Shown here piece after piece: positions 1 through 64,000 of a stretch of 64,000 nucleotides of DNA. Positions within the stretch are counted from its first letter, which is position 1, and each line of letters begins with the position of its first letter. A program made the position numbers and the translations under genes. The stretch comes from Pseudomonadota bacterium (GTDB lineage: Bacteria > Pseudomonadota > Alphaproteobacteria > Rickettsiales > UBA6187), in NCBI GenBank assembly GCA_027620075.1, contig JAQCEY010000008.1, positions 32,504-96,503 on the forward strand. The letters run 5' to 3'. The notes beneath the pieces are model-generated. The model worked only from the letters and a program-made list of their open reading frames with translations. It was not told the DNA's origin and did not search any database.

Positions 1-2
1 AA

Positions 3-551
3 CTTCCCGGTCTTGGCAAAAGATCTGCAAGGCGTGCCGTATTACATCTTGTTCAGAACAAAGAATCTCTAATGATTCCCTTGGCTGATTCTATAGCGAG
101 TGCCGCCGATTCAATAAAAATCTGCGATGAATGCGGAAATGTCGATAGCTCCAACCCATGCCACATATGCACAGACCCCAAAAGGCAAAATGATAATATA
201 TGTGTAGTAGAAGAGGTTTCAGACCTTTGGGCAATTGAACGCAGCAATATGTATCGCGGGACTTACCACGTTCTGGGAGGAACATTATCAGCGATAGACG
301 GTCGTGGACCTGCGGACTTGAACATTGAGAAACTTATCATAAAAGCTTCAAATGACGATATAAACGAAATCATTTTAGCGACAAACGCAACTGTTGAGGG
401 GCAAACTACGGCTCATTATATAACCGAGCGTTTAAAACATCTGAACATACAAATAACTCAAATAGCCCATGGTATTCCGATGGGCGGAGAGCTTGAATAT
501 CTTGATGACGGAACACTTGCCACGGCATTAAAAGCGCGACGCTCTTTTTGA
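3..551 (+). CDS. recR: Recombination protein RecR, 5' end cut by window edge
   Basis: ORF 72..551 carries the RecR C4 zinc finger (CDECGNVDSSNPCHIC) and a Toprim-like C-terminal half. The frame stays open upstream to base 3 (LPGLGKRSARRAVLHL, the RecR HhH motif), so the start lies outside the window. Confidence 0.9.
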   Translation, partial: LPGLGKRSARRAVLHLVQNKESLMIPLADSIASAADSIKICDECGNVDSSNPCHICTDPKRQNDNICVVEEVSDLWAIERSNMYRGTYHVLGGTLSAIDGRGPADLNIEKLIIKASNDDINEIILATNATVEGQTTAHYITERLKHLNIQITQIAHGIPMGGELEYLDDGTLATALKARRSF

Positions 552-605
552 GTTTTCAGTTAATTACAAGTAATAAGTATTAGATAAACATAAAAAAAGA
601 AGAAA

Positions 606-1472
606 ATGAAAGGCATTATTTTAGCAGGAGGATCGGGAAGCAGACTAGCCCCGATAACAAGAACAATAAGCAAGCAGGTTATTCCGCTTTACGACAAGCC
701 TATGATTTTTTATCCGCTATCAACCTTAATACTGTCTGGTATAAAAGACATATTAATAATAAGTACGCCACGTGATTTACCATCAATTGTAAGATTATTG
801 GGTGACGGTTCTAAATTAGGTATATCCATATCATATAAAGAACAACCAAAACCGGAAGGCATTGCACAGGCGTTTTTAATCGGTGAAGAATTTATAAACA
901 ACTCCCCTGTGTGTCTTATTTTGGGTGATAACGTTTTTTATGGACAAGGCTTGTCTAATAAACTTAGCGAAGCTTCAAAGTTAAACAAAGGTGGGCTTGT
1001 ATTCGGCTATCACGTAAAAGACCCTGAACGCTACGGCGTTGCCGAGTTTGATAAAAATAAAAAAGTCATCTCTATTGAAGAAAAACCCAAACAACCAAAA
1101 TCAGCATGGGCAGTAACAGGCTTGTACTTTTATGACTCACAGGTCGTTCAAATAGCAAAAAACTTAAAGCCGTCAGCACGTGGCGAGCTTGAAATAACCG
1201 ATGTTAACAACGAATACCTGAAAAAAGGTCAGTTGAATGTCGAGCTATTCGGGCGAGGAATGGCATGGCTTGATACGGGTACGCCTCAATCGCTGCTAAA
1301 TGCATCAAATTTCGTCCATACCGTTGAAGAACGCCAAGGGCTAAAAATAGGCTGTATTGAAGAAGTTTCATACAGAAAGAATTTTATTGATAAAACACAG
1401 CTTATGGCTTTAGCAGGTGAATATAAAAACAATGAATACGGTGAATATTTGAACCGGTTAGCCAATGAATAA
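606..1472 (+). CDS. rfbA: Glucose-1-phosphate thymidylyltransferase (RmlA)
   Basis: 288 aa. N-terminal [18 protein letters not shown] nucleotidyltransferase signature and RmlA-like sequence along the full length. Followed by rfbD and rfbC. Confidence 0.92.
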
Positions 1473-2379
1473 AAAATATATAATCATCGGAAAAAACGGA
1501 CAAGTAGGCTCTAATCTTGTCCGGCTTTTGGGAAATAACGCAATCTCATATTCACACAGCGATTGTGACTTTAAAAACCTAACGCAAGTAACTAATTTAT
1601 TAAAAGAAACCGACATTAAGGCAATCTTTAATGCTTGTGCCTATACAAATGTAGATGCCGCTGAAACCGAGTATGACGAAGCAATTGCCGCCAACTGTGA
1701 AATACCCGACACGCTGGCAAAATTTTGTAAGGAAAAAGACATACCGCTTGTGCATTACTCAACAGATTATGTGTATAGCGGCGATGGAACGGCTCCCAAT
1801 AAAGAGGAAGATGCCCCCTCCCCTTTGAACAAATACGGGCAAAGCAAGCTAGACGGGGAAAAACGAATAATTGCAAGCGGCTGTAAATACCTGATATTCA
1901 GAACCTCGTGGGTATATGACCTACATGGAAAGAATTTCCTTACCACCATGCTACGCCTTGCCAAAGAACGTGAGGGCCTATCTATAGTATCAGACCAAGT
2001 CGGTTCGCCGACATATGCACTAGACCTAGCGGAAAAATCTATTGAAGCATTTGAAAATGCACTAAAAAAAGATTCGTTTCCATCGGGTGTATATAATTTA
2101 TGTAATAGCGGCGAAACAAACTGGCATGAATTTGCCGAAAACATTTTTGATAATGCCAAAAAGCATGGTATTGCTTTAAAAATAAAAGAGGTAAAAAAAA
2201 TAACCGCTTGTGAATATCCGACTCCCGCAAAACGCCCTTTAAATTCAAGATTAGATTGCAGTAAGGCTAAATCTGTACTAAACACTCAAATGCCCGATTG
2301 GAAAGACAGCTTAGAAAAGTGCATGGAGAAATTAATTGAAAATACAAACAACACCGATAAAAGACCTGTTAGTTGTTGA
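1465..2379 (+). CDS. rfbD: dTDP-4-dehydrorhamnose reductase (RmlD)
   Basis: 304 aa. Rossmann start [10 protein letters not shown] and catalytic YGQSK (Y-x3-K). The start overlaps the rfbA stop (ATGAATAA). Confidence 0.88.
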
Positions 2380-2890
2380 ACTTGACGTTCATGGTGATGA
2401 GCGTGGCTTTTTTGTGGAGCGTTTCCATTTTGAAAAATTTTCGGAACTTGGATTACCGACAATTTTTCCGCAAGACAACCACTCCCGTTCCGCCCCTAAC
2501 GTACTTCGAGGAGTTCATTACCAACACACACCTGCACAAGGCAAATTAGTCGGAGTAATAAGGGGCAGAATTTGGGACGTTGCCGTTGATATACGCCCTG
2601 AGTCTGAAACATTCGGGCAATATTTCGGCATTGAACTTGATGATATTAACGGCAAATTGCTATGGATTCCTGCCGGATTTGCACATGGCTTTTGCGTACT
2701 ATCCGATGATGTTGCAGACGTATATTATAAAGTAACGTCCGCCTATAATCCGCAAGGTGAATCGGGCATTGCATGGAACGACCCTGAATTAAGTATTGAC
2801 TGGCCGCTAAAAAATCCGATAATTTCAACAAGAGATACAAAACAACAAAGTTTTAAACAATATAAAAACAATCTTCCCGACCGGAATTAA
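2336..2890 (+). CDS. rfbC: dTDP-4-dehydrorhamnose 3,5-epimerase (RmlC)
   Basis: 184 aa cupin with DERGFF, HYQ and GFAHGF motifs. TTG start located inside the rfbD 3' end. Confidence 0.9.
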   Translation: MKIQTTPIKDLLVVELDVHGDERGFFVERFHFEKFSELGLPTIFPQDNHSRSAPNVLRGVHYQHTPAQGKLVGVIRGRIWDVAVDIRPESETFGQYFGIELDDINGKLLWIPAGFAHGFCVLSDDVADVYYKVTSAYNPQGESGIAWNDPELSIDWPLKNPIISTRDTKQQSFKQYKNNLPDRN

Positions 2891-2912
2891 CATAATAATT
2901 AATTGAATTTTA

Positions 2913-4775
2913 ATGCAAAAAGATATGACTGATACGCAGCAATCAGAGTATAGTGTTAGTGTGGTTATGCCCTCATACCATACCGGCCCTGTGATTATAC
3001 GTGCCATAAAATCAGTTCTGTCGCAAAAGTATTTGAAAGAGCTTATAATAGTTGATAACGGCAATTCGGATTATGTACGTGGAAAAATAGAGGAATATTC
3101 GCTAAAGCATGATGCGATACATATAATATCGGGACAGGGAAATATCGGCTTTGCAAGGGCGTGTAATTTAGGTGCGCATGAAGCTAAGGGGAATTATCTG
3201 CTTTTTTTAAATCCTGACTGTATATTGCCTACAAATTCATTCCAAAAAATCATAAACGAAATAGAAAAAGATGATGATGTGTGGTTGGCAGGGTGTAAGC
3301 TTGTCAACCCTAACGGCAGCGAACAAAAGGGTAATCGTCGCAACTTACTGACTTTCAAAAGCCTTGCGGCAGAATGGTTCGGTTTACACCGATTTTTGAA
3401 TATACCGAGATTCGAACTGGGTAAAACACATATATCAAACAAGAATAATTATGTACCTGCCATATCAAGTGCGTTGATGATGATATCACGGGATAAATTC
3501 AATCAAATCGGCACTATGGACAAAAGCTACTTTGTGCATATTGAAGACCTCGACCTTTGCTTTAAGGTAAACCAGATGGGAGGAAAAATAGCGTTTTTAT
3601 ATGAGCTGGAAGTAGTACGGTACGGAACTAGCGATGATATTACCAAATTAAACTTGAATAAACATCGAGCAAAAGGTCTGGCATATTATTTTAGAAAAAA
3701 TTTTAACGGGGCTTATTTTCCGGGTGCTATATTACTCATATGGATAATAATATATCTTCGCTTTTTCTTTCAGGCATCATTTTATTTGCTCAAGAAAATA
3801 AAAAATAAATTCTGTAATCCGTTCCTGACCAAAGACGAAATAAAATGCTATAAATCCTTTGTTGAAAGCTATAAGGAATTTGAAAAAGAATGCAAAGATA
3901 TACCCAAAGACTCTAAATACAATATCTCTAACCGCTCACCCGTACTAATCACCGATACGGAGTCTGAAACGGGAATATCAATTTTACGGAGATTGTTAGC
4001 TGCTAATATTGATGTGGTTGCACTATATAAAAACAATTATATAGACATATACCACCCAAAATTAGTATGGATAAAGTCCGATATAAATAATAAAAATTTG
4101 GATTTGCCAAAAAACACTACGGTGAAAACGGTGTTTTATACGTCGAATTTTGATTATATCGCACCGTTTTTAGAAAAATTTGCGGCAATAGGCACAAAAA
4201 GAATAATCATCTGCTGTCCGCTAAATGCGTCCAATAAAAAGGATATCATTGAAAAGGACATATCACGCATCTGTAGCAAAAAAGAGATAGATTATACCAT
4301 TTTAAAAACCCCGATAGTATATGGTCTGGGAGCGAATATATATTTTTCCCCGATTCATGAGTTTATTAAAAAATTCGGCAGATTTCCGGTTAAACGTTCT
4401 AATTTTAAGATATACTCGCCAATTCACGCAGATGACCTCGCTATATCAGCAATTAAGATACTAAATTTCAAAGAAACATATGGCAAGAGCTATAACCTTA
4501 TCGGAAGTGATAAGGAGTTAAGCTATAAAAAAATGATTGAAAAGATTTTCAAGTCATTAAATAAAAAGCAAAAAATAAGCAACTCACGTTTTTGGTTACT
4601 TTTTTATAAACTTTATACAAAATTTACTAACTCAAAAGATATCAATACCGATATCCGAAAATATAAGGAAGAACGCTTTATAATAAATTCCGATGAGGCA
4701 AAAAAAGATTTTGATTTTTATGCGGGCAGTTTTCTTGAGGCATCAAATAAAGATTTAGGAATAGACAAAACATGA
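2913..4775 (+). CDS. Family-2 glycosyltransferase (rhamnosyltransferase-like) fused through a membrane segment to an atypical SDR/NAD-binding-like domain
   Basis: 620 aa. N-terminus is GT2 (VSVVMPSYHTGP..IIVDNGNSD, FLNPDC, EDLDLCFK). Hydrophobic segment GAILLIWIIIYLRFFFQASFYLL. C-terminal ~270 aa resembles an epimerase/NmrA-type fold (PIVYGLG, IHADDLA, SYNLIG), but the glycine-rich motif is degenerate (LITDTESETG). Confidence 0.7.
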   Translation: MQKDMTDTQQSEYSVSVVMPSYHTGPVIIRAIKSVLSQKYLKELIIVDNGNSDYVRGKIEEYSLKHDAIHIISGQGNIGFARACNLGAHEAKGNYLLFLNPDCILPTNSFQKIINEIEKDDDVWLAGCKLVNPNGSEQKGNRRNLLTFKSLAAEWFGLHRFLNIPRFELGKTHISNKNNYVPAISSALMMISRDKFNQIGTMDKSYFVHIEDLDLCFKVNQMGGKIAFLYELEVVRYGTSDDITKLNLNKHRAKGLAYYFRKNFNGAYFPGAILLIWIIIYLRFFFQASFYLLKKIKNKFCNPFLTKDEIKCYKSFVESYKEFEKECKDIPKDSKYNISNRSPVLITDTESETGISILRRLLAANIDVVALYKNNYIDIYHPKLVWIKSDINNKNLDLPKNTTVKTVFYTSNFDYIAPFLEKFAAIGTKRIIICCPLNASNKKDIIEKDISRICSKKEIDYTILKTPIVYGLGANIYFSPIHEFIKKFGRFPVKRSNFKIYSPIHADDLAISAIKILNFKETYGKSYNLIGSDKELSYKKMIEKIFKSLNKKQKISNSRFWLLFYKLYTKFTNSKDINTDIRKYKEERFIINSDEAKKDFDFYAGSFLEASNKDLGIDKT

Positions 4776-5743
4776 CAATATTAATAACCGGTGCGGCAGG
4801 TTTTATCGGATACCACGTGGCAAAAAAACTGCTGGAACGTGGTGAAAAAATCATCGGCATTGATAACCTGAATGATTATTATGACGTAAATTTAAAAAAA
4901 GACAGGCTGGAACTTTTAAAGCAAAGCATTAATTTTGCATTTTATCACACTGATATATCAGGTGCAAACGTAATCAACGATATTGCAAGCAAGCATCGTG
5001 ACATCAATAAAGTTGTTCATTTAGCGGCACAGGCAGGAGTGCGTTATTCTCTGGAAAATCCGTTTGCATATATTAACAGTAATCTTGTCGGTCATGCGGT
5101 TATATTGGAAATGTGCCGTAATTTAGATAATTTCGAGCATCTGGTATATGCAAGCTCAAGCTCGGTTTATGGTGGAAATACCAAATTACCGTTTTCAACT
5201 AAAGATTCGGTAGACCACCCTCTTTCATTATATGCGGCAACTAAAAAAGCTGATGAATTATTAAGCCATAGCTATAGTCATTTGTATAACATACCTACAA
5301 CCGGATTGAGGTTTTTTACAGTTTACGGTTCTTGGGGCAGACCTGATATGGCAACGTTTTTATTCACAAAAGCTATATCTGAGGGAAAGCCGATAGATGT
5401 ATTTAACAACGGTGATATGCGAAGAGATTTTACATATATTGACGATATAGTAGAAGGCACTATATCGGCACTTGATAATCCGCCATCGGGCAAGCCTCCT
5501 TATAAGGTTTACAATCTTGGTAATAACACTTCTGAGAACCTTATGGACTTTATCGGAATAATAGAAGAATCACTTGATAAAAAAGCTGAAATTAACTTTA
5601 AACCGATGCATATCGGTGACGTTAAAGAGACATATGCCGACATTGAAGATACTAAAAAAGATTTAGGATTTTCTCCTAAAACCACAATCAGGCAAGGTTT
5701 ACCTAAATTTATCGAGTGGTATAAGTCTTATTATTCAAAATAG
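4772..5743 (+). CDS. NAD-dependent nucleotide-sugar epimerase, UDP-glucuronate 4-epimerase-like (CapI/WbnF group)
   Basis: 323 aa extended SDR. ITGAAGFIGYH Rossmann motif and YAATKKADE (Y-x3-K). ATGA overlap with the upstream gene. Confidence 0.8.
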   Translation: MTILITGAAGFIGYHVAKKLLERGEKIIGIDNLNDYYDVNLKKDRLELLKQSINFAFYHTDISGANVINDIASKHRDINKVVHLAAQAGVRYSLENPFAYINSNLVGHAVILEMCRNLDNFEHLVYASSSSVYGGNTKLPFSTKDSVDHPLSLYAATKKADELLSHSYSHLYNIPTTGLRFFTVYGSWGRPDMATFLFTKAISEGKPIDVFNNGDMRRDFTYIDDIVEGTISALDNPPSGKPPYKVYNLGNNTSENLMDFIGIIEESLDKKAEINFKPMHIGDVKETYADIEDTKKDLGFSPKTTIRQGLPKFIEWYKSYYSK

Positions 5744-5959
5744 ATGTTTTCATTATCCGAATTTTAATTATATTGTTATAGAAGACTCTGCAAAGGGCGG
5801 TAAAAACTCCCTCTCCCTTTGGGAGAAGGAACTAGGATTTGAACTTTACTACCTTTTGCAGAGGTTTTATAATAGAACCTGAAATAAGTTCAGCATTGCA
5901 AAAAATTATAAAAAACCAATTAATGGGATATTCCGTAAAAAATACAATTAAGGAACAAA

Positions 5960-7732
5960 ATGAAAGCACAAAAAGTCGAACAAACCCTTCCAACTTGGGA
6001 CTTATCAGCACTTTATCCGAGTAAAGAATCAGGTGAGTTAAAAAGCGATATAAAAAATGTCGAAGATAGAGCGAAGCGTTTTCAAAAAATATTTGAAGGA
6101 AAGATAAAAGGCTTAGACGGCAAAATGCTTGCATCTACAATAAGAGAATATGAGGAGATAGAAGAAACGCTGGGTCGCCTGCACAGCTTTGCTTATTTGC
6201 TTTATGCCGAGAACATATCTAGTCAGGAAAATTCCGCCTTCTACCAAAATATCTCGGAAAAAATCACGGAAATATCTTCTTTGATTTTGTTCTTTGAACT
6301 GGAGATAAATAAAATCAGCGATAAAGAGATGGATAAAAAACATTCCTCATCTTCAGAGCTTAAAAAATATCAGCCGTGGATTCGTGATGTAAGAGTTATG
6401 AAGCCTTACCAGCTATCGGACGAAGTGGAAAAAATTCTTCATGAAAAAAGCATAACAAGCCGTCAAAGCTGGCACAGGCTATTTGAAGAAACTATGGCCG
6501 ATTTAAGGTTTCCGTTTGATGACAAAAAACTGACGGCAGCAGAAGTTATGAACTTTATGTCGTCAAAAAATGAAGATGAACGAAAAAAAGCCGCCAAGTC
6601 GGTTGGAAAAACTCTTGGAGAAAACATCAAGAAATTCGCCCTGATTACTAACGTTCTGGCTAAAGATAAAGAAATAAACGATAGGTGGAGAAAATTCTCA
6701 AAACCGATATCTTCAAGGAACTTGGCAAATCTGATTGAAGACGAGGTGGCAGAGGCATTAATCAACTCGGTAAAGAAAAACTATGAGAAACTCGGACATC
6801 GTTATTATAAAATAAAAGCCGGAATGTTCGGTAAAAAACAGCTTGATTACTGGGATAGAAACGCCCCCCTTCCTGATGATAAATCTGAAAAAATATCATG
6901 GAATGACGCTGTTGAAACAGTAATAGAAGCATATTCCGATTTCTCACCCGAAATGGCAAAGATAGGTAAACGCTTTTTTGATGAGAACTGGATAGACGCA
7001 CCTGCTCGTGAGGGAAAGGACTCGGGAGCATTCTCGCACCCTACGGTTCCATCGGCACACCCTTACATATTAATGAACTTTCAGGGCAAGATACGTGATG
7101 TAATGACGCTCGCCCACGAGCTTGGACATGGCGTACACCAATATCTGGCAGCCGGACAAGGTGCTTTAATGGCAAGCACGCCTTTAACGTTAGCAGAAAC
7201 TGCATCGGTATTTGGTGAACAGCTTACCTTTAGAAAGTTACTGGAAAGACAAACAAGCGAGCAGCAAAAGAAAATCATGATAGCTAACAAAGTTGAGGAT
7301 ATGCTCAACACCGTTGTACGTCAGATAGCATTTTGTGAATTTGAACGTCAGGTTCATGACGAGAGAAAGAACGGCGAAATACCGGCGGAAAGGCTCTGCG
7401 AGATTTGGCTTGGAGTTCAAAAAGAATCACTAGGTCCTGCTATAAAATATGACGATGAATACAAGTATTTCTGGTCATACATACCGCACTTTGTACATAC
7501 TCCTTTTTATGTCTACGCATATGCATTCGGCGATTGTCTGGTCAACTCGCTATATAAAGTTTATCAGGATAAACCTGACGGATTTGTAGATAAATACATA
7601 GAAATGTTAAAAGCAGGCGGAACGCTACGCCATAAGGAATTATTAGAACCGTTCGGATTAGATGCGAGCAACCCTAAATTCTGGCAAGGCGGTCTGGATA
7701 TTATTTCAGGCTTTATTGATGAGATTGAGTAA
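5960..7732 (+). CDS. pepF: Oligoendopeptidase F family metallopeptidase (M3B)
   Basis: 590 aa. N-terminal LPTWDLSALYPS typical of the PepF family. Zinc motif LAHELGHGVHQ. Confidence 0.88.
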   Translation: MKAQKVEQTLPTWDLSALYPSKESGELKSDIKNVEDRAKRFQKIFEGKIKGLDGKMLASTIREYEEIEETLGRLHSFAYLLYAENISSQENSAFYQNISEKITEISSLILFFELEINKISDKEMDKKHSSSSELKKYQPWIRDVRVMKPYQLSDEVEKILHEKSITSRQSWHRLFEETMADLRFPFDDKKLTAAEVMNFMSSKNEDERKKAAKSVGKTLGENIKKFALITNVLAKDKEINDRWRKFSKPISSRNLANLIEDEVAEALINSVKKNYEKLGHRYYKIKAGMFGKKQLDYWDRNAPLPDDKSEKISWNDAVETVIEAYSDFSPEMAKIGKRFFDENWIDAPAREGKDSGAFSHPTVPSAHPYILMNFQGKIRDVMTLAHELGHGVHQYLAAGQGALMASTPLTLAETASVFGEQLTFRKLLERQTSEQQKKIMIANKVEDMLNTVVRQIAFCEFERQVHDERKNGEIPAERLCEIWLGVQKESLGPAIKYDDEYKYFWSYIPHFVHTPFYVYAYAFGDCLVNSLYKVYQDKPDGFVDKYIEMLKAGGTLRHKELLEPFGLDASNPKFWQGGLDIISGFIDEIE

Positions 7733-8948
7733 TTTGCCCCTGCTTTAATTCACGTATTATAAAACGAGCCGGATTGACTGCGTCAATGATTTTTTTATCA
7801 ACGGGTAACGGCTCGTTATTTATCATGCATGCTATAATTTCACCTGCAATCGGGCAGCCTGTTATTCCCCTTGAGCCAAACCCCGTTGACACATATAGCC
7901 CCTTATAGTAAGCCCCATCAGGATAATTCTTATTAACTTTACCGTGTTTTAAATCTGCATAATCTTTAAGAAACGACTCTCTGTCGGCAACCGCACCAAT
8001 CATGGGTCTTCTGTCCGGTGAAGTTGAACGCAAGGCAGTTTTTGCCCCAACTATGCGGCAAGACTCGGCATTTATAATTTTATTTAAATTACGAGTGTTT
8101 ATATCATTATCTTCAGAGGTAACATTAAGATTTAAATTCTCTTTATCGTATGTAGCTCCTATATAATTTATACCGTCAATTGTAGGTATGACATACCCAC
8201 CTTCGTAACATAGTACTTTACCGGTTCTTATCTCATCTGAAATTACATGCGTCACCTGCCCTCTTACAGGAGTAAGAGGCAGCCGGTCGGTTTGTGAAAA
8301 TTTGTTAGCATCATTAGAGTTCGCAATAACAACAACATCAGATTCGCAAATTATATTTCCGTCCTGACTGCTTACAGTCCACTTATTATTTCCTTCATAT
8401 AGACTAAGTGCTTCCGAATTAAGTATTATTTCTACATTATCTTTATATGCTTGTATATTTGAGCGACAAAAATCAACAGGACTCAACCAGCCTCCTTGTT
8501 TAATATGCAGAACACCGTCTAAGAGTTTATGACCTATAACTTCGCTTGCTTGAGCGGCTGATAATTTTTCAATCAACTCTTTATTTATTACCAGTTCTTC
8601 AATGTTTTTGTTAACCTTGTCGGAGGATAACTCAAAAACACCGCATAGGTCTGATTTTACGTTAAAATGTTTTTTAAGTTCGTTTAGATGATTAACCGTA
8701 TATAAGAATCCTGCAAGAAAGAATTTTCCTATGATATCATTTTTATGGGAAATAAGTGGACTTATTATAGCTGCCTCATTGCCTGATGCTTCGGCGGCGA
8801 GTCCGTCATTTCTTTCAATAAGTTTTACCCTCCAGCCTCTTTTTGCCATGCTATAGGCAACCGATGTACCTGCCAGACCACCGCCTATTACGGTAGCACA
8901 TAAATTTTTATATTCCACGCACGGGATATTATACCAAGGTTGCTTCAT
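7713..8948 (-). CDS. mnmC: FAD-dependent oxidoreductase, stand-alone MnmC C-terminal (DAO) domain type
   Basis: 411 aa. ATVIGGGLAGTSVAYSMAKRGWRVKLIE...EASGN resembles the oxidoreductase half of MnmC. No methyltransferase half is present. Confidence 0.65.
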   Translation of the reverse strand: MKQPWYNIPCVEYKNLCATVIGGGLAGTSVAYSMAKRGWRVKLIERNDGLAAEASGNEAAIISPLISHKNDIIGKFFLAGFLYTVNHLNELKKHFNVKSDLCGVFELSSDKVNKNIEELVINKELIEKLSAAQASEVIGHKLLDGVLHIKQGGWLSPVDFCRSNIQAYKDNVEIILNSEALSLYEGNNKWTVSSQDGNIICESDVVVIANSNDANKFSQTDRLPLTPVRGQVTHVISDEIRTGKVLCYEGGYVIPTIDGINYIGATYDKENLNLNVTSEDNDINTRNLNKIINAESCRIVGAKTALRSTSPDRRPMIGAVADRESFLKDYADLKHGKVNKNYPDGAYYKGLYVSTGFGSRGITGCPIAGEIIACMINNEPLPVDKKIIDAVNPARFIIRELKQGQITQSHQ

Positions 8949-8966
8949 TTCATGGTCAGAGCTTTA

Positions 8967-9839
8967 TTATTCTCCAAATTTTTCCTTAAAATAACCCTTT
9001 ATAAAAGTTGCCGAAGCAATATCCCTTGCCGTAAATCCGTTATTGTTCCTTATCTCTACATCGGCTCCGGCTTTAATAAGCAGCTTTACCACATCAAGGT
9101 TATGAGATATAGAAGCTCTGTGTAGCGGTGTATTGCCTTCTTTATTCTTTGCGTTAATATTAACACCTTTATTTATCAATAGCTCCACAACGTCCGGATA
9201 GCCATAATAACAAACTCTGTGTAAAGGAGTATTTCCCCTATCGTTGATTGCCTCTTTATCCGCACCGCATTTAATTAACAACTCAACAACATTTTTACAG
9301 CCGTGAGAGGCGGCTTTATGCAAAGCGGTGTTGCCGGATTTATTTCTTAAATTTACATCAACATTATAGGTAAGAAGGCATTCAAGGTTTTTAAGTCTAC
9401 CTACCTCCGCAGCAATATGAATCGGTGCATTTCCCCTTTCATTAACCGCCGTAACATCTGCACCCGAACCAATCAGGGTTTTTATAAGATTAAAATCGGC
9501 AAATTCAGACGCTATGTGCAAAGGAGTGTTGCCGCAATTATCACTAGCATTGACATCACCTCCCATTTTCAACAAATAAGATACAAACTCATATTTATTA
9601 TAACGAATAGCAACATGTAGGGCATCTGCACCCTTTTTATTAACAAAATTAATGTTCGCACCTTGGCTTATAATCTTTTCTAACTTAGCAAGCTCATTAC
9701 CTGATGCAAGATACTTATGTAACAACGCAGTCTTCTCAATTACATTGCGTCTTGATGCTTCGAGTTGTTCCTTTTTTTTCTTTTCCAGTTCTTTTTTTAT
9801 TGCCGCTTGTTGTTCTTCTTTGGTACTAGTATATATCAT
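8967..9839 (-). CDS. Ankyrin-repeat protein (about 7 ANK repeats)
   Basis: 290 aa. Reiterated G(N/D)TPLH..A......vv.lLi..GAdvn units after a Lys/Glu-rich N-terminus. Confidence 0.9.
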   Translation of the reverse strand: MIYTSTKEEQQAAIKKELEKKKKEQLEASRRNVIEKTALLHKYLASGNELAKLEKIISQGANINFVNKKGADALHVAIRYNKYEFVSYLLKMGGDVNASDNCGNTPLHIASEFADFNLIKTLIGSGADVTAVNERGNAPIHIAAEVGRLKNLECLLTYNVDVNLRNKSGNTALHKAASHGCKNVVELLIKCGADKEAINDRGNTPLHRVCYYGYPDVVELLINKGVNINAKNKEGNTPLHRASISHNLDVVKLLIKAGADVEIRNNNGFTARDIASATFIKGYFKEKFGE

Positions 9840-9860
9840 AATTTAACACCGCCTCCTGTT

Positions 9861-11261
9861 TTAATAATCGGAACTACTATCATCGGCACTATCCTCTTCA
9901 AAACGCTCTATCTCGAAGAAGTTTTGCGGTGCCGGAGAAACTATATAAAATTTACCGTCCCATATTTCAATAATAGCAAGCCCTCTTTCGGTTAACCCGT
10001 TTTCTTTAAAGCGGAATATACCGTCAATACCGACAAACCCTCTAGGATTTGTTAATGAGCGATTACTAAAATCCTGCCCCTTGGTTATCCTTGCTATAGT
10101 AGCTGTTAGTGCTATACCGTCATAAGCAAGGCTTGCCAGTTCATTTGGTTCATACCCGTAAATTTCTTTGAACTTGCCTTCAAATATCTCCCGTCGGTCC
10201 TTCGGAGGAGCGGCAAACCAGCTACCCTGCAATACCGGATTGTTTAATAAAGACTCTTCTTCCTGATACCAGTTAGAAGTGCCAAGCAATTTTATTTTTT
10301 CAGGGTCGTGTTTATAATTTGTTAAAAGCTCCGTAACCATAGAGAGATTTTCACCCCCCTGAGGCACTAATAAAGCCCTTGGGAATTTTATCGGGTTATC
10401 ATTAAACTTCTTTAACTCCTCATTGTAATCCTTTGGCGGCTTAGTGTTCATCAAAGAATCAAATGCAGCATAAACATGAGATTTCAATCTTTTTGGTTCG
10501 CCCGACTTATCGGTTATAAATATTTCCGTTTTTAAAACCGAAGCCTCTTTGTTTCCTGAAACAGAATTTCTCATTTCTTTTGCCGCCGCCGCACCATAGG
10601 CACTGTTAGGAAGAACTGCGGCAAAATCCTCCATGCCTTTTTCCATAGCAAATTCAACAACACGCCTTATTTGCTGTTCGGGGCGGAATCCCATTGCAAA
10701 TATGCCTTTATCCGCCAGCGTTTTGTCATTTGAGAATGAAACGATGCTAATGCCGTTTTCTTTTGCCTTATCGGCAACTGCTTGGGCAGATTTGCTGAAT
10801 ATCGGACCTAATATTATGTTAACATCATTTTCAATAGCCTTTTCAACAGCCTCAACAGCACCATAGGAGGTTCCCTTTGTATCGATAGGAACAAGTATAA
10901 GGTTAGGCTCGTTAATACCGAATAATGCCAACTGAGCAGAATCAAGCATGTTTTTTCCAAGTTCTTGATATTTACCGCTTAGAGGTACTAATAATGCAAC
11001 TTTTACAGGAGGAAAACTTGCGAATCTTGTAAATACGCCAGTACTTTTCTCATCAAGCTGTTTGGGTGGCGGATATTTTTTAATTACGTTCTTTCTCTTA
11101 GCGTAGTCATCGTCAGGATAAGTATTTGCTGAAGGTTGCGGTATATCTGGACTATTAGGCTGATAATATGTATCATCAACAGTTGTACATGAAACAACAA
11201 AGATTAATAATAACAACAATATATTTCGCACAATAAACACCCCATGACAGATAATAATCAA
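9861..11261 (-). CDS. LpoA/LppC-like lipoprotein with a periplasmic-binding-protein type-1 fold (putative PBP activator)
   Basis: 466 aa. Lipobox LLIFVVSC|TT. PBP1-like body (VKVALLVPLSGKY...). Divergent from rsmI, as with lpoA(yraM)/rsmI(yraL) in E. coli. The start is uncertain: it overlaps the rsmI start by 18 nt, and in-frame GTG codons lie just downstream. Confidence 0.6.
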   Translation of the reverse strand: MIIICHGVFIVRNILLLLLIFVVSCTTVDDTYYQPNSPDIPQPSANTYPDDDYAKRKNVIKKYPPPKQLDEKSTGVFTRFASFPPVKVALLVPLSGKYQELGKNMLDSAQLALFGINEPNLILVPIDTKGTSYGAVEAVEKAIENDVNIILGPIFSKSAQAVADKAKENGISIVSFSNDKTLADKGIFAMGFRPEQQIRRVVEFAMEKGMEDFAAVLPNSAYGAAAAKEMRNSVSGNKEASVLKTEIFITDKSGEPKRLKSHVYAAFDSLMNTKPPKDYNEELKKFNDNPIKFPRALLVPQGGENLSMVTELLTNYKHDPEKIKLLGTSNWYQEEESLLNNPVLQGSWFAAPPKDRREIFEGKFKEIYGYEPNELASLAYDGIALTATIARITKGQDFSNRSLTNPRGFVGIDGIFRFKENGLTERGLAIIEIWDGKFYIVSPAPQNFFEIERFEEDSADDSSSDY

Positions 11262-12122
11262 AGAACCGCTATTAATAATACACTATTGCAATCATGTAAA
11301 CAGGAGCTTGCATTATATGTTGTTGCAACCCCTATCGGTAACATGGAAGACATCACTTTAAGAGCTATAAAAACACTTGCTAACGTTGATGTAATTGCAT
11401 GCGAAGATACTAGAATTACACAAAATTTACTGTCTAGGCTGAATATAAAATCAAAATTAATATGCTATAATGACCATAGCGGCGAAAAAGAACGTGATTA
11501 TATAGAATCTCTTTTGATATCGGGAAAATCCGTAGCACTTGTGTCCGATGCGGGTACACCGCTGATTTCAGATCCCGGTTATAAACTTATACGCAGGATA
11601 TCCGACGCAGGTATAAAAGTAACATCTATCCCCGGAGCCTCATCAGTATCTACCGCACTTACATTATGCGCCTTACCTACCGACAGATTCTTTTTTGAGG
11701 GCTTTTTGCCTCCCAAAAGCGGGGCAAGGATAAATGCCTTAAATAAACTAAAAGAAATAAACGCCACTTTAATATTTTTTGAATCGGCAAAAAGGCTTGT
11801 TTCCTCAATCGCCGATATCGGCAGTGTATTTAAAGAACGGGAAATATGTATATTAAGGGAGATTACAAAAAAGTTTGAAGAGATTAAAAGGGGTACTAGC
11901 GAAGAACTTGAACAATATTACAAAAACAATCCGCCAAAAGGCGAGATAGTAATTGTTGTAGCACCGCCAAATGAGAATGAAGTCAGCAATACCGACATAA
12001 TTTTCCAGCTATCCAAAGCACTGGAAAGCATGAGCGTAAAAGATGCCGTTGCATTGGTGGCAGATAATAACGGCGTTAATAAAAAAGACGTTTACAATTT
12101 AGCACTGAATATTAAAAAATGA
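11244..12122 (+). CDS. rsmI: 16S rRNA (cytidine1402-2'-O)-methyltransferase
   Basis: 292 aa. LYVVATPIGNMEDITLRA....VDVIACEDTR tetrapyrrole-methylase-fold signature of RsmI. Confidence 0.9.
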   Translation: MTDNNQRTAINNTLLQSCKQELALYVVATPIGNMEDITLRAIKTLANVDVIACEDTRITQNLLSRLNIKSKLICYNDHSGEKERDYIESLLISGKSVALVSDAGTPLISDPGYKLIRRISDAGIKVTSIPGASSVSTALTLCALPTDRFFFEGFLPPKSGARINALNKLKEINATLIFFESAKRLVSSIADIGSVFKEREICILREITKKFEEIKRGTSEELEQYYKNNPPKGEIVIVVAPPNENEVSNTDIIFQLSKALESMSVKDAVALVADNNGVNKKDVYNLALNIKK

Positions 12123-12237
12123 TAAAAAAGAAACATCGTACAAGTGTCACTATTCCAAAAATATTTAAAAATAGAATTGATTGTTAATTAAATTTTTTGT
12201 AAAACGTTGCGGAGTGTCTAATTGAAATAAAAATAAA

Positions 12238-12331
12238 GTAACTTTGAATTTACGCATATTAAAAAAGTTTCCTAACTTTTTTAAATATGGATTCCACTAT
12301 AATTTTTTACTAAACAAATTCGTGGAATGAC
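12238..12331 (-). repeat. Palindromic multi-hairpin intergenic repeat, subfamily 1 (copy A, inverted relative to copy B)
   Basis: The reverse complement reads gtcattccacgaatttgtttagtaaaaaattatagtggaatcca...aaaaaagttaggaaactttttt...caaagttac. It is near-identical in layout and sequence to 35719..35819. Confidence 0.85.
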
Positions 12332-12373
12332 AAAGGCGAGTAAATTAAATGCAAATAATAATTTAGAATCGTT

Positions 12374-13381
12374 ATGAAAGATTTATTATTACCGATTATA
12401 AAAAAGTCTACTCGAATATCATCGCAGCTATCGGAAAGCTTTATAAAAGCATTTTCCGCCCGTGCCGAAACGCCATATGCATCTAAGGGCAGTAAATCTG
12501 ATAAAAAACAAAATTATCCTGCTTTAAAAGATAATCATTATAGGAACAATAATAATACTCATGGCAACAACGCACTTCTTTATACTGCGGTTGGATTTGC
12601 AGGTGTGGTTATTATTAAAGGCGTTCGAGAAAATGCAAAAAAAAGAAGCACTGAAACTGACAAAAAGAATGATATTATTCCGATATCGGAAAGTAATTCA
12701 GAAGCGTTAAAGAAATATTATTCGGAAAGAATTTTTACAAACGGCATAAGAGATGAAAAAACAAACGAGATAATGTCTGAATTTTTAAAAGTAATTGATT
12801 CTAAAGATGATAAACCGCTTATACATGATATAATGCAAACCATTGCGGCAAAAGGAGCTTTAAACAAAATCAACCTATCTTCAGAGCCTCAACTCATTGA
12901 AACAAAAACAGGCATGAATATGCTAACGGCAAGCCTTGATAAAGATAACAATATCAACGTTTATGATGCTGATAACAGAACTACTAAGGAAGTTATAAGC
13001 AGCATAGTTCATGAAGCCGCTCACTTATTGCAGAACATAACTATAGAAAACAATATTTTCCTCAAAAACCCCTTTAAAAGTAGCACTTTAATCGACACCC
13101 TAAAAAAAGACCGGAAATTAAATAAGGGTTCAAAGGTGATATCCGAACTTATTGAGGATATAATGGAATATGATAGTAATAAATATGGTTTTGAAATACA
13201 TTCAAGGGTTATGGAACAATATTATGCAAACACAGAGGAGGCAAAAAGGCTTTTTCCAAATACTATAAGCGAAATATCTAAAATTCATAAAAATGTAAAA
13301 TCAACACTTTACAACGACCCTGCTTCTTTTGTGCAAAGATTATCTTTTAGTAATCGTCAACCGACTGCCCAAAGTCTTTAA
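12374..13381 (+). CDS. Hypothetical membrane-anchored protein with an HExxH motif
   Basis: 335 aa. One hydrophobic segment (ALLYTAVGFAGVVIIKG). A single IVHEAAHLLQ motif. I recognise no family beyond that. Confidence 0.5.
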   Translation: MKDLLLPIIKKSTRISSQLSESFIKAFSARAETPYASKGSKSDKKQNYPALKDNHYRNNNNTHGNNALLYTAVGFAGVVIIKGVRENAKKRSTETDKKNDIIPISESNSEALKKYYSERIFTNGIRDEKTNEIMSEFLKVIDSKDDKPLIHDIMQTIAAKGALNKINLSSEPQLIETKTGMNMLTASLDKDNNINVYDADNRTTKEVISSIVHEAAHLLQNITIENNIFLKNPFKSSTLIDTLKKDRKLNKGSKVISELIEDIMEYDSNKYGFEIHSRVMEQYYANTEEAKRLFPNTISEISKIHKNVKSTLYNDPASFVQRLSFSNRQPTAQSL

Positions 13382-13485
13382 CTAAGAAAATAAGTCCACA
13401 CTACTAGGAAAATATTTCCCGATAGACACATCAAAACCACTTCCGACAAACTCCAAACCTCTGAGTTAACAGCCTTTTGGCTATT

Positions 13486-13501
13486 TGGCACGGTTCTAGC
13501 A
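13486..13501 (+). promoter_or_regulatory. Candidate sigma-54 (-24/-12) promoter upstream of flgI
   Basis: TGGCACGgttcTAGCA versus the consensus TGGCACG-N4-TTGCW. One mismatch, and the GG/GC spacing is correct. Lies 39 nt upstream of the first flgI ATG. Confidence 0.55.
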
Positions 13502-13539
13502 TTGTTATTAACGAAATAATTTTCAATTAGTTATAACTT

Positions 13540-14799
13540 ATGGCACTCAGAAAAAAACAACCTAAAATATACAAGTCGGCTTTAAATGATTTAAAAGCCG
13601 CAAGGTTTCTTGCCGGACACGAATATATCAAAGGTATGCAAAAAGCGGGGAACGATAACTACAGGGCAAGAAGCTCACGATTAAAGACACTATTCATGAT
13701 ATGCACCATGACATTGGTTATAGCCGTTTTATTACTAGCTAAATCCGCTCATTCTGCATCACGTATAAAAGACATAGTTTATTTTGAAGGCATAAGGGAA
13801 AACACCTTGCTCGGCTATGGTCTGGTGGTAGGTCTGAACGGTACGGGTGATAACCTGAAGAACTCACCGTTTACAGAAAAAGGTCTTGCCGAGTTCCTGT
13901 CAAAATTAGGTATCAACTCAAAAGGCACTAACTTAAAGACAAAGAACGTTGCCGCAGTAACTATAACGGCTAACTTTCCTGCATTTGCAAGGGTCGGTAG
14001 TAAATTTGACGTTACCGTAAGTACCTTAGGTGACGCAAAAAGCCTTGAGGGCGGAACATTGCTCGCATCGCCACTGCTAGGTGCTGACGGCAATGTATAT
14101 GGTGTGGCACAAGGTCCTGTAACAATAGGAGGAGTAATAAGCGATTCGGACTCCTCAAACGCAAAATCCAAAGGTGTCGGAACAAATAGTACGATAGCTA
14201 ACGGAGCTACCGTTGAGCGTGAAATAGCTTTTGACCTGTCATCAATGAAGTCTTTAAAACTGGCGTTACGCAACCCTGATATATCTACCGCACGCCGTAT
14301 TTCGGAGAACATAAACGACGCTATCGGTGAAGATGCGGCTAACCCTCTTGACCCCGGTACGGTTAACTTAAATGTTCCTGATATTTATGAAGGAAACGTT
14401 TTGGGTCTTTTGGCAGATATTGAGCAGATAATCGTAGAGCCTGACCAGCGTGCCGTTGTTGTAATTGATGAGGCATCGGGAACAATAGTTATGGGCGAAG
14501 AGGTTAAGATAGATACCGTTGCCGTAGCACAGGGAAATCTGATGGTTGCCGTAAATAGCAATTTCAATGATAAGGGTAATGCATTTTCGTCCGACGTATC
14601 AAGGGCATCGGGCAATACCGAGCCTGTAAATAATAATAATAATCCGGGCAACGGTCTTGCGGTATTACCGCAGGGTGCAAACTTGCGTGACCTAGTAAGC
14701 GGGTTAAACGCACTTGGAGTCGGCACACGTGATTTAATTACAATATTGCAAACTATTAAAGTAGCAGGTGCATTACACGCCGATATAGAGGTAAGGTAA
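13540..14799 (+). CDS. flgI: Flagellar P-ring protein FlgI
   Basis: 419 aa. GYGLVVGLNGTGD and other FlgI blocks throughout. The signal peptide (LVIAVLLLAKSAHSA|S) only begins around residue 53, so alternative starts at 13636 or 13696 are plausible. Confidence 0.9.
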   Translation: MALRKKQPKIYKSALNDLKAARFLAGHEYIKGMQKAGNDNYRARSSRLKTLFMICTMTLVIAVLLLAKSAHSASRIKDIVYFEGIRENTLLGYGLVVGLNGTGDNLKNSPFTEKGLAEFLSKLGINSKGTNLKTKNVAAVTITANFPAFARVGSKFDVTVSTLGDAKSLEGGTLLASPLLGADGNVYGVAQGPVTIGGVISDSDSSNAKSKGVGTNSTIANGATVEREIAFDLSSMKSLKLALRNPDISTARRISENINDAIGEDAANPLDPGTVNLNVPDIYEGNVLGLLADIEQIIVEPDQRAVVVIDEASGTIVMGEEVKIDTVAVAQGNLMVAVNSNFNDKGNAFSSDVSRASGNTEPVNNNNNPGNGLAVLPQGANLRDLVSGLNALGVGTRDLITILQTIKVAGALHADIEVR

Positions 14800-15120
14800 A
14801 TGAAAGTCGGAACACTGTTTTTAACAATAATACTGTTTTCATCACATGCCGGTGCAGGCTCTTTTGAGCAACTGAACCGTCAAACCTCGCAAATTGACGA
14901 TGACAACAAGATACATGAAGAAGCGGTGGAATTAGAATCGGTTTTAATATCTAAAATGATAGAACCTATGTTCCCTGACGGCAAAGAAAGCGGATTATAT
15001 GGCGGAGGGCATGGCTCGGATATCTTCAGGCAAATGATGATTGATGAATACGCAAAAACACTTGCAACAACAAACGGCTTAGGGCTGGCAGAAAGCATTG
15101 AAAGAGATTTAAAAAAATAA
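14800..15120 (+). CDS. flgJ: Rod-binding protein (single-domain FlgJ N-terminal type, no muramidase domain)
   Basis: 106 aa. ELESVLISKMIEPMF....GGGHGSDIFRQMMIDEYAK matches the FlgJ rod-binding domain pattern. The ATG directly abuts the flgI stop. Confidence 0.7.
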   Translation: MKVGTLFLTIILFSSHAGAGSFEQLNRQTSQIDDDNKIHEEAVELESVLISKMIEPMFPDGKESGLYGGGHGSDIFRQMMIDEYAKTLATTNGLGLAESIERDLKK

Positions 15121-15130
15121 GGGAACAAAC

Positions 15131-15580
15131 ATGACGACAGAAACAAATAAAATAGATTTTGCGGATATGGTATCGGTAATCAAGCGTCTTACGAATATCT
15201 TATCTATCGAAATACAAATGATAAAAGATATGAAACTTGCCCAGATTCATACCTTACAGGACGAAAAACTTAAACTCCTGTCGGTTGTAGAGAGCTTCAA
15301 AGAAACTATTCAGGAAAACCCTGATATTCTAGCCTCAATAAACGAAGCAACAAAAAGAGAACTGACACAAGCCAACAACGAGTTTGAAAAGCTTATAAAT
15401 GAAGATGGCAAACAGCTTCTCAAAGCAAGAAAGGTGCATCAGATAATTATGGAATCAATACGAAAAGTTCTTGATGACAAACAGAAAAACTCAATGAGTT
15501 ATAATCAGGAAGGAATAGTCGGTAACAATAAAAAAAAAATTGTGAGCTCGAGTCCGTTCACGGTTAACTCATCTATTTAG
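15131..15580 (+). CDS. Putative FlgN/FlaN-like flagellar export chaperone
   Basis: 149 aa, predicted helical. Sits immediately upstream of flgK-flgL, as flgN/flaN does. Sequence similarity is judged weak. Confidence 0.45.
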   Translation: MTTETNKIDFADMVSVIKRLTNILSIEIQMIKDMKLAQIHTLQDEKLKLLSVVESFKETIQENPDILASINEATKRELTQANNEFEKLINEDGKQLLKARKVHQIIMESIRKVLDDKQKNSMSYNQEGIVGNNKKKIVSSSPFTVNSSI

Positions 15581-15599
15581 TTTTTAATGGGTAATAATA

Positions 15600-18014
15600 A
15601 TGACAACTTTATCAAACGCATTATCCGCATCACTTAGTAGCCTTAAAACAGTGCAGGAAAGTATATCTGTGGCTGCAAATAACGTTGCAAATGTTAACAC
15701 ACCCGGATATGTAAGGCAAACGGTTAACCAGCAATCAATAGTAACTGACGGCGTAGGTCAGGGCGTACAGGTAGTTTCTATCACGGCTAATGTCGATGAG
15801 CAGTTGTTAAAGTCGTTACGGGCACAATTTTCCGAATTAGGTTATGCAAACGCCTTAAACGGTTACTACGATACGGCACAGACACTACTTGGAAAACCAA
15901 GTGACGATAACAGCCTAAGTAGCTCTATAGACAAGTTTCTTGCCGACTTCCAAATACTCAGTGACACCCCTCAAACAGCATCATTGCAGTTAGCTGCGGT
16001 CAATAGTGCGGTTGATTTGACAAATAAAATTTCCCAAACGGCTAGAGATCTGCATAACTTACAGGTTAGTGCCGATGCACAGATAAAAGCCGAGGTAAAT
16101 CAGGTAAACAGCATTATTCTGAGTCTGCATGATACGAACGTTCAAATAATAAATTTCCCTGAAGGGACGGCAGGACGGCTTGAAATAGAGCAGGAAAGAG
16201 AGGTGTTGCTAAGGCAGCTTTCCGAATATGTAAATGTAAGTGCAAATGTTAATAGCGACGGCAAATTAACAGTCTTAACGGGAAGCGGATTATCATTGCT
16301 CGAAACATCAGGACCATATCAACTATCTCACATTGCAGTTCCTTCAAGGGATAACTTTGTAAACGGCACGCCAAGGTCTGCTATTACCATATCACCTTTA
16401 AACAATAACGGCACTTTAGGTGAGCCGGTCGATCTGGTTACATCGGGCATAGGTTCTTCCGTTACCACAAGTCTTACATCAGGCTCAATAAAAGGTCTGG
16501 TTGAAATAAGGGAGCTTGAGTTGCCTAAAATTATAGAACAACTTGATAATCTTGCTTTAGAACTGACAAAACAGGTGAATGCTATTACAAATAACGGATC
16601 AAGCTTCCCTCCCCCCTCATCATTGACAGGTACGACCTCTATTGCCTCAACAACTTCCGTAGGCTTTTCAGGTAGCGTAATGATAGCAGTTCTTGACAGT
16701 GACGGAACGCCTCCGACAAGTCCTTATTCCGATGAAGTAAACCTACGACCACTCACACTGGACTTGGGAAGCCTTGATAGCGGAAGTGGAGCAGGGCAAC
16801 CGGACTTACAAACTATCGTAGATGAAATAAACTATTATTACGGCCCTCCTCAACCGCGTGCGGAAGTGGGCAATCTGCGTGACATAACATTAGCTGCCGT
16901 ATCAACTGATATTGCAGACGGAGGAACGGCACAATTCGACCTTCAGCTTGATAATATTTCAACCGAAAATGCCACAGTGGTTATAAACTCCATTACCGTT
17001 ATTGACCCTATTGACTTCAGCCAGACATATAATGCGGCAACATTACCAAGTCCTAATAGCTATGTTGTTAATCCGGGCGACAGGGAGCGGACAGGCATAC
17101 CTTTTACGGTAGATTTTGGCGGTGACGATAACAGGGCATCTTATACTGTACGTGTGCAGGTACAGGTTACCGATGCATCGGGTAATGTGTCGGTTGCAGA
17201 TATTGATTACACCGTAAACGATAACGTAACGGCGGTAAAAAATGACAGATATCCGCCTGCTGCGGTAACTAACGTTTCGGGAACAAGTACCCTTCATGCA
17301 GCACCTTCATCACAAGGCTTTTTAACAGCAAGTATTGTTGATGCCAACGGTGTAACGGTATCAGCCGGAACTTCCGGGTTTTTAAAATTAACCACTAATC
17401 CCAATTCAAGTTACGGCGTGGTAATGAGTGAGCTTAACAGTCAGGAAGTAGGGCTGCCTTCGACTCCGTCTAGTAGCGTTACTAATAAAGGTTTTTCCGA
17501 TTATTTCGGAATGAATAATTTTTTCGAACCACATGGTACAACAGGTGGAAGTGCATTAAACATGTCGGTTAGAAGTGATATTGTAAGCAACCCGAGTAAA
17601 CTTCAAAGGGCGTCTTTGATACTTTCAAACCAGCCTTCAGACCCTAATACTGCTGTTTATACATATGAGATAGGAAGCGGTGACAACGCCATACTTTCAA
17701 GCATAGCCTCATTAAACGATGTAGATGTTTCATTTGCCTCAGCAGGAACCCTGCCTAATATAACAACCACATTAACAGGATATAGTGCCGATATTATAGG
17801 TTACACCTCTACGATATCGGTAAGGTTTTATAACGTACAACAAATCGAAGCACTAGGTCTTGAAGGTCTAAACGACCTGTTGTTCAAACAGGCTGGAGTA
17901 AATACCGATGATGAACTGGCAAGGATAATCGAATTAGAGAATAACTATAAGGCATCGGCTCAAATCATCAGCACAATACAGGAACTATTTAGAGCCTTAC
18001 AGCAAGCGTTCTAA
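15600..18014 (+). CDS. flgK: Flagellar hook-associated protein 1 (FlgK), long form
   Basis: 804 aa. N-terminal SVAANNVANVNTPGY and a C-terminal helical YKASAQIISTIQELFRAL typical of FlgK. Large Ser/Thr/Asn-rich central region. Confidence 0.9.
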   Translation: MTTLSNALSASLSSLKTVQESISVAANNVANVNTPGYVRQTVNQQSIVTDGVGQGVQVVSITANVDEQLLKSLRAQFSELGYANALNGYYDTAQTLLGKPSDDNSLSSSIDKFLADFQILSDTPQTASLQLAAVNSAVDLTNKISQTARDLHNLQVSADAQIKAEVNQVNSIILSLHDTNVQIINFPEGTAGRLEIEQEREVLLRQLSEYVNVSANVNSDGKLTVLTGSGLSLLETSGPYQLSHIAVPSRDNFVNGTPRSAITISPLNNNGTLGEPVDLVTSGIGSSVTTSLTSGSIKGLVEIRELELPKIIEQLDNLALELTKQVNAITNNGSSFPPPSSLTGTTSIASTTSVGFSGSVMIAVLDSDGTPPTSPYSDEVNLRPLTLDLGSLDSGSGAGQPDLQTIVDEINYYYGPPQPRAEVGNLRDITLAAVSTDIADGGTAQFDLQLDNISTENATVVINSITVIDPIDFSQTYNAATLPSPNSYVVNPGDRERTGIPFTVDFGGDDNRASYTVRVQVQVTDASGNVSVADIDYTVNDNVTAVKNDRYPPAAVTNVSGTSTLHAAPSSQGFLTASIVDANGVTVSAGTSGFLKLTTNPNSSYGVVMSELNSQEVGLPSTPSSSVTNKGFSDYFGMNNFFEPHGTTGGSALNMSVRSDIVSNPSKLQRASLILSNQPSDPNTAVYTYEIGSGDNAILSSIASLNDVDVSFASAGTLPNITTTLTGYSADIIGYTSTISVRFYNVQQIEALGLEGLNDLLFKQAGVNTDDELARIIELENNYKASAQIISTIQELFRALQQAF

Positions 18015-18032
18015 TAAAGGAGATTATACAAG

Positions 18033-18950
18033 ATGACTATTGAAATAAAAGTACCTACACCGACTCAAAAAATAATCTCACTGTCGCAAACCAAACAGAA
18101 CGAGTTACAAAAAGCCTCCATACAAAGTGCGACAGGGAATAGATATGAAGATTTTCAAGGGTACGCATCAGAGGGTACGGTTGAACGATATATATCACTT
18201 GATTCAAGCATAAAAGCAACCGATACCTATATCAAATCAAACGAGATAATTCAGGCAAGAACACAAACAATAGAGCAATCTTTAGAGCAAATAGTGGTAG
18301 TTGCAAGAGATGTTATCAGCACTATATCACAAAGAAACAATGGGGCATCAGGTGAAAATATACCTATTGACGTAATAACCGACTCATATTTCCAGAGCAT
18401 CGAATCAATTTTAAATACACGTTCTGACGGGATTTATCTATTTGCAGGAACTAAAACCGACACTAAACCGGTTGTAAACGCAAATTCAAGCAATGTCGAC
18501 TCTACAACTCTTGTTACCAGTGCCTCTTATTATCAGGGCAATAGTGCCATTGCTTCCGTTAATATAAGTCAATCCGAAGTGCTTTCATACGGTGTAACTG
18601 CTAATGACCCTGCTTTTCAGGAATTAATCGGGGCAATACATTTACTGATAGAAGCTGACGCAAGCGGAGATACGGAATTATTAGGCAAGGCACTCGATAT
18701 GGCAAACAGTGCTAATGAACGTATCGTTTCACTTGCAGCCTCGGCACGCTCGGCAAGTAACAGACTTGCAAAAATAAACACCGTGCATACAAGTGTAGGA
18801 ACACTACTCTTTGAGAGTTTTAGCGATGTAGCATTTATCAGACTTGAAATTGCGGCAACCAAAATGATTGAACTTGAGGCAATTATCGAAGCTTCATACC
18901 TTGCTTTTAATAGGCTCAGTAATCTTAAACTATCTAACTTTTTAAGCTAA
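18033..18950 (+). CDS. flgL: Flagellar hook-associated protein 3 (FlgL)
   Basis: 305 aa. Flagellin-like N- and C-terminal helices. Positioned directly after flgK. Confidence 0.8.
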   Translation: MTIEIKVPTPTQKIISLSQTKQNELQKASIQSATGNRYEDFQGYASEGTVERYISLDSSIKATDTYIKSNEIIQARTQTIEQSLEQIVVVARDVISTISQRNNGASGENIPIDVITDSYFQSIESILNTRSDGIYLFAGTKTDTKPVVNANSSNVDSTTLVTSASYYQGNSAIASVNISQSEVLSYGVTANDPAFQELIGAIHLLIEADASGDTELLGKALDMANSANERIVSLAASARSASNRLAKINTVHTSVGTLLFESFSDVAFIRLEIAATKMIELEAIIEASYLAFNRLSNLKLSNFLS

Positions 18951-18962
18951 CCATTAACTAAT

Positions 18963-19484
18963 ATGAGGAATATCATGAGAACTTCAACAGAAGACAATTT
19001 AAAATCCAATCCAAAAGTTTTATCGTCATCGTCCGATAAAATTGATAGCAAGAATCTGATTACTATCAAGAGCCGTTTCGGTAAGATTGAAGTTGATAAA
19101 TCAAAACAAATATCTTTCAAACATGGTGTTCTGGGGATTCCAAGAGCCGTTACATTTTGTCTTACAAAATTACCGACTATAACATCAGACCAGTTTAAAT
19201 TATTACAATGCCTTGAAGATGACGAGCTGTCGTTCATAGTTGTTCCGGCACAATACGACAACAGGCTTATAGAAAGTCAGGATTTAGATGAAGCATGCAA
19301 AGTTCTGGATATAAAAACCGATAAATTGTTATTACTATTTATCGTTACTATTCAAGAAAATGGAGCAAAAAGAGAAATTTCAGTTAATGCTAAAGCTCCT
19401 GTATTGGTTGATGTTGAAAGCAAAACGGCACACCAGTATGTTCTTCAGAATCCTTCGTATAAAATTCAACACAAAATTTCTTAA
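18963..19484 (+). CDS. fliW: Flagellar assembly factor FliW
   Basis: 173 aa. TIKSRFGKIEVDKSKQISFKHGVLGIP...FKLLQCLEDDELSFIVV fits the FliW pattern. About 35 extra N-terminal residues. Confidence 0.75.
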   Translation: MRNIMRTSTEDNLKSNPKVLSSSSDKIDSKNLITIKSRFGKIEVDKSKQISFKHGVLGIPRAVTFCLTKLPTITSDQFKLLQCLEDDELSFIVVPAQYDNRLIESQDLDEACKVLDIKTDKLLLLFIVTIQENGAKREISVNAKAPVLVDVESKTAHQYVLQNPSYKIQHKIS

Positions 19485-19619
19485 TAAATTAAGTCATGTA
19501 GACAAAAACGCCTGAAGGTATCAGGCATAAAAAATAAATACTTGTCAAATGTTTTTAATGTCGTTAAAGTGCAGCCGAAGTAGTATTATTAAAACAATTT
19601 ACAAACCTTTAGTTGCGAC

Positions 19620-20756
19620 ATGTTTATTAAGAAAAAAATACCTGTTTCTAAAACAAACCTTCCACATCACAGTGACATATACCCGTACTTACAAGATATA
19701 AAAAATGATGATTCCACATACGGTAGAAGACCTTTAGTCGATCACCTGAAAACCAGATTTCAGGAGTTGTTCGGAACCGAAAAAGGTATGGTCGCCATAA
19801 CATCAAATGCGGTCTATGCTCTAGCCAATACCTTAAAAGCATTAAATGTCCCGGCAAACAGCTATTGTCTTATGCCTTCATGGTGTTCCCCTTCAATACC
19901 TTATGCGGCAACTTACGCAGGTTTAACGCCGTATTTTATTGATGTTGACGACGACACATGGACACTTGATGTTAAAAATACCGTTGAAAGCTTAATGTAT
20001 ATAAAGCAGGAAATAGGTGCCGTTATAGTTCCGTCTTCGATAGGAGAAACCATAAATACAAAAGAATGGGATAAATTTACCGAAGAAACAGGCGTACCTG
20101 TTATAATCGGTGCGTCAAATTCATTTGATAACGTTACATCACAATCAAAATCGGTAATATCCGATACACCTATCGTTATAGGGTTTAATCATAATAGTTT
20201 ACTATGTTTTGGTGAAGGAGCCGTTATTGTATCCAAAAACAAGAAACTGATAGAAAAAATAGATAATATATCCACATTCGGTCTTGGTGACGAACTTTAC
20301 AAAATATATATAGGCACAAACGGGATTATGACCGAATATAATGCGGCAGCGTGCCACGCTGCCCTTGATTCATGGGATTCAACAAGGGCAAAATGGAACA
20401 CTATCAATAATTATTACATCGAAACTTTCATTGAAACAACATTGCAACACCGGCTTTCATTTGAGTACTTATCATCAACGTGCAATATATATTTGCTGGC
20501 AAATAACGCAGATAGCACTATTGATTACCTCAAGTCAAAAGGTATTGAAGCCCGAAAATGGACGGGCAACGGCTGTCATAATATGAAAGAATTTCAAAAT
20601 GCACCGAAAACAAGCCTTCCTGTGACAGATAATCTTATATCCTCCGTCATAGGATTGCCTTATTATCTCGGCATAACAAAGAAAGAAATAGAACTTATTG
20701 TTAGAACACTTAGCAGTAATGTCTACGGGAAAAAAATTCACCTTAGAAATGCTTAG
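19620..20756 (+). CDS. DegT/DnrJ/EryC1/StrS-fold protein lacking the canonical PLP lysine
   Basis: 378 aa. Family-like N-terminus and a GFNHNSLLCFGEGA block that aligns without gaps to SFHxxKxxxxGEGG. Ser193 (20196..20198) sits at the Lys position. The DAAHA Asp position appears to be Gly164. Confidence 0.65.
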   Translation: MFIKKKIPVSKTNLPHHSDIYPYLQDIKNDDSTYGRRPLVDHLKTRFQELFGTEKGMVAITSNAVYALANTLKALNVPANSYCLMPSWCSPSIPYAATYAGLTPYFIDVDDDTWTLDVKNTVESLMYIKQEIGAVIVPSSIGETINTKEWDKFTEETGVPVIIGASNSFDNVTSQSKSVISDTPIVIGFNHNSLLCFGEGAVIVSKNKKLIEKIDNISTFGLGDELYKIYIGTNGIMTEYNAAACHAALDSWDSTRAKWNTINNYYIETFIETTLQHRLSFEYLSSTCNIYLLANNADSTIDYLKSKGIEARKWTGNGCHNMKEFQNAPKTSLPVTDNLISSVIGLPYYLGITKKEIELIVRTLSSNVYGKKIHLRNA

Positions 20757-20812
20757 ATAGCCTTAATAACGGATTATAATTGCAATATGCTATTACAGGT
20801 TACGGTAACAAC

Positions 20813-21244
20813 CTATTTTTTCTTTATTTTTGCCTGATCTTCTATTAACAGGCTTCCGTTGTAGTTTTCTTTTCTTAACCGTTCTTTTATATAAACACGG
20901 TTTCTATGTATATCATCTACTTCTTTTTTAACAAAATTAGATTCGGCTTCGGCTAATAGACTTTCTATTCCTTTAACGCCATCATCAATGTTTCTTGAAT
21001 CCGTTACTATATTTTTAATTATAGCATCGGCAATTGCGTCATATAGAGCATCAGGATTGTTTTTTTTATCCCTTGCACTTTTAGCATCAAGCAACTTCAC
21101 TAAAGAAGGCTTGTTTTTAGAAGCTTTTACATTTTCGCCGACAATTTGCTTCCTTTCCTTATTTTGCTTAGTAGGTACAATAGAGTAAAAAAGTGCAAAT
21201 ATTTTCCCCTTAACAGAATCACTCTCTTTCTTCTTTTTCACCAT
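20813..21244 (-). CDS. Hypothetical Lys-rich protein
   Basis: 143-aa ORF with no recognised motif. Its coding status rests only on length and on filling the gap between flanking genes. Confidence 0.35.
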   Translation of the reverse strand: MVKKKKESDSVKGKIFALFYSIVPTKQNKERKQIVGENVKASKNKPSLVKLLDAKSARDKKNNPDALYDAIADAIIKNIVTDSRNIDDGVKGIESLLAEAESNFVKKEVDDIHRNRVYIKERLRKENYNGSLLIEDQAKIKKK

Positions 21245-21367
21245 ATTGTTGTAAAATCCCTACACGAAACCCAATTAATAACCGTAAAATCTTAACAGAA
21301 ATTCATTAACATTCCGTTAACACAATAATATTACACTTAGGAAGGGGCGAAAGGAAGTGCTTTTTAG

Positions 21368-22273
21368 TCACGTTATAACATCGCCTACAACAAACTTAAA
21401 ACCTCTTACAAACTGATTGATAGGCATAGGTTTTTTGCCTTGTCGCTGTATAACTGCGGGGTTAAAAAAACCGTCTTTTATTGCTATAGTCGGCTTATCA
21501 TCAATTATTTTTCCAAACTCATAATTGTGGGAGGTTATTTTAAAAGATGCCTCTAATACCTTAAATTTCTCATTTCTATAAATAAAAAATGCTCCGGGAA
21601 AAGGGCAAAAAGCCCTAACTCTCGCAGAAAAATCAGCAACGTTTTCGCTACAATTCAGCGAAGCTTCATTTTTATTTATTTTTGCGGCATATGTAGCTTG
21701 ACCTTCTTGTTTTACAGCTACTATCGTATCTTTTTGTTTAATATATTTTACGATAAGGTCAGCCCCCATTTCGCTCAAAACATCATGTAATTTGCCTGCC
21801 GTCATATCGTCGGTTATTTTCACTTTATCCCAAATCAGCATATCACCGGTATCCAATCCCTCGTCCATCTGCATAATAGTAACGCCCGTTTCGCTATCTG
21901 CGGCAAGTATGGCTCTCTGTATCGGAGCTGCACCACGCCATCTGGGCAAAATAGATGCATGAATATTTATACACGGACAGCTATCTAGCACTGCCTTAGG
22001 CAGTATTAACCCATATGCAACAACTACAGCCATATCGGCATTTGTATCGGCAAATATATTCTGCTCAGCCTCATTTTTTAATGATTTAGGGGTGCGAACG
22101 GTAATATTATATTTTTCAGCCGTTATGTGAACCGGAGATTTTCGCTCTTTATGACCTCTGCCTGCCGGTCTTGGAGGCTGTGTATATACTGCTAATATCT
22201 CATGCCCGTCATTTATTAATGCTTCAAGGGCAGGAACTGAAAAATCAGGGGTTCCCATAAATATTAGCTTCAT
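21368..22273 (-). CDS. fmt: Methionyl-tRNA formyltransferase
   Basis: 301 aa. MKLIFMGTPDFSVP and HASILPRWRGAAPIQRAI motifs. Downstream of def. Confidence 0.93.
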   Translation of the reverse strand: MKLIFMGTPDFSVPALEALINDGHEILAVYTQPPRPAGRGHKERKSPVHITAEKYNITVRTPKSLKNEAEQNIFADTNADMAVVVAYGLILPKAVLDSCPCINIHASILPRWRGAAPIQRAILAADSETGVTIMQMDEGLDTGDMLIWDKVKITDDMTAGKLHDVLSEMGADLIVKYIKQKDTIVAVKQEGQATYAAKINKNEASLNCSENVADFSARVRAFCPFPGAFFIYRNEKFKVLEASFKITSHNYEFGKIIDDKPTIAIKDGFFNPAVIQRQGKKPMPINQFVRGFKFVVGDVIT

Positions 22274-22281
22274 AATAAAAA

Positions 22282-22845
22282 CTAGCCATCATTGTTTATT
22301 ATCAGTTTTTTCACTTTTTTTACTTTACGCATGATAAAATCACGTTTCATCTTAGATACATGGTCGATAAATACAACACCATTTAAATGGTCGATTTCAT
22401 GTTGAACGCATGTAGCAAGAAGCTCGTCACATTCCATTATTTGCTCTTTACCTTCATAACCAAGGTATTTAACTTTAACTACCTTTGGTCTGGTGACTAA
22501 AGCACGTTGCTCAGGAAAGGAAAGGCAGCCTTCCTCATATATATTCTCTTCTTCAGACTCTTCTATTATCTCAGGATTAACCATATAAATAGGCTTTGAC
22601 AAGTCAACGTTACCGATTTTTTCTCCCGCATTTTCATATCTTTTATGGCTTTCGCTTAAGTCCATTACTAAAATACGCTTATGCACCCCAACCTGAACCG
22701 CAGCCAAGCCTATACCATCACATGCGTGCATGGTTTCAACCATATCATCCATGAATTTGCGTAGCTCATCGGTAACTTCATGTACCGGCTCCGAACAAAC
22801 TGCCAATCTGGGATCAGGTGCTATAACAAGTGGTAGAACAGTCAT
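22282..22845 (-). CDS. def: Peptide deformylase
   Basis: 187 aa. GIGLAAVQVG, EGCLS and QHEIDHLNG motifs. Confidence 0.93.
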   Translation of the reverse strand: MTVLPLVIAPDPRLAVCSEPVHEVTDELRKFMDDMVETMHACDGIGLAAVQVGVHKRILVMDLSESHKRYENAGEKIGNVDLSKPIYMVNPEIIEESEEENIYEEGCLSFPEQRALVTRPKVVKVKYLGYEGKEQIMECDELLATCVQHEIDHLNGVVFIDHVSKMKRDFIMRKVKKVKKLIINNDG

Positions 22846-22922
22846 AAAAAAATAATATTATAAATTCAATAATGGGGCAATTATTAACATAGGGGCTTAT
22901 AAATATCAAGATGGTAGGAATA

Positions 22923-23264
22923 TTACCTATTCCTGACCGCCTCTCGGTTTGTTACATTTTCAACATGAGTTCTAACCTCATTTTCTTCATAAGGAATCCT
23001 GTTCGGCAGGCTTCCAACACTTGTAACAAAATCAATAAAAAACTGCGATTCTTCTTTTTTGTATTTATCATTTATAGAATCGGTTATTTTATCTTCAAAA
23101 CTCTCATCGTTGTGGTCATAAACAATATTTGTATCTGACAATTCTTCTTTTGCTTTGTTACAAATAAGTTGCCTTATTATTTCATTACCCAGAATTTCCT
23201 GATCAAGTTTTTGACCGGATTTTTCATCAATTTCATTACTTTTATGAGGTATTTTTATTGCCAT
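22923..23264 (-). CDS. Hypothetical acidic protein
   Basis: 113-aa ORF between def and mtaB on the same strand. No recognised motif. Confidence 0.35.
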   Translation of the reverse strand: MAIKIPHKSNEIDEKSGQKLDQEILGNEIIRQLICNKAKEELSDTNIVYDHNDESFEDKITDSINDKYKKEESQFFIDFVTSVGSLPNRIPYEENEVRTHVENVTNREAVRNR

Positions 23265-23283
23265 CTAAATCCTTTCGTAAAGA

Positions 23284-24516
23284 CTACAAGTTACCAAATA
23301 GCCTGTTTCCATCAAGCCTTGTTATATTGACATCAACAATAGTACCTATTTCAAGCTCTTTATTAATTGATATTTCACTAAAATCTTCAGCCCTTGCTAT
23401 CATGTCTTTTTCAACGACGGCTTTGAGCGTTTTTCCTATATTTTTTTGCAGATGCTTTATTAGTTCTTTTTCTCCTGCCTCCCTAAGTTTGGCGGCTCTT
23501 TCTTTCCTTATATCCTTTGCCACTTGCGGCATTTTTGCGGCAGGAGTCCCCTCCCTTTCCGAATACGGGAAAATATGTAAATACTGCAATCCGGCTTCGC
23601 TTATCAAATTTAACGTATTTTCAAACATTTCATCAGTTTCAGTGGGGAACCCTGCAATAATATCCGCACCAAAAGCCGAATCGGGTCTTAACCTTCTGAC
23701 TTTTTCAGTAAAATCTACTACATCTTGTCTTTTATGCCTTCTTTTCATACGCTTTAGAATCATATCATCGCCTGCCTGCAAAGATATATGGAAATGCGGC
23801 ATTAATCTTGGCTCTTTTTCAATAAGTCCGTATATATCATCATCTAATTCCGCCACATCTACAGATGAAAGGCGTAATCTGGGCAAGTTTGGAACTAACG
23901 CAAGCAATCTTCTTAGCATTTGTCCTAATGTAGGCTGTCCCGGTAAATCCTTGCCGTAATCGGTTATATCAACCCCCGTTATAACCACTTCATTATAACC
24001 AGACTCTACCAGTTGCCTTACCTGCTTTACTATCTCGCCGATTGGAACCGAGCGGCTGTTTCCCCTTCCATAAGGAATGATACAAAAAGTACATCTGTGA
24101 TTACACCCGTTTTGCACCTGAACAAACGCCCTAGCCTTCCCCTCTATTGAGCCTACAAAATGAGATGCGGTTTCTTTGACCGACATAATGTCGTTTACCG
24201 ATATCTTCTCACCGAAGTTGTAGTTATGGGCGTGCAGTTTTTCTTCATTGCCAAGGATTTTATCAACCTCCTCCATTTTGGAGAATTTTTCAGGAGAAAT
24301 TTGTGCAGCACAACCTGTAACAATGATTTTAGCATTCGGGTTATTACGCCTCGCCCTTCTTATAGACTGCCTTGCCTGCCTTTCAGCCTCTTTTGTAACC
24401 GAACATGTATTGAAGACGATAACATCATCAAGCCCTGCAACCAGAAGGTTGCTTTTTATAACTTCGCTTTCATAAGCGTTTAATCTGCACCCGAACGTTA
24501 CTACTTCCTGTTTCAT
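23284..24516 (-). CDS. mtaB: tRNA methylthiotransferase, MtaB-type (MiaB-like radical SAM)
   Basis: 410 aa. N-terminal UPF0004 domain (TFGCRLNAYE), radical-SAM cluster motif NGCNHRCTFCIIP, C-terminal TRAM-like end. ATGA overlap with dapF. Confidence 0.85.
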   Translation of the reverse strand: MKQEVVTFGCRLNAYESEVIKSNLLVAGLDDVIVFNTCSVTKEAERQARQSIRRARRNNPNAKIIVTGCAAQISPEKFSKMEEVDKILGNEEKLHAHNYNFGEKISVNDIMSVKETASHFVGSIEGKARAFVQVQNGCNHRCTFCIIPYGRGNSRSVPIGEIVKQVRQLVESGYNEVVITGVDITDYGKDLPGQPTLGQMLRRLLALVPNLPRLRLSSVDVAELDDDIYGLIEKEPRLMPHFHISLQAGDDMILKRMKRRHKRQDVVDFTEKVRRLRPDSAFGADIIAGFPTETDEMFENTLNLISEAGLQYLHIFPYSEREGTPAAKMPQVAKDIRKERAAKLREAGEKELIKHLQKNIGKTLKAVVEKDMIARAEDFSEISINKELEIGTIVDVNITRLDGNRLFGNL

Positions 24517-25322
24517 AGCAAAATACCTTTAAAAACAGTTGCTACGGCTCCGGTCATATTAACCCTGCCGTTTATGTAACTAATCTGTAAATCTCCACCG
24601 GGCAGATTAACTTCAACGTCCTGCTCGACCAGTCCCCTTAAATTTGCAGCCACAACCGCAGCACAAGCCCCTGTTCCGCAAGCTTTTGTTTCACCGGCTC
24701 CACGTTCCCAAACTTGTAGCTTTATTTGCTTGTTAGATATAATCTGTGCAGCTGAAATATTCGCCCTTTGCGGGAACAACTCGTTAACTTCCAATTTCGC
24801 CCCCGAATTTTGCAAATCAACACTATCAACATTTTCTACAAAAAACACCGCATGCGGATTGCCCATACTGACGGCAACGCCGTCTTTTAATTGCCCAGAA
24901 CTCAAGGGAAGATGCAAAGTATCAACATCTTTCGACAACGGTATATCCTGCCAGGCAGTTTTTGCGATTCCCATATCCACAGAAACCAGCTCAAAACCTC
25001 TTTTTTCGCAGTTTAAAATCCCTCCGGCTGTTTCTATAGAAACGTTTTCTCTATTATTTTCTTTTATTATTATCCACGCAACACATCTTGTAGCATTACC
25101 GCACGCACCCGACTTACTGCCGTCAGCATTATAAAAATTTACCAAACAATCAGCTTTTTCAGAGTCTTCTATTACAACAAACTGGTCACAGCCTACACCC
25201 GTATGACGGTCACATATTTTTTGGACTTCATCACTTGTAAAAGAATAATTTTTCTCACGACCGTCAATAATGACAAAATCATTGCCCAAACCGTGCATTT
25301 TTAAAAAAGGTATATTTTCCAT
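24513..25322 (-). CDS. dapF: Diaminopimelate epimerase
   Basis: 269 aa. KMHGLGNDF, GNATRC, MGNPH and ACGTGA motifs, with both catalytic Cys contexts present. Confidence 0.93.
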   Translation of the reverse strand: MENIPFLKMHGLGNDFVIIDGREKNYSFTSDEVQKICDRHTGVGCDQFVVIEDSEKADCLVNFYNADGSKSGACGNATRCVAWIIIKENNRENVSIETAGGILNCEKRGFELVSVDMGIAKTAWQDIPLSKDVDTLHLPLSSGQLKDGVAVSMGNPHAVFFVENVDSVDLQNSGAKLEVNELFPQRANISAAQIISNKQIKLQVWERGAGETKACGTGACAAVVAANLRGLVEQDVEVNLPGGDLQISYINGRVNMTGAVATVFKGILL

Positions 25323-25395
25323 AATCCTGACTTTAATACCTTATTTTCAGCACTAAATAAAGCATTTTTATTACAGATTGCACTAAAAGAAAAAC

Positions 25396-25558
25396 GTCAT
25401 CCCCCGAATTTTCGTAGAAAATTATAGGGGGATCTCATTTAAAATTATAGAGATCAACGAAAAAGTCGGGGATAACAATCCTAACTCTTGAAGTAAAAAT
25501 ACTATAATCATCTAATAAGATCGCCCTATAGTTTTCTAAAGAAAACTCTGGCGATGAC
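25396..25558 (+). repeat. Composite palindromic multi-hairpin repeat, subfamily 2 (copy C) plus an inverted third-variant module
   Basis: gtcatcccccgaattttcgtagaaaattatagggggatctcatttaaaattatagagatcaacgaaaaagtcggggataac plus a shared tail matches the reverse complement of 55045..55157. 25519..25558 holds an inverted related module (gtcatcgccagagttttctttagaaaactatagggcgatc on the other strand). Confidence 0.85.
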
Positions 25559-25596
25559 GTAAATAGGACAAATATATATTTATTGAAAACTCCCGA

Positions 25597-26316
25597 TTAC
25601 AGAATATTGATGTGGCTTTGATTATACACTTCAATTGCAGGGCCATAGTAATATTCAACCCAACCTTTAACTATTACGTCCTTATTTACTAAATCTTCTA
25701 TCTTATAGTCAACGAAATTATCTAAATTTTCCTTAGCTATTTTTACGGTAAAATCTGTTTTCCAGTCATCTGTGAAATTTATATACATATTATTTTTAAC
25801 AAGTTTGGTACTTTTTACCCTACCCTTTACTACCTTAAACTTGTTTACGTGATTTTTAGTATTTGTTTCTATTTCCGCCTGATTAAGAAATATTTTTTTA
25901 TCCTTTGCCCATAAGCCTAACTGTAAATTCCTAGCGTTATTTTCTGCCTCAACAATTTCTTTATCAACAGCTATACCGTCAACATTATAATTTAAAACGT
26001 AACCGCCTTTCAAAAGCCTGTTATAGACGCTACCACCACCAACTTTAATATCATCAACTATCGAATTGTTATACAAGTCTTTTACCGCACCAACCACCAC
26101 CAACTCAACAATATCACTTCCTATTATACCATTGATATAGTTTGAATATTCCTGATGCATTTGTAACGGAACGTACATATTTTTTATTTTAACATTAGTG
26201 CCGTCATCAAGTTGCAACAATCCGCTTTTACTTACCCCTATTAAATTATATCCGGCATATGAAATATTATTAATAAATATGTATATAAACAGCACGTTAA
26301 ATAATGTAATTTTCAT
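25597..26316 (-). CDS. Secreted thermonuclease (SNase)-family protein with degenerate catalytic positions
   Basis: 239 aa. Signal-like N-terminus. SNase-like core ending in ARNLQLGLWA. C-terminal YINFTDDWKTDFTVKI...VKGWVEYYYGPAIEV extension, as I recall for alphaproteobacterial thermonuclease-family proteins. The DGDT and GIDAPE equivalents are not conserved (LDDGTN, NMYVPLQ). Confidence 0.5.
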   Translation of the reverse strand: MKITLFNVLFIYIFINNISYAGYNLIGVSKSGLLQLDDGTNVKIKNMYVPLQMHQEYSNYINGIIGSDIVELVVVGAVKDLYNNSIVDDIKVGGGSVYNRLLKGGYVLNYNVDGIAVDKEIVEAENNARNLQLGLWAKDKKIFLNQAEIETNTKNHVNKFKVVKGRVKSTKLVKNNMYINFTDDWKTDFTVKIAKENLDNFVDYKIEDLVNKDVIVKGWVEYYYGPAIEVYNQSHINIL

Positions 26317-26387
26317 TTCTTAATCTAAAATTAACTATTTATGTTATATAATATCAACTTAATTAACATTATTATATATTAGTTATT

Positions 26388-27113
26388 ATGAAAAAAGAAC
26401 AGAGTGGATTTTCGTTAGTTGAGTTATCTGTGTCAATTGTCATTATAGGCTTTATAATCGCAGCCATAGTGCAAGGCAAAAACATACTCGACAATGCTCA
26501 AATTCGTTCTATTATCAGTCAATTTTCCGAACATCAAACATCAGCGAATAGCTTTAAGTTAAAGTACCTACAATATCCGGGCGACTTTAACGAAGCCGTT
26601 GAACACTGGGATATAGGGACTAATGATATTGAAGACGGCAATGGCGACGGAAAAATTCAATTCATTCAAGGTGGGGTATATGAAGGCTATAGGGCTTGGC
26701 AACACCTTACATACGCCAGAATGACAAAGGCTAATTATTTAGGAACGGAAACGACCGGAGCCGCTCAACTTGAATCTGACATTCCCAAATCCAATCAAAT
26801 AGGCGGATTCGTATTTGAATACGGACTATTATCAATGACAAGCGGCAATGTAATTGCACTTGGAATACCGCTTGCGTCTACTACAACAATTAATTTAGGC
26901 AGCTCACTAACCGCTCAACAAGCATTTGCGATTGATAACAAATCAGACGGAGGAAACCCTTCAACAGGAAAGGTAAGGGCTATTGAGGGCAGCGGCTCTA
27001 CTGCGGGAACATGCGTAGATGCTAACGGTGCGGGAACAGCTAACGATCTGTATAATATAAGTTCTGGGGGCAAGAATTGTATTATAGGTATATCTTTTGG
27101 CGACACGCCTTAA
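26388..27113 (+). CDS. Type IV pilin/pseudopilin-like protein (prepilin N-terminal methylation motif)
   Basis: 241 aa. MKKEQSG|FSLVELSVSIVIIGFIIAAIV is a class III signal peptide with Phe+1 and Glu+5. Confidence 0.8.
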   Translation: MKKEQSGFSLVELSVSIVIIGFIIAAIVQGKNILDNAQIRSIISQFSEHQTSANSFKLKYLQYPGDFNEAVEHWDIGTNDIEDGNGDGKIQFIQGGVYEGYRAWQHLTYARMTKANYLGTETTGAAQLESDIPKSNQIGGFVFEYGLLSMTSGNVIALGIPLASTTTINLGSSLTAQQAFAIDNKSDGGNPSTGKVRAIEGSGSTAGTCVDANGAGTANDLYNISSGGKNCIIGISFGDTP

Positions 27114-27116
27114 GCA

Positions 27117-29942
27117 CTAATTCGCAAAAGATATCTTCACACTATTTTCATCTTGCTTCTTCTCGGCTACTCCCGCCGCCTGAACGTGAACCATGTCACT
27201 AGTCAATCCTGCTTCAAGCATAGCCGACCTAACCGCTATAGCCCTTTTTAAGGATATTCTCCTTGCGTTTTCTATCTTGTTACTTGATGCGTAACTAACT
27301 ATAGCTACTTTTTTATTAGAATCTTTTATATCCTCAACAAGCTTATTGATTTTTTTATTATCACTTTCGGTCAAGTCAAGCTGATCTTCATTAAAATCAA
27401 TTTTTAACAAACCTTCAGATTTTGGCGTAGCTGCAATGTTAGTTGTGTTTAACAATTCCATTTCGCTTGACGGAACAACTATTCTGTTGCCCACCAGTTC
27501 CGTAACTTTTGAAGGGATAGTACTATTTCCATTAACACTACCTACCGATGAAGAGCCTAAAACAGAACGGTTTATAACAACGTCATTAGGGTGTTTGTTC
27601 TTTTTTAATGTTTTAGCTATATCCTCAAGGTATAATATACCGTCACTATCCGTTACTGTTTGTTCAGGAGCTTTTTGTTCGGTATCTTCCTGTTTGAGTT
27701 CTTCACTTGATGATAACTCATCAGACTCTACGGGATTAGAAGACGGGCTACGCTTTAAGTCAACTTCCGCTTCTGCTTCAACTTTTTCTTCTTCCTTATC
27801 TTTCTTTAAAAGACTTTTAAACTTAGAAAGGTCTACTTCTTCCTTCTTTTCAGCCTCTTGGGCAGGCAAGGCTTTTAATCTGGCTTTTTCAAGAGCTTCT
27901 TCCCATTTTTCATCACTTATAGGGTCGTAATTCTTTTCATTTTCAATATTAGCCTGAGGAGATACTATAGGTGTCTTTTTCTCTGTGGAAACAACATCAG
28001 GAACTTTATTTACATTTTGTTGTTTATTCTCGGAGACTTTTTGTGTTTTTTCTTCAGTAATATTTTTAACTGCGGGAGCGGCTACATCTTCTTGTTTTTT
28101 CTTGTTTTTTTCAACTATCGGAACATTATCTGCCTCTTGAGTTTTTGAACTCCTTACAACAGGAATTACCGTTTTTTGTATCTTTTTAACATCAAAGGCT
28201 TCTTCTTTTAAAGGCTTAACTCTCGGCTTAGGAGTTTCTTTGCCGCCTTGTTCATTTTCAACGGGATTAGGCAGAATTATGTTCGTATTATTTCCTAATG
28301 CTGCAATATTCTCGTTTTTCTTTTTTATATCTGCGTCCAGAGTTTTCATAATATCTTCCGGCACGTTCCAATCACTTAAGTTACTAACGCCGTCCAAATC
28401 AACAGGCTTTGTGTAGTCTTCCGTATAATCCTGCACTATTTTATAAAGTTCGCTAACTTCAACAGGTATCAATGCTTTATTTTCTTCCTCAGGACTTTTA
28501 TATTCATTTATTTTTTGCGGAACATCAATTTCCTGAGTTTCATTTACTTCATTTTTTATGACATCAGGCTTTTGCTGCGGAGTAACTTTATCATTACTAT
28601 TACTGACTTTTATATTAAGCTTGTTTTGCTCTTGTTTTGCCTGCCCGCCCTCATTAAAAGAGAATAAGTCTTTTACTTTTTTATTAACAACACTGATAAA
28701 GCTATCTTCCTTTACAGGATCACTTTTCGTACTTATATCCTCGGATTTTTTAGGCTGTTTCGGCAAGTCATTTTTTGCGTTAGGTACATTTTTTATATCA
28801 TCGACTAATTCGGACTCGTTTTCGTACAGCTTAACTTCCTTCACATCGAGAAGTTCTTTTTCATAATCGTCATACTGTGAAAATTCGTCACTTTCAATAG
28901 CGTCTATATCATCATTAAAAACGGTATTCTTGTTCGGCAGCTTTTTAGGTATGTCGGACAATTCTGCCGGCTCCTGTAAATATTGACTCTTTTCATTAAT
29001 TACAGGTTTAGGCAATATTCTGTTTGTATATTCCTCTTCCTTTTTTTCGGATTCAGGGAAATTGTAGTAACTTACATTAGGAGAGGCAGTTTTATTATCG
29101 GCATTATTTTCACGCGGCACTTCCGTAACCTTAATAAAACTTTGTCTGCTTCCCGGCATTTGGTCAAAATATATCTCTTTAGCCGGAGACTTTTCTTTGC
29201 TTAGTTCAACCACTTCGTTATCGTCCTTATAAGACTCGTTTCTTTGGTTTTGTTCACTTCCGGGCTTTAACCTCGGAAGCAAAAGATTATCAAGAACATT
29301 CTCGGTTGATTCGGCTACAGTCAATGGCGATGAGGTAACTTTCTCAGTGCTATACGGCTTTGATATCGGAGATGGCAGGGAATCTTGTGAGTTGTATTTA
29401 TCGGCTATTTCATTTCCGATATTAAGATCTTGCCACACTTGATTAGGATTTTTCCAAACCTGCTGATTAGGTTGCCTTGTCGGAAGCTGTTCTATATAAC
29501 CCTGATATTGTTGAGGTTGTCTTTCAACATACGGGTCATTTTGACGGACGTTAGGATTATAGCTTTCAGGATATCTTTTCTGCGGTTGATTATTAACATA
29601 ATCATTTTGCTTATAATTACCGGAATTATTATAATTATTAGCATTATTACTCGCAACGGCTCTTCCTTGCGATTCTTGCATCGCCTTATATTGAGCCTCT
29701 TTTATTCTGCGCTCTTCTTCTTTTAGTCTTGCTATTTCCCTGTTCCGCAGTTCTTGTATTACGGCAAAGTTAACCACGACCGAAGGTAGCTCAACACCGG
29801 TTCTAAAACTTCTGGAATACGCTGAATCTGCATTATAAACACCCGTGAATAAGAAAGTGCTTAACAACAAATTTAATTTAAAACCGTATTTTATTTGCAT
29901 TTTTGTACCCTGAATAACCGTTTTGGCAAAGTAGTATAACAA
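27117..29942 (-). CDS. Large secreted low-complexity protein with a C-terminal OmpA/MotB-like domain
   Basis: 941-aa ORF. The likely start is the ATG at 29900 (MQIKYGFKLNLLLSTFLFTGVYNADSA signal peptide). Coiled-coil segment, Q/N/P/Y-rich segment, long E/K-rich region, and a C-terminus VAIVSYAS...ENARRISLKRAIAVRSAMLEAGL resembling OmpA_C with GHTD replaced. Confidence 0.7.
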   Translation of the reverse strand: MLYYFAKTVIQGTKMQIKYGFKLNLLLSTFLFTGVYNADSAYSRSFRTGVELPSVVVNFAVIQELRNREIARLKEEERRIKEAQYKAMQESQGRAVASNNANNYNNSGNYKQNDYVNNQPQKRYPESYNPNVRQNDPYVERQPQQYQGYIEQLPTRQPNQQVWKNPNQVWQDLNIGNEIADKYNSQDSLPSPISKPYSTEKVTSSPLTVAESTENVLDNLLLPRLKPGSEQNQRNESYKDDNEVVELSKEKSPAKEIYFDQMPGSRQSFIKVTEVPRENNADNKTASPNVSYYNFPESEKKEEEYTNRILPKPVINEKSQYLQEPAELSDIPKKLPNKNTVFNDDIDAIESDEFSQYDDYEKELLDVKEVKLYENESELVDDIKNVPNAKNDLPKQPKKSEDISTKSDPVKEDSFISVVNKKVKDLFSFNEGGQAKQEQNKLNIKVSNSNDKVTPQQKPDVIKNEVNETQEIDVPQKINEYKSPEEENKALIPVEVSELYKIVQDYTEDYTKPVDLDGVSNLSDWNVPEDIMKTLDADIKKKNENIAALGNNTNIILPNPVENEQGGKETPKPRVKPLKEEAFDVKKIQKTVIPVVRSSKTQEADNVPIVEKNKKKQEDVAAPAVKNITEEKTQKVSENKQQNVNKVPDVVSTEKKTPIVSPQANIENEKNYDPISDEKWEEALEKARLKALPAQEAEKKEEVDLSKFKSLLKKDKEEEKVEAEAEVDLKRSPSSNPVESDELSSSEELKQEDTEQKAPEQTVTDSDGILYLEDIAKTLKKNKHPNDVVINRSVLGSSSVGSVNGNSTIPSKVTELVGNRIVVPSSEMELLNTTNIAATPKSEGLLKIDFNEDQLDLTESDNKKINKLVEDIKDSNKKVAIVSYASSNKIENARRISLKRAIAVRSAMLEAGLTSDMVHVQAAGVAEKKQDENSVKISFAN

Positions 29943-30028
29943 AAAAATATAACAATTAAACTAAAAAGTAAATTTAGATACAAAAGGATACAACGAAAAC
30001 AAATTATACTAAACAAGAATTTTACTAT

Positions 30029-30826
30029 TTAACAAAGTTTTTTCATGAGCAACGGCTCAATGTCAGCGTTTGATGCAATGATACTATTGTTTTCAAACAT
30101 TTTCTTTTTACCGTTAATATCACAAACAACGCCCTTTGCCTCACTGATAAGCAGAACGCCTGCCGCTATATCCCACGGCTTTGCACCGTTATGAATGAAA
30201 CAGTCGAATTTTCCTGCAGCGGTATATGCGATAGCCAAAGCAGTTGAGCCTATACAGCGTGTTGCCATAAATTCTTGTGTAATATCGCTATTTTCCTTGA
30301 TGTCCGTACTAAATGACCCCACCGAAAGCAATGACTCGGATAATTTAGTTCTGGAGCTTACTCTTAATCTTGTCGAGCCGTTTGTATCAGCTGTTTCAAG
30401 CCACGCCCCAAGCCCCTTAGCCGCCCAAAAAGTTTCTTTTAATATAGGGGCTTCGGTTACACCTGCAATAATTTCCCTTTGACCGTTGGGTAATTTTTTT
30501 TCAAGACCGATAGTAATGCAAAAATACGGAAAGCCATGCATAAAATTGTTTGTTCCGTCTATCGGGTCGATAATCCAGCAATATTCCTCATCAGAGCCTT
30601 TAATAAAGCCGACCTCTTCGGATAGTATAGAATACCCTTCTCTTGCTTTTTGCAGCTCTGCGATAAGTATAGACTCTGCCTTTAAGTCGGCAGAAGTGAC
30701 AAAATCTCTTGCACCTTTTTTTGAAACCTGCAAATTCTCCACTTCGTAAAAGTCCCGCACCACACGTCTTGATGCCTTACGAATGGCGTCCATCATTATC
30801 TTTACTACCGCAGGGTATGTTTCCAT
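30029..30826 (-). CDS. suhB: Inositol monophosphatase family protein
   Basis: 265 aa. ILSEE and WIIDPIDGTNNF motifs. Confidence 0.88.
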   Translation of the reverse strand: METYPAVVKIMMDAIRKASRRVVRDFYEVENLQVSKKGARDFVTSADLKAESILIAELQKAREGYSILSEEVGFIKGSDEEYCWIIDPIDGTNNFMHGFPYFCITIGLEKKLPNGQREIIAGVTEAPILKETFWAAKGLGAWLETADTNGSTRLRVSSRTKLSESLLSVGSFSTDIKENSDITQEFMATRCIGSTALAIAYTAAGKFDCFIHNGAKPWDIAAGVLLISEAKGVVCDINGKKKMFENNSIIASNADIEPLLMKKLC

Positions 30827-30832
30827 AAATTA

Positions 30833-31399
30833 TTAATCCTTTGCTCTTTCAACATACTGACCGTCAGCAGTTTTTACTAAAACACGGTTGCCTGCCTCAA
30901 CAAAGGTAGGAACCATTATCCTGACGCCGTTGGAAAGAATGGCAGGTTTATTAGAAGATGCTGCCGTCTGACCTTTCACCACGGCATCTGCCTCAACCAC
31001 TTCAACCACCACTTCTTCAGGCAATTCAACTGCAATCGGTTTGTTTTCATAGCTAACAACCGTAATCATCATTTCATCTTGCAAGAATGCCACAGGCTCA
31101 CCTACTAAATCAATAGGAACATGCACCTGCTCATAACTATCTAAGTCCATAAGGACAAGCTCCTCGCCTTCAGTATATAGATATTGATATTCTTTTTCGT
31201 CAAGATGTGCGCGTTCAACATCTTCGCTTGACCTGAACCTTTCATTAAGCTTAGTACCGCTTTGTATGTCTTTCATTTCAGTCTGAATATACGCACCGCC
31301 TTTTCCCGGTTGCGTGTGGGATATTTTTGAAACAACCCATAGCCTATTATTATAAACAAGAACATTACCCGGACGGATATTATTTGCACTCATTTTCAT
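30833..31399 (-). CDS. efp: Elongation factor P
   Basis: 188 aa. HTQPGKGGAYIQTEMKD loop and EF-P layout. Confidence 0.93.
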   Translation of the reverse strand: MKMSANNIRPGNVLVYNNRLWVVSKISHTQPGKGGAYIQTEMKDIQSGTKLNERFRSSEDVERAHLDEKEYQYLYTEGEELVLMDLDSYEQVHVPIDLVGEPVAFLQDEMMITVVSYENKPIAVELPEEVVVEVVEADAVVKGQTAASSNKPAILSNGVRIMVPTFVEAGNRVLVKTADGQYVERAKD

Positions 31400-31630
31400 A
31401 TTTGTAACTCCAAAACCAATAGATATTTTATCAGTTGCACATCATATGCAAAACAATAAATTTAACAATCTATATTTTAGGGATTATTAAATCGGCTGTT
31501 TTCGTTAATTGTAAATAAAAGTATCTGCATGGCTAATAAACACTATCTTCTGAGTCAATTTTGATTTGAGCCTGAAAAGTTGTTTGCCTTTGCATGGTGG
31601 GAGTAAAAACTCAGTCCTGCGGGGGGCTTT

Positions 31631-31981
31631 TTAATCAATAACCTTCAAAACATTCTCAGGCGGTCTGCCTATTGCTGCTTTTGAACCGTTTACTACAATA
31701 GGGCGTTCAATAACTTTCGGATTTTTTTGCATTAAGGAAATTATTTCATCTTCGGACAGGTTGTTATTATCAAAGCCTGCCTCTTTATATATATCCTCTT
31801 TTTTACGTAGGATATCCCTTGCACTTATACCAAGCGATTTTATAATTTTTTTTATCTCGTCTTTAGAAGGAGTATCCGCAAGATATTCGACCACTTCAGG
31901 CTCAACCCCGTTATCCTTTAGAAGCTGTAAAGTCTGACGGGATTTTGAACATCTGGGATTATGATATATAACAACACTCAT
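31631..31981 (-). CDS. arsC: Arsenate reductase, glutaredoxin-coupled ArsC family
   Basis: 116 aa. IYHNPRCSKSR (catalytic Cys), ILRKK, IERPIV and GRPPE match the R773 ArsC catalytic Cys/Arg positions. Confidence 0.8.
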   Translation of the reverse strand: MSVVIYHNPRCSKSRQTLQLLKDNGVEPEVVEYLADTPSKDEIKKIIKSLGISARDILRKKEDIYKEAGFDNNNLSEDEIISLMQKNPKVIERPIVVNGSKAAIGRPPENVLKVID

Positions 31982-31997
31982 ACTTTATCCGTTACAT

Positions 31998-33029
31998 TTA
32001 AACATTATTCAATATATATCCCAATATAAGTATTTGGGGCAAGGTTACAAGGGGTAAAAACATAGAAATCTTCCATGATTTTGTAGTTTCCTTTAGTGAC
32101 ATAATTTCGGTGTAGTCAGTTGAAACACCCGCCATCAGGAAGGTGAAAGTATTACCCGGTGCCTTTCCCCTATTCATTATATCGGCAGCTATCGGAGTTG
32201 AACCTTCCGAACAAACTTCTATTATCGTTGCCGCAACTAAAGTTAAAAGCAGACCTGCAACAGTCGGTCCGAATAATGCGTGAAAGTTATCCGCAGATAC
32301 AAAAGTTCTTATCAAAGCCGCTAGCAAAACACCAAACAATATCCAGCGTACTATCATTCGTGAACTTTTTACTCCTGAAATCAAAACATCTTTGATAAAT
32401 AACATGTTAATATCAGACATTGAAAATTGTTTTTTAATTTCTTTGAAAAAATCAAAATTATCAGGCAAATCTATTTTATTAGGATTTTGCGGAAGAATCT
32501 TTTTGTCTTCCAACTTGTTAAATATAACCCCCGAAATAACGGCAATGACAAAAGACAGCAACAGAAACGTTAATGTCCATTTGAATCCGACTAATGCAAA
32601 AAGTATGAATGTTAATGAAAAAGAATTCCATGGGCTGGCTATTAAAAAAGCCATCGTCTGACCAAGGCTTGCCCCTCTTTCATATAATTTCATTCCTACA
32701 AGCAATATACCGTGACTGCATAAGTCCAGCAACACGCCCGCACATGTGGCACGCAATATAGAGCCTAGCCCTCTTTTACTACCCAATACCGATATTACGA
32801 AATCACGTGGTATTTTATCAAGAATCCCTACAAATATAATGCCGAGAAGAACTCCCCACCACATCTTGTTGAGCAACTCGAAAACCGCACCGGACATATC
32901 ATTTAAAATTGACATATCAGATATTTGAGCTGAAAACATCAAGTGAAAAAAATATAACGGGACAATACATATTATGCTTCCCCATAATATAATATCTAGC
33001 TTCTTTTTTTCGCTATGACAGTGTCCCAT
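31998..33029 (-). CDS. DUF318/ArsP-type permease
   Basis: 343 aa polytopic protein. Two-fold repeat with LCSHG...ASPWN and VCSEGSTPIA...AGVSTD motifs typical of the predicted-permease (ArsP_1) family. Adjacent to arsC. Confidence 0.65.
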   Translation of the reverse strand: MGHCHSEKKKLDIILWGSIICIVPLYFFHLMFSAQISDMSILNDMSGAVFELLNKMWWGVLLGIIFVGILDKIPRDFVISVLGSKRGLGSILRATCAGVLLDLCSHGILLVGMKLYERGASLGQTMAFLIASPWNSFSLTFILFALVGFKWTLTFLLLSFVIAVISGVIFNKLEDKKILPQNPNKIDLPDNFDFFKEIKKQFSMSDINMLFIKDVLISGVKSSRMIVRWILFGVLLAALIRTFVSADNFHALFGPTVAGLLLTLVAATIIEVCSEGSTPIAADIMNRGKAPGNTFTFLMAGVSTDYTEIMSLKETTKSWKISMFLPLVTLPQILILGYILNNV

Positions 33030-33041
33030 AAAACCAACACT

Positions 33042-35480
<2,439 letters not shown>

Positions 35481-35718
35481 TTAACTTATATTAACTTCTA
35501 TTTTCTTAAGCTGACCTCAGCCTAAAAAACATACAGCCTAATCAAGCCAACCGCAAGGAAAATGAAAGATTTTATAATACAAATACAATCTTTTTTCAGT
35601 TAAAAAACTTAAACTAATATAAAACTAAATATACAGCGAAACATCATTGCCTTTTAGTAACAAATATAATATAAGAATATCTTAATTATAGTAATTTTGT
35701 ATTTAATTTACCTATATT

Positions 35719-35819
35719 GTCATTCCACGAATTTTGTTAGTAGAACAAAATTATAGTGGAATCCACACTCTAAAAAGTTAGGAAACTTTTTAGAGTACGC
35801 AGATTAAATCCAAAGTTAC
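35719..35819 (+). repeat. Palindromic multi-hairpin intergenic repeat, subfamily 1 (copy B)
   Basis: gtcattccacgaattttgttagtagaacaaaattatagtggaatcca, then the perfect 12-bp-stem hairpin ctctaaaaagtt-agga-aactttttagag, then ...caaagttac. Matches the reverse complement of 12238..12331. Confidence 0.85.
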
Positions 35820-35843
35820 TATGTTTTTAACTTCGGGAGCAAA

Positions 35844-36518
35844 ATGTTCGGGCAGAATCCAATTCGCAAACCTGAAAAAGGTGACGGCTCAATATTACAG
35901 GTGCAGGAGATTTTTCCTACGTTTCAAGGGGAAGGGCCTTTTGTAGGTCACCCTGCAATTTTCATAAGGCTGGGCGGCTGTAACTTAGCTTGCGACTTTT
36001 GCGACACTGAATTTGAAACCTTTGCAGACAAATCTATAGATGAAATCGTTGAAACTGCAAACAACTTTTCAGGAAAGGGTAATAATAATTTCACTCATAA
36101 ACTAATAGTTATAACCGGCGGAGAGCCTCTTCGGCAGCCAATAGAAAAGCTCTGCGAGGAATTGATAAATAACGGTTATAAGGTGCAAATAGAGACTAAC
36201 GGCACATTATACCGCAATGTACATAAAGATGTCAGTATAGTTTGCTCGCCCAAGACAACAAATAATTACGCCCCCATTCGTGAAGACCTTCTGCAACGAC
36301 TTGATTGCCTGAAATTTATTATCTCGGCAACGCACCCTCTATATCAGGACATAGGCGATGTGGGGCAGCATAAATATAATATACCCGTGTATATCCAGCC
36401 TATGGACGAATTAAACGCAAAAAAGAATCAGAACAATCTGGAATACGCTATAAGGCTTGCATCGAAAAACGGCTATAATATATCACTGCAAACACATAAA
36501 ATTATCGGCATTGAGTAG
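35844..36518 (+). CDS. queE: 7-carboxy-7-deazaguanine synthase (radical SAM)
   Basis: 224 aa. IFPTFQGEGPFVGHPAIFIRLGGCNLACDFCDTEF is the QueE signature. Confidence 0.85.
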   Translation: MFGQNPIRKPEKGDGSILQVQEIFPTFQGEGPFVGHPAIFIRLGGCNLACDFCDTEFETFADKSIDEIVETANNFSGKGNNNFTHKLIVITGGEPLRQPIEKLCEELINNGYKVQIETNGTLYRNVHKDVSIVCSPKTTNNYAPIREDLLQRLDCLKFIISATHPLYQDIGDVGQHKYNIPVYIQPMDELNAKKNQNNLEYAIRLASKNGYNISLQTHKIIGIE

Positions 36519-36565
36519 AATATTTTATAATTTTAGGCTATCATTTTTATAAAAAAAATGCTATA

Positions 36566-36838
36566 ATGCAAATTATGGATAAGAAAATTGTAACTATTTC
36601 ATGTTTAACTCTGGTGTTTGTGCTATTTGCCAATAATGAGGCAATAGCTGCAGCTAATGCGTGCAGTTCAGGCTCATCGCAAGTATTTAGTCCGTTAACT
36701 TACTATATAGCTTTATTATATATGGCAGCTTGCCTGTTTTTTCCTCAGTTGAAAAACGCTGTCAAAAGACAAGTGAATAATATAAAAAATTCATTTGTTA
36801 AAGTGGAAGCTCCTACGGTAAAAGAATCAAACGTCTAA
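36566..36838 (+). CDS. Hypothetical small secreted/membrane protein
   Basis: 90-aa ORF with a signal-like N-terminus and a second hydrophobic segment. Its 3' end overlaps the convergent gene by 12 nt. No motif support. Confidence 0.3.
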   Translation: MQIMDKKIVTISCLTLVFVLFANNEAIAAANACSSGSSQVFSPLTYYIALLYMAACLFFPQLKNAVKRQVNNIKNSFVKVEAPTVKESNV

Positions 36839-37414
36839 AGAAGCTAAGTCTTCAACCGTATCAATATCGGCTAAAGCCTCAAGGGCTAACACGTCTCCTA
36901 AATGCTCTATTTTTCGGGAAAGATTTTCCATAGTATCATTTTGGCTATATTCAACACTGACCCACAAATCTTTAGGAATCGGCTTGTTACCGCCAAACAG
37001 ATAAAAACCGCCATCAAAGGTAGGGCCAAAAACAAATCTGCCTTCTTTGGCTATTTCAGCGGCACAATTTATATGTTCGGGGCTGATATTAGGACTATCC
37101 GAACCTATTAAAATTACATATTCATGCTTTTTAAGCAGTGAGGTATAAATATTATGCATTCTCTCACCAAGACACCCCTCCCCCGTATAAACAGCCTTTA
37201 GGCTTTTCCACATCGCCTTTTCAACACCGGCTTCCTCTCCTACCGCCCAATAAGGCTCTATAGATTCATCAATATTTAACAATACGTCCTGAACATTCTC
37301 CACCATAGTGAGATATACTTCTTCAGCCCTTTGCTTGCCTATATCCTTTGCCAATCTTGTCTTAATAGGGGAAAGCCCCGGAGTCTTTACAAAACATGCT
37401 ACCGCACCACTCAT
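36827..37414 (-). CDS. DUF2064 / TIGR04282-type transferase-like protein
   Basis: FVKTPGLSPIKTRLAKDIGKQRAEEVY signature. I place the start at 37414 (MSGAVACFVKTPG), which forms an ATGA overlap with the upstream gene's stop. The ORF track extends to 37468. Confidence 0.7.
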   Translation of the reverse strand: MSGAVACFVKTPGLSPIKTRLAKDIGKQRAEEVYLTMVENVQDVLLNIDESIEPYWAVGEEAGVEKAMWKSLKAVYTGEGCLGERMHNIYTSLLKKHEYVILIGSDSPNISPEHINCAAEIAKEGRFVFGPTFDGGFYLFGGNKPIPKDLWVSVEYSQNDTMENLSRKIEHLGDVLALEALADIDTVEDLASLDV

Positions 37415-38193
37415 AAATTTACGCCTTTCATTAATTTTTTCCATTCGGGAAACGCCTGTGACAGCCACATTTTCTGATGACGCATTGTAATATTAAGCCA
37501 ACCGTTCTTTTTATATTTTCTTGAACTTGTCAATATAGTTCCACCCGTACAATAAATCTTAACACCTGCCTGCTTTGCGTGCCATACAAACAAATGATCC
37601 TCACCATATTCGGCGTTATTGGGAAAACCGCCTATCTTATCGAACAATTCTTTTTTGATACAAAACCCCTGATCCCCAAAAGGCGTCCTAAACAATTTTG
37701 AACGTAATCTTACACCTATCTCGTTTATTAGCATAAGATTAGGACCGTCACTCAAAAACCTTAAATTAAAATAATGAAGTCCTTGAGGGTATTTTTTTAT
37801 TGATTCTTTTAGACTTATGTAAGCATCTTTTGTAAATCTGCTATCTGCATGCAAAAACCATATAAACTTTGACGAAGCAACATCAGCTCCGGCATTCAGG
37901 CAATTCGCCCTCCCCGACTCGGAACGTATCCATTTTACCCTTTTGCCTTTTAAGTTGCTTACTAAATCAGGCAATTCGTCAAACGATGAGTCCTTCTCCG
38001 AAACTGAAAATATTATTTCAGTACCATAAGGCAGTGCATCCAAATCAGGTAATAATTTTTTCCACTCTTTATCCCATGATGCTATGGGAACTACTACCGA
38101 GACCAATTCATTTACTTTTTTGGATTTCGAGAGTTCCTCTACATCTTCATCGATTATAACAGCATCAATATTCTTAACATTTTCTTCACTCAT
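37411..38193 (-). CDS. Family-2 glycosyltransferase, TIGR04283 type
   Basis: 260 aa. VSVVVPI, GRANCLNAGA, WFLHADS, TPFGDQGF, YGEDH and TSSRKYKKNGW blocks, as I recall for the TIGR04283 family that pairs with DUF2064. Confidence 0.7.
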   Translation of the reverse strand: MSEENVKNIDAVIIDEDVEELSKSKKVNELVSVVVPIASWDKEWKKLLPDLDALPYGTEIIFSVSEKDSSFDELPDLVSNLKGKRVKWIRSESGRANCLNAGADVASSKFIWFLHADSRFTKDAYISLKESIKKYPQGLHYFNLRFLSDGPNLMLINEIGVRLRSKLFRTPFGDQGFCIKKELFDKIGGFPNNAEYGEDHLFVWHAKQAGVKIYCTGGTILTSSRKYKKNGWLNITMRHQKMWLSQAFPEWKKLMKGVNL

Positions 38194-38196
38194 ACC

Positions 38197-39045
38197 TCAA
38201 ACCCTTAATAGATTTAAAAGCTCTTTTTTGTCATCTGACAACGTATCATAAGGCGTAACAACCGCATCTTGCAAACTAATTCTGCAACCGCAATTATTAT
38301 CGGCAACTTCGCCACTTAGTATATTATTGAGGATTTCTTTTACTTTACCTACGCTTTTGCCATATCTTTTCATAACCTGCGACAAACTTACATGAGCCTC
38401 AGGCTCGTCCTGCCAGCAATCATAATCGGTTACTATACCTATAGTGCAGTAACACATCTGTGCTTCCCTTGCCAAAAACACCTCAGGGACATTCGTCATA
38501 CCCACAACATCAGCCTTAACCGCATTTTTAAGAAAGAAGCTCTCCGCCCTAGTCCCTAGCCTAGGGCCATCAACGCAGGCATATGTTTTTTCTTCATGTA
38601 ACTTTACATCAACGCATTCACTTGCTTTCTTCACAACAGATGTCAATTCTTTACAAACAGGCTCTGCACTTGAAATATGGGCGACTAGACCATCACCAAA
38701 AAATGTTTTTATCCTATTTCCTTTTATATGGTCAAAATACTGGTTAGAGATAACGATATCTCCGGGGGCCAGTTCCTTCTGTAGGCTCCCTATAGCCGAT
38801 ACGCTCAATATCTTTGTAGCACCCAGCTTTTTTAATGCCCATATATTAGCCCTGTAATTTACCTCATGCGGCAAAATAGAATGGCTCTTACCATGTCTTG
38901 GGAGGAAAAAAATATCCCTATCCCCGTATTTTGCATGAGTAATTACATCAGACGCACTCCCAAAAGGAGTCTCAACCGTTTTTTCGCCTACAATCTCTAC
39001 TCCGTCTATGGAATAAAGACCAGTGCCTCCTATTATCGCCAACAT
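38197..39045 (-). CDS. mtnP: S-methyl-5'-thioadenosine phosphorylase-like purine nucleoside phosphorylase
   Basis: 282 aa. IIGGTGLY, FLPRHG..H.I.PHEVNYRANIWALK and VVGMTNVPE motifs of the MTAP/PNP family 2. Confidence 0.82.
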   Translation of the reverse strand: MLAIIGGTGLYSIDGVEIVGEKTVETPFGSASDVITHAKYGDRDIFFLPRHGKSHSILPHEVNYRANIWALKKLGATKILSVSAIGSLQKELAPGDIVISNQYFDHIKGNRIKTFFGDGLVAHISSAEPVCKELTSVVKKASECVDVKLHEEKTYACVDGPRLGTRAESFFLKNAVKADVVGMTNVPEVFLAREAQMCYCTIGIVTDYDCWQDEPEAHVSLSQVMKRYGKSVGKVKEILNNILSGEVADNNCGCRISLQDAVVTPYDTLSDDKKELLNLLRV

Positions 39046-39062
39046 GACTTTACCATCTTTTA

Positions 39063-40256
39063 TTACAATCGCTCTTTTACGGCGTCAATATACTGCCGTG
39101 TTGTTAGCGGTTTAACGTCATCGGTTGCTATCAGGCTTAAATCTTTAGTCATCTGACCGCCTTCAACCGTATCTATACAGGCTTTTTCAAGTTTTAAAGC
39201 AAAGTCGTTAAGCTCTTTGTTATTTTCTTTTTTCGACAAAGCGGACAAAGCCCTTGTCCATGCGAAAATAGACGCAATAGGGTTTGTATAAGTATCCTTT
39301 CCTTCAAGGTGCTTTCTGTAATGCCTTGTTACAGTACCGTGAGCTGCCTCCGTCAACACGGTTCCGCCCGGCACTAGCAAAGTTGAGGTCATAAGCCCTA
39401 ACGAGCCGAACCCCTGTGCTACCATGTCCGACATAATGTCACCATCATAGTTCTTACATGCCCAGACAAACTTACCTTTGGATTTTATAGCAAATGCCAC
39501 CATATCATCAATTAGCCTGTGTTCGTATTTTATACCGGCTTTTTCATATTGTTCCTTATAACTATCGTCAAAAACCTTGCGGAATATCTGTTTAAAGCGT
39601 CCGTCATAAGCTTTTAGGATTGTGTTTTTAGAGGAAAAATATAAGTCCCACCCTTTATTTAACGCATATTCAAAACTTGCACGGGCAAAACTCTCAATTG
39701 ATGCATCGGTATTGAACATACCCATAGCAACCCCTGCTCCGTCAAAATTATGTATTTCATGCTCTTGCGGCTCGCCACCTTCGGGAGTAAATGTAATTTT
39801 AAGACTTCCTTTGCCGTCTATAACAAAATTCTGAGATTTATATTGCTCTCCGTACGCATGGCGACCGATAGTAATCGGGTGTTCCCAGCCGGAAACTAAA
39901 CGTGGAACGTTCTTACAGATAATAGGCTCTCTGAACAGAGTACCCCCTAATATATTTCTGGTAGTGCCGTTTGGAGAAACCCACATTTTCTTTAGCTTGA
40001 ATTCTTTTACCCTAGCCTCGTCGGGGGTAATCGTAGCACACTTAACACCCACCCCATGTTTTTTTACGGCACTTGCAGCATCAACGGTAACTTTATCTTC
40101 AGTATCATCACGGTTTGGAAGTCCAAGGTCATAATATTCAATGTTAAGATTAACATATGGAAGTATAAGATTTTCTTTTATCATCTTCCACATAACACGT
40201 GCCATCTCGTCGCCATCCATTTCAACAATCGTGCCGTTTGTTTGTATCTTGGACAT
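39063..40256 (-). CDS. icd: NADP-dependent isocitrate dehydrogenase (eukaryote-like homodimeric type)
   Basis: 397 aa. [20 protein letters not shown] and NYDGDIMSD motifs of the IDH1-like subfamily. Confidence 0.92.
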
Positions 40257-40380
40257 TACTCTACCCTTTGCTATAAATATTAATTTTTTGAACTAAACTC
40301 TACAATATGAATCCTACAATTGCAAACCCCTTCTAAGGTTTTAATTGTGGGAGTGTTCAATCAATATAGGTTTTTAAATT

Positions 40381-40415
40381 AAAAAAACGCCCCTGATTTT
40401 TCAGAGGCGTTTTTA
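40381..40415 (-). terminator. Rho-independent terminator downstream of the transporter gene
   Basis: The minus strand reads aaaaacgcctctgaaaaatcaggggcgttttttt: a 10-bp stem with one mismatch followed by a T-run. Lies 27 nt after the stop at 40442. Confidence 0.7.
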
Positions 40416-40441
40416 ATATTACCTAAAACTAATCAAGCGTA

Positions 40442-41851
40442 TTACGCAGCCTTTTTAGTTTTTACTTGCTCTTTTTTTTTAGAGTTTGCGTTTTTAGATG
40501 CCTGCTCTCCTGTTTCGGGAATAGCGATATCGGCAGGTAACGAACCGGCGTTCATATCATTATACATCTTCAGGTTAAGTTTACCTTCTGATTTAGCAAC
40601 GATACAGGTAGTTGCAGCATCACCGGTAACGTTAACGGCAGTACGCATCATATCAAGCAGCCTGTCAACACCTATAATAAGGGCAATTCCCTCAACAGGC
40701 AATCCGACTTGCGTAAACACCATCGCAAGCATGATAAGTCCGACACCCGGAACACCTGCCGTACCGATAGATGCAAGAACAGACATACCTATAACGGTAA
40801 GATATTGGGTAAAGCCTAACTCAATTCCATAAGCATTTGCAATAAACACAGTCGCAACACCCTGCATGATGGCAGTACCGTTCATATTGATTGTAGCACC
40901 AAGCGGAATAACAAATGAAGCAATTGAGTTATCTACACCGAGTTTTTCTTCGGCAGTTTCCAATGTAACAGGAATAGTAGCATTTGAGCTTGCCGAACTA
41001 AATGCAAATAATAACGTGCTACGCATTTTTTTCATGAATATTAACGGATTCAATCCGGCTATCATGAACAAACCGCTGAAAGTACCCACAAAGTGAATAA
41101 CAAGAGCCGCCACAACGGTAAAGAAATATCCTGCCATAGGCATAATAGCCTCAATACCCTGTTCGGCGAAAGTTCTGGCTATCAAGCAGAATACACCGTA
41201 AGGGGCTAAAGACATAACGATATGAACCAAATCCATCATGATTACGTTAAAGCTAGCGATTCCTTTTGCTACACCTTTTCCTTTTTCACCGGCTTTAATA
41301 ATTGCGATACCTAAAAATATACATGCGGTTATAACTTGCAGCATTTCGCCTTGAGCCATTGCACCGATTATATTACCCGGTACAAGTGCTACCATCACAT
41401 CACTAAATGCCGGAGCTTCTTTAGCCTGAAAAGCCGCCGCTTTAGCATTTTCAATGTCAAACCCCTCACCTATTCCAAGCGTAATGGCAAGGATTAAACC
41501 GAATGATATGGCAACAACAGTCGTAAACATGAAAACGGCAAAAGCCTTTCCACCGGTCCGTCCTAAAGCTTTAAGGTCATTCATGCCTACTATACCTTCT
41601 ACCAGAGAGCAGAATACTAGAGGCACAACCAACATTTTTAGCGACTCAATGAACATTTTTCCAAGTATATAAAAAATACCACCCGTTATATATGTCTGAA
41701 TAAATTCAGATTCAGAGGCAAATTTATTTAAAATAACACCGACAACCAATCCTGCTAACATGTAGACGAGTATCTTCGTTGTTAGCGTCATTTTGCCTTT
41801 TGAACTTCCTGACATAGCAGTTTTCTCCGTTCTATAAATTAAAATTTTCAA
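40442..41851 (-). CDS. Dicarboxylate/amino acid:cation symporter (GltP/DctA family)
   Basis: 469 aa polytopic protein. SSSNATIPVT and VDRLLDMMRTAVNVTGD motifs of the DAACS family. The true start is probably an internal Met (MSGSS.. or MTLTTK..). Confidence 0.85.
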   Translation of the reverse strand: MKILIYRTEKTAMSGSSKGKMTLTTKILVYMLAGLVVGVILNKFASESEFIQTYITGGIFYILGKMFIESLKMLVVPLVFCSLVEGIVGMNDLKALGRTGGKAFAVFMFTTVVAISFGLILAITLGIGEGFDIENAKAAAFQAKEAPAFSDVMVALVPGNIIGAMAQGEMLQVITACIFLGIAIIKAGEKGKGVAKGIASFNVIMMDLVHIVMSLAPYGVFCLIARTFAEQGIEAIMPMAGYFFTVVAALVIHFVGTFSGLFMIAGLNPLIFMKKMRSTLLFAFSSASSNATIPVTLETAEEKLGVDNSIASFVIPLGATINMNGTAIMQGVATVFIANAYGIELGFTQYLTVIGMSVLASIGTAGVPGVGLIMLAMVFTQVGLPVEGIALIIGVDRLLDMMRTAVNVTGDAATTCIVAKSEGKLNLKMYNDMNAGSLPADIAIPETGEQASKNANSKKKEQVKTKKAA

Positions 41852-42037
41852 AATTGAAAAACGATAAGTACATCATTATTCGCAAAATTTCAAGTACCAG
41901 TTACAAAAACAATTTTAGAGTTTTCCACAAATATAGATTTTGCATAAATTATATTACAAAACTTGTTCATACCTAGCCTGTTCGGGGCATCTAATAGCCT
42001 TGTATAATAAGATGCACAAGACTTCGTTTACTCTGCT

Positions 42038-43153
42038 TTAGTTATCAACTAAAGAGTTAATCAGGCTGTTTAAGACTAAAAATCCACTCTGTGTTGCTAT
42101 AATATTTCCTTTTTTTTCTTCAAGCAGGTTTTCGTTTATAAGTAGTGCCAGTTGTTTGTTGTTCGTGATTATATCTTTTTTTATGCCTTCTTTGGTTCTA
42201 AGACCCATCATTATGGTTTCGTAATTTATTTCGTCTTCGCTTAATAATTCGTGCGTTTGTATGCCGTTTCCTTTTTCCTGAACGCTTTTTAACCAGCTAT
42301 CGGGCGAGTGGATCATCATTATAGCCGTTTTGCCTTTAAGGCTTATTCTGCTATGTGCTCCAGCTCCTATGCCAAGATAATCCCCATAACGCCAGTATGT
42401 CATATTATGCCTTGACTCATACCCTGACTTTGCGTAATTAGAAACCTCATAAGCAGGAAGTCCGTTTTTCTCCATGATTGAACCTGTCAGATTATAAAAA
42501 TCTGCCGATAGGTCGTTTTCGGGCATTTTGAACTTGCCCGACCTGTAATCACTATAGAACTTTGTGCCTTTTTCTATCGTAAGCTGGTAAAGGGATAAGT
42601 GTCCTTTTGCGTATGTTAGTGCCTCTGTAAGTTCTTTTTCCCATTGACTTAAAGTTTGTTCAGGGAGGGCGTATATTAAATCGAAGCTGTAATTATCGAA
42701 TATCTGAGCTTTTTCTACTGCTTTTAAAGCCTCTGACGAGCTATGTTCTCGCCCAAGGAACTTGAGATTGTCATTGTTTAAAGACTGAACCCCAAGGGAA
42801 ACCCTGTTTATTCCCGCCGTCTTAAAGTCGTTGAATTTTTTTAATTCAACAGATGTGGGGTTTCCTTCCAGTGTAATCTCTATATTGCTGTCAAACTTGG
42901 CTATTTTACTGAATTTACTGATAATTGCATCTGCGATAAACGGCGGCATTAAGGTCGGAGTGCCGCCGCCAAAAAATATGCTGGTTATGTTCTTGCCGGA
43001 AATATAATCTTTGAAATGTTCAATTTCTTTAATATATGCTTTATGCCACAGGTTAAAATCAATTTTACTTGCAACATGCGAATTGAAATCACAATAAGGA
43101 CACTTTGACTTACAAAAAGGCCAATGTACATATATGGCTAGATTATTACTCAT
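42038..43153 (-). CDS. hemW: Radical SAM heme chaperone HemW (HemN-like)
   Basis: 371 aa. YVHWPFCKSKCPYCDFNS and GGGTPT motifs. Confidence 0.88.
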   Translation of the reverse strand: MSNNLAIYVHWPFCKSKCPYCDFNSHVASKIDFNLWHKAYIKEIEHFKDYISGKNITSIFFGGGTPTLMPPFIADAIISKFSKIAKFDSNIEITLEGNPTSVELKKFNDFKTAGINRVSLGVQSLNNDNLKFLGREHSSSEALKAVEKAQIFDNYSFDLIYALPEQTLSQWEKELTEALTYAKGHLSLYQLTIEKGTKFYSDYRSGKFKMPENDLSADFYNLTGSIMEKNGLPAYEVSNYAKSGYESRHNMTYWRYGDYLGIGAGAHSRISLKGKTAIMMIHSPDSWLKSVQEKGNGIQTHELLSEDEINYETIMMGLRTKEGIKKDIITNNKQLALLINENLLEEKKGNIIATQSGFLVLNSLINSLVDN

Positions 43154-43156
43154 GCT

Positions 43157-43531
43157 TTAGAAATTTCTACCGATTTCTTCAGATTTTTGTTTGATAACAT
43201 CATTGATTTGCTTGTCCTGCAAATCCAAGTCTGCTTTTTCTCTGGCGAATTTTACGGCATTGACGGTTTGTGTAGCACGTGCAAGAAGCGTTATCAGAAA
43301 TTCTTTGTTTCTAATGCGAGAATTTTTTATAATGCTGCCTTTGGAGTTATCGTTAGCCCCCCGATAATCAACGTTAGGCCACATATCGTCTATTTGCTCA
43401 TTACTAAGCTTTTTGAAGTGCTGATGCAGCATTTCAAGTTTTTTTAATATCTGAGAGCTTTTTATTACGTTATCGGTTTTGAAGCTTTTTGCTCTTGCTA
43501 ACCTGTTCTCAATCGGAATACGGTTTTTCAT
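43157..43531 (-). CDS. Hypothetical protein
   Basis: 124-aa ORF that stops 3 nt before the hemW start, between rdgB and hemW. No recognised motif. Confidence 0.4.
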   Translation of the reverse strand: MKNRIPIENRLARAKSFKTDNVIKSSQILKKLEMLHQHFKKLSNEQIDDMWPNVDYRGANDNSKGSIIKNSRIRNKEFLITLLARATQTVNAVKFAREKADLDLQDKQINDVIKQKSEEIGRNF

Positions 43532-43596
43532 TTAACTAACACTTTAAATTTACGATAGACTTATACCGGAACAAACTTCACGTGTCACTATATTTT

Positions 43597-44193
43597 TTAT
43601 AAAAAACACTTATTAATCAATTTATTAAAAGCGTCAGCCCTATGGCTGATACTATGCTTTTTATCAGGTTCTATCTGGGCGAAAGTTTTGTCCATTCCAT
43701 GTGCGATAAAAATAGGGTCGTAGCCGAAGCCGTTTTCACCTCTGGCGGGGAAGGTGATTATTCCTTCAACCTTTCCTTCAAAATTTTCAACTATATCGGT
43801 TTCGGGCAGATAAAGCGATAAGGCACAAACGAATTTTGCGCCTCTGTTCGGGCTATCTCCCATTTCGTCCTCTATACGTTTCATTGCAATTGAGAAATCC
43901 TTATCTTTACCCGCCCATCTGGCGGAATAAATACCCGGAGCATTATTTAAAGCCTCTATGCACAGTCCCGAATCATCAGCCAGTGCCGGTAAACCGGTTT
44001 TGTTTGAATAATAACGTGATTTAATTTCAGCGTTTTCAATGAAACTAGAGCCGTTTTCCTCCGGTTCGGGAAGATTAAAACCGGCAGCGGAAATTACCTC
44101 AACATTAAACGGCTCAAGAAGTTTGCTTATCTCTTTTATTTTTCCTTTATTCCCGCTTGCTATAAGTAGCTTATTTTCAGTGAATTTCGTCAT
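43597..44193 (-). CDS. rdgB: dITP/XTP pyrophosphatase (non-canonical purine NTPase)
   Basis: 198 aa. ASGNKGKIKE, DDSGL and GFGYDPIF motifs. Confidence 0.9.
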   Translation of the reverse strand: MTKFTENKLLIASGNKGKIKEISKLLEPFNVEVISAAGFNLPEPEENGSSFIENAEIKSRYYSNKTGLPALADDSGLCIEALNNAPGIYSARWAGKDKDFSIAMKRIEDEMGDSPNRGAKFVCALSLYLPETDIVENFEGKVEGIITFPARGENGFGYDPIFIAHGMDKTFAQIEPDKKHSISHRADAFNKLINKCFL

Positions 44194-44913
44194 TTAAACA
44201 ATCTTTAATGCTTCTTTTTGTTTTTCAATAAGGTTTTTAATGCCGTTTTGTGCATATTCCATCATTTGTAGGAACTGTTCACTTTCAAACGGCGATTCTT
44301 CGGCAGTTCCCTGTATCTCGATTATTTTACCGCTACCCGTCATAACAAAATTAGCATCGGCATGTGCCGAGCTATCCTCAGGGTAATCAAGGTCAAGCAC
44401 TACATTGCCTTTATATATACCGCATGAAACAGCCGCCATATCGTTAGTGAACGGTAATTTTGCAATTTTGTTTTCCCTGCATAATTTATCAAAGGCAAGG
44501 TGAAGAGCCACATACCCTCCTGTTATAGATGCAGTCCTTGTGCCTCCATCGGCTTGTATTACATCGCAATCCACTATTATTTGACGCTCTCCGATTGCTT
44601 TTAAATCAACAACCGAACGCAATGACCTGCCTATCAATCTTTGTATTTCTTGAGTCCTGCCGCTTTGTTTTCCGTTGGCAGCTTCTCGCCTTATTCTCGA
44701 AGAGGTGGAACCCGGCAGCATTCCGTATTCGGCAGTTACCCAGCCTGATTTATTGCCTTTCATCCAATGTGGAATATACTCATCGATAGATGCAGTACAA
44801 ATAACATGGGTGTTACCGCATTTTATCAGACATGAGCCGTCTGCATTCATGTTAATATCCGTTTGTATCTCTACGTTTCGCAATTCGTCGTTCTTACGTC
44901 CTGATGGTCGCAT
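44194..44913 (-). CDS. rph: Ribonuclease PH
   Basis: 239 aa. [20 protein letters not shown] and [11 protein letters not shown] motifs. Confidence 0.95.
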
Positions 44914-44940
44914 ATTAGTAACCTTTTGTTGATTGAATTT

Positions 44941-45008
44941 GTCATGGGCGAACTTGTTTCGGCATCTACCTTATCATGGTATAGATGCCGAAACAAGTTC
45001 GGCATGAC
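44941..45008. repeat. Long near-perfect hairpin repeat (GTCATG...CATGAC), related to the subfamily-2 third module
   Basis: gtcatgggcgaacttgtttcggcatcta-ccttatcatggta-tagatgccgaaacaagttcggcatgac. Arms of about 27 nt with one small indel. Shares cgaacttgtt(t)cgg with 55086..55097. Confidence 0.85.
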
Positions 45009-45185
45009 AAAAATTAGAGATTTCAGTGCGATTGTTACAAATTCTATGCTTATTAAACCCTCCCTTAATTTATTATATGCTATTAGAAATTTTTAATTGA
45101 GAATCTTATTTAGTTCGTGTAGGGTCTATTAGCTTAAGTTGTCAAAACTTGCGTTTTTGCCATAACATGTTATAATATAACGATT

Positions 45186-45815
45186 ATGAATAGTTACACT
45201 AAAAAGACCTTAATGAAAAATGAGCGTATATTATATAGTGCCAGAGGTCATTTCTTCAACTATTTCGGTGGTGTTGTGGCTATTATAATAGGGCTGCTGC
45301 TAACAGGTCTTGTTGACCCTAGAGTTCCTGAAAAATTGAAGGATAATGAAACCGTTAAAGAAATGCAGCAGAACATTGATAAAAAAAAATACACTATTAA
45401 AAAAAGTATTAGTGATGTTTTCGGAATTCTTAAAAACATTTTTCCCAAGGAGTTTATTAACTTATTCTATCAGGTAAGGGGACTATGGTTCGGTATTGTG
45501 TTTTTGTTTCTGGGTTTTGTCAGGTGTATAATGGTATATATAAAACGACAGACAAACGAATATTGTGTAACAAGCAAGCGAATTATATTTAAATTCGGAT
45601 TTTTAACCACTGATACTAACGAGATAAATCTGGACAGGATAGAAGGCGTAAAAGTTCAGCAGACGGTTACAGATAAAATAGTCGGCAGGGGAGACGTTCT
45701 AATTAACGGGGTGGGCAGTGAATTCGTTGAGATGAAGAAGATTTCCGACCCTACTTCTCTTAGAAAAGCAATCCTTGAAGCAGTCAATAGATATGCGTCG
45801 GGTAGCTCTAAATAG
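45186..45815 (+). CDS. Membrane protein with a bacterial PH domain (bPH_2/YdbT-like)
   Basis: 209 aa. Two hydrophobic segments, then TSKRIIFKFGFLTTDTNEINLDRIEGVKVQQTVTDKIVGRGDVLI, typical of bPH_2. Confidence 0.65.
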   Translation: MNSYTKKTLMKNERILYSARGHFFNYFGGVVAIIIGLLLTGLVDPRVPEKLKDNETVKEMQQNIDKKKYTIKKSISDVFGILKNIFPKEFINLFYQVRGLWFGIVFLFLGFVRCIMVYIKRQTNEYCVTSKRIIFKFGFLTTDTNEINLDRIEGVKVQQTVTDKIVGRGDVLINGVGSEFVEMKKISDPTSLRKAILEAVNRYASGSSK

Positions 45816-45902
45816 AATTTTTTTATGATTGCCTCTTGAAAACACAACCATTGATGAGTAAATAATACATGGTGTTGTTTATTAATTAATGAAGTTGTAA
45901 TT

Positions 45903-46532
45903 ATGTCAGAAGCGGTAAAACCAAAAAAAAATGAAAATCAACCTTTAAATGAAAATCCCGAGGAAACAGTGCTTAATCATGAGCCTGAGCAAGAAGTTGC
46001 TAGCGATGATAATATCGAAAGCGAAAATGTTCCGGAAGAAGATGCTGCTGCAGAAGCTATAGTGCCTGAAAAAGAGGAAATAGATTATAATGCGGTTATT
46101 GATGACTTAAATGATAAAATTCTACGTACTGCCGCAGAAATGCAAAACATAAAACGTAGAGCAGAGCAGGATATGCAAAAAGCCCGCGATTATTCCATAG
46201 AAGCTTTCGCAAGAGATATGCTGGGTGTGATGGATAACCTGCACCGCACTACGGAAAGTATTTCCCAAGAAGATGCGGCAAAAGATGAAAAACTCAAGCT
46301 TATCATTGATGGCATTGATATCACAAAAAAAGAAATGGAAAATGTGTTTGAGCGTAATAAAATAAAATGCATAAACCCTGTAGGTGAAAAATTTGACCAT
46401 AATTTTCATCAGGCAATGAGTCAAATCGAAGATGCCGAGAAAGATTCGGGGACTATTGTCAATGTTATGCAAACCGGATATGTAATAAAAGACAGGCTGA
46501 TAAGACCGGCACTGGTCGTTACCGTGAAATAA
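45903..46532 (+). CDS. grpE: Nucleotide exchange factor GrpE
   Basis: 209 aa. Acidic N-terminus, LRTAAEMQNIKRRAEQD helix, and a C-terminal beta domain (GYVIKDRLIRPALVVV). Confidence 0.93.
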   Translation: MSEAVKPKKNENQPLNENPEETVLNHEPEQEVASDDNIESENVPEEDAAAEAIVPEKEEIDYNAVIDDLNDKILRTAAEMQNIKRRAEQDMQKARDYSIEAFARDMLGVMDNLHRTTESISQEDAAKDEKLKLIIDGIDITKKEMENVFERNKIKCINPVGEKFDHNFHQAMSQIEDAEKDSGTIVNVMQTGYVIKDRLIRPALVVTVK

Positions 46533-46728
46533 CATTTTAGCCACTTATCCATTTTATATAATCAATACAATATCAATCCGCCCCAAGGCAGATATATTAT
46601 AGTATTTTTCATTTTTAAGACCCATGCGTAATTTGCCGTTACAATCGGTGAAAAACGTTTTATGGACAATGGATTTTAGAAGAAGTAACAAGAATCTTGT
46701 AAAACTTATTGTTCAGCGTCAAGGTTCA

Positions 46729-47502
46729 TTATACCTTCCAAGGAGCATTACCGCTATGCCAAAGTTCTTCTAGGTGTGCTTTGTCTCTTGGGGTATCCAT
46801 ACAATGCCAGAAGCCCTTATGCTTATATGTCATAAGCTCTTTGTCCTTCGCAAGATTTTCCAAAGGAGACTTTTCCCAAATAGTAGAACTTCCATCTTTT
46901 ATGTAATCAAGAACCTTATTGGATAGCACAAAATATCCACCATTTATGTTACGCCCGTCACTTGAAGGTTTTTCGAGGAAGTTTGTTACCATACCATCAC
47001 TATCAGTTTCTATCTCTCCAAACCTGCTTGGAGCTTCAATTGATGTTAATGTTGCAAGTTTTCCATGTAATTTATGAAACTCAACTAGCTTCTGTATATT
47101 TACATCCGAAACACCATCACCATAGGTAAAGCAAAAAGTTTCTTCATCTTTTATATAGTCTTTTACAGCTAATAGCCTTCCACCGGTCATTGTTTCATAT
47201 CCGGTTTCAACAAGCGTTATCTTCCATGGCTGAGAGCGATTATTATGTAACTTTATAGAATTATCAGACAAATCTATTGTAAAGTCAGACTCATACTCAT
47301 AGAAGTTCAGGAAGTAATCTTTTATTATATTAGCTTTATAACCTAGGCATATTACAAAATCATTTATTCCATAATGTGAGTATGTCTTCATAATATGAAT
47401 AAGGATTGGCATCCCCCCTATTTCTATCATCGGCTTTGGTATGAACTCGGTTTCTTTACCTATTCTTGTTCCAAATCCACCTGCTAAAATAACTGCTTTC
47501 AT
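46729..47502 (-). CDS. rfbF: Glucose-1-phosphate cytidylyltransferase
   Basis: 257 aa. MKAVILAGGFGTRIGKETEFIPKPMIEIGGMPILIHIMK and C-terminal FWHCMDTPRDK are RfbF signatures. Confidence 0.9.
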   Translation of the reverse strand: MKAVILAGGFGTRIGKETEFIPKPMIEIGGMPILIHIMKTYSHYGINDFVICLGYKANIIKDYFLNFYEYESDFTIDLSDNSIKLHNNRSQPWKITLVETGYETMTGGRLLAVKDYIKDEETFCFTYGDGVSDVNIQKLVEFHKLHGKLATLTSIEAPSRFGEIETDSDGMVTNFLEKPSSDGRNINGGYFVLSNKVLDYIKDGSSTIWEKSPLENLAKDKELMTYKHKGFWHCMDTPRDKAHLEELWHSGNAPWKV

Positions 47503-47511
47503 TTTTTACTC

Positions 47512-48471
47512 TTATTTTTTATTATTGTTGTCGATTTCTTTTTCAATAATTGTAATCGGAAGGTTTTGCACTTGCATATATATCCTTAATAAATACTCAC
47601 CAATAATTCCTAAAAATATTGCATTCAAACATATTGAAAAAAGAATTAGAATCGCCGTTGTCGTAAAGCCATCTGGCCAATCAACATCTGTAAATATACG
47701 CAAGAGCGAATAAAAAAGAATCAAACACACCGTTATAGCTGAAGTGACAAAACCTACATAACTGGCAATTCTCAAAGGAAGTACTGACTGACTAACAATA
47801 CCATCAACCGCCAAACTTAGAAGCTTTGTTAAAGGAAATTTGGTTTTTCCATGCAAACGCTCATCTCTTGCATATGGAACACCTTTTTGCTTAAAACCCA
47901 TTGAAAAGACCATTCCTCTTATATATGGGTTCTTATCATTGGTCTTCTTTATATTATCAAGTATAACTCTGTCTATAAGCATGAAATCACCTGCGTCAAC
48001 AGGCAGATTATAAGAGCTTATCTTGCTCATCATTCTATAATATACCTTACGTGTGGTATTTATAATTTTTCCTTCTTGGCGTTTGTTCCTTATGCCATAA
48101 ACTATTTTGTTTCCTTGTTCCCAATGCTCTAAAAATTGCGGCAATAATGAAGGGTCGTCTTGCAGGTCGCAATCAAACTCAATTGCACAATCCCCCCTTG
48201 CCTTTGTGTACCCTGTGTATATAGACCTTTGAAATCCGAAATTGCGTGAAAATTTAAAAATGCGAATGCGTTTATCTTTTTTCGCTAATTTTTCAAATAG
48301 CACATATGTTTTGTCAGTGCTTGCATTATCAGTTATTACAATTTCAAAATCATATTTGCCAGAAAGGGTATCTAGAGTTTTGCATAGTTTCTTATAGTAA
48401 AAATCAACATTATCTTCCTCGTTTAGTACCGGAGTAACTATAGATACTAATTTTTTCTTTTTGTTAGTCAT
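47512..48471 (-). CDS. Polyprenyl-phosphate glycosyltransferase (GT2, GtrB/ArnC/DPM1-like)
   Basis: 319 aa. VSIVTPVLNEE, ITDNASTDKT and FDCDLQD (DxD) motifs. Two C-terminal TM helices ending in the conserved IIGEYLLRIY motif. Confidence 0.82.
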   Translation of the reverse strand: MTNKKKKLVSIVTPVLNEEDNVDFYYKKLCKTLDTLSGKYDFEIVITDNASTDKTYVLFEKLAKKDKRIRIFKFSRNFGFQRSIYTGYTKARGDCAIEFDCDLQDDPSLLPQFLEHWEQGNKIVYGIRNKRQEGKIINTTRKVYYRMMSKISSYNLPVDAGDFMLIDRVILDNIKKTNDKNPYIRGMVFSMGFKQKGVPYARDERLHGKTKFPLTKLLSLAVDGIVSQSVLPLRIASYVGFVTSAITVCLILFYSLLRIFTDVDWPDGFTTTAILILFSICLNAIFLGIIGEYLLRIYMQVQNLPITIIEKEIDNNNKK

Positions 48472-49357
48472 TTATTATTTTCCTCAACCCCTCATCTATA
48501 GATACGGTTTGCTGCCAATCCGGAAGAATTTCACCTATGTAAGGATTCATTATCTGCTTTGCGGCATACTGAAGCGTCCCCATATTTATCTTTTTAATAT
48601 CATAACCGGCAATAGTTACATATTTATTAATAATTTCTTTTAATTGAATCTTATCACCTGCAACAAAGTATTTTTTATGATTGTTGTTAGATATACTGGA
48701 TTGCGATAAATCATAAGACTTCAAATAAGCTGATATTACATCGTCGATATAAACGGGGCAAATAAACTGCTCTCCTGCCGTAGTATCAAGTTCCGCCTTA
48801 TTAATACACGCCTCTTTTAAAAGCGAGAAAATCTTTTTCCTATTGTCTCCTACGCCATACACATCGCATAAGATTAGAGTTATGGCATTTAGCTCACCGC
48901 TATATGTATAATATTCTATTATATCCTCGAAAGCTTTTTTAGAAGCGGAATATAATGCTTGAGGCTTGTAGGTGTCATTATCGTTATATACCGAAAAGCT
49001 GCTAGTATTTATAAACGAAGGACAATTATACTCTGTGGTACATTCTAATAAATGCGTACCAAAACGAACATTAGAATCGATAATAGTATCAATATCATCT
49101 TTGCAATGCGATAGTTTTGACCAAGCTGCCAAGTGAAAAACAGCACTTATATCTTTATTAATAAATGCAGGTTCTAAAGATGATAAGCTACCATCATAAT
49201 GTGTAATTGATACCGACTTGTCATCAGACGGCAAATAAGAAAGGTTAGAATTTTTTCTAGCAATTATACTAACATGGAAGTCATCTTTTAAAAGACGATT
49301 TGTAAGCTCCCTTCCAATATAACCACTTGCACCAGTCACAACTACTTGTTTTAACAT
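48464..49357 (-). CDS. NAD-dependent nucleotide-sugar epimerase/reductase (extended SDR)
   Basis: 297 aa. VVVTGASGYIGRE Rossmann motif and YSASKKAFE (Y-x3-K). Overlaps the downstream GT2 start by 8 nt. Confidence 0.8.
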   Translation of the reverse strand: MLKQVVVTGASGYIGRELTNRLLKDDFHVSIIARKNSNLSYLPSDDKSVSITHYDGSLSSLEPAFINKDISAVFHLAAWSKLSHCKDDIDTIIDSNVRFGTHLLECTTEYNCPSFINTSSFSVYNDNDTYKPQALYSASKKAFEDIIEYYTYSGELNAITLILCDVYGVGDNRKKIFSLLKEACINKAELDTTAGEQFICPVYIDDVISAYLKSYDLSQSSISNNNHKKYFVAGDKIQLKEIINKYVTIAGYDIKKINMGTLQYAAKQIMNPYIGEILPDWQQTVSIDEGLRKIIND

Positions 49358-49456
49358 TAGCCTAATTTATATCCCTTATAAAAATAGCATTGCAAAATTA
49401 GTTCAGCATAAAACATTTTATACAAAAAACTGACATCTTGCAATTTAAATGGTAAT

Positions 49457-50170
49457 CTACAATACCTTGCCACAAGTAAAATACTGTGCCCCCATTGGTA
49501 TCGGAGCTAGTATTTTATCTAATAATCTGAATATATTTAAGTTAATTGGAACAAAAAGAATGTAATTGCTGCGTATTTGCTCATAACCACATTCTTTAAA
49601 TAAAGATTTCATTTTTCTGTTACTCAACAAGACCGCATTCTCATCAAGTGGGCATTTATTAACAATATGGCAAGTAACGGGATTTAATGGGTTATGTTCA
49701 AAAATTACTACCAAGCCACCCTTTTTGACAACTCGCTTCATTTCTTTTAAAAAATCCACCCACTGCACAGGCGGAACATGATGCATAACGCATATAGCAT
49801 AAGCCATATCAAAGCTACCGGAATCATATGGCAGCTTAATACCGTCATAACAGTCATAATTTACCAATGGGTTATTCTTTTTTGCAATCTCTATAACTTC
49901 ATCAGCCATATCAATTCCATTGAGTTTTATCCTTTCATTACTCAATAAGAACGGATGCATTAAGCCATGACCGCACCCAATGTCAAGCACGGCAAGCTCT
50001 TTAGATGAATCGAACTCTTTTTTTATTACGTTAAGAAGGTTATCGGCCTTTACTTTCGTAAAATAATCGTGAGACTGTCCGGTAAAAGAAATTGCCTCGC
50101 TTATCTGTTCGCTATAGTTATTTTTATAGGCGTTAAATTCTATATTATTTTTTTCATCAGGCTCATTCAT
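49457..50170 (-). CDS. Class I SAM-dependent methyltransferase
   Basis: 237 aa. VLDIGCGHG motif I, then a typical Methyltransf_11-like core (MAYAICVMHHVP). Confidence 0.8.
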   Translation of the reverse strand: MNEPDEKNNIEFNAYKNNYSEQISEAISFTGQSHDYFTKVKADNLLNVIKKEFDSSKELAVLDIGCGHGLMHPFLLSNERIKLNGIDMADEVIEIAKKNNPLVNYDCYDGIKLPYDSGSFDMAYAICVMHHVPPVQWVDFLKEMKRVVKKGGLVVIFEHNPLNPVTCHIVNKCPLDENAVLLSNRKMKSLFKECGYEQIRSNYILFVPINLNIFRLLDKILAPIPMGAQYFTCGKVL

Positions 50171-50291
50171 TGGTATCTAATTCTTTTTCATAACCGCAAT
50201 TGACAACTCCCACAGCACAACAATAAAACAAAAATGCTGTAGATAAAAGTCAAAAGAAATGATATTTATATTTAAAAAAAGTATTTAAAAA

Positions 50292-51377
50292 ATGTTAAAG
50301 TCAGTAAAATCAACTTACAAAGGTAAAAAGGTTCTGGTTACAGGTCATACCGGCTTTAAAGGAACGTGGCTTGTTTTGTGGTTAAAAAAACTTGGTGCTG
50401 AAGTTATAGGTTATGCCTTAGAACCTGAGGATATAAGGGGCAATTTATATAATATAGCTGACATTGAAGGTAAGGGGCTTTTAAAATCCTATATAAAGGA
50501 TATTCGTGATATTGATTCAGTTAATGAAGTCATTAAACAAAACAAGCCTGAAATAGTATTCCATCTTGCAGCACAACCAATTGTACGGAAATCATACTTC
50601 GACCCAATAGAAACTTTCGGCACTAACGTTATGGGAACGGCTAACTTGCTGGAAGCTATACGCAACATAGATAGCGTTAAGTCTGTTGTAGTTATAACAT
50701 CAGATAAATGCTACGAGAATATGGAACAAAGGCGGCCATATAAAGAAGATGATAAACTAGGAGGGCATGACCCCTACTCTTCAAGTAAAGCTTGTGCTGA
50801 ACTTGTTGTTTCTTCATATAGAAAATCATTCTTTTCCGATAAAACGCTACTGGCATCTGCAAGAGCCGGTAATGTTGTAGGGGGTGGAGACTTTGCACAA
50901 GATCGCCTTATACCCGACATTATAGAGTCTATTTCTAAAGGAGAGTCTGTTAACATAAGAAGCCCTAATGCTGTAAGACCTTGGCAACATGTTCTGGATG
51001 TATTGTGGGGATATTTAATTTTGGGTTCAAAGCTATATAACGATGACAAAAGCAGTGATTCAGCCTTCAACCTTTCGCCTGTTGATGAAAATTATGTTAA
51101 TGTTGAACAGCTCACGGCCAAAATTATAGGTTCCTATGGTGCGGGTAATTATAATATTGAAAATCAGGGTGACAAATTACATGAAATGCAAATGTTATAT
51201 CTTGATTCACAAAAAGCAATAAAAGAGCTTGGCTGGAAGCCATTACTTAATATTGACGATGTCATTGAATTCACATGCTCGTGGTATAAACAGCACATAA
51301 CAAATAGCACTGATATTTATGATTTTACTATTGAGCAAATAAACCAATATGAATCTATCATTAAAAATACAAACTGA
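50292..51377 (+). CDS. rfbG: CDP-glucose 4,6-dehydratase
   Basis: 361 aa. KKVLVTGHTGFKGTWL and YSSSKACAE (Y-x3-K) are typical of RfbG. Confidence 0.88.
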   Translation: MLKSVKSTYKGKKVLVTGHTGFKGTWLVLWLKKLGAEVIGYALEPEDIRGNLYNIADIEGKGLLKSYIKDIRDIDSVNEVIKQNKPEIVFHLAAQPIVRKSYFDPIETFGTNVMGTANLLEAIRNIDSVKSVVVITSDKCYENMEQRRPYKEDDKLGGHDPYSSSKACAELVVSSYRKSFFSDKTLLASARAGNVVGGGDFAQDRLIPDIIESISKGESVNIRSPNAVRPWQHVLDVLWGYLILGSKLYNDDKSSDSAFNLSPVDENYVNVEQLTAKIIGSYGAGNYNIENQGDKLHEMQMLYLDSQKAIKELGWKPLLNIDDVIEFTCSWYKQHITNSTDIYDFTIEQINQYESIIKNTN

Positions 51378-51381
51378 TATC

Positions 51382-53055
51382 CTATTCAATCACTAAAGGA
51401 TAGCTTGTTGGTTGTTTATTTACATTATCAAAAGCAATTATGTTAATTGCCTCATGGTCATTAGGAATAATAAGCCTGTATAAACTTTGCCCCATTTCAT
51501 ATCCCAAACTATCATATAAAAAATCAAACATATATTTTGCTGGCTGCCCCGCTCCAATTATATCGTTTTCTTTGTTAACTACCAACAAACACTCCCAAGG
51601 TTCACTAGCAGAACCATCAATTATTATCTCTTTATATTTAGGATTCCAGCTATCTTTATGATCCCACTTAATGTCTACTAAATGCCCCTTAACTTTCATA
51701 TCACTTGAATTTGCATCTATTGAAGATTTGCTATGTATAACTTGTTCACACATATTCCATTTAGATGGATTATATGGAATATTTTTATACTCATTCAGAA
51801 AAGCAACTGATTTTTCAGAAGTCTTTGCCATTTCATCTTTACTTAAACCACTAATAAAAAAATTATATGCAAAATCTTCTTCAATTGCTAATGAGTATCT
51901 GTTCAGGTCGTTTAATTCTTGCGAGTATCTATATAAATTAAAATAAGACACACCTTTATTGTAAGTTAAACTCATAGATGCAATAACAGCTGATATAATT
52001 AGTATTTTTGAGTTTATTGATTTATTTTTTATAAATAATATGAATGCAGATATTAATAACAAAGCAGGTAAAGATTGATACCTGCTATACTGAACATAGC
52101 TTGCTCCTCCAGTATCAATTCTGGCGAAACCAAATGCAATAATGCAAAATAAACAATATATTGCCACACCTATCCAAAAAAGCTGCACCTCCTTTTCACG
52201 AACGTCAGAACTATTATTTAAATTCAGAGAGATTTTGAACATAAAAAATAATATGCAAGAACCCAACAAAGCAGCAATAGCAGCATTTCCAGCCGAAATT
52301 CCTGACATGATTACACCAAAGAATATAACCGGAAAAATATTAGAAATATGCTCTGTAGGTGGATTTTCAAAAACATTGAAAACAAATAAGGCACAAACAG
52401 AAACTACTAACACCCCTAAAATAGCAATAATTAAAGTATACTTAAAAGGTGGGCGATACGCTAAAAAATAAACTAGGATTAATGCTGGCAATACCATTAT
52501 TCCTGTTGAATGGCTTGTAGCCGCTATGCCTCCAGACAAAATAAGTATCGGGAGATACAAAGTAGGCTTCTCTTTTCTATGATAAAAGCAGTAAAGTGTT
52601 AATACTGCCATAAGATTAGCAAGTATCCAATGTGTTCCGCTGTAACCATAACTAAAACTATCAATCGCAAGTGGCGTGAAGCTATAGAAAGTGATAAAAA
52701 CAAAACTAATGGCACGCTTGTAGCTACAATCAAGAGTTTCTCGAGCCATTTTATAAAGTAAAGCTATTTGTATAAGAACGAAGAATATTGTAATGTATTT
52801 TAATACAAAATCGTTCCCTGCAAAAAATTTAATATTTAGATAATAGATTATTTTAGGTAATAATTGCAGGTGATGGTTTTGAGTTTCAAATACCTTAACA
52901 GCTGAAATTTTATTATCGGCTCCTAAAGATATTTTTATTCCTTCCCAGTAATCATTAACCGGTATATTGCTTCCATAACTATTTATTTCATACAATATAA
53001 TTAAGAAAAATAGTGTTGCTAAAATATATAAGAAACTATTTAGTTTTTGGGACAT
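51382..53055 (-). CDS. Polytopic membrane protein, candidate GT-C-type glycosyltransferase or glycan polymerase
   Basis: 557 aa. About a dozen hydrophobic helices by eye, then a soluble C-terminal domain of roughly 170 aa. An acidic/aromatic first loop (PVNDYWEG) follows TM1. The functional call rests on context only. Confidence 0.4.
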   Translation of the reverse strand: MSQKLNSFLYILATLFFLIILYEINSYGSNIPVNDYWEGIKISLGADNKISAVKVFETQNHHLQLLPKIIYYLNIKFFAGNDFVLKYITIFFVLIQIALLYKMARETLDCSYKRAISFVFITFYSFTPLAIDSFSYGYSGTHWILANLMAVLTLYCFYHRKEKPTLYLPILILSGGIAATSHSTGIMVLPALILVYFLAYRPPFKYTLIIAILGVLVVSVCALFVFNVFENPPTEHISNIFPVIFFGVIMSGISAGNAAIAALLGSCILFFMFKISLNLNNSSDVREKEVQLFWIGVAIYCLFCIIAFGFARIDTGGASYVQYSRYQSLPALLLISAFILFIKNKSINSKILIISAVIASMSLTYNKGVSYFNLYRYSQELNDLNRYSLAIEEDFAYNFFISGLSKDEMAKTSEKSVAFLNEYKNIPYNPSKWNMCEQVIHSKSSIDANSSDMKVKGHLVDIKWDHKDSWNPKYKEIIIDGSASEPWECLLVVNKENDIIGAGQPAKYMFDFLYDSLGYEMGQSLYRLIIPNDHEAINIIAFDNVNKQPTSYPLVIE

Positions 53056-53286
53056 AATAAACTTTTCTTACTTAGTATTGCGTCAAGGTATTATTTTCTT
53101 ACGCAAGAATTATACTATTAAACGATAAGCTAAAAAAAATAAATAGATTTTTATAGACCCGCCCTGCCCTACTATATTAGTATCAGTGGACATTATCAAA
53201 GGTTTTTATTGTTAACAATAAAATTCAGCATGACAAAAATAACTAAATTCTAACGGTTCAACCATTAAACGTTCAGCTACGTTTTT

Positions 53287-54906
53287 TTAGTTATTGCCCG
53301 ACATGCTTTTAGCTATGGCTTCGGCTATTTTTATACCGTCAACACCGGCAGAAAGGATACCGCCTGCATAGCCCGCCCCCTCCCCTGCGGGAAATAAACC
53401 GAAAGTATTTAGGCTTTGTAAGTTCTCACCACGCTTTATCTTTATCGGTGAAGAGGTGCGTGTTTCAACACCTGTAAGTACAGCGTCTTCTTTGTCAAAC
53501 CCTTTTATCTTTCGTCCGAACTCAGGCAAGGACTCACGTATAGCCTCTATTGCGTAATCAGGCATACAAGTTGAAAGGTCTGTCGGTTTTACACCCGGTT
53601 TGTATGACGGGACAACCTCACCCAAAGATGTCGAAGGACGACCTGCGATAAAATCACCCACAAGCTGTGCGGGGGCTTTATAATTTTCTCCCCCTGCGAT
53701 AAATGCAGCCGATTCCCATTTTCGTTGAAAATCAATACCTGCCAGAGGGTCACCCGGATAATCTTCAGGAGTAATGCCTACAACTATGCCGGCATTGGCA
53801 TTGCGTTCGGCACGGGAATATTGGCTCATGCCGTTTGTTACCACCCTTTTTTCCTCCGAGGTTGCAGCAACAACCGTACCTCCCGGACACATACAGAAGC
53901 TATAGACCGAGCGACCGTTTTTTGCGTGATGCACTAGTTTATAATCTGCCGCACCAAGTATCTTGTTACCGGCAAAATCTCCAAAACGAGCCTTATCTAT
54001 AATAGATTGCGGATGCTCTACGCGAAATCCTATTGAAAAAGGTTTTGCCTCTATATAAACACCACGGTCATACAACATACGGAAAGTATCTCGTGAGCTA
54101 TGACCTATTGCCAGTACGACATGACTTGACGCAATATGCCTTCCGTCCTCCAGCATAACACCACGCACATAACGTGAGCCGTCATTTTTAGTTTCAATTT
54201 CTATATCAGTGACTTTTGATGTAAAATGATATTCTCCACCCAGTGATTCAATAGTACGACGGATATTTTCAACCATTTTAACCAGACGAAAAGTCCCTAT
54301 ATGTGGGTGTGCATCAGTCAGTATCTCAGCTGGTGCTTCGGCTTTTACGAACTCTACCAACACCTTACGCCCCAAATGACGGTTATCCTTTATTTGGCTG
54401 TATAGCTTACCGTCGGAAAATGTCCCTGCTCCGCCTTCACCGAACTGTACGTTTGATTCGGTTGTCAAAACCGATTGCCGCCATAGCCGCCAAGTATCCT
54501 TTGTCCTTTCCCTTACAACCTTGCCACGCTCAAATATTATGGGACGAAAACCCATTTGTGCCAGCACTAGAGCTGCCATCAGTCCGCACGGTCCGGCACC
54601 TATCACAATGGGGCGTTCCGTTAAATTTTCAGGTGCATGGGCAACGAATTTATATTCAGTATCAGGAGTAGGTTTTACATTATTATCCTTTGCAAAACGC
54701 TTTAATATGGCAGCTTCGTCCTTTAATTCTATATCAAGCGTGTAAACTAACGATATTGCAGATTTTTTTCTTGCGTCATGTGAGCGGCGAAAGACCTCGC
54801 AAGAAATAAGATTTTGTTCGCTTATACCAAGATATTTAACAACCGAATCTTTTATAGCTTCGGGACGATGGTCAAGCGGCAGCTTTATTTCAGTGATTCG
54901 AAGCAT
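53287..54906 (-). CDS. FAD-dependent dehydrogenase of the COG2509 family
   Basis: 539 aa. N-terminal MLRITEIKLPLDH...FRRSHDARKK and IVIGAGPCGLMAAL dinucleotide motif. Confidence 0.75.
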   Translation of the reverse strand: MLRITEIKLPLDHRPEAIKDSVVKYLGISEQNLISCEVFRRSHDARKKSAISLVYTLDIELKDEAAILKRFAKDNNVKPTPDTEYKFVAHAPENLTERPIVIGAGPCGLMAALVLAQMGFRPIIFERGKVVRERTKDTWRLWRQSVLTTESNVQFGEGGAGTFSDGKLYSQIKDNRHLGRKVLVEFVKAEAPAEILTDAHPHIGTFRLVKMVENIRRTIESLGGEYHFTSKVTDIEIETKNDGSRYVRGVMLEDGRHIASSHVVLAIGHSSRDTFRMLYDRGVYIEAKPFSIGFRVEHPQSIIDKARFGDFAGNKILGAADYKLVHHAKNGRSVYSFCMCPGGTVVAATSEEKRVVTNGMSQYSRAERNANAGIVVGITPEDYPGDPLAGIDFQRKWESAAFIAGGENYKAPAQLVGDFIAGRPSTSLGEVVPSYKPGVKPTDLSTCMPDYAIEAIRESLPEFGRKIKGFDKEDAVLTGVETRTSSPIKIKRGENLQSLNTFGLFPAGEGAGYAGGILSAGVDGIKIAEAIAKSMSGNN

Positions 54907-55044
54907 AGAATTACGGTTAAAATCTTTTAATTAAAAGTGTCTGTAAAATAGTTAATCTGATTGTTTTTGCAACACAAAAATAAAGAGTGTTCGATGAACA
55001 ATAAGTATTCCTAACCGCTAAATTAGTAGTTATAATACCACCTT

Positions 55045-55157
55045 TATAGTATTTTTACTTTTCAATAGTTAGAATTGTCATCCCCGACTTGTTCGGGGAT
55101 CTCTATAAATTTAAATGAGATCCCCCTATAATTTTCTACGAAAATTCGGTGGATGAC
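55045..55157 (-). repeat. Palindromic multi-hairpin intergenic repeat, subfamily 2 (copy D, inverted relative to copy C)
   Basis: 55077..55157 reads gtcatccccgacttgttcggggatctctataaatttaaatgagatccccctataattttctacgaaaattcggtggatgac, with gtcatcc/ggatgac termini. The flanking tail 55045..55076 is also shared with copy C. Confidence 0.85.
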
Positions 55158-55213
55158 AAACTATGGTACGGAAGTTATTTTTAATCACTATAGGTTAACC
55201 CTAGTCTAATACC

Positions 55214-56524
55214 TTACTTTAAACCATTTATCAATTCACGTAACTCATCGGACGGCTTAACGTTAACATCACGCTGCGGGAAAGGAATGTCAATTTTATT
55301 TTCTTTAAATGCGTCCCATATGCCGAGCAAAAGGTCACTTCTTATGTTCATTACTCCCTCAATAGGGTCGCATATCCATATACGCAATTCAAGCTGTACG
55401 GAAGAATCCCCGAATGCTATAACCCTGCAAACCGGTGCGGGGTCGTCCAAAACCCTCTTATGCTGCTTTGCGACATCCACTATTAGCTCTATAGCTTTGC
55501 GTAAGTCCGCATTATACGAAATGCCTATAGGAATCTTTTGCCTTACATTGCTGCTACTATATGACCAGTTAGTTACCGTTTCGGTAATCAGGTGTTCATT
55601 TGGGACAAGATATTCTACACCGTCCCTTGTTATTATCGAAACACATCTTGTTCCCAATGAGTTTACCCAGCCGAACGTATTATCTATCTGTATTACATCA
55701 CCGGGTTTTATTGAACGGTCTAGTAAAAGTATAAAGCCACTGAACAGATTAGAAATAACTTTTTGTAAACCGAACCCCACACCAAGACCTAACGCACCGC
55801 CAAATACCGCCAATGCCGTCAAGTCTATTCCCATGCTATTCAAGCCTATCATAAAGGCCAGTGTTAAAAGGAACACCTTACTCACCTTTTTGACCAGAAC
55901 ACGGGCAGAAGGTGTTAAATTAGTAACATGTTCAATTCTGGAGTCCAGTAGTTTTGAAAGTTTTCCGGCTCCATATATTAAGATGATAAGGGTTAAAACC
56001 CCTGTTACTATTGAGAAAACATTAACTTTAACACTGCCTACCGAAAACTCGATAGCATTTAAAGTGGCAGTAGTGCTATCTAGTATTCCGACAATGCTAA
56101 GTGCGGCAATTGCCCAGACTATAAAAGAAAAGAACCTTGTAAAAGCCGAGTTACCGCTTACCAGAAGCACTAAACTAATTAACACCCATGCACTGAAAAG
56201 CTTTGTAGTTATAAGTATCAAAGAGACAGGGTGGTTTAACGATACCATAAATAACAACGATAAGAGCTGGAAAACCAATATAGTGAACAAGGTAAGTCGA
56301 TATTTAACCTGTTTTTCACCTAACCTTCTGATATAGTGGGTGGCGGTAAGGTTTTCATAATATTTTGAGAAATAGCCGTGTAATGGTCTGACAGCCCTTA
56401 GACCTATCAATATAGAAGCAATTACAATACTTAGTTGCACAAAAAATGAAGATATAAAGACGGTTTCACGTAACCATAAGAGAACCTCACCCCAGTGTTC
56501 GTAAAACATCTCTTTCATATCCAT
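55214..56524 (-). CDS. Mechanosensitive ion channel family protein (MscS family)
   Basis: 436 aa. Several N-terminal TM helices, then the MscS core GDVIQIDNTFGWVNSLGTRCVSIITRDGVEYLVPN. Confidence 0.88.
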   Translation of the reverse strand: MDMKEMFYEHWGEVLLWLRETVFISSFFVQLSIVIASILIGLRAVRPLHGYFSKYYENLTATHYIRRLGEKQVKYRLTLFTILVFQLLSLLFMVSLNHPVSLILITTKLFSAWVLISLVLLVSGNSAFTRFFSFIVWAIAALSIVGILDSTTATLNAIEFSVGSVKVNVFSIVTGVLTLIILIYGAGKLSKLLDSRIEHVTNLTPSARVLVKKVSKVFLLTLAFMIGLNSMGIDLTALAVFGGALGLGVGFGLQKVISNLFSGFILLLDRSIKPGDVIQIDNTFGWVNSLGTRCVSIITRDGVEYLVPNEHLITETVTNWSYSSSNVRQKIPIGISYNADLRKAIELIVDVAKQHKRVLDDPAPVCRVIAFGDSSVQLELRIWICDPIEGVMNIRSDLLLGIWDAFKENKIDIPFPQRDVNVKPSDELRELINGLK

Positions 56525-56671
56525 CTAAAAAACTCCTCACCATATGGCTTGATAAATATTTTTTTCGAGAGTTCAACTTATCAGTTCCCGTATTTTTTTA
56601 CAGTTATTTCTTTCCTTCTTTTTATAATCATATAGAACGATGAACAGAAATATAATAATGAATATATAATA

Positions 56672-57868
56672 ATGCAGCCGATTAACAAAGAATATGATGT
56701 AATAATAGTCGGAGCCGGTGCAGCCGGTTTAATCTGTGCTGTTGAAGCGGGTAAAAGGAAGCTGAAAGTCCTGCTTATAGAACAGGCAAAGTCGGTCGGT
56801 AATAAGATACGCATCTCCGGTGGAGGCAGATGTAACTTTACTAACATTAACGCAAGTCCGGCTAATTATATTTCAAAAAATCAAAGATTTTGCATATCGG
56901 CACTAAAAAGCTATACTCAGCATGACTTTATTGCATTAGTCGAAAAGCACGGTATCAAATATCACGAAAAAACCCTCGGACAGCTTTTTTGCGATACATC
57001 GTCAAAGCAGATAATTGATATGTTGCTTAGCGAATGTAACAATGCAGGTGTAAATATCCTTCTTAATAATTGCGTTAATGACATTAGAAATGACATTAGA
57101 AAAGAAAATGATAAGTTTCAAATAAAGCTGAAAGACGGCTATATTTATAGCTGCCGCTCATTGGTTATAGCAACAGGAGGACCTTCTATACCCAAAATGG
57201 GTTCTAGTACTTGGGGACATAAAGTTGCCGAAAAGTTCGGTCATTCGATTGTTGAATTAAGAGCAGGTTTAGTCCCGTTTTTAATAAATGACGAAGAGCT
57301 TAAAAAGCTGGCAGGAGTGTCTGTAGAGGTTATAGCAGCATGCAATAATGTTCAATTTAAGGAGGCAATGCTTTTTACCCATCGTGGTCTTAGCGGTCCT
57401 GCTATTTTGCAGATATCATCATACCGGAATCAGGGTGAAAGAATTATTTTAAATCTTTACCCTAATGCCGACCTTTTTGAACAGCTAAAAACATGGCGTG
57501 ATATATCGCCAAAGCAGGATATAAACAACTGCCTTGGTAAAATATTACCCAAACGTGTTGTTCAGTATATCTGCACGGCAAACAATTACAAAGGTAACTT
57601 AGCAGAGTTACCCAATAAAACACTAAAACAAATTTCAGATTCCATACAAAAATGGGAGATAATTCCCGATGGAACGGAAGGTTATAGAACTGCCGAGGTA
57701 ACTATTGGCGGTGTTAACACTGATGAACTGTCCTCTAAAACTATGGAGTCAAAAAAAGTAAGCGGACTATATTTTATAGGCGAAGTTGTAGATGTAACGG
57801 GACATCTTGGAGGATATAATTTCCAGTGGGCATGGTCATCGGGATACGTAGCCGGACAATATGTTTAA
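56672..57868 (+). CDS. HI0933/BaiN-like flavoprotein (aminoacetone-oxidase family)
   Basis: 398 aa. YDVIIVGAGAAGL and ISGGGRCNFTN motifs, with C-terminal GEVVDVTGHLGGYNFQWAWSSG. Confidence 0.85.
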   Translation: MQPINKEYDVIIVGAGAAGLICAVEAGKRKLKVLLIEQAKSVGNKIRISGGGRCNFTNINASPANYISKNQRFCISALKSYTQHDFIALVEKHGIKYHEKTLGQLFCDTSSKQIIDMLLSECNNAGVNILLNNCVNDIRNDIRKENDKFQIKLKDGYIYSCRSLVIATGGPSIPKMGSSTWGHKVAEKFGHSIVELRAGLVPFLINDEELKKLAGVSVEVIAACNNVQFKEAMLFTHRGLSGPAILQISSYRNQGERIILNLYPNADLFEQLKTWRDISPKQDINNCLGKILPKRVVQYICTANNYKGNLAELPNKTLKQISDSIQKWEIIPDGTEGYRTAEVTIGGVNTDELSSKTMESKKVSGLYFIGEVVDVTGHLGGYNFQWAWSSGYVAGQYV

Positions 57869-57948
57869 CACTATCGTAAATTTGAATTTATAATAACGTA
57901 ATTTTACGTTTAATAAATTAACCTTACAATTACATATGCTAACCTCAT

Positions 57949-57982
57949 AAAAAAAGACCTTCAATTAATGAAGGTCTTTTTT
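57949..57982. terminator. Bidirectional rho-independent terminator between convergent genes
   Basis: aaaaaaa-gaccttca-attaa-tgaaggtc-tttttt: a perfect 8-bp stem flanked by an A-run and a T-run. Confidence 0.8.
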
Positions 57983-58009
57983 AGTATTTTCACCAATAAT
58001 ACTTTCGCA

Positions 58010-58630
58010 TTATCTGGTTTGCTCGGTTTGAGTAAAAACCTTTATTTCCGTTCTACGGTTTTGAGGCTCTTTAATTCCATCATTAGTAGGAACCAAAGGC
58101 TCGCTCTCACCTTTCCAGTTAACTTTAATGTTACCGGCTGATAAACCGTAAGATACTAATTTATCTTTAACAGCTAAGGCACGTTTTTCCGATAAAGCCA
58201 TGTTGTAAGCATCAGAGCCTGAACGGTCGGCGTGACCTGTTAACTCGATGTCAGCCTTGCTACTTCCTCTGATAGCTTTATATAAATCGCCCAATACTTC
58301 GTTAGCAGTACCGTTTATATTTGATTTATTGAAATCAAAGAAAACGATGTAAGAACGCTTATCGCTTACAGTGTAAGTCTTAGGAGCCGGCTGTTTTTTC
58401 AACGTAGATACTATCTTCTTTTGTGGTTCAGGAACCGATGCAGCCTCAGGAGCGGCACAAAGATCGGAATCACTCTGCCATTTTGTTAAAACACACTCAC
58501 CCGATACAATTGAAGTTATCGGTCTGCCGAACTTGTCAACAACAACTTTTTGGTCAGATCCATCAGCAAACGTAGGTACGGCCGATAAACTTGCTATAGA
58601 AAAAATAGCACTAACAATAAACTTTTTCAT
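58010..58630 (-). CDS. OmpA-family periplasmic/outer-membrane protein
   Basis: 206 aa. Signal peptide. C-terminal OmpA domain (IELTGHADRSGSDAYNMALSEKRALAVKDKL..NRRTEI). Confidence 0.85.
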   Translation of the reverse strand: MKKFIVSAIFSIASLSAVPTFADGSDQKVVVDKFGRPITSIVSGECVLTKWQSDSDLCAAPEAASVPEPQKKIVSTLKKQPAPKTYTVSDKRSYIVFFDFNKSNINGTANEVLGDLYKAIRGSSKADIELTGHADRSGSDAYNMALSEKRALAVKDKLVSYGLSAGNIKVNWKGESEPLVPTNDGIKEPQNRRTEIKVFTQTEQTR

Positions 58631-58970
58631 TTATAAAAACCCTGATTTGTAATTAGTTTTAAACTTGAGTTCGCAATATATACAACTTGATACTAAAAAT
58701 AAACCATTAATTATTATCTACAACCCGTTATGTAACAAATTACCTTCCTTTTTCTTAAAATAATCTATATGTATGGCAAAAACCACACAAACAACAACTC
58801 GCAAATACAACCTCTAACTATACTTTGTAAGCGACATTGAAATTAATAGTTGCAAGTAACGCACTGAAAAAAATAACTTTATTTACAAGATTAACTATTT
58901 TTTAATACTTTTGTAATAATAATATTACTTAGGGCGTTTACTAAAGTATATTATACGCAAGGGGGATAAT

Positions 58971-59567
58971 ATGAACACAACTAACTTCGTAAGGGTATTT
59001 ATTACACTTCTTATTTTCAATACATCAATCCTTACAAACGCAAATGCATCAACGGAAGGGGCGAGGCAATTTATAAAAGAAGTTAGCAGCAAAGCCATTG
59101 AATTAATAAAAAGTAACGATACGAACGAATTAATCAAGGAGCAGCAACTATCCAAATTATTTGAAGATTCCGTTGATACGGATTGGATATCGAAATTTGT
59201 AATAGGCAAATACTGGAGAGATGCAAGCGAGGCACAAAAAACCATTTACTTAGAATTACATAGGCAATTTTTATTAAATAGCTACGTTCCTAAATTTAAA
59301 AACTATACTAATCAACAAATCTTGTTTAAAAACACTTTCGATGAAGGAAGTAACGAATTTCTTGTGGAAACGGAAATAGTACAAGAAGACGGAACTGCCG
59401 TTAAAGTTGACTATAGAGTCAGAAAAATTGAAAACGGTGAATACAAAATTTTCGACGTTATTGCTGAAGGTGTTAGTTTAATAAATACGCAAAGATCCGA
59501 ATTTGCATCTATACTTTCCCGCAAAGGGGTTGATTATTTAATCAAAACGCTGAAGGCTAAAGTATAA
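58971..59567 (+). CDS. mlaC: Phospholipid-binding protein MlaC/Ttg2D family
   Basis: 198 aa. Signal peptide. FDFxxISKFVIGKYWR-like block (VDTDWISKFVIGKYWRDAS). GGGGGA Shine-Dalgarno-like sequence upstream. Confidence 0.8.
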   Translation: MNTTNFVRVFITLLIFNTSILTNANASTEGARQFIKEVSSKAIELIKSNDTNELIKEQQLSKLFEDSVDTDWISKFVIGKYWRDASEAQKTIYLELHRQFLLNSYVPKFKNYTNQQILFKNTFDEGSNEFLVETEIVQEDGTAVKVDYRVRKIENGEYKIFDVIAEGVSLINTQRSEFASILSRKGVDYLIKTLKAKV

Positions 59568-59597
59568 CTGCAATGCCCACTTAGTTCAGAGGGGGGG

Positions 59598-59630
59598 GGC
59601 TCTCTTTTATAAGGGAGCCTTTATTTTTTT
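59598..59630 (+). terminator. Candidate rho-independent terminator after mlaC
   Basis: ggctctc-ttttataa-gggagcc (7-bp stem, one mismatch) followed by tttattttttt. The T-run runs into the recF stop region. Confidence 0.55.
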
Positions 59631-60793
59631 GTTACTACTCCATCATATACATTAAAAAACTGCGCCTTATCCCTTATTTCCTTAAAAAGTTCTTCGTCAG
59701 TACCGGTCATCCAAACCTGTGCCTGCATTGAAAATATCTCTTCAAATAACGAAGCCCTGCGTTTTTCATCAAGATGTGCCACCACTTCATCTAATAGAAG
59801 AACCGGAACACTCCCTTTCCATAGTGCCTTAGCCCTTGCCTCCGCAAGTATTATAGATAGCAGCAGGGCTTTTTGCTCACCTGTAGAACAGGAAGCCGCA
59901 GGCATAGCTTTTTCATTGTGAAAAGCTATAAAATCACTTCTGTGTGTGCCTACGCTCGTCCTGCCCGTCCTTGTGTCCATTCCTCTTGATTCATATAATT
60001 GCTTCTTAAGAATTTCCTCAGCCTGAAGGGCTGAATTTTCAAGCATAATTCTTTCCACCCCTCCTTGCACATCTATATCGGCTTTCGGAAAGGCTGTTTT
60101 AAACTCGCTAATAACCGCCTGAATATGCTCGACAGTATCAATTCTGGCAGCGGCTATTGAAACCGCCCTTTGTGCCATCTTCTCTTCTAGCACACTTACC
60201 CAAGAAGGGTCATAACTCGGTTGCCGTATTATCTTGGCACGCTCACGCATAGTATATTCATATGAATATATACGTGAGGCATGTTCGGGGTCAAAATTGT
60301 AAACCAGCCTATCTAAAAACTTACGCCTGTCAGATGAACTGCCTATAAACAGCCCGTCCATTTGCGGTGTCAGCCACATTACACTGAATATACTAGTTAA
60401 TTCCGCCTGATTTTTTACTATATCGCCGTCAATTTTTACTATACGCTTGCTATCTGTAACAAGCTCCCTGCCCGTTCCTATCCTAAATTCCTCAAAGCCC
60501 TTGTTAACAACGGCAGATATAGACCATGGCAAAACAGCCTCACCGCCCTGAATCATATCTGCTTCGTTTAATTTTATTTTACGGAATCCCTTACCCGGAG
60601 ATAATAGCGATATCGCTTCTAAAATATTGGTCTTGCCAGAACCGTTAGCCCCCGTCAACACGACAGGCGATGCATTAAGTTTTAAAGACAAGTCTTTGTA
60701 ATTTCTATAACTACCAAGTTTAATGCTTGAAGCATAAAATGCCTCGGCTTGTATATTGTCGGTTATTAGCGGCGTATCGGCTACTACACTCAC
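59621..60793 (-). CDS. recF: DNA replication and repair protein RecF
   Basis: 390 aa. Walker A LTGANGSGKTNILEAI, signature STGEQKALLLS, Walker B VLLLDEV. Confidence 0.93.
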   Translation of the reverse strand: MSVVADTPLITDNIQAEAFYASSIKLGSYRNYKDLSLKLNASPVVLTGANGSGKTNILEAISLLSPGKGFRKIKLNEADMIQGGEAVLPWSISAVVNKGFEEFRIGTGRELVTDSKRIVKIDGDIVKNQAELTSIFSVMWLTPQMDGLFIGSSSDRRKFLDRLVYNFDPEHASRIYSYEYTMRERAKIIRQPSYDPSWVSVLEEKMAQRAVSIAAARIDTVEHIQAVISEFKTAFPKADIDVQGGVERIMLENSALQAEEILKKQLYESRGMDTRTGRTSVGTHRSDFIAFHNEKAMPAASCSTGEQKALLLSIILAEARAKALWKGSVPVLLLDEVVAHLDEKRRASLFEEIFSMQAQVWMTGTDEELFKEIRDKAQFFNVYDGVVTKK

Positions 60794-60796
60794 GTT

Positions 60797-61975
60797 TTAT
60801 ATACGCATCGGCATTATAACATATAGAGAAGAGCTATCGGCACTATCCTTTACTAAAACAGGGGCTGAACCGTCAGCAAATACAAACTCAACTTCATCAC
60901 CTTCAATAACGCCCATCATATCCAGTATGTATCTTGAGTTAAAGCCTATTTCAACACTATCGGAATTATAATTTGCCTCAAGTTCCTCGGTTGCCGCACC
61001 GTTATCGTCATTAGTAGCGGAAAGCACAATCTTACCGGCAGATACAGTAAGCTTTACCGCCTTTGTTTTATCTGACGATATGGTAGAAACCCTATCAACA
61101 GCAACAGAAAGTGCGTTTGAATCTATTACAAGGCTTTTATCGTTGGACTGAGGTATAACCTTAGTATAATCAGGGAAAGTTCCGTCTATAAGTTTTGATA
61201 ATAAAACGGCTTTTCCGCATACAAAACATATTTTCGTATCGGATAACGATACTTCGATATCGTCTTCAGCCTCATCAAGAAGCTTTTTAAGCTCAACAAC
61301 TGTTTTTCTGGGGATTATCACTCCCGGAATCTCAGATGCTCCCTCAGGGGCTTCTATTTCAATCTTGGCAAGCCTGTGTCCGTCAGTTGCAACCGCACAT
61401 AACATTTTATCGGTTGAATGAATATATATACCGTTTAGGTAATACCTTGTTTCTTCAGTGGAAATAGCAAATCTAGGCTTGTCTATAAGTGCCGTCAGCT
61501 CAGCAGCCGTCAACGAAAACTCATACGGCATATCACCTCTACTCATTACGGGAAAATCAGTAACAGGAAGGCAGGCAAGCGAGAAATTACAAGAGCCTGA
61601 CGCTATTTCGATATGACCGGTATCAGATGCATCACCCTTTATGGAAACCTGTGCTCCGTCAGGCAATTTCCTTACTATCTCATATAAAGTATGGGCAGAT
61701 ACGGTCAAAGCCCCTTCTTCAGATATATCGGCTTCCAGTTTCTCCGTTACGGCAATGTCCATATCAGTGGCTGTCAGGTTTATTTGTCCGCCAAAAGCCT
61801 CTATTTTAACATTCGACAATATCGCTATCGTATTCCGCCTCTCCACAACCGACTGCACGTGTCCCAAAGCCTTTAAAAGCTGCGATCTGTCAATCGTAAA
61901 ACCCAATGAAGACGAAATATTTTCCGCCTGTTGTTCGTCCGACCGGACTTCTGCTAATTCTGTCATATTTACCAA
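60797..61975 (-). CDS. dnaN: DNA polymerase III beta sliding clamp
   Basis: 392 aa. FTIDRSQLLKALGHVQSVVERRNTIAILSNVKIEA and C-terminal MPMRI. About 25 extra N-terminal residues, so the start is uncertain. Confidence 0.93.
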   Translation of the reverse strand: MVNMTELAEVRSDEQQAENISSSLGFTIDRSQLLKALGHVQSVVERRNTIAILSNVKIEAFGGQINLTATDMDIAVTEKLEADISEEGALTVSAHTLYEIVRKLPDGAQVSIKGDASDTGHIEIASGSCNFSLACLPVTDFPVMSRGDMPYEFSLTAAELTALIDKPRFAISTEETRYYLNGIYIHSTDKMLCAVATDGHRLAKIEIEAPEGASEIPGVIIPRKTVVELKKLLDEAEDDIEVSLSDTKICFVCGKAVLLSKLIDGTFPDYTKVIPQSNDKSLVIDSNALSVAVDRVSTISSDKTKAVKLTVSAGKIVLSATNDDNGAATEELEANYNSDSVEIGFNSRYILDMMGVIEGDEVEFVFADGSAPVLVKDSADSSSLYVIMPMRI

Positions 61976-62071
61976 ACTTTATACTATATTAATACTAAAA
62001 ATTATTCTGGACATTATCAGCAAAAAATCATTTATGCAAGCAGTCTTGAACACGAAATTATAAAACAATTT

Positions 62072-62677
62072 TTACTCCAACAACCTCTTCTTCCAGCTCT
62101 CTAGTTGTTCAACATCAATACCGGCATACACAACCCCTATAGGCTCATCATTGAGTGTTGCAATAAACGCAACCTCTACCTGAAAAAACTCCGTATTATA
62201 ATCAAACGCAAGGTCGCTTATATACGTTCCGTAAGACCTTGAGCCGAGAGTTTTGGTCCATTTCTCGTTATTACCTTGCCAATAATCGTCACTAATCATA
62301 CTTTGTCCGGCATTTATACCATAGGCATCTATTATGATTATTTCAGTGAATAATCCCTGTGATTCCTTTTGCTTAATTTTCAGGAAATTTGAAAGGTCAT
62401 TTTCCAGAACCCTATCCGTAAGAGGTCTTTTATTCTTCCTGCGTTCCCCCATCCACGTATCATTTAATATCTTCTTATCCGTCTGGGACAAAAGCTCATT
62501 CTTTTCATTTTGCTTTTTTAATGCTTTGATAACAATATCATTTTTCAGCCACAACTTCATTTCGTTTACTACGAAATCATTGATATCGCTCCTGTAATCC
62601 TGCTGTGCAATGGCATTGAATGAAACCAAAACAGAAAAAAACAATACTATTAATATCCTGCTCATTTTTATACCCAC
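62072..62677 (-). CDS. Periplasmic protein, possibly a stand-alone PDC/Cache-like sensor-fold domain
   Basis: 201 aa. Signal peptide (ILIVLFFSVLVSFNAIA|QQ). The pattern IIIIDAYG...DDYWQGNNEKW...ISDLAFD......VEVAFI...EPIGVVYAGIDV is reminiscent of PDC-type domains. Recognition is weak. Confidence 0.4.
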   Translation of the reverse strand: MGIKMSRILIVLFFSVLVSFNAIAQQDYRSDINDFVVNEMKLWLKNDIVIKALKKQNEKNELLSQTDKKILNDTWMGERRKNKRPLTDRVLENDLSNFLKIKQKESQGLFTEIIIIDAYGINAGQSMISDDYWQGNNEKWTKTLGSRSYGTYISDLAFDYNTEFFQVEVAFIATLNDEPIGVVYAGIDVEQLESWKKRLLE

Positions 62678-62951
62678 CGATTAAACAATGTCTGCTAGGT
62701 TAGTTTTATTTATTTCATCTTTCAAGAAAAAGAGCAATTTACTGATTTGTCATTACTATAAAAGTTTATCGACTCGCAGATAAAAGAAGTCTTATCAACC
62801 GATGTTTTTGTTGTTGTAATTTTGTGCGAAAGCCAACGAACGACAGGCATTAGTCTAATCAAATAATATGATTATTAATCTTTTTAGTTTAGAAATACTA
62901 TAAAAGCTACTAAACTAACCTCTTTAAATACATTATGGATATAAAATAAAT

Positions 62952-64000
62952 ATGCCGTTATTTAATAATATAACCATCATCGGATTAGGACTTATCGGCA
63001 GTTCCATAGCACAGGCTGCAAAAAAATACCATGCCGCAAAAACCGTTACTGCATTTGACCTAAACCAAGAATCCATAAACAAAGCACTTGAATTGGGCAT
63101 TATTGACAGCGGATATAACAACCTTACCGATTCCGTAAAAGATAGTCAGATGGTTATAATCTGTACCCCTATTAGCACTTATGAAGCAATTATAAATGAA
63201 ATAGCTCCCAAACTTGATAAAAATACGATAATCACAGATGTAGGCTCTGTAAAAAAATCAGTGATAGACATTATTTTACCTAAATTAAAATACCCTGAAA
63301 ATTTTGTTCCCGCCCACCCCATTGCAGGTTCTGAAAAATCCGGTTTACTTGCAGGTAATGCAGACCTTTTCTTAAATAAAGAATTCATAATAAGTCCGGC
63401 AGAAAAAAGCTCTTCATCCTCAATCACAAAAGTTGATCGGTTCTGGCAGACCCTCGGCAGTAATATCGAAATAATACCACCCGAAGAACACGACGAAATA
63501 TACGCAAAATCATCACATATACCCCACTTAGCCGCTTTTTGCTATGCTAGATTCATGATGAAAAATCAGCACATGCCACTTGCAAAGTTAGTTGAAAACC
63601 AAGGGGACGAGTTCGCAGCTTTTGTAAGGCTGGCATTTTCTAACCCGCAAATGTGGACGGATATATTTTTATATAACAAAGAACCTATAATTAAAAATAC
63701 TGAAAAATACCTTCTTACCCCTTCAAATATTATTAAAAATAACGATGAAATCACAGTGTTATATGAAAGAATAAAAAACGCTGCAAACATAAGAGCAAAG
63801 TTTCAGAAAAAAGGACACTTTACAAAAGAGCTTAACAAAAACGATATTTCAACAGGGATTATCCCGTTATTAATATCATGCCTGCTAATAGAATCAGTAG
63901 AAGGAAACCCGAAGGTTGGCGGTGGCTTTTTAGGAATGACGCAAGTTATACTTAACCCGAATGAGGCAATAAAACAAACTATACGCACTCAAATTGACGA
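62952..64000 (+). CDS. tyrA: Prephenate/arogenate (cyclohexadienyl) dehydrogenase, 3' end cut by window edge
   Basis: Not in the supplied ORF track because it has no stop before the window end. My translation from the ATG at 62952 is MPLFNNITIIGLGLIGSSIAQAAKK (GxGxxG) ...VPAHPIAGSEKSG...EEHDEIYAKSSHIPHL, typical of TyrA/TyrC. The frame is open through 63998. Confidence 0.85.
   Translation, partial: MPLFNNITIIGLGLIGSSIAQAAKKYHAAKTVTAFDLNQESINKALELGIIDSGYNNLTDSVKDSQMVIICTPISTYEAIINEIAPKLDKNTIITDVGSVKKSVIDIILPKLKYPENFVPAHPIAGSEKSGLLAGNADLFLNKEFIISPAEKSSSSSITKVDRFWQTLGSNIEIIPPEEHDEIYAKSSHIPHLAAFCYARFMMKNQHMPLAKLVENQGDEFAAFVRLAFSNPQMWTDIFLYNKEPIIKNTEKYLLTPSNIIKNNDEITVLYERIKNAANIRAKFQKKGHFTKELNKNDISTGIIPLLISCLLIESVEGNPKVGGGFLGMTQVILNPNEAIKQTIRTQID

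What the first reader, a model, noticed from the sequence alone, without database searches (positions are those of the whole stretch)
19620..20756. DegT/PseC-fold protein next to the flagellar genes lacks both the Schiff-base lysine and the PLP-binding aspartate
GFNHNSLLCFGEGA aligns without gaps to the family block SFHxxKxxxxGEGG. This puts Ser193 (20196..20198) where the catalytic Lys should be. The (V/I)xDAAHA block reads VIIGASNSF, with Gly164 at the Asp position. Sugar aminotransferases of this family make flagellin and LPS amino-sugars (for example PseC). The only well-known natural Lys-less member I recall is the dehydratase ColD, which has His there. So this protein is either a repurposed enzyme or a pseudoenzyme, and its position suggests a link to flagellar glycosylation or assembly.
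Basis: partly seen in the sequence, partly recalled or inferred. Interest (0 to 1): 0.6.

Follow-up and report, generated by a model that had tools for sequence, protein, structure and literature searches.

The report
Lysine-less aminotransferase homologue beside flagellar genes
A gene that databases call a sugar aminotransferase has lost the residues that hold its vitamin-B6 cofactor, yet has been conserved next to late flagellar genes in a small group of uncultured Rickettsiales-like bacteria, so it is most likely a non-catalytic "pseudoenzyme" with an untested flagellum-related role.

Summary
ORF 19620-20756(+) is a confident DegT/DnrJ/EryC1-fold protein (Pfam E=1e-34; AF2 pLDDT 89; TM 0.86 to PDB 3ju7). 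Four pairwise alignments to solved structures, a 176-sequence alignment and a family HMM all put Ser193 at the Schiff-base Lys column and Gly164 at the PLP-N1 Asp column.

The damage goes beyond those two residues. Sixteen of 74 family-conserved columns are replaced, including the TF stacking motif, the S and H of SLHATK, and the YSNFG, R226 and K236 columns.

It is not a decaying gene. A monophyletic clade (200/200 bootstraps) of five lineages, 39-97% identical, all keep Ser at the Lys column, with dN/dS about 0.09. All keep the order flgI-flgJ-x-flgK-flgL-fliW-gene, even where the flanks differ. Asp-to-Gly occurs only in the three closest sequences.

Lys-containing relatives (38% identity or less) recurrently lie in flagellin-glycosylation islands with FlmG-like TPR-glycosyltransferases and flagellin/FliD/FliS/FlgKL.

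Best reading: a PLP-free descendant of a flagellin-glycan aminotransferase, kept for a non-catalytic flagellum-linked role. The role is inferred, not shown. The public annotation as an aminotransferase is probably wrong. I found no description of such a member in four literature searches.

The parts
19620..20756 (+). Lys-less DegT/DnrJ/EryC1-fold gene (378 aa), the subject of the finding
   Evidence: ORF. Pfam PF01041 E=1e-34. AF2 pLDDT 89.3, pTM 0.88. Foldseek top hit 3ju7, TM 0.86. NCBI names it 'DegT/DnrJ/EryC1/StrS family aminotransferase [Rickettsiales bacterium]'.
20181..20198 (+). GFNHNS (residues 188-193), replacing the family motif SLHATK; Ser193 (20196-20198, AGT) sits at the Schiff-base Lys column
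   Evidence: In relatives outside the clade these columns are S 100%, H 100%, T 98% and K 99%. In all six full-length clade sequences they are G/D, N, variable and S.
20109..20111 (+). Gly164 (GGT) at the column of the Asp that pairs with the PLP pyridine nitrogen
   Evidence: D in 173 of 176 sequences. G only in the window protein, P0001 and P0002. P0003-P0006 keep D.
19884..19895 (+). C89-S90-P91-S92, replacing the family 'TFVA' motif that carries the aromatic residue stacking on the cofactor ring
   Evidence: Family T 92%, F 96% and A 92% are fully replaced in the clade (C/I, S/C/A, S/T). The role of the Phe is from my own knowledge of DegT-family structures.
19722..19730 (+). G35-R36-R37, replacing the family 'N-F-G' of the YSNFGP motif; G35 and R37 are new clade-invariant residues
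   Evidence: Family N 97% and G 97% become G and R in all six clade sequences.
18963..19484 (+). fliW (flagellin-binding assembly factor), immediately upstream on the same strand
   Evidence: Pfam FliW E=3.6e-19. NCBIfam FliW models. Same position in L001, L003, L004, L005 and L050.
18033..18950 (+). flgL (hook-filament junction protein)
   Evidence: Flagellin_N matches in the window protein (below Pfam's cut-off) and in orthologues.
15600..18014 (+). flgK (hook-associated protein, 804 aa)
   Evidence: Pfam FlgK_D1 E=3.4e-32 and Flg_bbr_C.
13540..15580 (+). flgI, a rod-binding (FlgJ-like) gene and a 149-aa unknown ORF that open the conserved gene string
   Evidence: Pfam FlgI E=1.4e-118; Rod-binding E=2.7e-12; the 149-aa ORF has no significant family.
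19510..19526 (+). Conserved hairpin in the 135-bp fliW-gene spacer, followed by a conserved TTGTCA-containing stretch; it may separate transcription units
   Evidence: Alignment of four loci. Folding gives -9.4 kcal/mol, z=-3.3. A T-run follows it only in L003. A promoter-like match lies at 19542-19570.

Best explanation
The gene encodes a catalytically dead, probably cofactor-free descendant of a nucleotide-sugar aminotransferase that once served flagellin glycosylation.

Shown by sequence:
- It keeps the full fold-type-I / DegT architecture and many structural motifs of its subfamily.
- The residues I take to hold PLP, by recall from solved DegT structures, are replaced: the Schiff-base Lys, the Ser and His of SLHATK, the stacking Phe and the phosphate-binding Thr. 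In this genome the ring-nitrogen Asp is replaced too.
- Other conserved columns that I take to be substrate-contacting are also replaced (YSNFG loop, R226, K236).
- The change arose once, on a fast-evolving stem branch. Since then the protein has been under purifying selection as strong as that on its flagellar neighbours.
- It has stayed fixed directly downstream of flgK-flgL-fliW.

Inferred: it now works by binding rather than catalysis. It would be an accessory or regulatory factor in the late steps of flagellum assembly, with FliW, flagellin, the junction proteins or a flagellin glycosyltransferase as likely partners. It is not an enzyme that makes an amino sugar.
For: Fold and homology.

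Residue equivalence: four pairwise alignments, a 176-sequence alignment and an HMM built without the clade, all at maximal posterior.

Extent of active-site loss: 16 of 74 columns that are at least 80% conserved in the family are fully replaced in the clade, while 31 are fully kept. Several replaced positions vary within the clade (T65, F90, D164, 191, 192, R226, K236), as expected for relaxed constraint on a former pocket. G35, R37, N190 and S193 are newly fixed.

Not a pseudogene: intact ORFs in five lineages at 39-97% identity. pN is far below pS, and dN/dS is about 0.09, against 0.08 for fliW, 0.11 for flgL and 0.05 for flgI over the same genome pair.

Single origin: clade monophyly in 200 of 200 NJ bootstraps. 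Among 1.84 billion cluster representatives only three belong to the clade, followed by a score gap from 630 to 332 bits.

Stem acceleration: about 2.5 times more lineage-specific changes than in Lys-containing near relatives, chi-square 10-26 with in-family outgroups.

Flagellar link: the order flgI-flgJ-x-flgK-flgL-fliW-gene is kept in L001-L005 and L050. In L005 both outer flanks differ.

Ancestral role: Lys-containing relatives lie beside FlmG-like TPR+GT41 proteins, hexapeptide acetyltransferases, methyltransferases and WbqC, and beside flagellin/FliD/FliS or FlgK/FlgL (L006-L010, L013, L018, L023, L026, L032, L037, L041). FlmG is the TPR+GT-B flagellin O-glycosyltransferase of Caulobacter (PMC7591256).
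Against: - No experiment or structure shows absence of PLP/PMP binding. Four of the seven clade sequences still have the Asp, and N234 and GEGG are kept, so weak non-covalent cofactor binding is not excluded.
- The newly fixed R37, N190 and S193 could equally mark a new catalytic or ligand site.
- The flagellar role rests only on synteny and ancestry.
- A conserved hairpin and a promoter-like element separate the gene from fliW, so co-transcription is not established.
- No FlmG-like gene or other flagellin-glycosylation hallmark lies in the 64-kb window. The rest of the genome could not be inspected.
- dS is near saturation, so dN/dS is approximate.
- No model coordinates were available, so I could not examine the pocket geometry.
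Confidence: 0.5

Rival explanations
1. It is a repurposed enzyme. The DegT scaffold now catalyses a different reaction. One option is use of non-covalently bound PMP, as in the 3-dehydratases ColD/E1/SpnQ. Another is PLP-independent chemistry using the clade-invariant Ser193, Asn190 and Arg37.
For: - Natural Lys-less DegT homologues that remain enzymes exist: ColD, E1 and SpnQ (PMC8987622; bioRxiv 10.1101/2021.09.04.459008).
- S193, N190, R37 and G35 are invariant in the clade.
- Asp164 is retained in P0003-P0006.
- Selection is strongly purifying.
- Sugar-nucleotide genes (rmlA/C/D, epimerases, GT2) lie in the same window.
Against: - The known dehydratases have His, not Ser, at the Lys column as catalytic acid/base.
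- Here the stacking Phe, the SLHATK Ser/His and the Thr are gone, and in three sequences the Asp too.
- There is no conserved four-Cys motif for a [2Fe-2S] cluster: C89 and C196 are not invariant.
- Several pocket positions vary freely within the clade, which is atypical for a newly built active site.
- NCBIfam equivalog scores are far below cut-off.
Confidence: 0.17
2. It is an inactive aminotransferase homologue, but its position next to fliW is inherited gene order without functional meaning. Its role would lie in general cell-envelope sugar metabolism or elsewhere.
For: - A hairpin and a promoter-like element in the spacer suggest its own transcription unit.
- The clade is narrow, and four of the five lineages are closely syntenic on both sides, so shared order partly reflects shared ancestry.
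- Envelope-sugar genes are present in the window.
Against: - In the most divergent member (P0005, 39% identity) both outer flanks differ (pseudouridine synthase upstream, GrpE downstream), yet flgI...fliW-gene is intact.
- Lys-containing relatives in unrelated lineages are independently linked to flagellin, FliD/FliS, FlgK/L and FlmG-like genes.
Confidence: 0.15
3. It is a decaying relic (unitary pseudogene in progress) with no function.
For: Loss of catalytic residues. Accelerated stem branch. Probable host-associated, reduced genome: an ankyrin-repeat protein and contigs of about 0.95 Mb.
Against: Full-length intact ORFs in five lineages down to 39% identity. dN/dS about 0.09, equal to that of neighbouring flagellar genes. 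118 columns are invariant across the clade. The predicted fold is confident.
Confidence: 0.03
4. The missing lysine is an alignment artefact, and a nearby Lys (K206/K208/K209) serves as the Schiff base.
For: Several lysines follow within 16 residues.
Against: All alignments are ungapped from the DAA block through GEGG, with maximal posterior. The K206-K209 segment aligns after the GEGG turn, to a segment where Lys-containing relatives also carry K/S/T. K208 and K209 are not conserved in the clade.
Confidence: 0.02

Closest known systems
3ju7-like subfamily of DegT/DnrJ/EryC1/StrS sugar aminotransferases (structure 3ju7, Bacillus cereus, function uncharacterised; motifs YSNFGP, PSWTF, DAAA, SLHATK, WWGxGCH)
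   Same: Same fold (TM 0.86). It is the best sequence match (E=3e-36). Subfamily-specific structural motifs are retained (CxxPSW, FxDVD, GEGG, NxxxSEYxAA, W..G.GCH, STCN). Members in Alphaproteobacteria and others sit in flagellin-glycosylation islands.
   Different: The Schiff-base Lys, the S and H of the Lys motif, the stacking Phe and the YSNFG, R226 and K236 columns are replaced. In this genome the Asp is replaced too. It sits after fliW rather than inside a sugar-modification island.
PMP-dependent nucleotide-sugar 3-dehydratases ColD, E1 (DdhC/RfbH) and SpnQ
   Same: Natural DegT-fold proteins without the active-site lysine (PMC8987622; 10.1101/2021.09.04.459008). E1 structures appear among the fold hits (3bb8, 3bcx).
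   Different: They carry His at the Lys column as catalytic base and still bind PMP. E1 and SpnQ add a [2Fe-2S] site. Here the residue is Ser, the cofactor-contact residues are lost, and there is no conserved Cys cluster. The weak RfbH model hit (E=1e-4, 21 bits against a 423 cut-off) does not indicate membership.
FlmB/PseC and LegC, the aminotransferases of flagellin pseudaminic and legionaminic acid pathways
   Same: Same Pfam family. They act in flagellin O-glycosylation together with FlmG or Maf transferases (PMC7591256).
   Different: NCBIfam PseC scores 51 bits against a 423.5 cut-off, and the LegC family 72 bits against 420. It is a different subfamily and lacks the catalytic residues.
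Pseudoenzyme partners in sugar pathways and PLP families: EryCII/DesVIII (P450 homologues without the haem cysteine that activate glycosyltransferases) and antizyme inhibitor (ornithine decarboxylase homologue that binds no PLP). Both are cited from my own knowledge.
   Same: The logic is the same: an enzyme fold that has lost cofactor ligation but is conserved and works through protein binding in the pathway of its ancestors.
   Different: The folds and pathways are unrelated. For the present protein no partner and no activity have been demonstrated.

Membership tests
DegT/DnrJ/EryC1/StrS homology family (Pfam PF01041; fold-type I PLP fold) | Significant full-length match to the family profile | tested here: met
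   E=1e-34, 120.8 bits against a 19.8 cut-off, profile positions 23-359 of 360.
DegT/DnrJ/EryC1/StrS homology family (Pfam PF01041; fold-type I PLP fold) | Two-domain aminotransferase fold | tested here: met
   AF2 pLDDT 89.3. Foldseek probability 1.00 and TM 0.77-0.86 to 3ju7, ArnB, WbpE, DesI and perosamine synthase.
Active PLP-dependent nucleotide-sugar aminotransferase | Schiff-base lysine in the S-x-H-x-x-K motif | tested here: not met
   Ser193 at that column. K in 167 of 176 relatives; S only in this clade.
Active PLP-dependent nucleotide-sugar aminotransferase | Aspartate pairing with the pyridine N1 (D-A-A motif) | tested here: not met
   Gly164. D in 173 of 176 sequences. Retained in clade members P0003-P0006.
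Active PLP-dependent nucleotide-sugar aminotransferase | Other cofactor contacts: aromatic residue stacking on the ring (T-F motif), Ser of the Lys motif, and Thr of the N/G-x-T phosphate loop | tested here: not met
   F90 becomes S/C/A, S188 becomes G/D, and T65 becomes V/C/T/S/K. The structural role of these columns is from my own knowledge of the family, not measured here.
Active PLP-dependent nucleotide-sugar aminotransferase | Binds PLP/PMP and transaminates an NDP-keto-sugar | not testable with these tools
   Needs purified protein. No model coordinates were available to inspect the pocket.
Named equivalogs (DesI, LegC, PseC, ArnB, WecE, RfbH) | Score above the NCBIfam curated cut-off | tested here: not met
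   Best is DesI at 104.6 bits against 650. LegC 72 against 420, PseC 51 against 423.5, ArnB 47 against 631, RfbH 21 against 423.
ColD/E1/SpnQ PMP-dependent 3-dehydratases | Histidine at the Lys column acting as catalytic base | tested here: not met
   Ser193. The adjacent His191 is not conserved in the clade (H/H/N/K/A/I).
ColD/E1/SpnQ PMP-dependent 3-dehydratases | Four-cysteine [2Fe-2S] motif (E1 and SpnQ only) | tested here: not met
   Only C83, C288 and C319 are invariant in the clade, and these columns are Cys in Lys-containing relatives too. C89 and C196 are not invariant.
Pseudoenzyme (conserved, catalytically inactive homologue of an enzyme) | Loss of essential catalytic or cofactor residues, with the fold retained | tested here: met
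Pseudoenzyme (conserved, catalytically inactive homologue of an enzyme) | Maintained by purifying selection across lineages | tested here: met
   dN/dS about 0.09 (dS near saturation). Five lineages at 39-97% identity. Monophyly 200/200.
Pseudoenzyme (conserved, catalytically inactive homologue of an enzyme) | Demonstrated lack of the ancestral activity and a demonstrated non-catalytic role | not testable with these tools
   Requires biochemistry and genetics.

The most novel reading that the evidence does not exclude
The Lys-less protein is a new non-catalytic component of the flagellin homeostasis or export circuit. It occupies the slot directly after fliW where, from my own knowledge, csrA usually lies in other phyla. 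No csrA was detected in the window or in any clade locus. It could therefore be a lineage-specific FliW or flagellin partner. One option is a replacement output module for the FliW-flagellin checkpoint. Another is an EryCII-like activator or adaptor of a flagellin glycosyltransferase. Either way it would be built from a dead sugar aminotransferase.
Probability: 0.12. Interest if true: 0.8.

Novelty: new variant of a known kind. Interest (0 to 1): 0.45.

Why it matters
If the reading is right, this is the first conserved, cofactor-site-less (Ser-type) member of the DegT sugar-aminotransferase family known to me. The known Lys-less members (ColD, E1, SpnQ) are all still PMP enzymes with His at that position.

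It would add a bacterial example of an enzyme from a post-translational-modification pathway being recycled into a non-catalytic part of the machine that its product used to decorate.

It also flags a systematic annotation error: NCBI and JGI name these proteins as aminotransferases.

It gives a concrete, cheap test: PLP-binding spectra and pull-downs with FliW and flagellin.

The impact is limited. The clade is tiny (five lineages of uncultured, probably host-associated Rickettsiales-like bacteria), and the function remains inferred.

Tried and rejected
1. Hidden lysine or misalignment. Rejected by four structure-anchored pairwise alignments, the 176-sequence alignment and an HMM built without the clade.

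2. Pseudogene. Rejected by dN/dS and conservation.

3. ColD/E1-type dehydratase. There is no His, no conserved Cys cluster, and the cofactor contacts are lost.

No hit better than E=1.1, and none at all in the window or the clade loci.

5. Search for an FlmG-like transferase, flagellin, FliD or FliS in the 64-kb window. None found. Pfam annotation of 50 window ORFs found only rml/epimerase/GT2 envelope-sugar genes.

6. A database search with the FlmG-like protein of L010, to see whether the same MAGs encode one. None of the 120 listed hits shares the contig sizes of the clade genomes (946,925, 944,303 or 382,862 bp). This is uninformative or weakly negative.

7. The genome-contig scan with the clade profile returned only Lys-containing relatives of 37% identity or less. 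The clade itself is not among the species representatives searched.

8. Sigma-28 or sigma-54-like promoter motifs in the fliW-gene spacer. No convincing match by eye. Only a weak sigma-70-like match was found.

9. Literature searches for DegT pseudoenzymes, FliW-linked aminotransferases, non-catalytic aminotransferase-like proteins, and FliW in Alphaproteobacteria. No precedent found.

10. The first Biopython NJ bootstrap timed out. It was redone with numpy.

11. The pocket geometry of the AF2 model could not be inspected, because the tool returns no coordinates.
Full report
**1. What is there**

The ORF at 19620-20756(+) is real, 378 aa long and starts with ATG.
- It matches Pfam DegT_DnrJ_EryC1 nearly end to end (E=1e-34).
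- Its best solved relative is 3ju7, an uncharacterised "putative PLP-dependent aminotransferase" from Bacillus cereus (E=3e-36). DesI, an archaeal sugar transaminase and QdtB follow.
- An AlphaFold2 model built on a 30-sequence alignment is confident (pLDDT 89.3, pTM 0.88).
- Foldseek places the model among sugar aminotransferases: 3ju7 at TM 0.86, then ArnB, WbpE, DesI and perosamine synthase. E1 dehydrase comes further down.

**2.

Codon 20196-20198 is AGT (Ser193) and codon 20109-20111 is GGT (Gly164).

All four printed phmmer alignments run without gaps from the D-A-A block through GEGG. They pair Ser193 with the Schiff-base Lys and Gly164 with the Asp.

I aligned the protein with 175 relatives, drawn from a word-indexed search and an exhaustive profile search of 1.84 billion cluster representatives.
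- The Lys column is K in 167 sequences, S in 7, and T or M in 2.
- The Asp column is D in 173 sequences and G in 3.

An HMM built from the 169 sequences outside the Lys-less clade aligns 'SLHATK' to 'GFNHNS' and 'viDaAagfd' to 'IIGASNSFD' at maximal posterior probability.

Those lysines lie beyond the GEGG turn, in a segment where Lys-containing relatives also have K/S/T. K208 and K209 are not conserved.

**3. The loss is much wider than two residues**

Seventy-four columns are at least 80% conserved in the relatives outside the clade. Of these, 31 are kept in all six full-length clade sequences and 16 are replaced in all six. The replaced columns are:
- D28
- Y33, N35 (to G) and G37 (to R), that is the YSNFGP motif
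- T89, F90 and A92, that is the TF(V)A motif
- V138
- S188, H190, T192 and K193, that is SLHATK
- N219, R226, K236 and G245

T65 and A166 are mostly replaced, and D164 is replaced in half the sequences.

From my own knowledge of DegT-family structures, these include the aromatic residue that stacks on the cofactor ring, the Ser and Thr that hold the phosphate, and loop residues that contact substrate. I could not verify the geometry because model coordinates are not returned.

Within the clade some of these positions vary freely (65, 90, 164, 191, 192, 226, 236), as expected for a pocket released from constraint. G35, R37, N190 and S193 are newly invariant.

Structural and subfamily motifs outside the pocket are retained: CxxPSW, FIDVD, GEGG, N234..SEYxAA, W314..G318-C-H320 and STCN.

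**4. It is a conserved lineage, not a decaying gene**

The Ser-type sequences form one clade:
- the window protein (identical to NCBI MDA0782563.1 and others, labelled Rickettsiales bacterium)
- P0001 (97% identical)
- P0002 (69%)
- P0003 and P0004 (61%)
- P0005 (39%)
- the fragment P0006

Other findings on the clade:
- It is monophyletic in 200 of 200 neighbour-joining bootstraps. Its Lys-containing sister is unresolved.
- In the exhaustive search only three 50%-identity clusters belong to it, followed by a score gap from 630 to 332 bits.
- Between the window and L001, dN/dS is about 0.09. For the same genome pair fliW gives 0.08, flgL 0.11 and flgI 0.05. dS is near saturation, so the ratio is approximate, but pN (0.19) is far below pS (0.72).
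- Relative-rate tests show about 2.5-fold more lineage-specific substitutions in the clade than in Lys-containing near relatives (chi-square 10-26 with in-family outgroups). This points to a burst of change on the stem. The test assumes the tree topology.
- Asp-to-Gly is found only in the window protein, P0001 and P0002. Loss of the Lys therefore came first and loss of the Asp later.

**5. Context**

Upstream on the same strand lie flgI, a rod-binding FlgJ-like gene, a 149-aa unknown ORF, flgK (804 aa), flgL and fliW. Downstream on the other strand are a 143-aa unknown ORF, fmt and def.

The same string flgI-flgJ-x-flgK-flgL-fliW-gene is present in every clade locus recovered: L001/L002, L003/L004, L005 and L050. 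In L005 both outer flanks differ, with a pseudouridine synthase upstream and GrpE downstream.

The 135-bp fliW-gene spacer holds a conserved hairpin (-9.4 kcal/mol, z=-3.3) and a conserved TTGTCA-containing segment. A T-run follows the hairpin only in L003. The gene may therefore have its own promoter, and co-transcription with fliW is not established.

**6. Where it came from**

Lys-containing relatives (38% identity or less) repeatedly lie in sugar-modification islands. These islands hold a TPR + Glyco_transf_41 protein, hexapeptide acetyltransferases, methyltransferases, PhyH and WbqC. Several also sit next to flagellar genes:
- L008: FliS, FliD and flagellin.
- L023 and L026: flagellin, FlgK and FlgL.
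- L037: flagellin.
- L041: FliD and FliS.
- L010, a Rickettsiales MAG and the best hit in the genome collection at 37%: a canonical SMHATK aminotransferase, with a TPR-GT41 gene two ORFs downstream, about 4 kb from a flgI...flgK-flgL-fliW string.

TPR + GT-B is the architecture of FlmG, the flagellin O-glycosyltransferase of Caulobacter (PMC7591256). The ancestral job of this subfamily was therefore plausibly to make an amino sugar for flagellin glycosylation.

In the 64-kb window there is no FlmG-like gene, flagellin, Maf or nonulosonic-acid synthase. It holds only rmlA/D/C, epimerases and GT2 genes typical of envelope polysaccharide. The rest of the genome could not be examined. A search with the L010 FlmG-like protein gave no hit attributable to the clade genomes, which is at most weakly negative.

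**7. Most likely mechanism**

Shown by sequence: the protein cannot form an internal aldimine and has lost most of the residues I take to be cofactor contacts. It is under purifying selection, and it is positionally locked to the late flagellar genes.

Inferred: it no longer binds PLP and no longer transaminates. It is retained as a binding protein in flagellin handling or filament assembly, acting as an adaptor or regulator. Candidate partners are FliW, flagellin, FlgK/FlgL or a flagellin glycosyltransferase.

I put about 0.85 on "not a PLP-dependent aminotransferase", about 0.6 on "non-catalytic", and about 0.5 on the combined statement with a flagellar role.

Rivals:
- A repurposed enzyme, using either non-covalent PMP or new chemistry around Ser193, Asn190 and Arg37 (0.17). 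The known Lys-less homologues ColD, E1 and SpnQ have His there and remain PMP enzymes, whereas this protein has lost most of the cofactor-contact residues.
- An inactive protein whose flagellar neighbourhood is only inherited gene order (0.15).
- A decaying relic (0.03).
- An alignment artefact (0.02).

**8. Comparison with what is known**

By homology it is a member of the DegT/DnrJ/EryC1/StrS family, in the 3ju7-like subfamily.
- It fails the defining tests for an active aminotransferase: Lys, Asp and other cofactor contacts.
- It fails the ColD/E1/SpnQ tests: no His and no Cys cluster.
- It falls far below every NCBIfam equivalog cut-off.

Functionally the nearest analogies, from my own knowledge, are pseudoenzymes that stay in their ancestral pathway as binding partners. 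Examples are the haem-less P450 homologues EryCII and DesVIII, which activate glycosyltransferases, and antizyme inhibitor, a PLP-free ornithine decarboxylase homologue.

Four literature searches found no description of a DegT-family pseudoenzyme or of an aminotransferase homologue linked to FliW. Public annotation calls the protein an aminotransferase or a dTDP-4-amino-4,6-dideoxygalactose transaminase. That is probably an over-annotation.

**9. Verdict**

This is a new variant of a known kind: a conserved, Ser-type, cofactor-site-less DegT homologue.

Interest is moderate (0.45). It is a clean and unusual pseudoenzyme case with a suggestive flagellar link and easy biochemical tests. However, it is confined to a handful of uncultured lineages and its actual role is unproven.

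The most novel reading not excluded is a new FliW or flagellin partner occupying the slot where csrA usually lies, with no csrA detected locally. I give this about 0.12 probability.

Noticed in passing
window 18963-19484 (+): FliW carries an N-terminal extension of about 35 residues relative to the Pfam and NCBIfam models. No csrA homologue was detectable in the window or in clade loci L001-L005. From my own knowledge, fliW-csrA adjacency is common elsewhere. Here the Lys-less DegT-like gene occupies that slot.
   Followed up: partly
window 19510-19526 and 19542-19570 (+): A conserved hairpin (CGCCTGAAGGTATCAGGC core, -9.4 kcal/mol, z=-3.3) and a conserved TTGTCA-containing stretch lie in the fliW-gene spacer. 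The hairpin is followed by a T-run only in L003. It could be a terminator, an attenuator or an RNA-stability element.
   Followed up: partly
P0085, P0094; L030:10001-11071: Three further members of the same subfamily appear to lack the Schiff-base Lys independently: SLHATT, SLHLEM, and SLHAQA in a Caulobacterales MAG. They keep the Asp and most other motifs. The two proteins come from short contigs of under 3.5 kb, so sequencing error is possible there.
   Followed up: no
window 8967-9839 (-): A 290-aa protein made almost entirely of ankyrin repeats (Ank_5 E=1.6e-54). This is typical of host-associated or intracellular bacteria and fits the 'Rickettsiales bacterium' label and the roughly 0.95-Mb contigs of close relatives.
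   Followed up: no
window 606-5743 (+) and 46729-51377: There are two nucleotide-sugar clusters. The first holds rmlA, rmlD, rmlC, a 620-aa GT2 and an RmlB-like dehydratase/epimerase. The second holds an NTP-transferase, a GT2 and two epimerase/dehydratase genes. These are probably for envelope polysaccharide. Neither contains an aminotransferase.
   Followed up: partly
window 15600-18014 (+) and 15131-15580 (+): FlgK is long (804 aa, conserved at 804-806 aa across the clade and in L010). It is preceded by a conserved 149-aa ORF with no significant family match. By position this ORF might be a FlgN-like chaperone.
   Followed up: no
window 20813-21244 (-): A lysine-rich 143-aa ORF with no Pfam match converges on the gene's 3' end. 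Unannotated ORFs of 161-165 aa sit at the same position in L001-L004 but are absent in L005, where GrpE sits instead.
   Followed up: no
L010:11149-11580 (+): In the Rickettsiales MAG whose aminotransferase is the best genome-collection hit, a pyrimidine-dimer DNA glycosylase gene is wedged between the aminotransferase and the FlmG-like transferase.
   Followed up: no

Follow-up and report, generated by a model that had tools for sequence, protein, structure and literature searches.

The intergenic block near 25.4 kb of the window (by which we mean the whole 64,000-nt stretch of DNA analysed here) carries several hairpins that recur elsewhere in the same DNA. The question it raises is what these hairpins are: an undescribed structured repeat, as an earlier note on this DNA suggested they might be, or members of a class that is already known. 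The window comes from an uncultured, flagellated, Rickettsiales-like alphaproteobacterium of approximately 38% G+C, and the block is flanked by dapF and an ORF of 239 aa, both on the minus strand. From comparison with two published systems, we regard the block as probably a cluster of CGTC-tagged REP hairpins (Ssn-related motifs, SRMs), which a nuclease would bind as ssDNA. The suggestion of novelty was too broad: the class was described in 2013 (PMC3733652) and its protein partner in 2025 (PMC11893778), and the long two-tier module alone lies outside the published definitions, the rest of the hairpin class having already been described.

Hairpin modules in the block and across the window

Each module opens with an unpaired (C/T)GTC tag, continues into a stem that starts with an A-T and a T-A pair, followed by covarying pairs and a loop, and closes with an unpaired C, usually as CCA. 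Two forms are present. In the long (M1) module, a 7-bp outer stem leads through an asymmetric internal loop of constant sequence (5' G, 3' ATA) to an inner stem of 6-10 bp, such that a second stem-loop replaces the loop. The short (M2) module is a stem of 8 bp closed by a 5-nt loop, CTTGT. Scores for long modules are given below in bits of R1, a covariance model that we built from an alignment (A1) of long modules of other genomes.

The first long module of the block (25394..25437, plus strand) reads aCGTC-AT-CCCCC-G-AATTTTC gta GAAAATT-ATA-GGGGG-AT-Ctca and scores 55.5 bits (E 1.7e-11); folded as DNA, it yields -8.6 kcal/mol (z -3.0). Direct reading of the sequence places the spacer of the module pair at 25438..25451, with complementary module tails, ATCTC and GAGAT. 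The other member of the pair, at 25452..25476 on the minus strand, is a degenerate short module (GTTAT-CCCCGA-CTTTT-TCGTTG-ATC), which was recognised from its sequence and by comparison with an orthologue and a paralogue: the orthologue, in a close relative that we refer to as the 90% relative, retains the CTTGT loop, and the intact paralogue lies at 55075-55104. A conserved 31-nt arm (25477..25507) comes next and, as a comparison of five copies revealed, moves with the M2 and M1 pair as a unit of 114 nt. The last module of the block is a long one in inverted orientation (25516..25560, minus strand), aCGTC-AT-CGCCA-G-AGTTTTC ttta GAAAACT-ATA-GGGCG-AT-Ctta, with 49.0 bits (E 7e-10) and a DNA fold of z -5.2. 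The earlier note had called an inverted variant at 25519..25558 with a fully paired outer stem; the inverted module is indeed there, but its outer stem, CGCCA/GGGCG, contains one mismatch. The orthologue of 25516-25560 in the close relative has a perfect CGCCC/GGGCG. Beyond this module, repeat comparison identified the terminal inverted repeat (TIR) of a MITE, copied over 21 nt (GGGAGTTTTCAATAAATATAT, 25574..25594, minus strand), which forms the edge of a whole insertion of approximately 215 nt.

A second copy of the 114-nt unit occupies 55044..55159, as found by BLAST and by R1, and is composed of the arm (55044-55074), a short module (55075-55104, plus strand), a spacer and a long module (55116-55159, minus strand; 45.1 bits). 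The recurrence of the multi-hairpin element in inverted orientation near 55 kb, as claimed previously, is therefore well supported: 25396-25492 is 92% complementary over 97 nt to the inverted 55061-55157, and BLAST matches 25396-25507 with 55044-55157 over 114 nt at 91%. Across the window genome and the 90% relative there are five copies of the unit, with identities of 85-92%. Module copies had also been noticed at 12.3 kb and 35.7 kb, and R1 recovers both. The one at 35.7 kb belongs to a TIR-bounded unit that we term type A (35689..35821, plus strand), in which TIRs at 35689-35707 and 35803-35821 enclose a long module (35717-35766, plus strand; 53.7 bits) followed by an A/T-rich hairpin. The one at 12.3 kb lies in a more decayed type A unit (12228..12355, minus strand; long module 12287-12333, minus strand; 50.7 bits), which is 80% identical to the first over 135 nt. 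Finally, an inverted pair of short modules lies at 44940..45010, with tags outward (44940-44969 on the plus strand and 44981-45010 on the minus strand). The pair reads tGTCAT-GGGCGAA-CTTGT-TTCGGC-ATC, a 17-nt spacer, and GAT-GCCGAA-ACAAG-TTCGGC-ATGACa, and its right-hand module has a DNA fold of z -5.6. The short modules, namely 55075-55104, the 44940-45010 pair and 25452-25476, had been only partly parsed before.

In total, R1 identifies five long modules in the window and no more (E 2e-11 to 7e-9), and there are approximately four short modules of the form GTCAT-6 bp-CTTGT-6 bp-ATC. All of the window copies are intergenic. The window contains 8 hairpins of the form GTCAT-stem-ATC, whereas shuffled sequences contain 2.8 on average, which excludes chance as their source. 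When folded as single-stranded DNA, the modules are predicted to adopt the fold as drawn, with z values of -1.9 to -5.6. An integron attC origin was considered and ruled out, as GTTRRRY core sites and a cassette array are both absent.

Module definition and covariation beyond the window

To define the long module we searched a set of genomes, one for each species, with a pattern in which GTCAT, GARTTTT, AAAAYTATA and ATC were fixed and both 5-nt halves of the outer stem were free; at least 120 stretches matched. The matches listed all come from MAGs, most of which are labelled Rickettsiales or Alphaproteobacteria. Because the outer stems were left free in the search pattern, they provide an unbiased test of pairing. 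Among the matches listed, 96.4% of cells at the free outer-stem positions are paired, compared with 82% after shuffling of partners. The pairs seen are T-A, C-G or A-T at position 1 and C-G, G-C or A-T at position 2. The listed loci hold 67 further modules that lie outside the search pattern; the inner stems of these differ markedly in sequence and are always complementary (AATCGC/GCGATT, AGTTTGC/GCAAACT, AATGCGC/GCGCATT and others).

Alignment A1 gathers 141 distinct long modules, taken from MAGs of uncultured Rickettsiales and of other Alphaproteobacteria, and the model R1 built from these modules of other genomes recovers the five in the window. Of the paired-column cells in A1, 96.9% are complementary; shuffling lowers this figure to 79.7%, and offsetting the partners by 1-3 columns lowers it to 31-55%. 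Double-sided changes occur in 350 cells, compared with 97.5 in shuffles. It is clear that the stems covary, as the earlier note had proposed from a handful of copies. The positions that do not vary in A1 are the GTC tag, the A-T/T-A base of the stem (AU in 141/141 and UA in 141/141), the unpaired G13, the ATA, the C after the stem (ATC), and the first and third pairs of the inner stem (A14/T16). The base before GTC is mostly C or T, and the consensus of the tail is ATCCAg. Covarying stems together with fixed unpaired bases point to constraint on the folded strand. We note that templated repair within a hairpin is an alternative source of compensatory changes in inverted repeats, one for which no selection is needed.

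The loci listed are also informative about arrangement. Adjacent modules in these MAG loci have their tags outward in 74 of 78 pairs, with spacers mostly of 10-30 nt. Among the listed pairs of long modules, the outer stems differ in 46/59 and the inner hairpins in 59/59; because pair members are non-identical, each module would fold alone, in place of one long perfect palindrome. In the MAG loci of the matches listed, 80% of long modules are intergenic, although only approximately 14.5% of bases are, and the apparent in-ORF modules are mostly at ORF edges. In locus L014, the reading frame of a class-V aminotransferase gene runs uninterrupted through one inserted module pair. This in-frame insertion recalls the behaviour of Rickettsia palindromic elements (RPEs).

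A described hairpin class and its nuclease

The CGTC-tagged REP superfamily was defined in 2013 by Di Nocera, De Gregorio and Rocco (BMC Genomics 14:522; PMC3733652) on the basis of a CGTC tag (TGTC or CCTC allowed), AT at stem positions 1-2 and a CCA tail. Its members form inverted dimers, often of non-identical units, and are found mainly in Alphaproteobacteria; families CGTC-1 to -4 have stems of 8-9 bp and loops of 4-5 nt (PMC3733652). CGTC-1 unites the Neisseria dRS3 and Rickettsia RPE-6 elements, and CGTC-4 corresponds to RPE-4 (PMC3733652). The likeness to Rickettsia palindromic elements that had been remarked upon was thus well chosen, with RPE-4 and RPE-6 in the same CGTC-tagged superfamily (PMC3733652). 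The long module shares with CGTC-REPs the tag, the AT stem start, the CCA tail, the formation of non-identical inverted dimers and a mostly intergenic position, and the modules here are likewise mainly alphaproteobacterial and occasionally inserted in frame in a gene, as at L014. The short modules fit the stem and loop limits of the CGTC families, whereas the long module does not. In the window, the five long modules carry the tags aCGTC (2/5) and tTGTC (3/5), and their tails are CCA in 2/5 and CTC or CTT in the rest.

The second published system is that of the SRMs and the Ssn nucleases described by Chenal et al. (2025, Nat Commun 16:2388; PMC11893778). SsnA is a 94-aa single-domain GIY-YIG nuclease, and SRMs lie on either side of ssn genes; nucleases of the system are assigned to CDD subfamily cd10448 and resemble N. 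meningitidis SsnA with E < 1e-10 (PMC11893778). In N. meningitidis the SsnA system limits recombination of incoming ssDNA (PMC11893778). SsnA binds its motif, the Neisseria transformation sequence (NTS; consensus CGTCATTCCCGCGMAVGCGGGAATCYRG), only as ssDNA, and binds neither dsDNA, RNA nor the opposite strand; it cleaves a few bases upstream of the motif (PMC11893778). The GTC before the palindrome is needed chiefly for cutting and the C after it chiefly for binding (PMC11893778), and these key bases are the ones that are invariant in the long module. Changes to the NTS that preserve the hairpin abolished SsnA activity (PMC11893778). This sensitivity of the NTS weighs against a simple reading of free covariation as tolerated variation.

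We applied the published SRM search string, HGTCWYN(0-2)YYVSBRHN(0-5)WNVSBRGN(0-2)RNCYNB, to the modules of the window. The short module at 55076-55104 matches, against a chance expectation of 0.1 matches. The long modules all fail to match (0/5), because the string limits the gap between the stem halves to 5 nt; if a gap of 6-40 nt is allowed, 2/5 do match. A literature string search with long-module signature sequences returned only unrelated primer matches. The Ssn paper describes hairpins of 20-50 nt and many uncharacterised pairs (PMC11893778), and forms like the long module may therefore have been seen already. Like the SRMs and the NTS, the modules have a GTC tag, an AT-initiated stem, an unpaired C after the stem and a mostly intergenic location, and they flank on both sides, tags outward, a gene of approximately 95 aa that encodes a single-domain GIY-YIG protein. 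The long module is unlike them in having a second stem-loop in place of a 4-5 nt loop, and in its fixed G/ATA internal loop.

The association with GIY-YIG genes was evident from both directions. Among the matches listed, the loci that the long-module pattern retrieved span 0.97 Mb and contain 11 GIY-YIG ORFs, and long modules lie within approximately 120 nt of at least 7 of the 11, on both sides in five. The small ORFs between modules encode 95-104 aa and match Pfam GIY-YIG with E values of approximately 1e-13. The long module flanks a GIY-YIG gene in loci L020, L025, L065, L074 and L107, and in relatives of the window organism (L131, L137 and L140). The proteins accompanied by long modules share 48-57% identity with GIY-YIG proteins whose genes have other types of SRM beside them, among these an NTS-like one (L056). 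For a test that was free of DNA-motif bias, 80 metagenome loci were fetched by protein similarity alone. A GTC-tagged hairpin lies within 250 nt of the gene in 76/80 of these protein-first loci, and hairpins are present on both sides in 54 of the 65 with enough flank; the typical order is motif (plus), gene, motif (minus). The motif types include NTS-like, CTTGA-loop, the long module and other nested long forms.

The 90% relative (CG11 MAG PCXK01 and JGI contig Ga0210050_1000001) has such a gene between purQ and purL, on a 946-kb contig that also carries its dapF. The gene encodes a 96-aa GIY-YIG protein, P0180, in which the spacing of Tyr8, Tyr19 and Glu66 equals that of Y6, Y17 and E64 of SsnA, the residues mutated in SsnA. 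It is followed by three long modules, of which the one directly downstream is nearly identical to the window's 25516-25560 and another to 25394-25437. In a 72% relative the order is module pair, GIY-YIG gene, module pair, purL, and in another relative it is purQ, a module-like remnant, GIY-YIG gene, module pair, purL. This residence of the nuclease gene at a conserved chromosomal site adjoining purL sets the clade apart from the Ssn system as described. Searches with the nuclease gave no meaningful match in NCBIfam and no sequence relative in PDB.

These neighbourhoods bear upon whether the modules might be classical REPs or REPINs moved by a RAYT tyrosine transposase. The REP/BIME/REPIN-RAYT systems appear similar in their short hairpins with an unpaired 5' tetranucleotide tag, their inverted doublets, the enzyme gene flanked by repeats and recognition as ssDNA. 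As an explanation for the modules we consider this origin extremely improbable, since their tag is CGTC or TGTC where that of the REPs is GTAG, and since the gene between the repeats encodes a GIY-YIG nuclease and not an HUH (Y1) tyrosine transposase. The 2013 study likewise reported no transposase or other enzyme associated with the CGTC repeats, and no tyrosine transposase gene flanked by them (PMC3733652).

The same evidence can be brought to bear on a role as RNA. The earlier note left it open whether a folded DNA or a folded RNA was under selection; constraint on the folded strand is borne out, and by homology to the NTS and SsnA the relevant form would be ssDNA and not RNA. Terminators, mRNA-stabilising hairpins or small RNAs would suit stable intergenic hairpins such as these, and many REPs have been argued to be transcribed (Di Nocera 2013; PMC3733652). 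It is nevertheless quite improbable that the modules are RNA elements of this sort. A scan of 25300-25650 found no promoter, terminator or terminator-like T tract, and the block has no Rfam match at curated thresholds; at permissive thresholds, 25300-25650 matches only sub-threshold plant microRNA-precursor models, which are generic long-hairpin noise. Relative to the genes beside them the modules point either way, and most of them form symmetric pairs; SsnA does not bind RNA (PMC11893778). An RNA-element reading is also compatible with a role at the DNA level.

Transposon packaging and the state of the window copies

To examine how the modules are carried, we compared syntenic 20-kb regions of the window genome, the 90% relative and a 66% relative. 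The 25.4 kb block is common to the window genome and the 90% relative, with few substitutions, and is absent from the 66% relative, in which the intergenic spacer is 54 nt. Within the same 20 kb, the 90% relative has four extra TIR-bounded insertions at sites that are empty in the window genome, with TIRs of 28 nt (96% complementarity), 28 nt (71%), 27 nt (85%) and 25 nt (80%). Two of these four have a direct repeat of 7-8 bp on either side: an intact element at 12447-12597 of locus L125, which has the 28-nt TIRs of 96% complementarity and the direct repeat AATAATT(A/G), and an element at 8747-8953 of L125 with the direct repeat AATTAAGT. Neither the 55.0 kb nor the 25.4 kb unit shows a confident direct repeat; at 25.4 kb the only candidate is an imperfect one of 8 bp (CTGTAATC / GTGCAATC). 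The units that carry the 35.7 kb and 12.3 kb modules are of a second type, with terminal repeats of their own; the intergenic sequence at 35.7 kb has diverged too far from the 66% relative for the alignment to define an empty site. TIRs, direct repeats and presence or absence between relatives suggest, as a conclusion that is partly shown, that the hairpins multiply in this lineage as cargo of miniature transposons.

Are these units then simply ordinary miniature transposons of the Correia type, moved by a DDE transposase, with hairpins that are mere internal structure and have no protein of their own? The units resemble Correia elements and other bacterial MITEs in being non-coding and of 130-230 nt, with TIRs of 25-28 nt, short flanking direct repeats (on two units) and insertion polymorphism, and the copying of the 114-nt unit as a block would also be expected of a MITE. 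In this packaging, the comparison with Correia-type MITEs made by the earlier note is apt; no evidence of sequence relatedness to Correia elements was found. We judge such an account of the hairpins themselves to be improbable, for the generic attributes of MITEs (non-coding sequence, TIRs, duplication, presence or absence) belong to the vehicles and not to the hairpins. Most other MAGs have bare module pairs, with no outer inverted repeats noticed on reading the flanks, so that in those genomes the modules appear to be vehicle-free, and the modules flank GIY-YIG genes, their putative protein partners. Their invariant unpaired bases are, moreover, those that SsnA needs. The first terminal repeat occurs not only at the edge of the block (25574-25594) but also alone, at 40349..40369 (plus strand; GGGAGTGTTCAATCAATATAG), where repeat comparison found no adjoining hairpin module; this solo copy indicates that vehicle and cargo are separable.

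For SRMs carried in this manner, we can outline how the system would operate. The tagged strand would fold when the DNA becomes single-stranded, during replication, repair or DNA uptake. By homology, an Ssn nuclease of approximately 95 aa, with a single GIY-YIG domain, would bind the fold and nick the strand within a few bases of the tag, on its 5' side; it would read the fixed bases as sequence, and the covarying positions would need only to pair. The hairpins would multiply as cargo of small TIR-bounded units flanked by direct repeats. These units are likely to be moved in trans by a transposase; its gene would be bounded by GGTAGTGTTCAATAAATATAG or TAGTAAYTTTGNATTTAAT, and its action would make duplications of 7-8 bp.

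Whether the window copies still have a partner is a separate matter. The lineage could have lost its Ssn nuclease, leaving the modules as neutral remnants of miniature transposons. In support of this, an Ssn gene was not found in the window by tblastn or in 82 kb of the window contig (approximately 9 kb added on each side), and a protein collection that includes the proteins of the window MAG holds no homologue of P0180 above 80% identity, the best ones, at 77-79%, belonging to other relatives. Several window copies are damaged, with the stems CCACC/GGGGG and CGCCA/GGGCG and the tag GTTAT, and the gene-bearing 90% relative has approximately three times as many modules as the window genome in the shared 20 kb and preserves the shared copy better. 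Against it, MAGs are incomplete and the sequence searched did not reach the purQ-purL region of the window MAG; the outer stems are perfect in 3/5 and the GTC tag is kept in 5/5 of the long modules; and the 25.4 kb block has been retained, with few changes, since the split from the 90% relative. We regard loss of the nuclease in the lineage as rather unlikely. Since no Ssn gene was found and the copies are few and partly decayed, the window modules may be relics, or the MAG may be incomplete.

Returning to the identification of the block as a cluster of SRMs, what is new relative to the literature is incremental, and consists of the two-tier module, a nuclease subfamily fixed by purL and the transposon packaging. 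We tentatively put forward the fuller proposal that an uncultured, flagellated, Rickettsiales-like clade has an undescribed, two-tier class of SRM and its own nuclease subfamily fixed by purL. Covariation would here distinguish the positions that are read as sequence (GTC, AT, CCC/GGG, G, A.T, ATA and C) from those that need only pair, and the motif would spread as cargo of TIR-bounded units that make duplications of 7-8 bp.

If this proposal is true, it would supply the first concrete route by which these motifs multiply, a matter left open by both source papers, and the insertion polymorphisms between close relatives are a testable lead on that spread. For annotation, we point out that repeats of this kind yield spurious small ORFs and break MAG assemblies, and that labelling them as SRMs avoids the calling of false new RNAs. 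Among site-specific nucleases, those of the Ssn family are the only ones known to cut ssDNA exclusively, and each pair of nuclease and motif is a potential tool. P0180 with a module of the 25516-25560 type is a new candidate enzyme-substrate pair, and the covariation map of the nested hairpin separates the bases to keep from the bases that need only pairing.

Ssn-like genes and module insertions in related lineages

Across the 20 kb that we compared with the 90% relative, four TIR-bounded insertions were particular to that relative (locus L125, at 7838-7996, 8747-8953, 12447-12597 and 14200-14406) and had no counterpart in the window genome; no such insertions particular to the window genome were found in the same 20-kb stretch. 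The relative, which carries an Ssn gene, has approximately three times as many modules there as the window genome.

Ssn-like genes of the GIY-YIG family were located in the 90% relative (L131, 6001-6291), the 72% relative (L137, 4001-4291) and a further related lineage (L140, 820-1122). purL lies directly downstream of the gene in all three lineages examined, and in two of the three the gene is housed in the interval between purQ and purL. Because this purL-adjacent site is constant, we suggest that the gene has been inherited vertically and domesticated in these relatives, rather than moving freely.

Other tagged hairpins and a solo terminal repeat

At other GIY-YIG genes (L058, L187, L208, L211, L220 and L150; in L058 at 1033-1103 and 1440-1510, gene-orientation), the flanking GTC-tagged hairpins are longer still, measuring 45-70 nt. 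Their loops contain a further nested hairpin, and loop expansion therefore seems to have occurred repeatedly within the GTC-tagged motif superfamily. Mixed arrays were also observed in another low-G+C Rickettsiales MAG (L027, which is CAYULD010000001.1, together with L053, L067 and L078), in which long modules (GTC-tagged two-tier hairpins) are followed by an A/T-rich hairpin resembling the one that type A units of the window carry, and then by modules of a different tagged type (GTCATCTTGAGCGAAGCGAAAGATC). It is this last type, distinct from the long module, that flanks a GIY-YIG gene in that MAG.

At 40349-40413 in the window, between two minus-strand genes, a solo MITE terminal repeat precedes an A-run, a GC-hairpin and a T-run (AAAAACGCCCCTGATTTTTCAGAGGCGTTTTT), which together look like a two-way intrinsic terminator.

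Motifs within genes and neighboring pilin genes

In L014 (1863-1972), a long-module pair of approximately 38 codons lies in frame within a class-V aminotransferase (NifS/IscS-like) gene and breaks the Pfam domain into two separate stretches, much like RPE insertions in Rickettsia proteins. In the window, TGTCACTTCTGCCGACTTAAAGGCAGAGTCTAT (30669-30701, minus strand) fits the published search string for the Ssn-related motif (SRM); it falls within an inositol-monophosphatase-like ORF (30029-30826) and may be a chance match or an old intragenic motif.

The window also encodes a 941-aa ORF (27117-29942) with an OmpA domain at its C terminus and an extended stretch of low complexity in which Asn, Gln, Glu and Lys are abundant; among relatives the ORF varies from 884 to 941 aa. 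Type IV pilin-like (N_methyl) genes adjoin the flagged module cluster (26388-27113), and one pilin gene near the ssn gene of the 90% relative (L131, 11444-12291) gives a weak ComP_DUS match. These pilin-like genes and the ComP_DUS match hint at DNA uptake, and in Neisseria it is in this process that Ssn acts.
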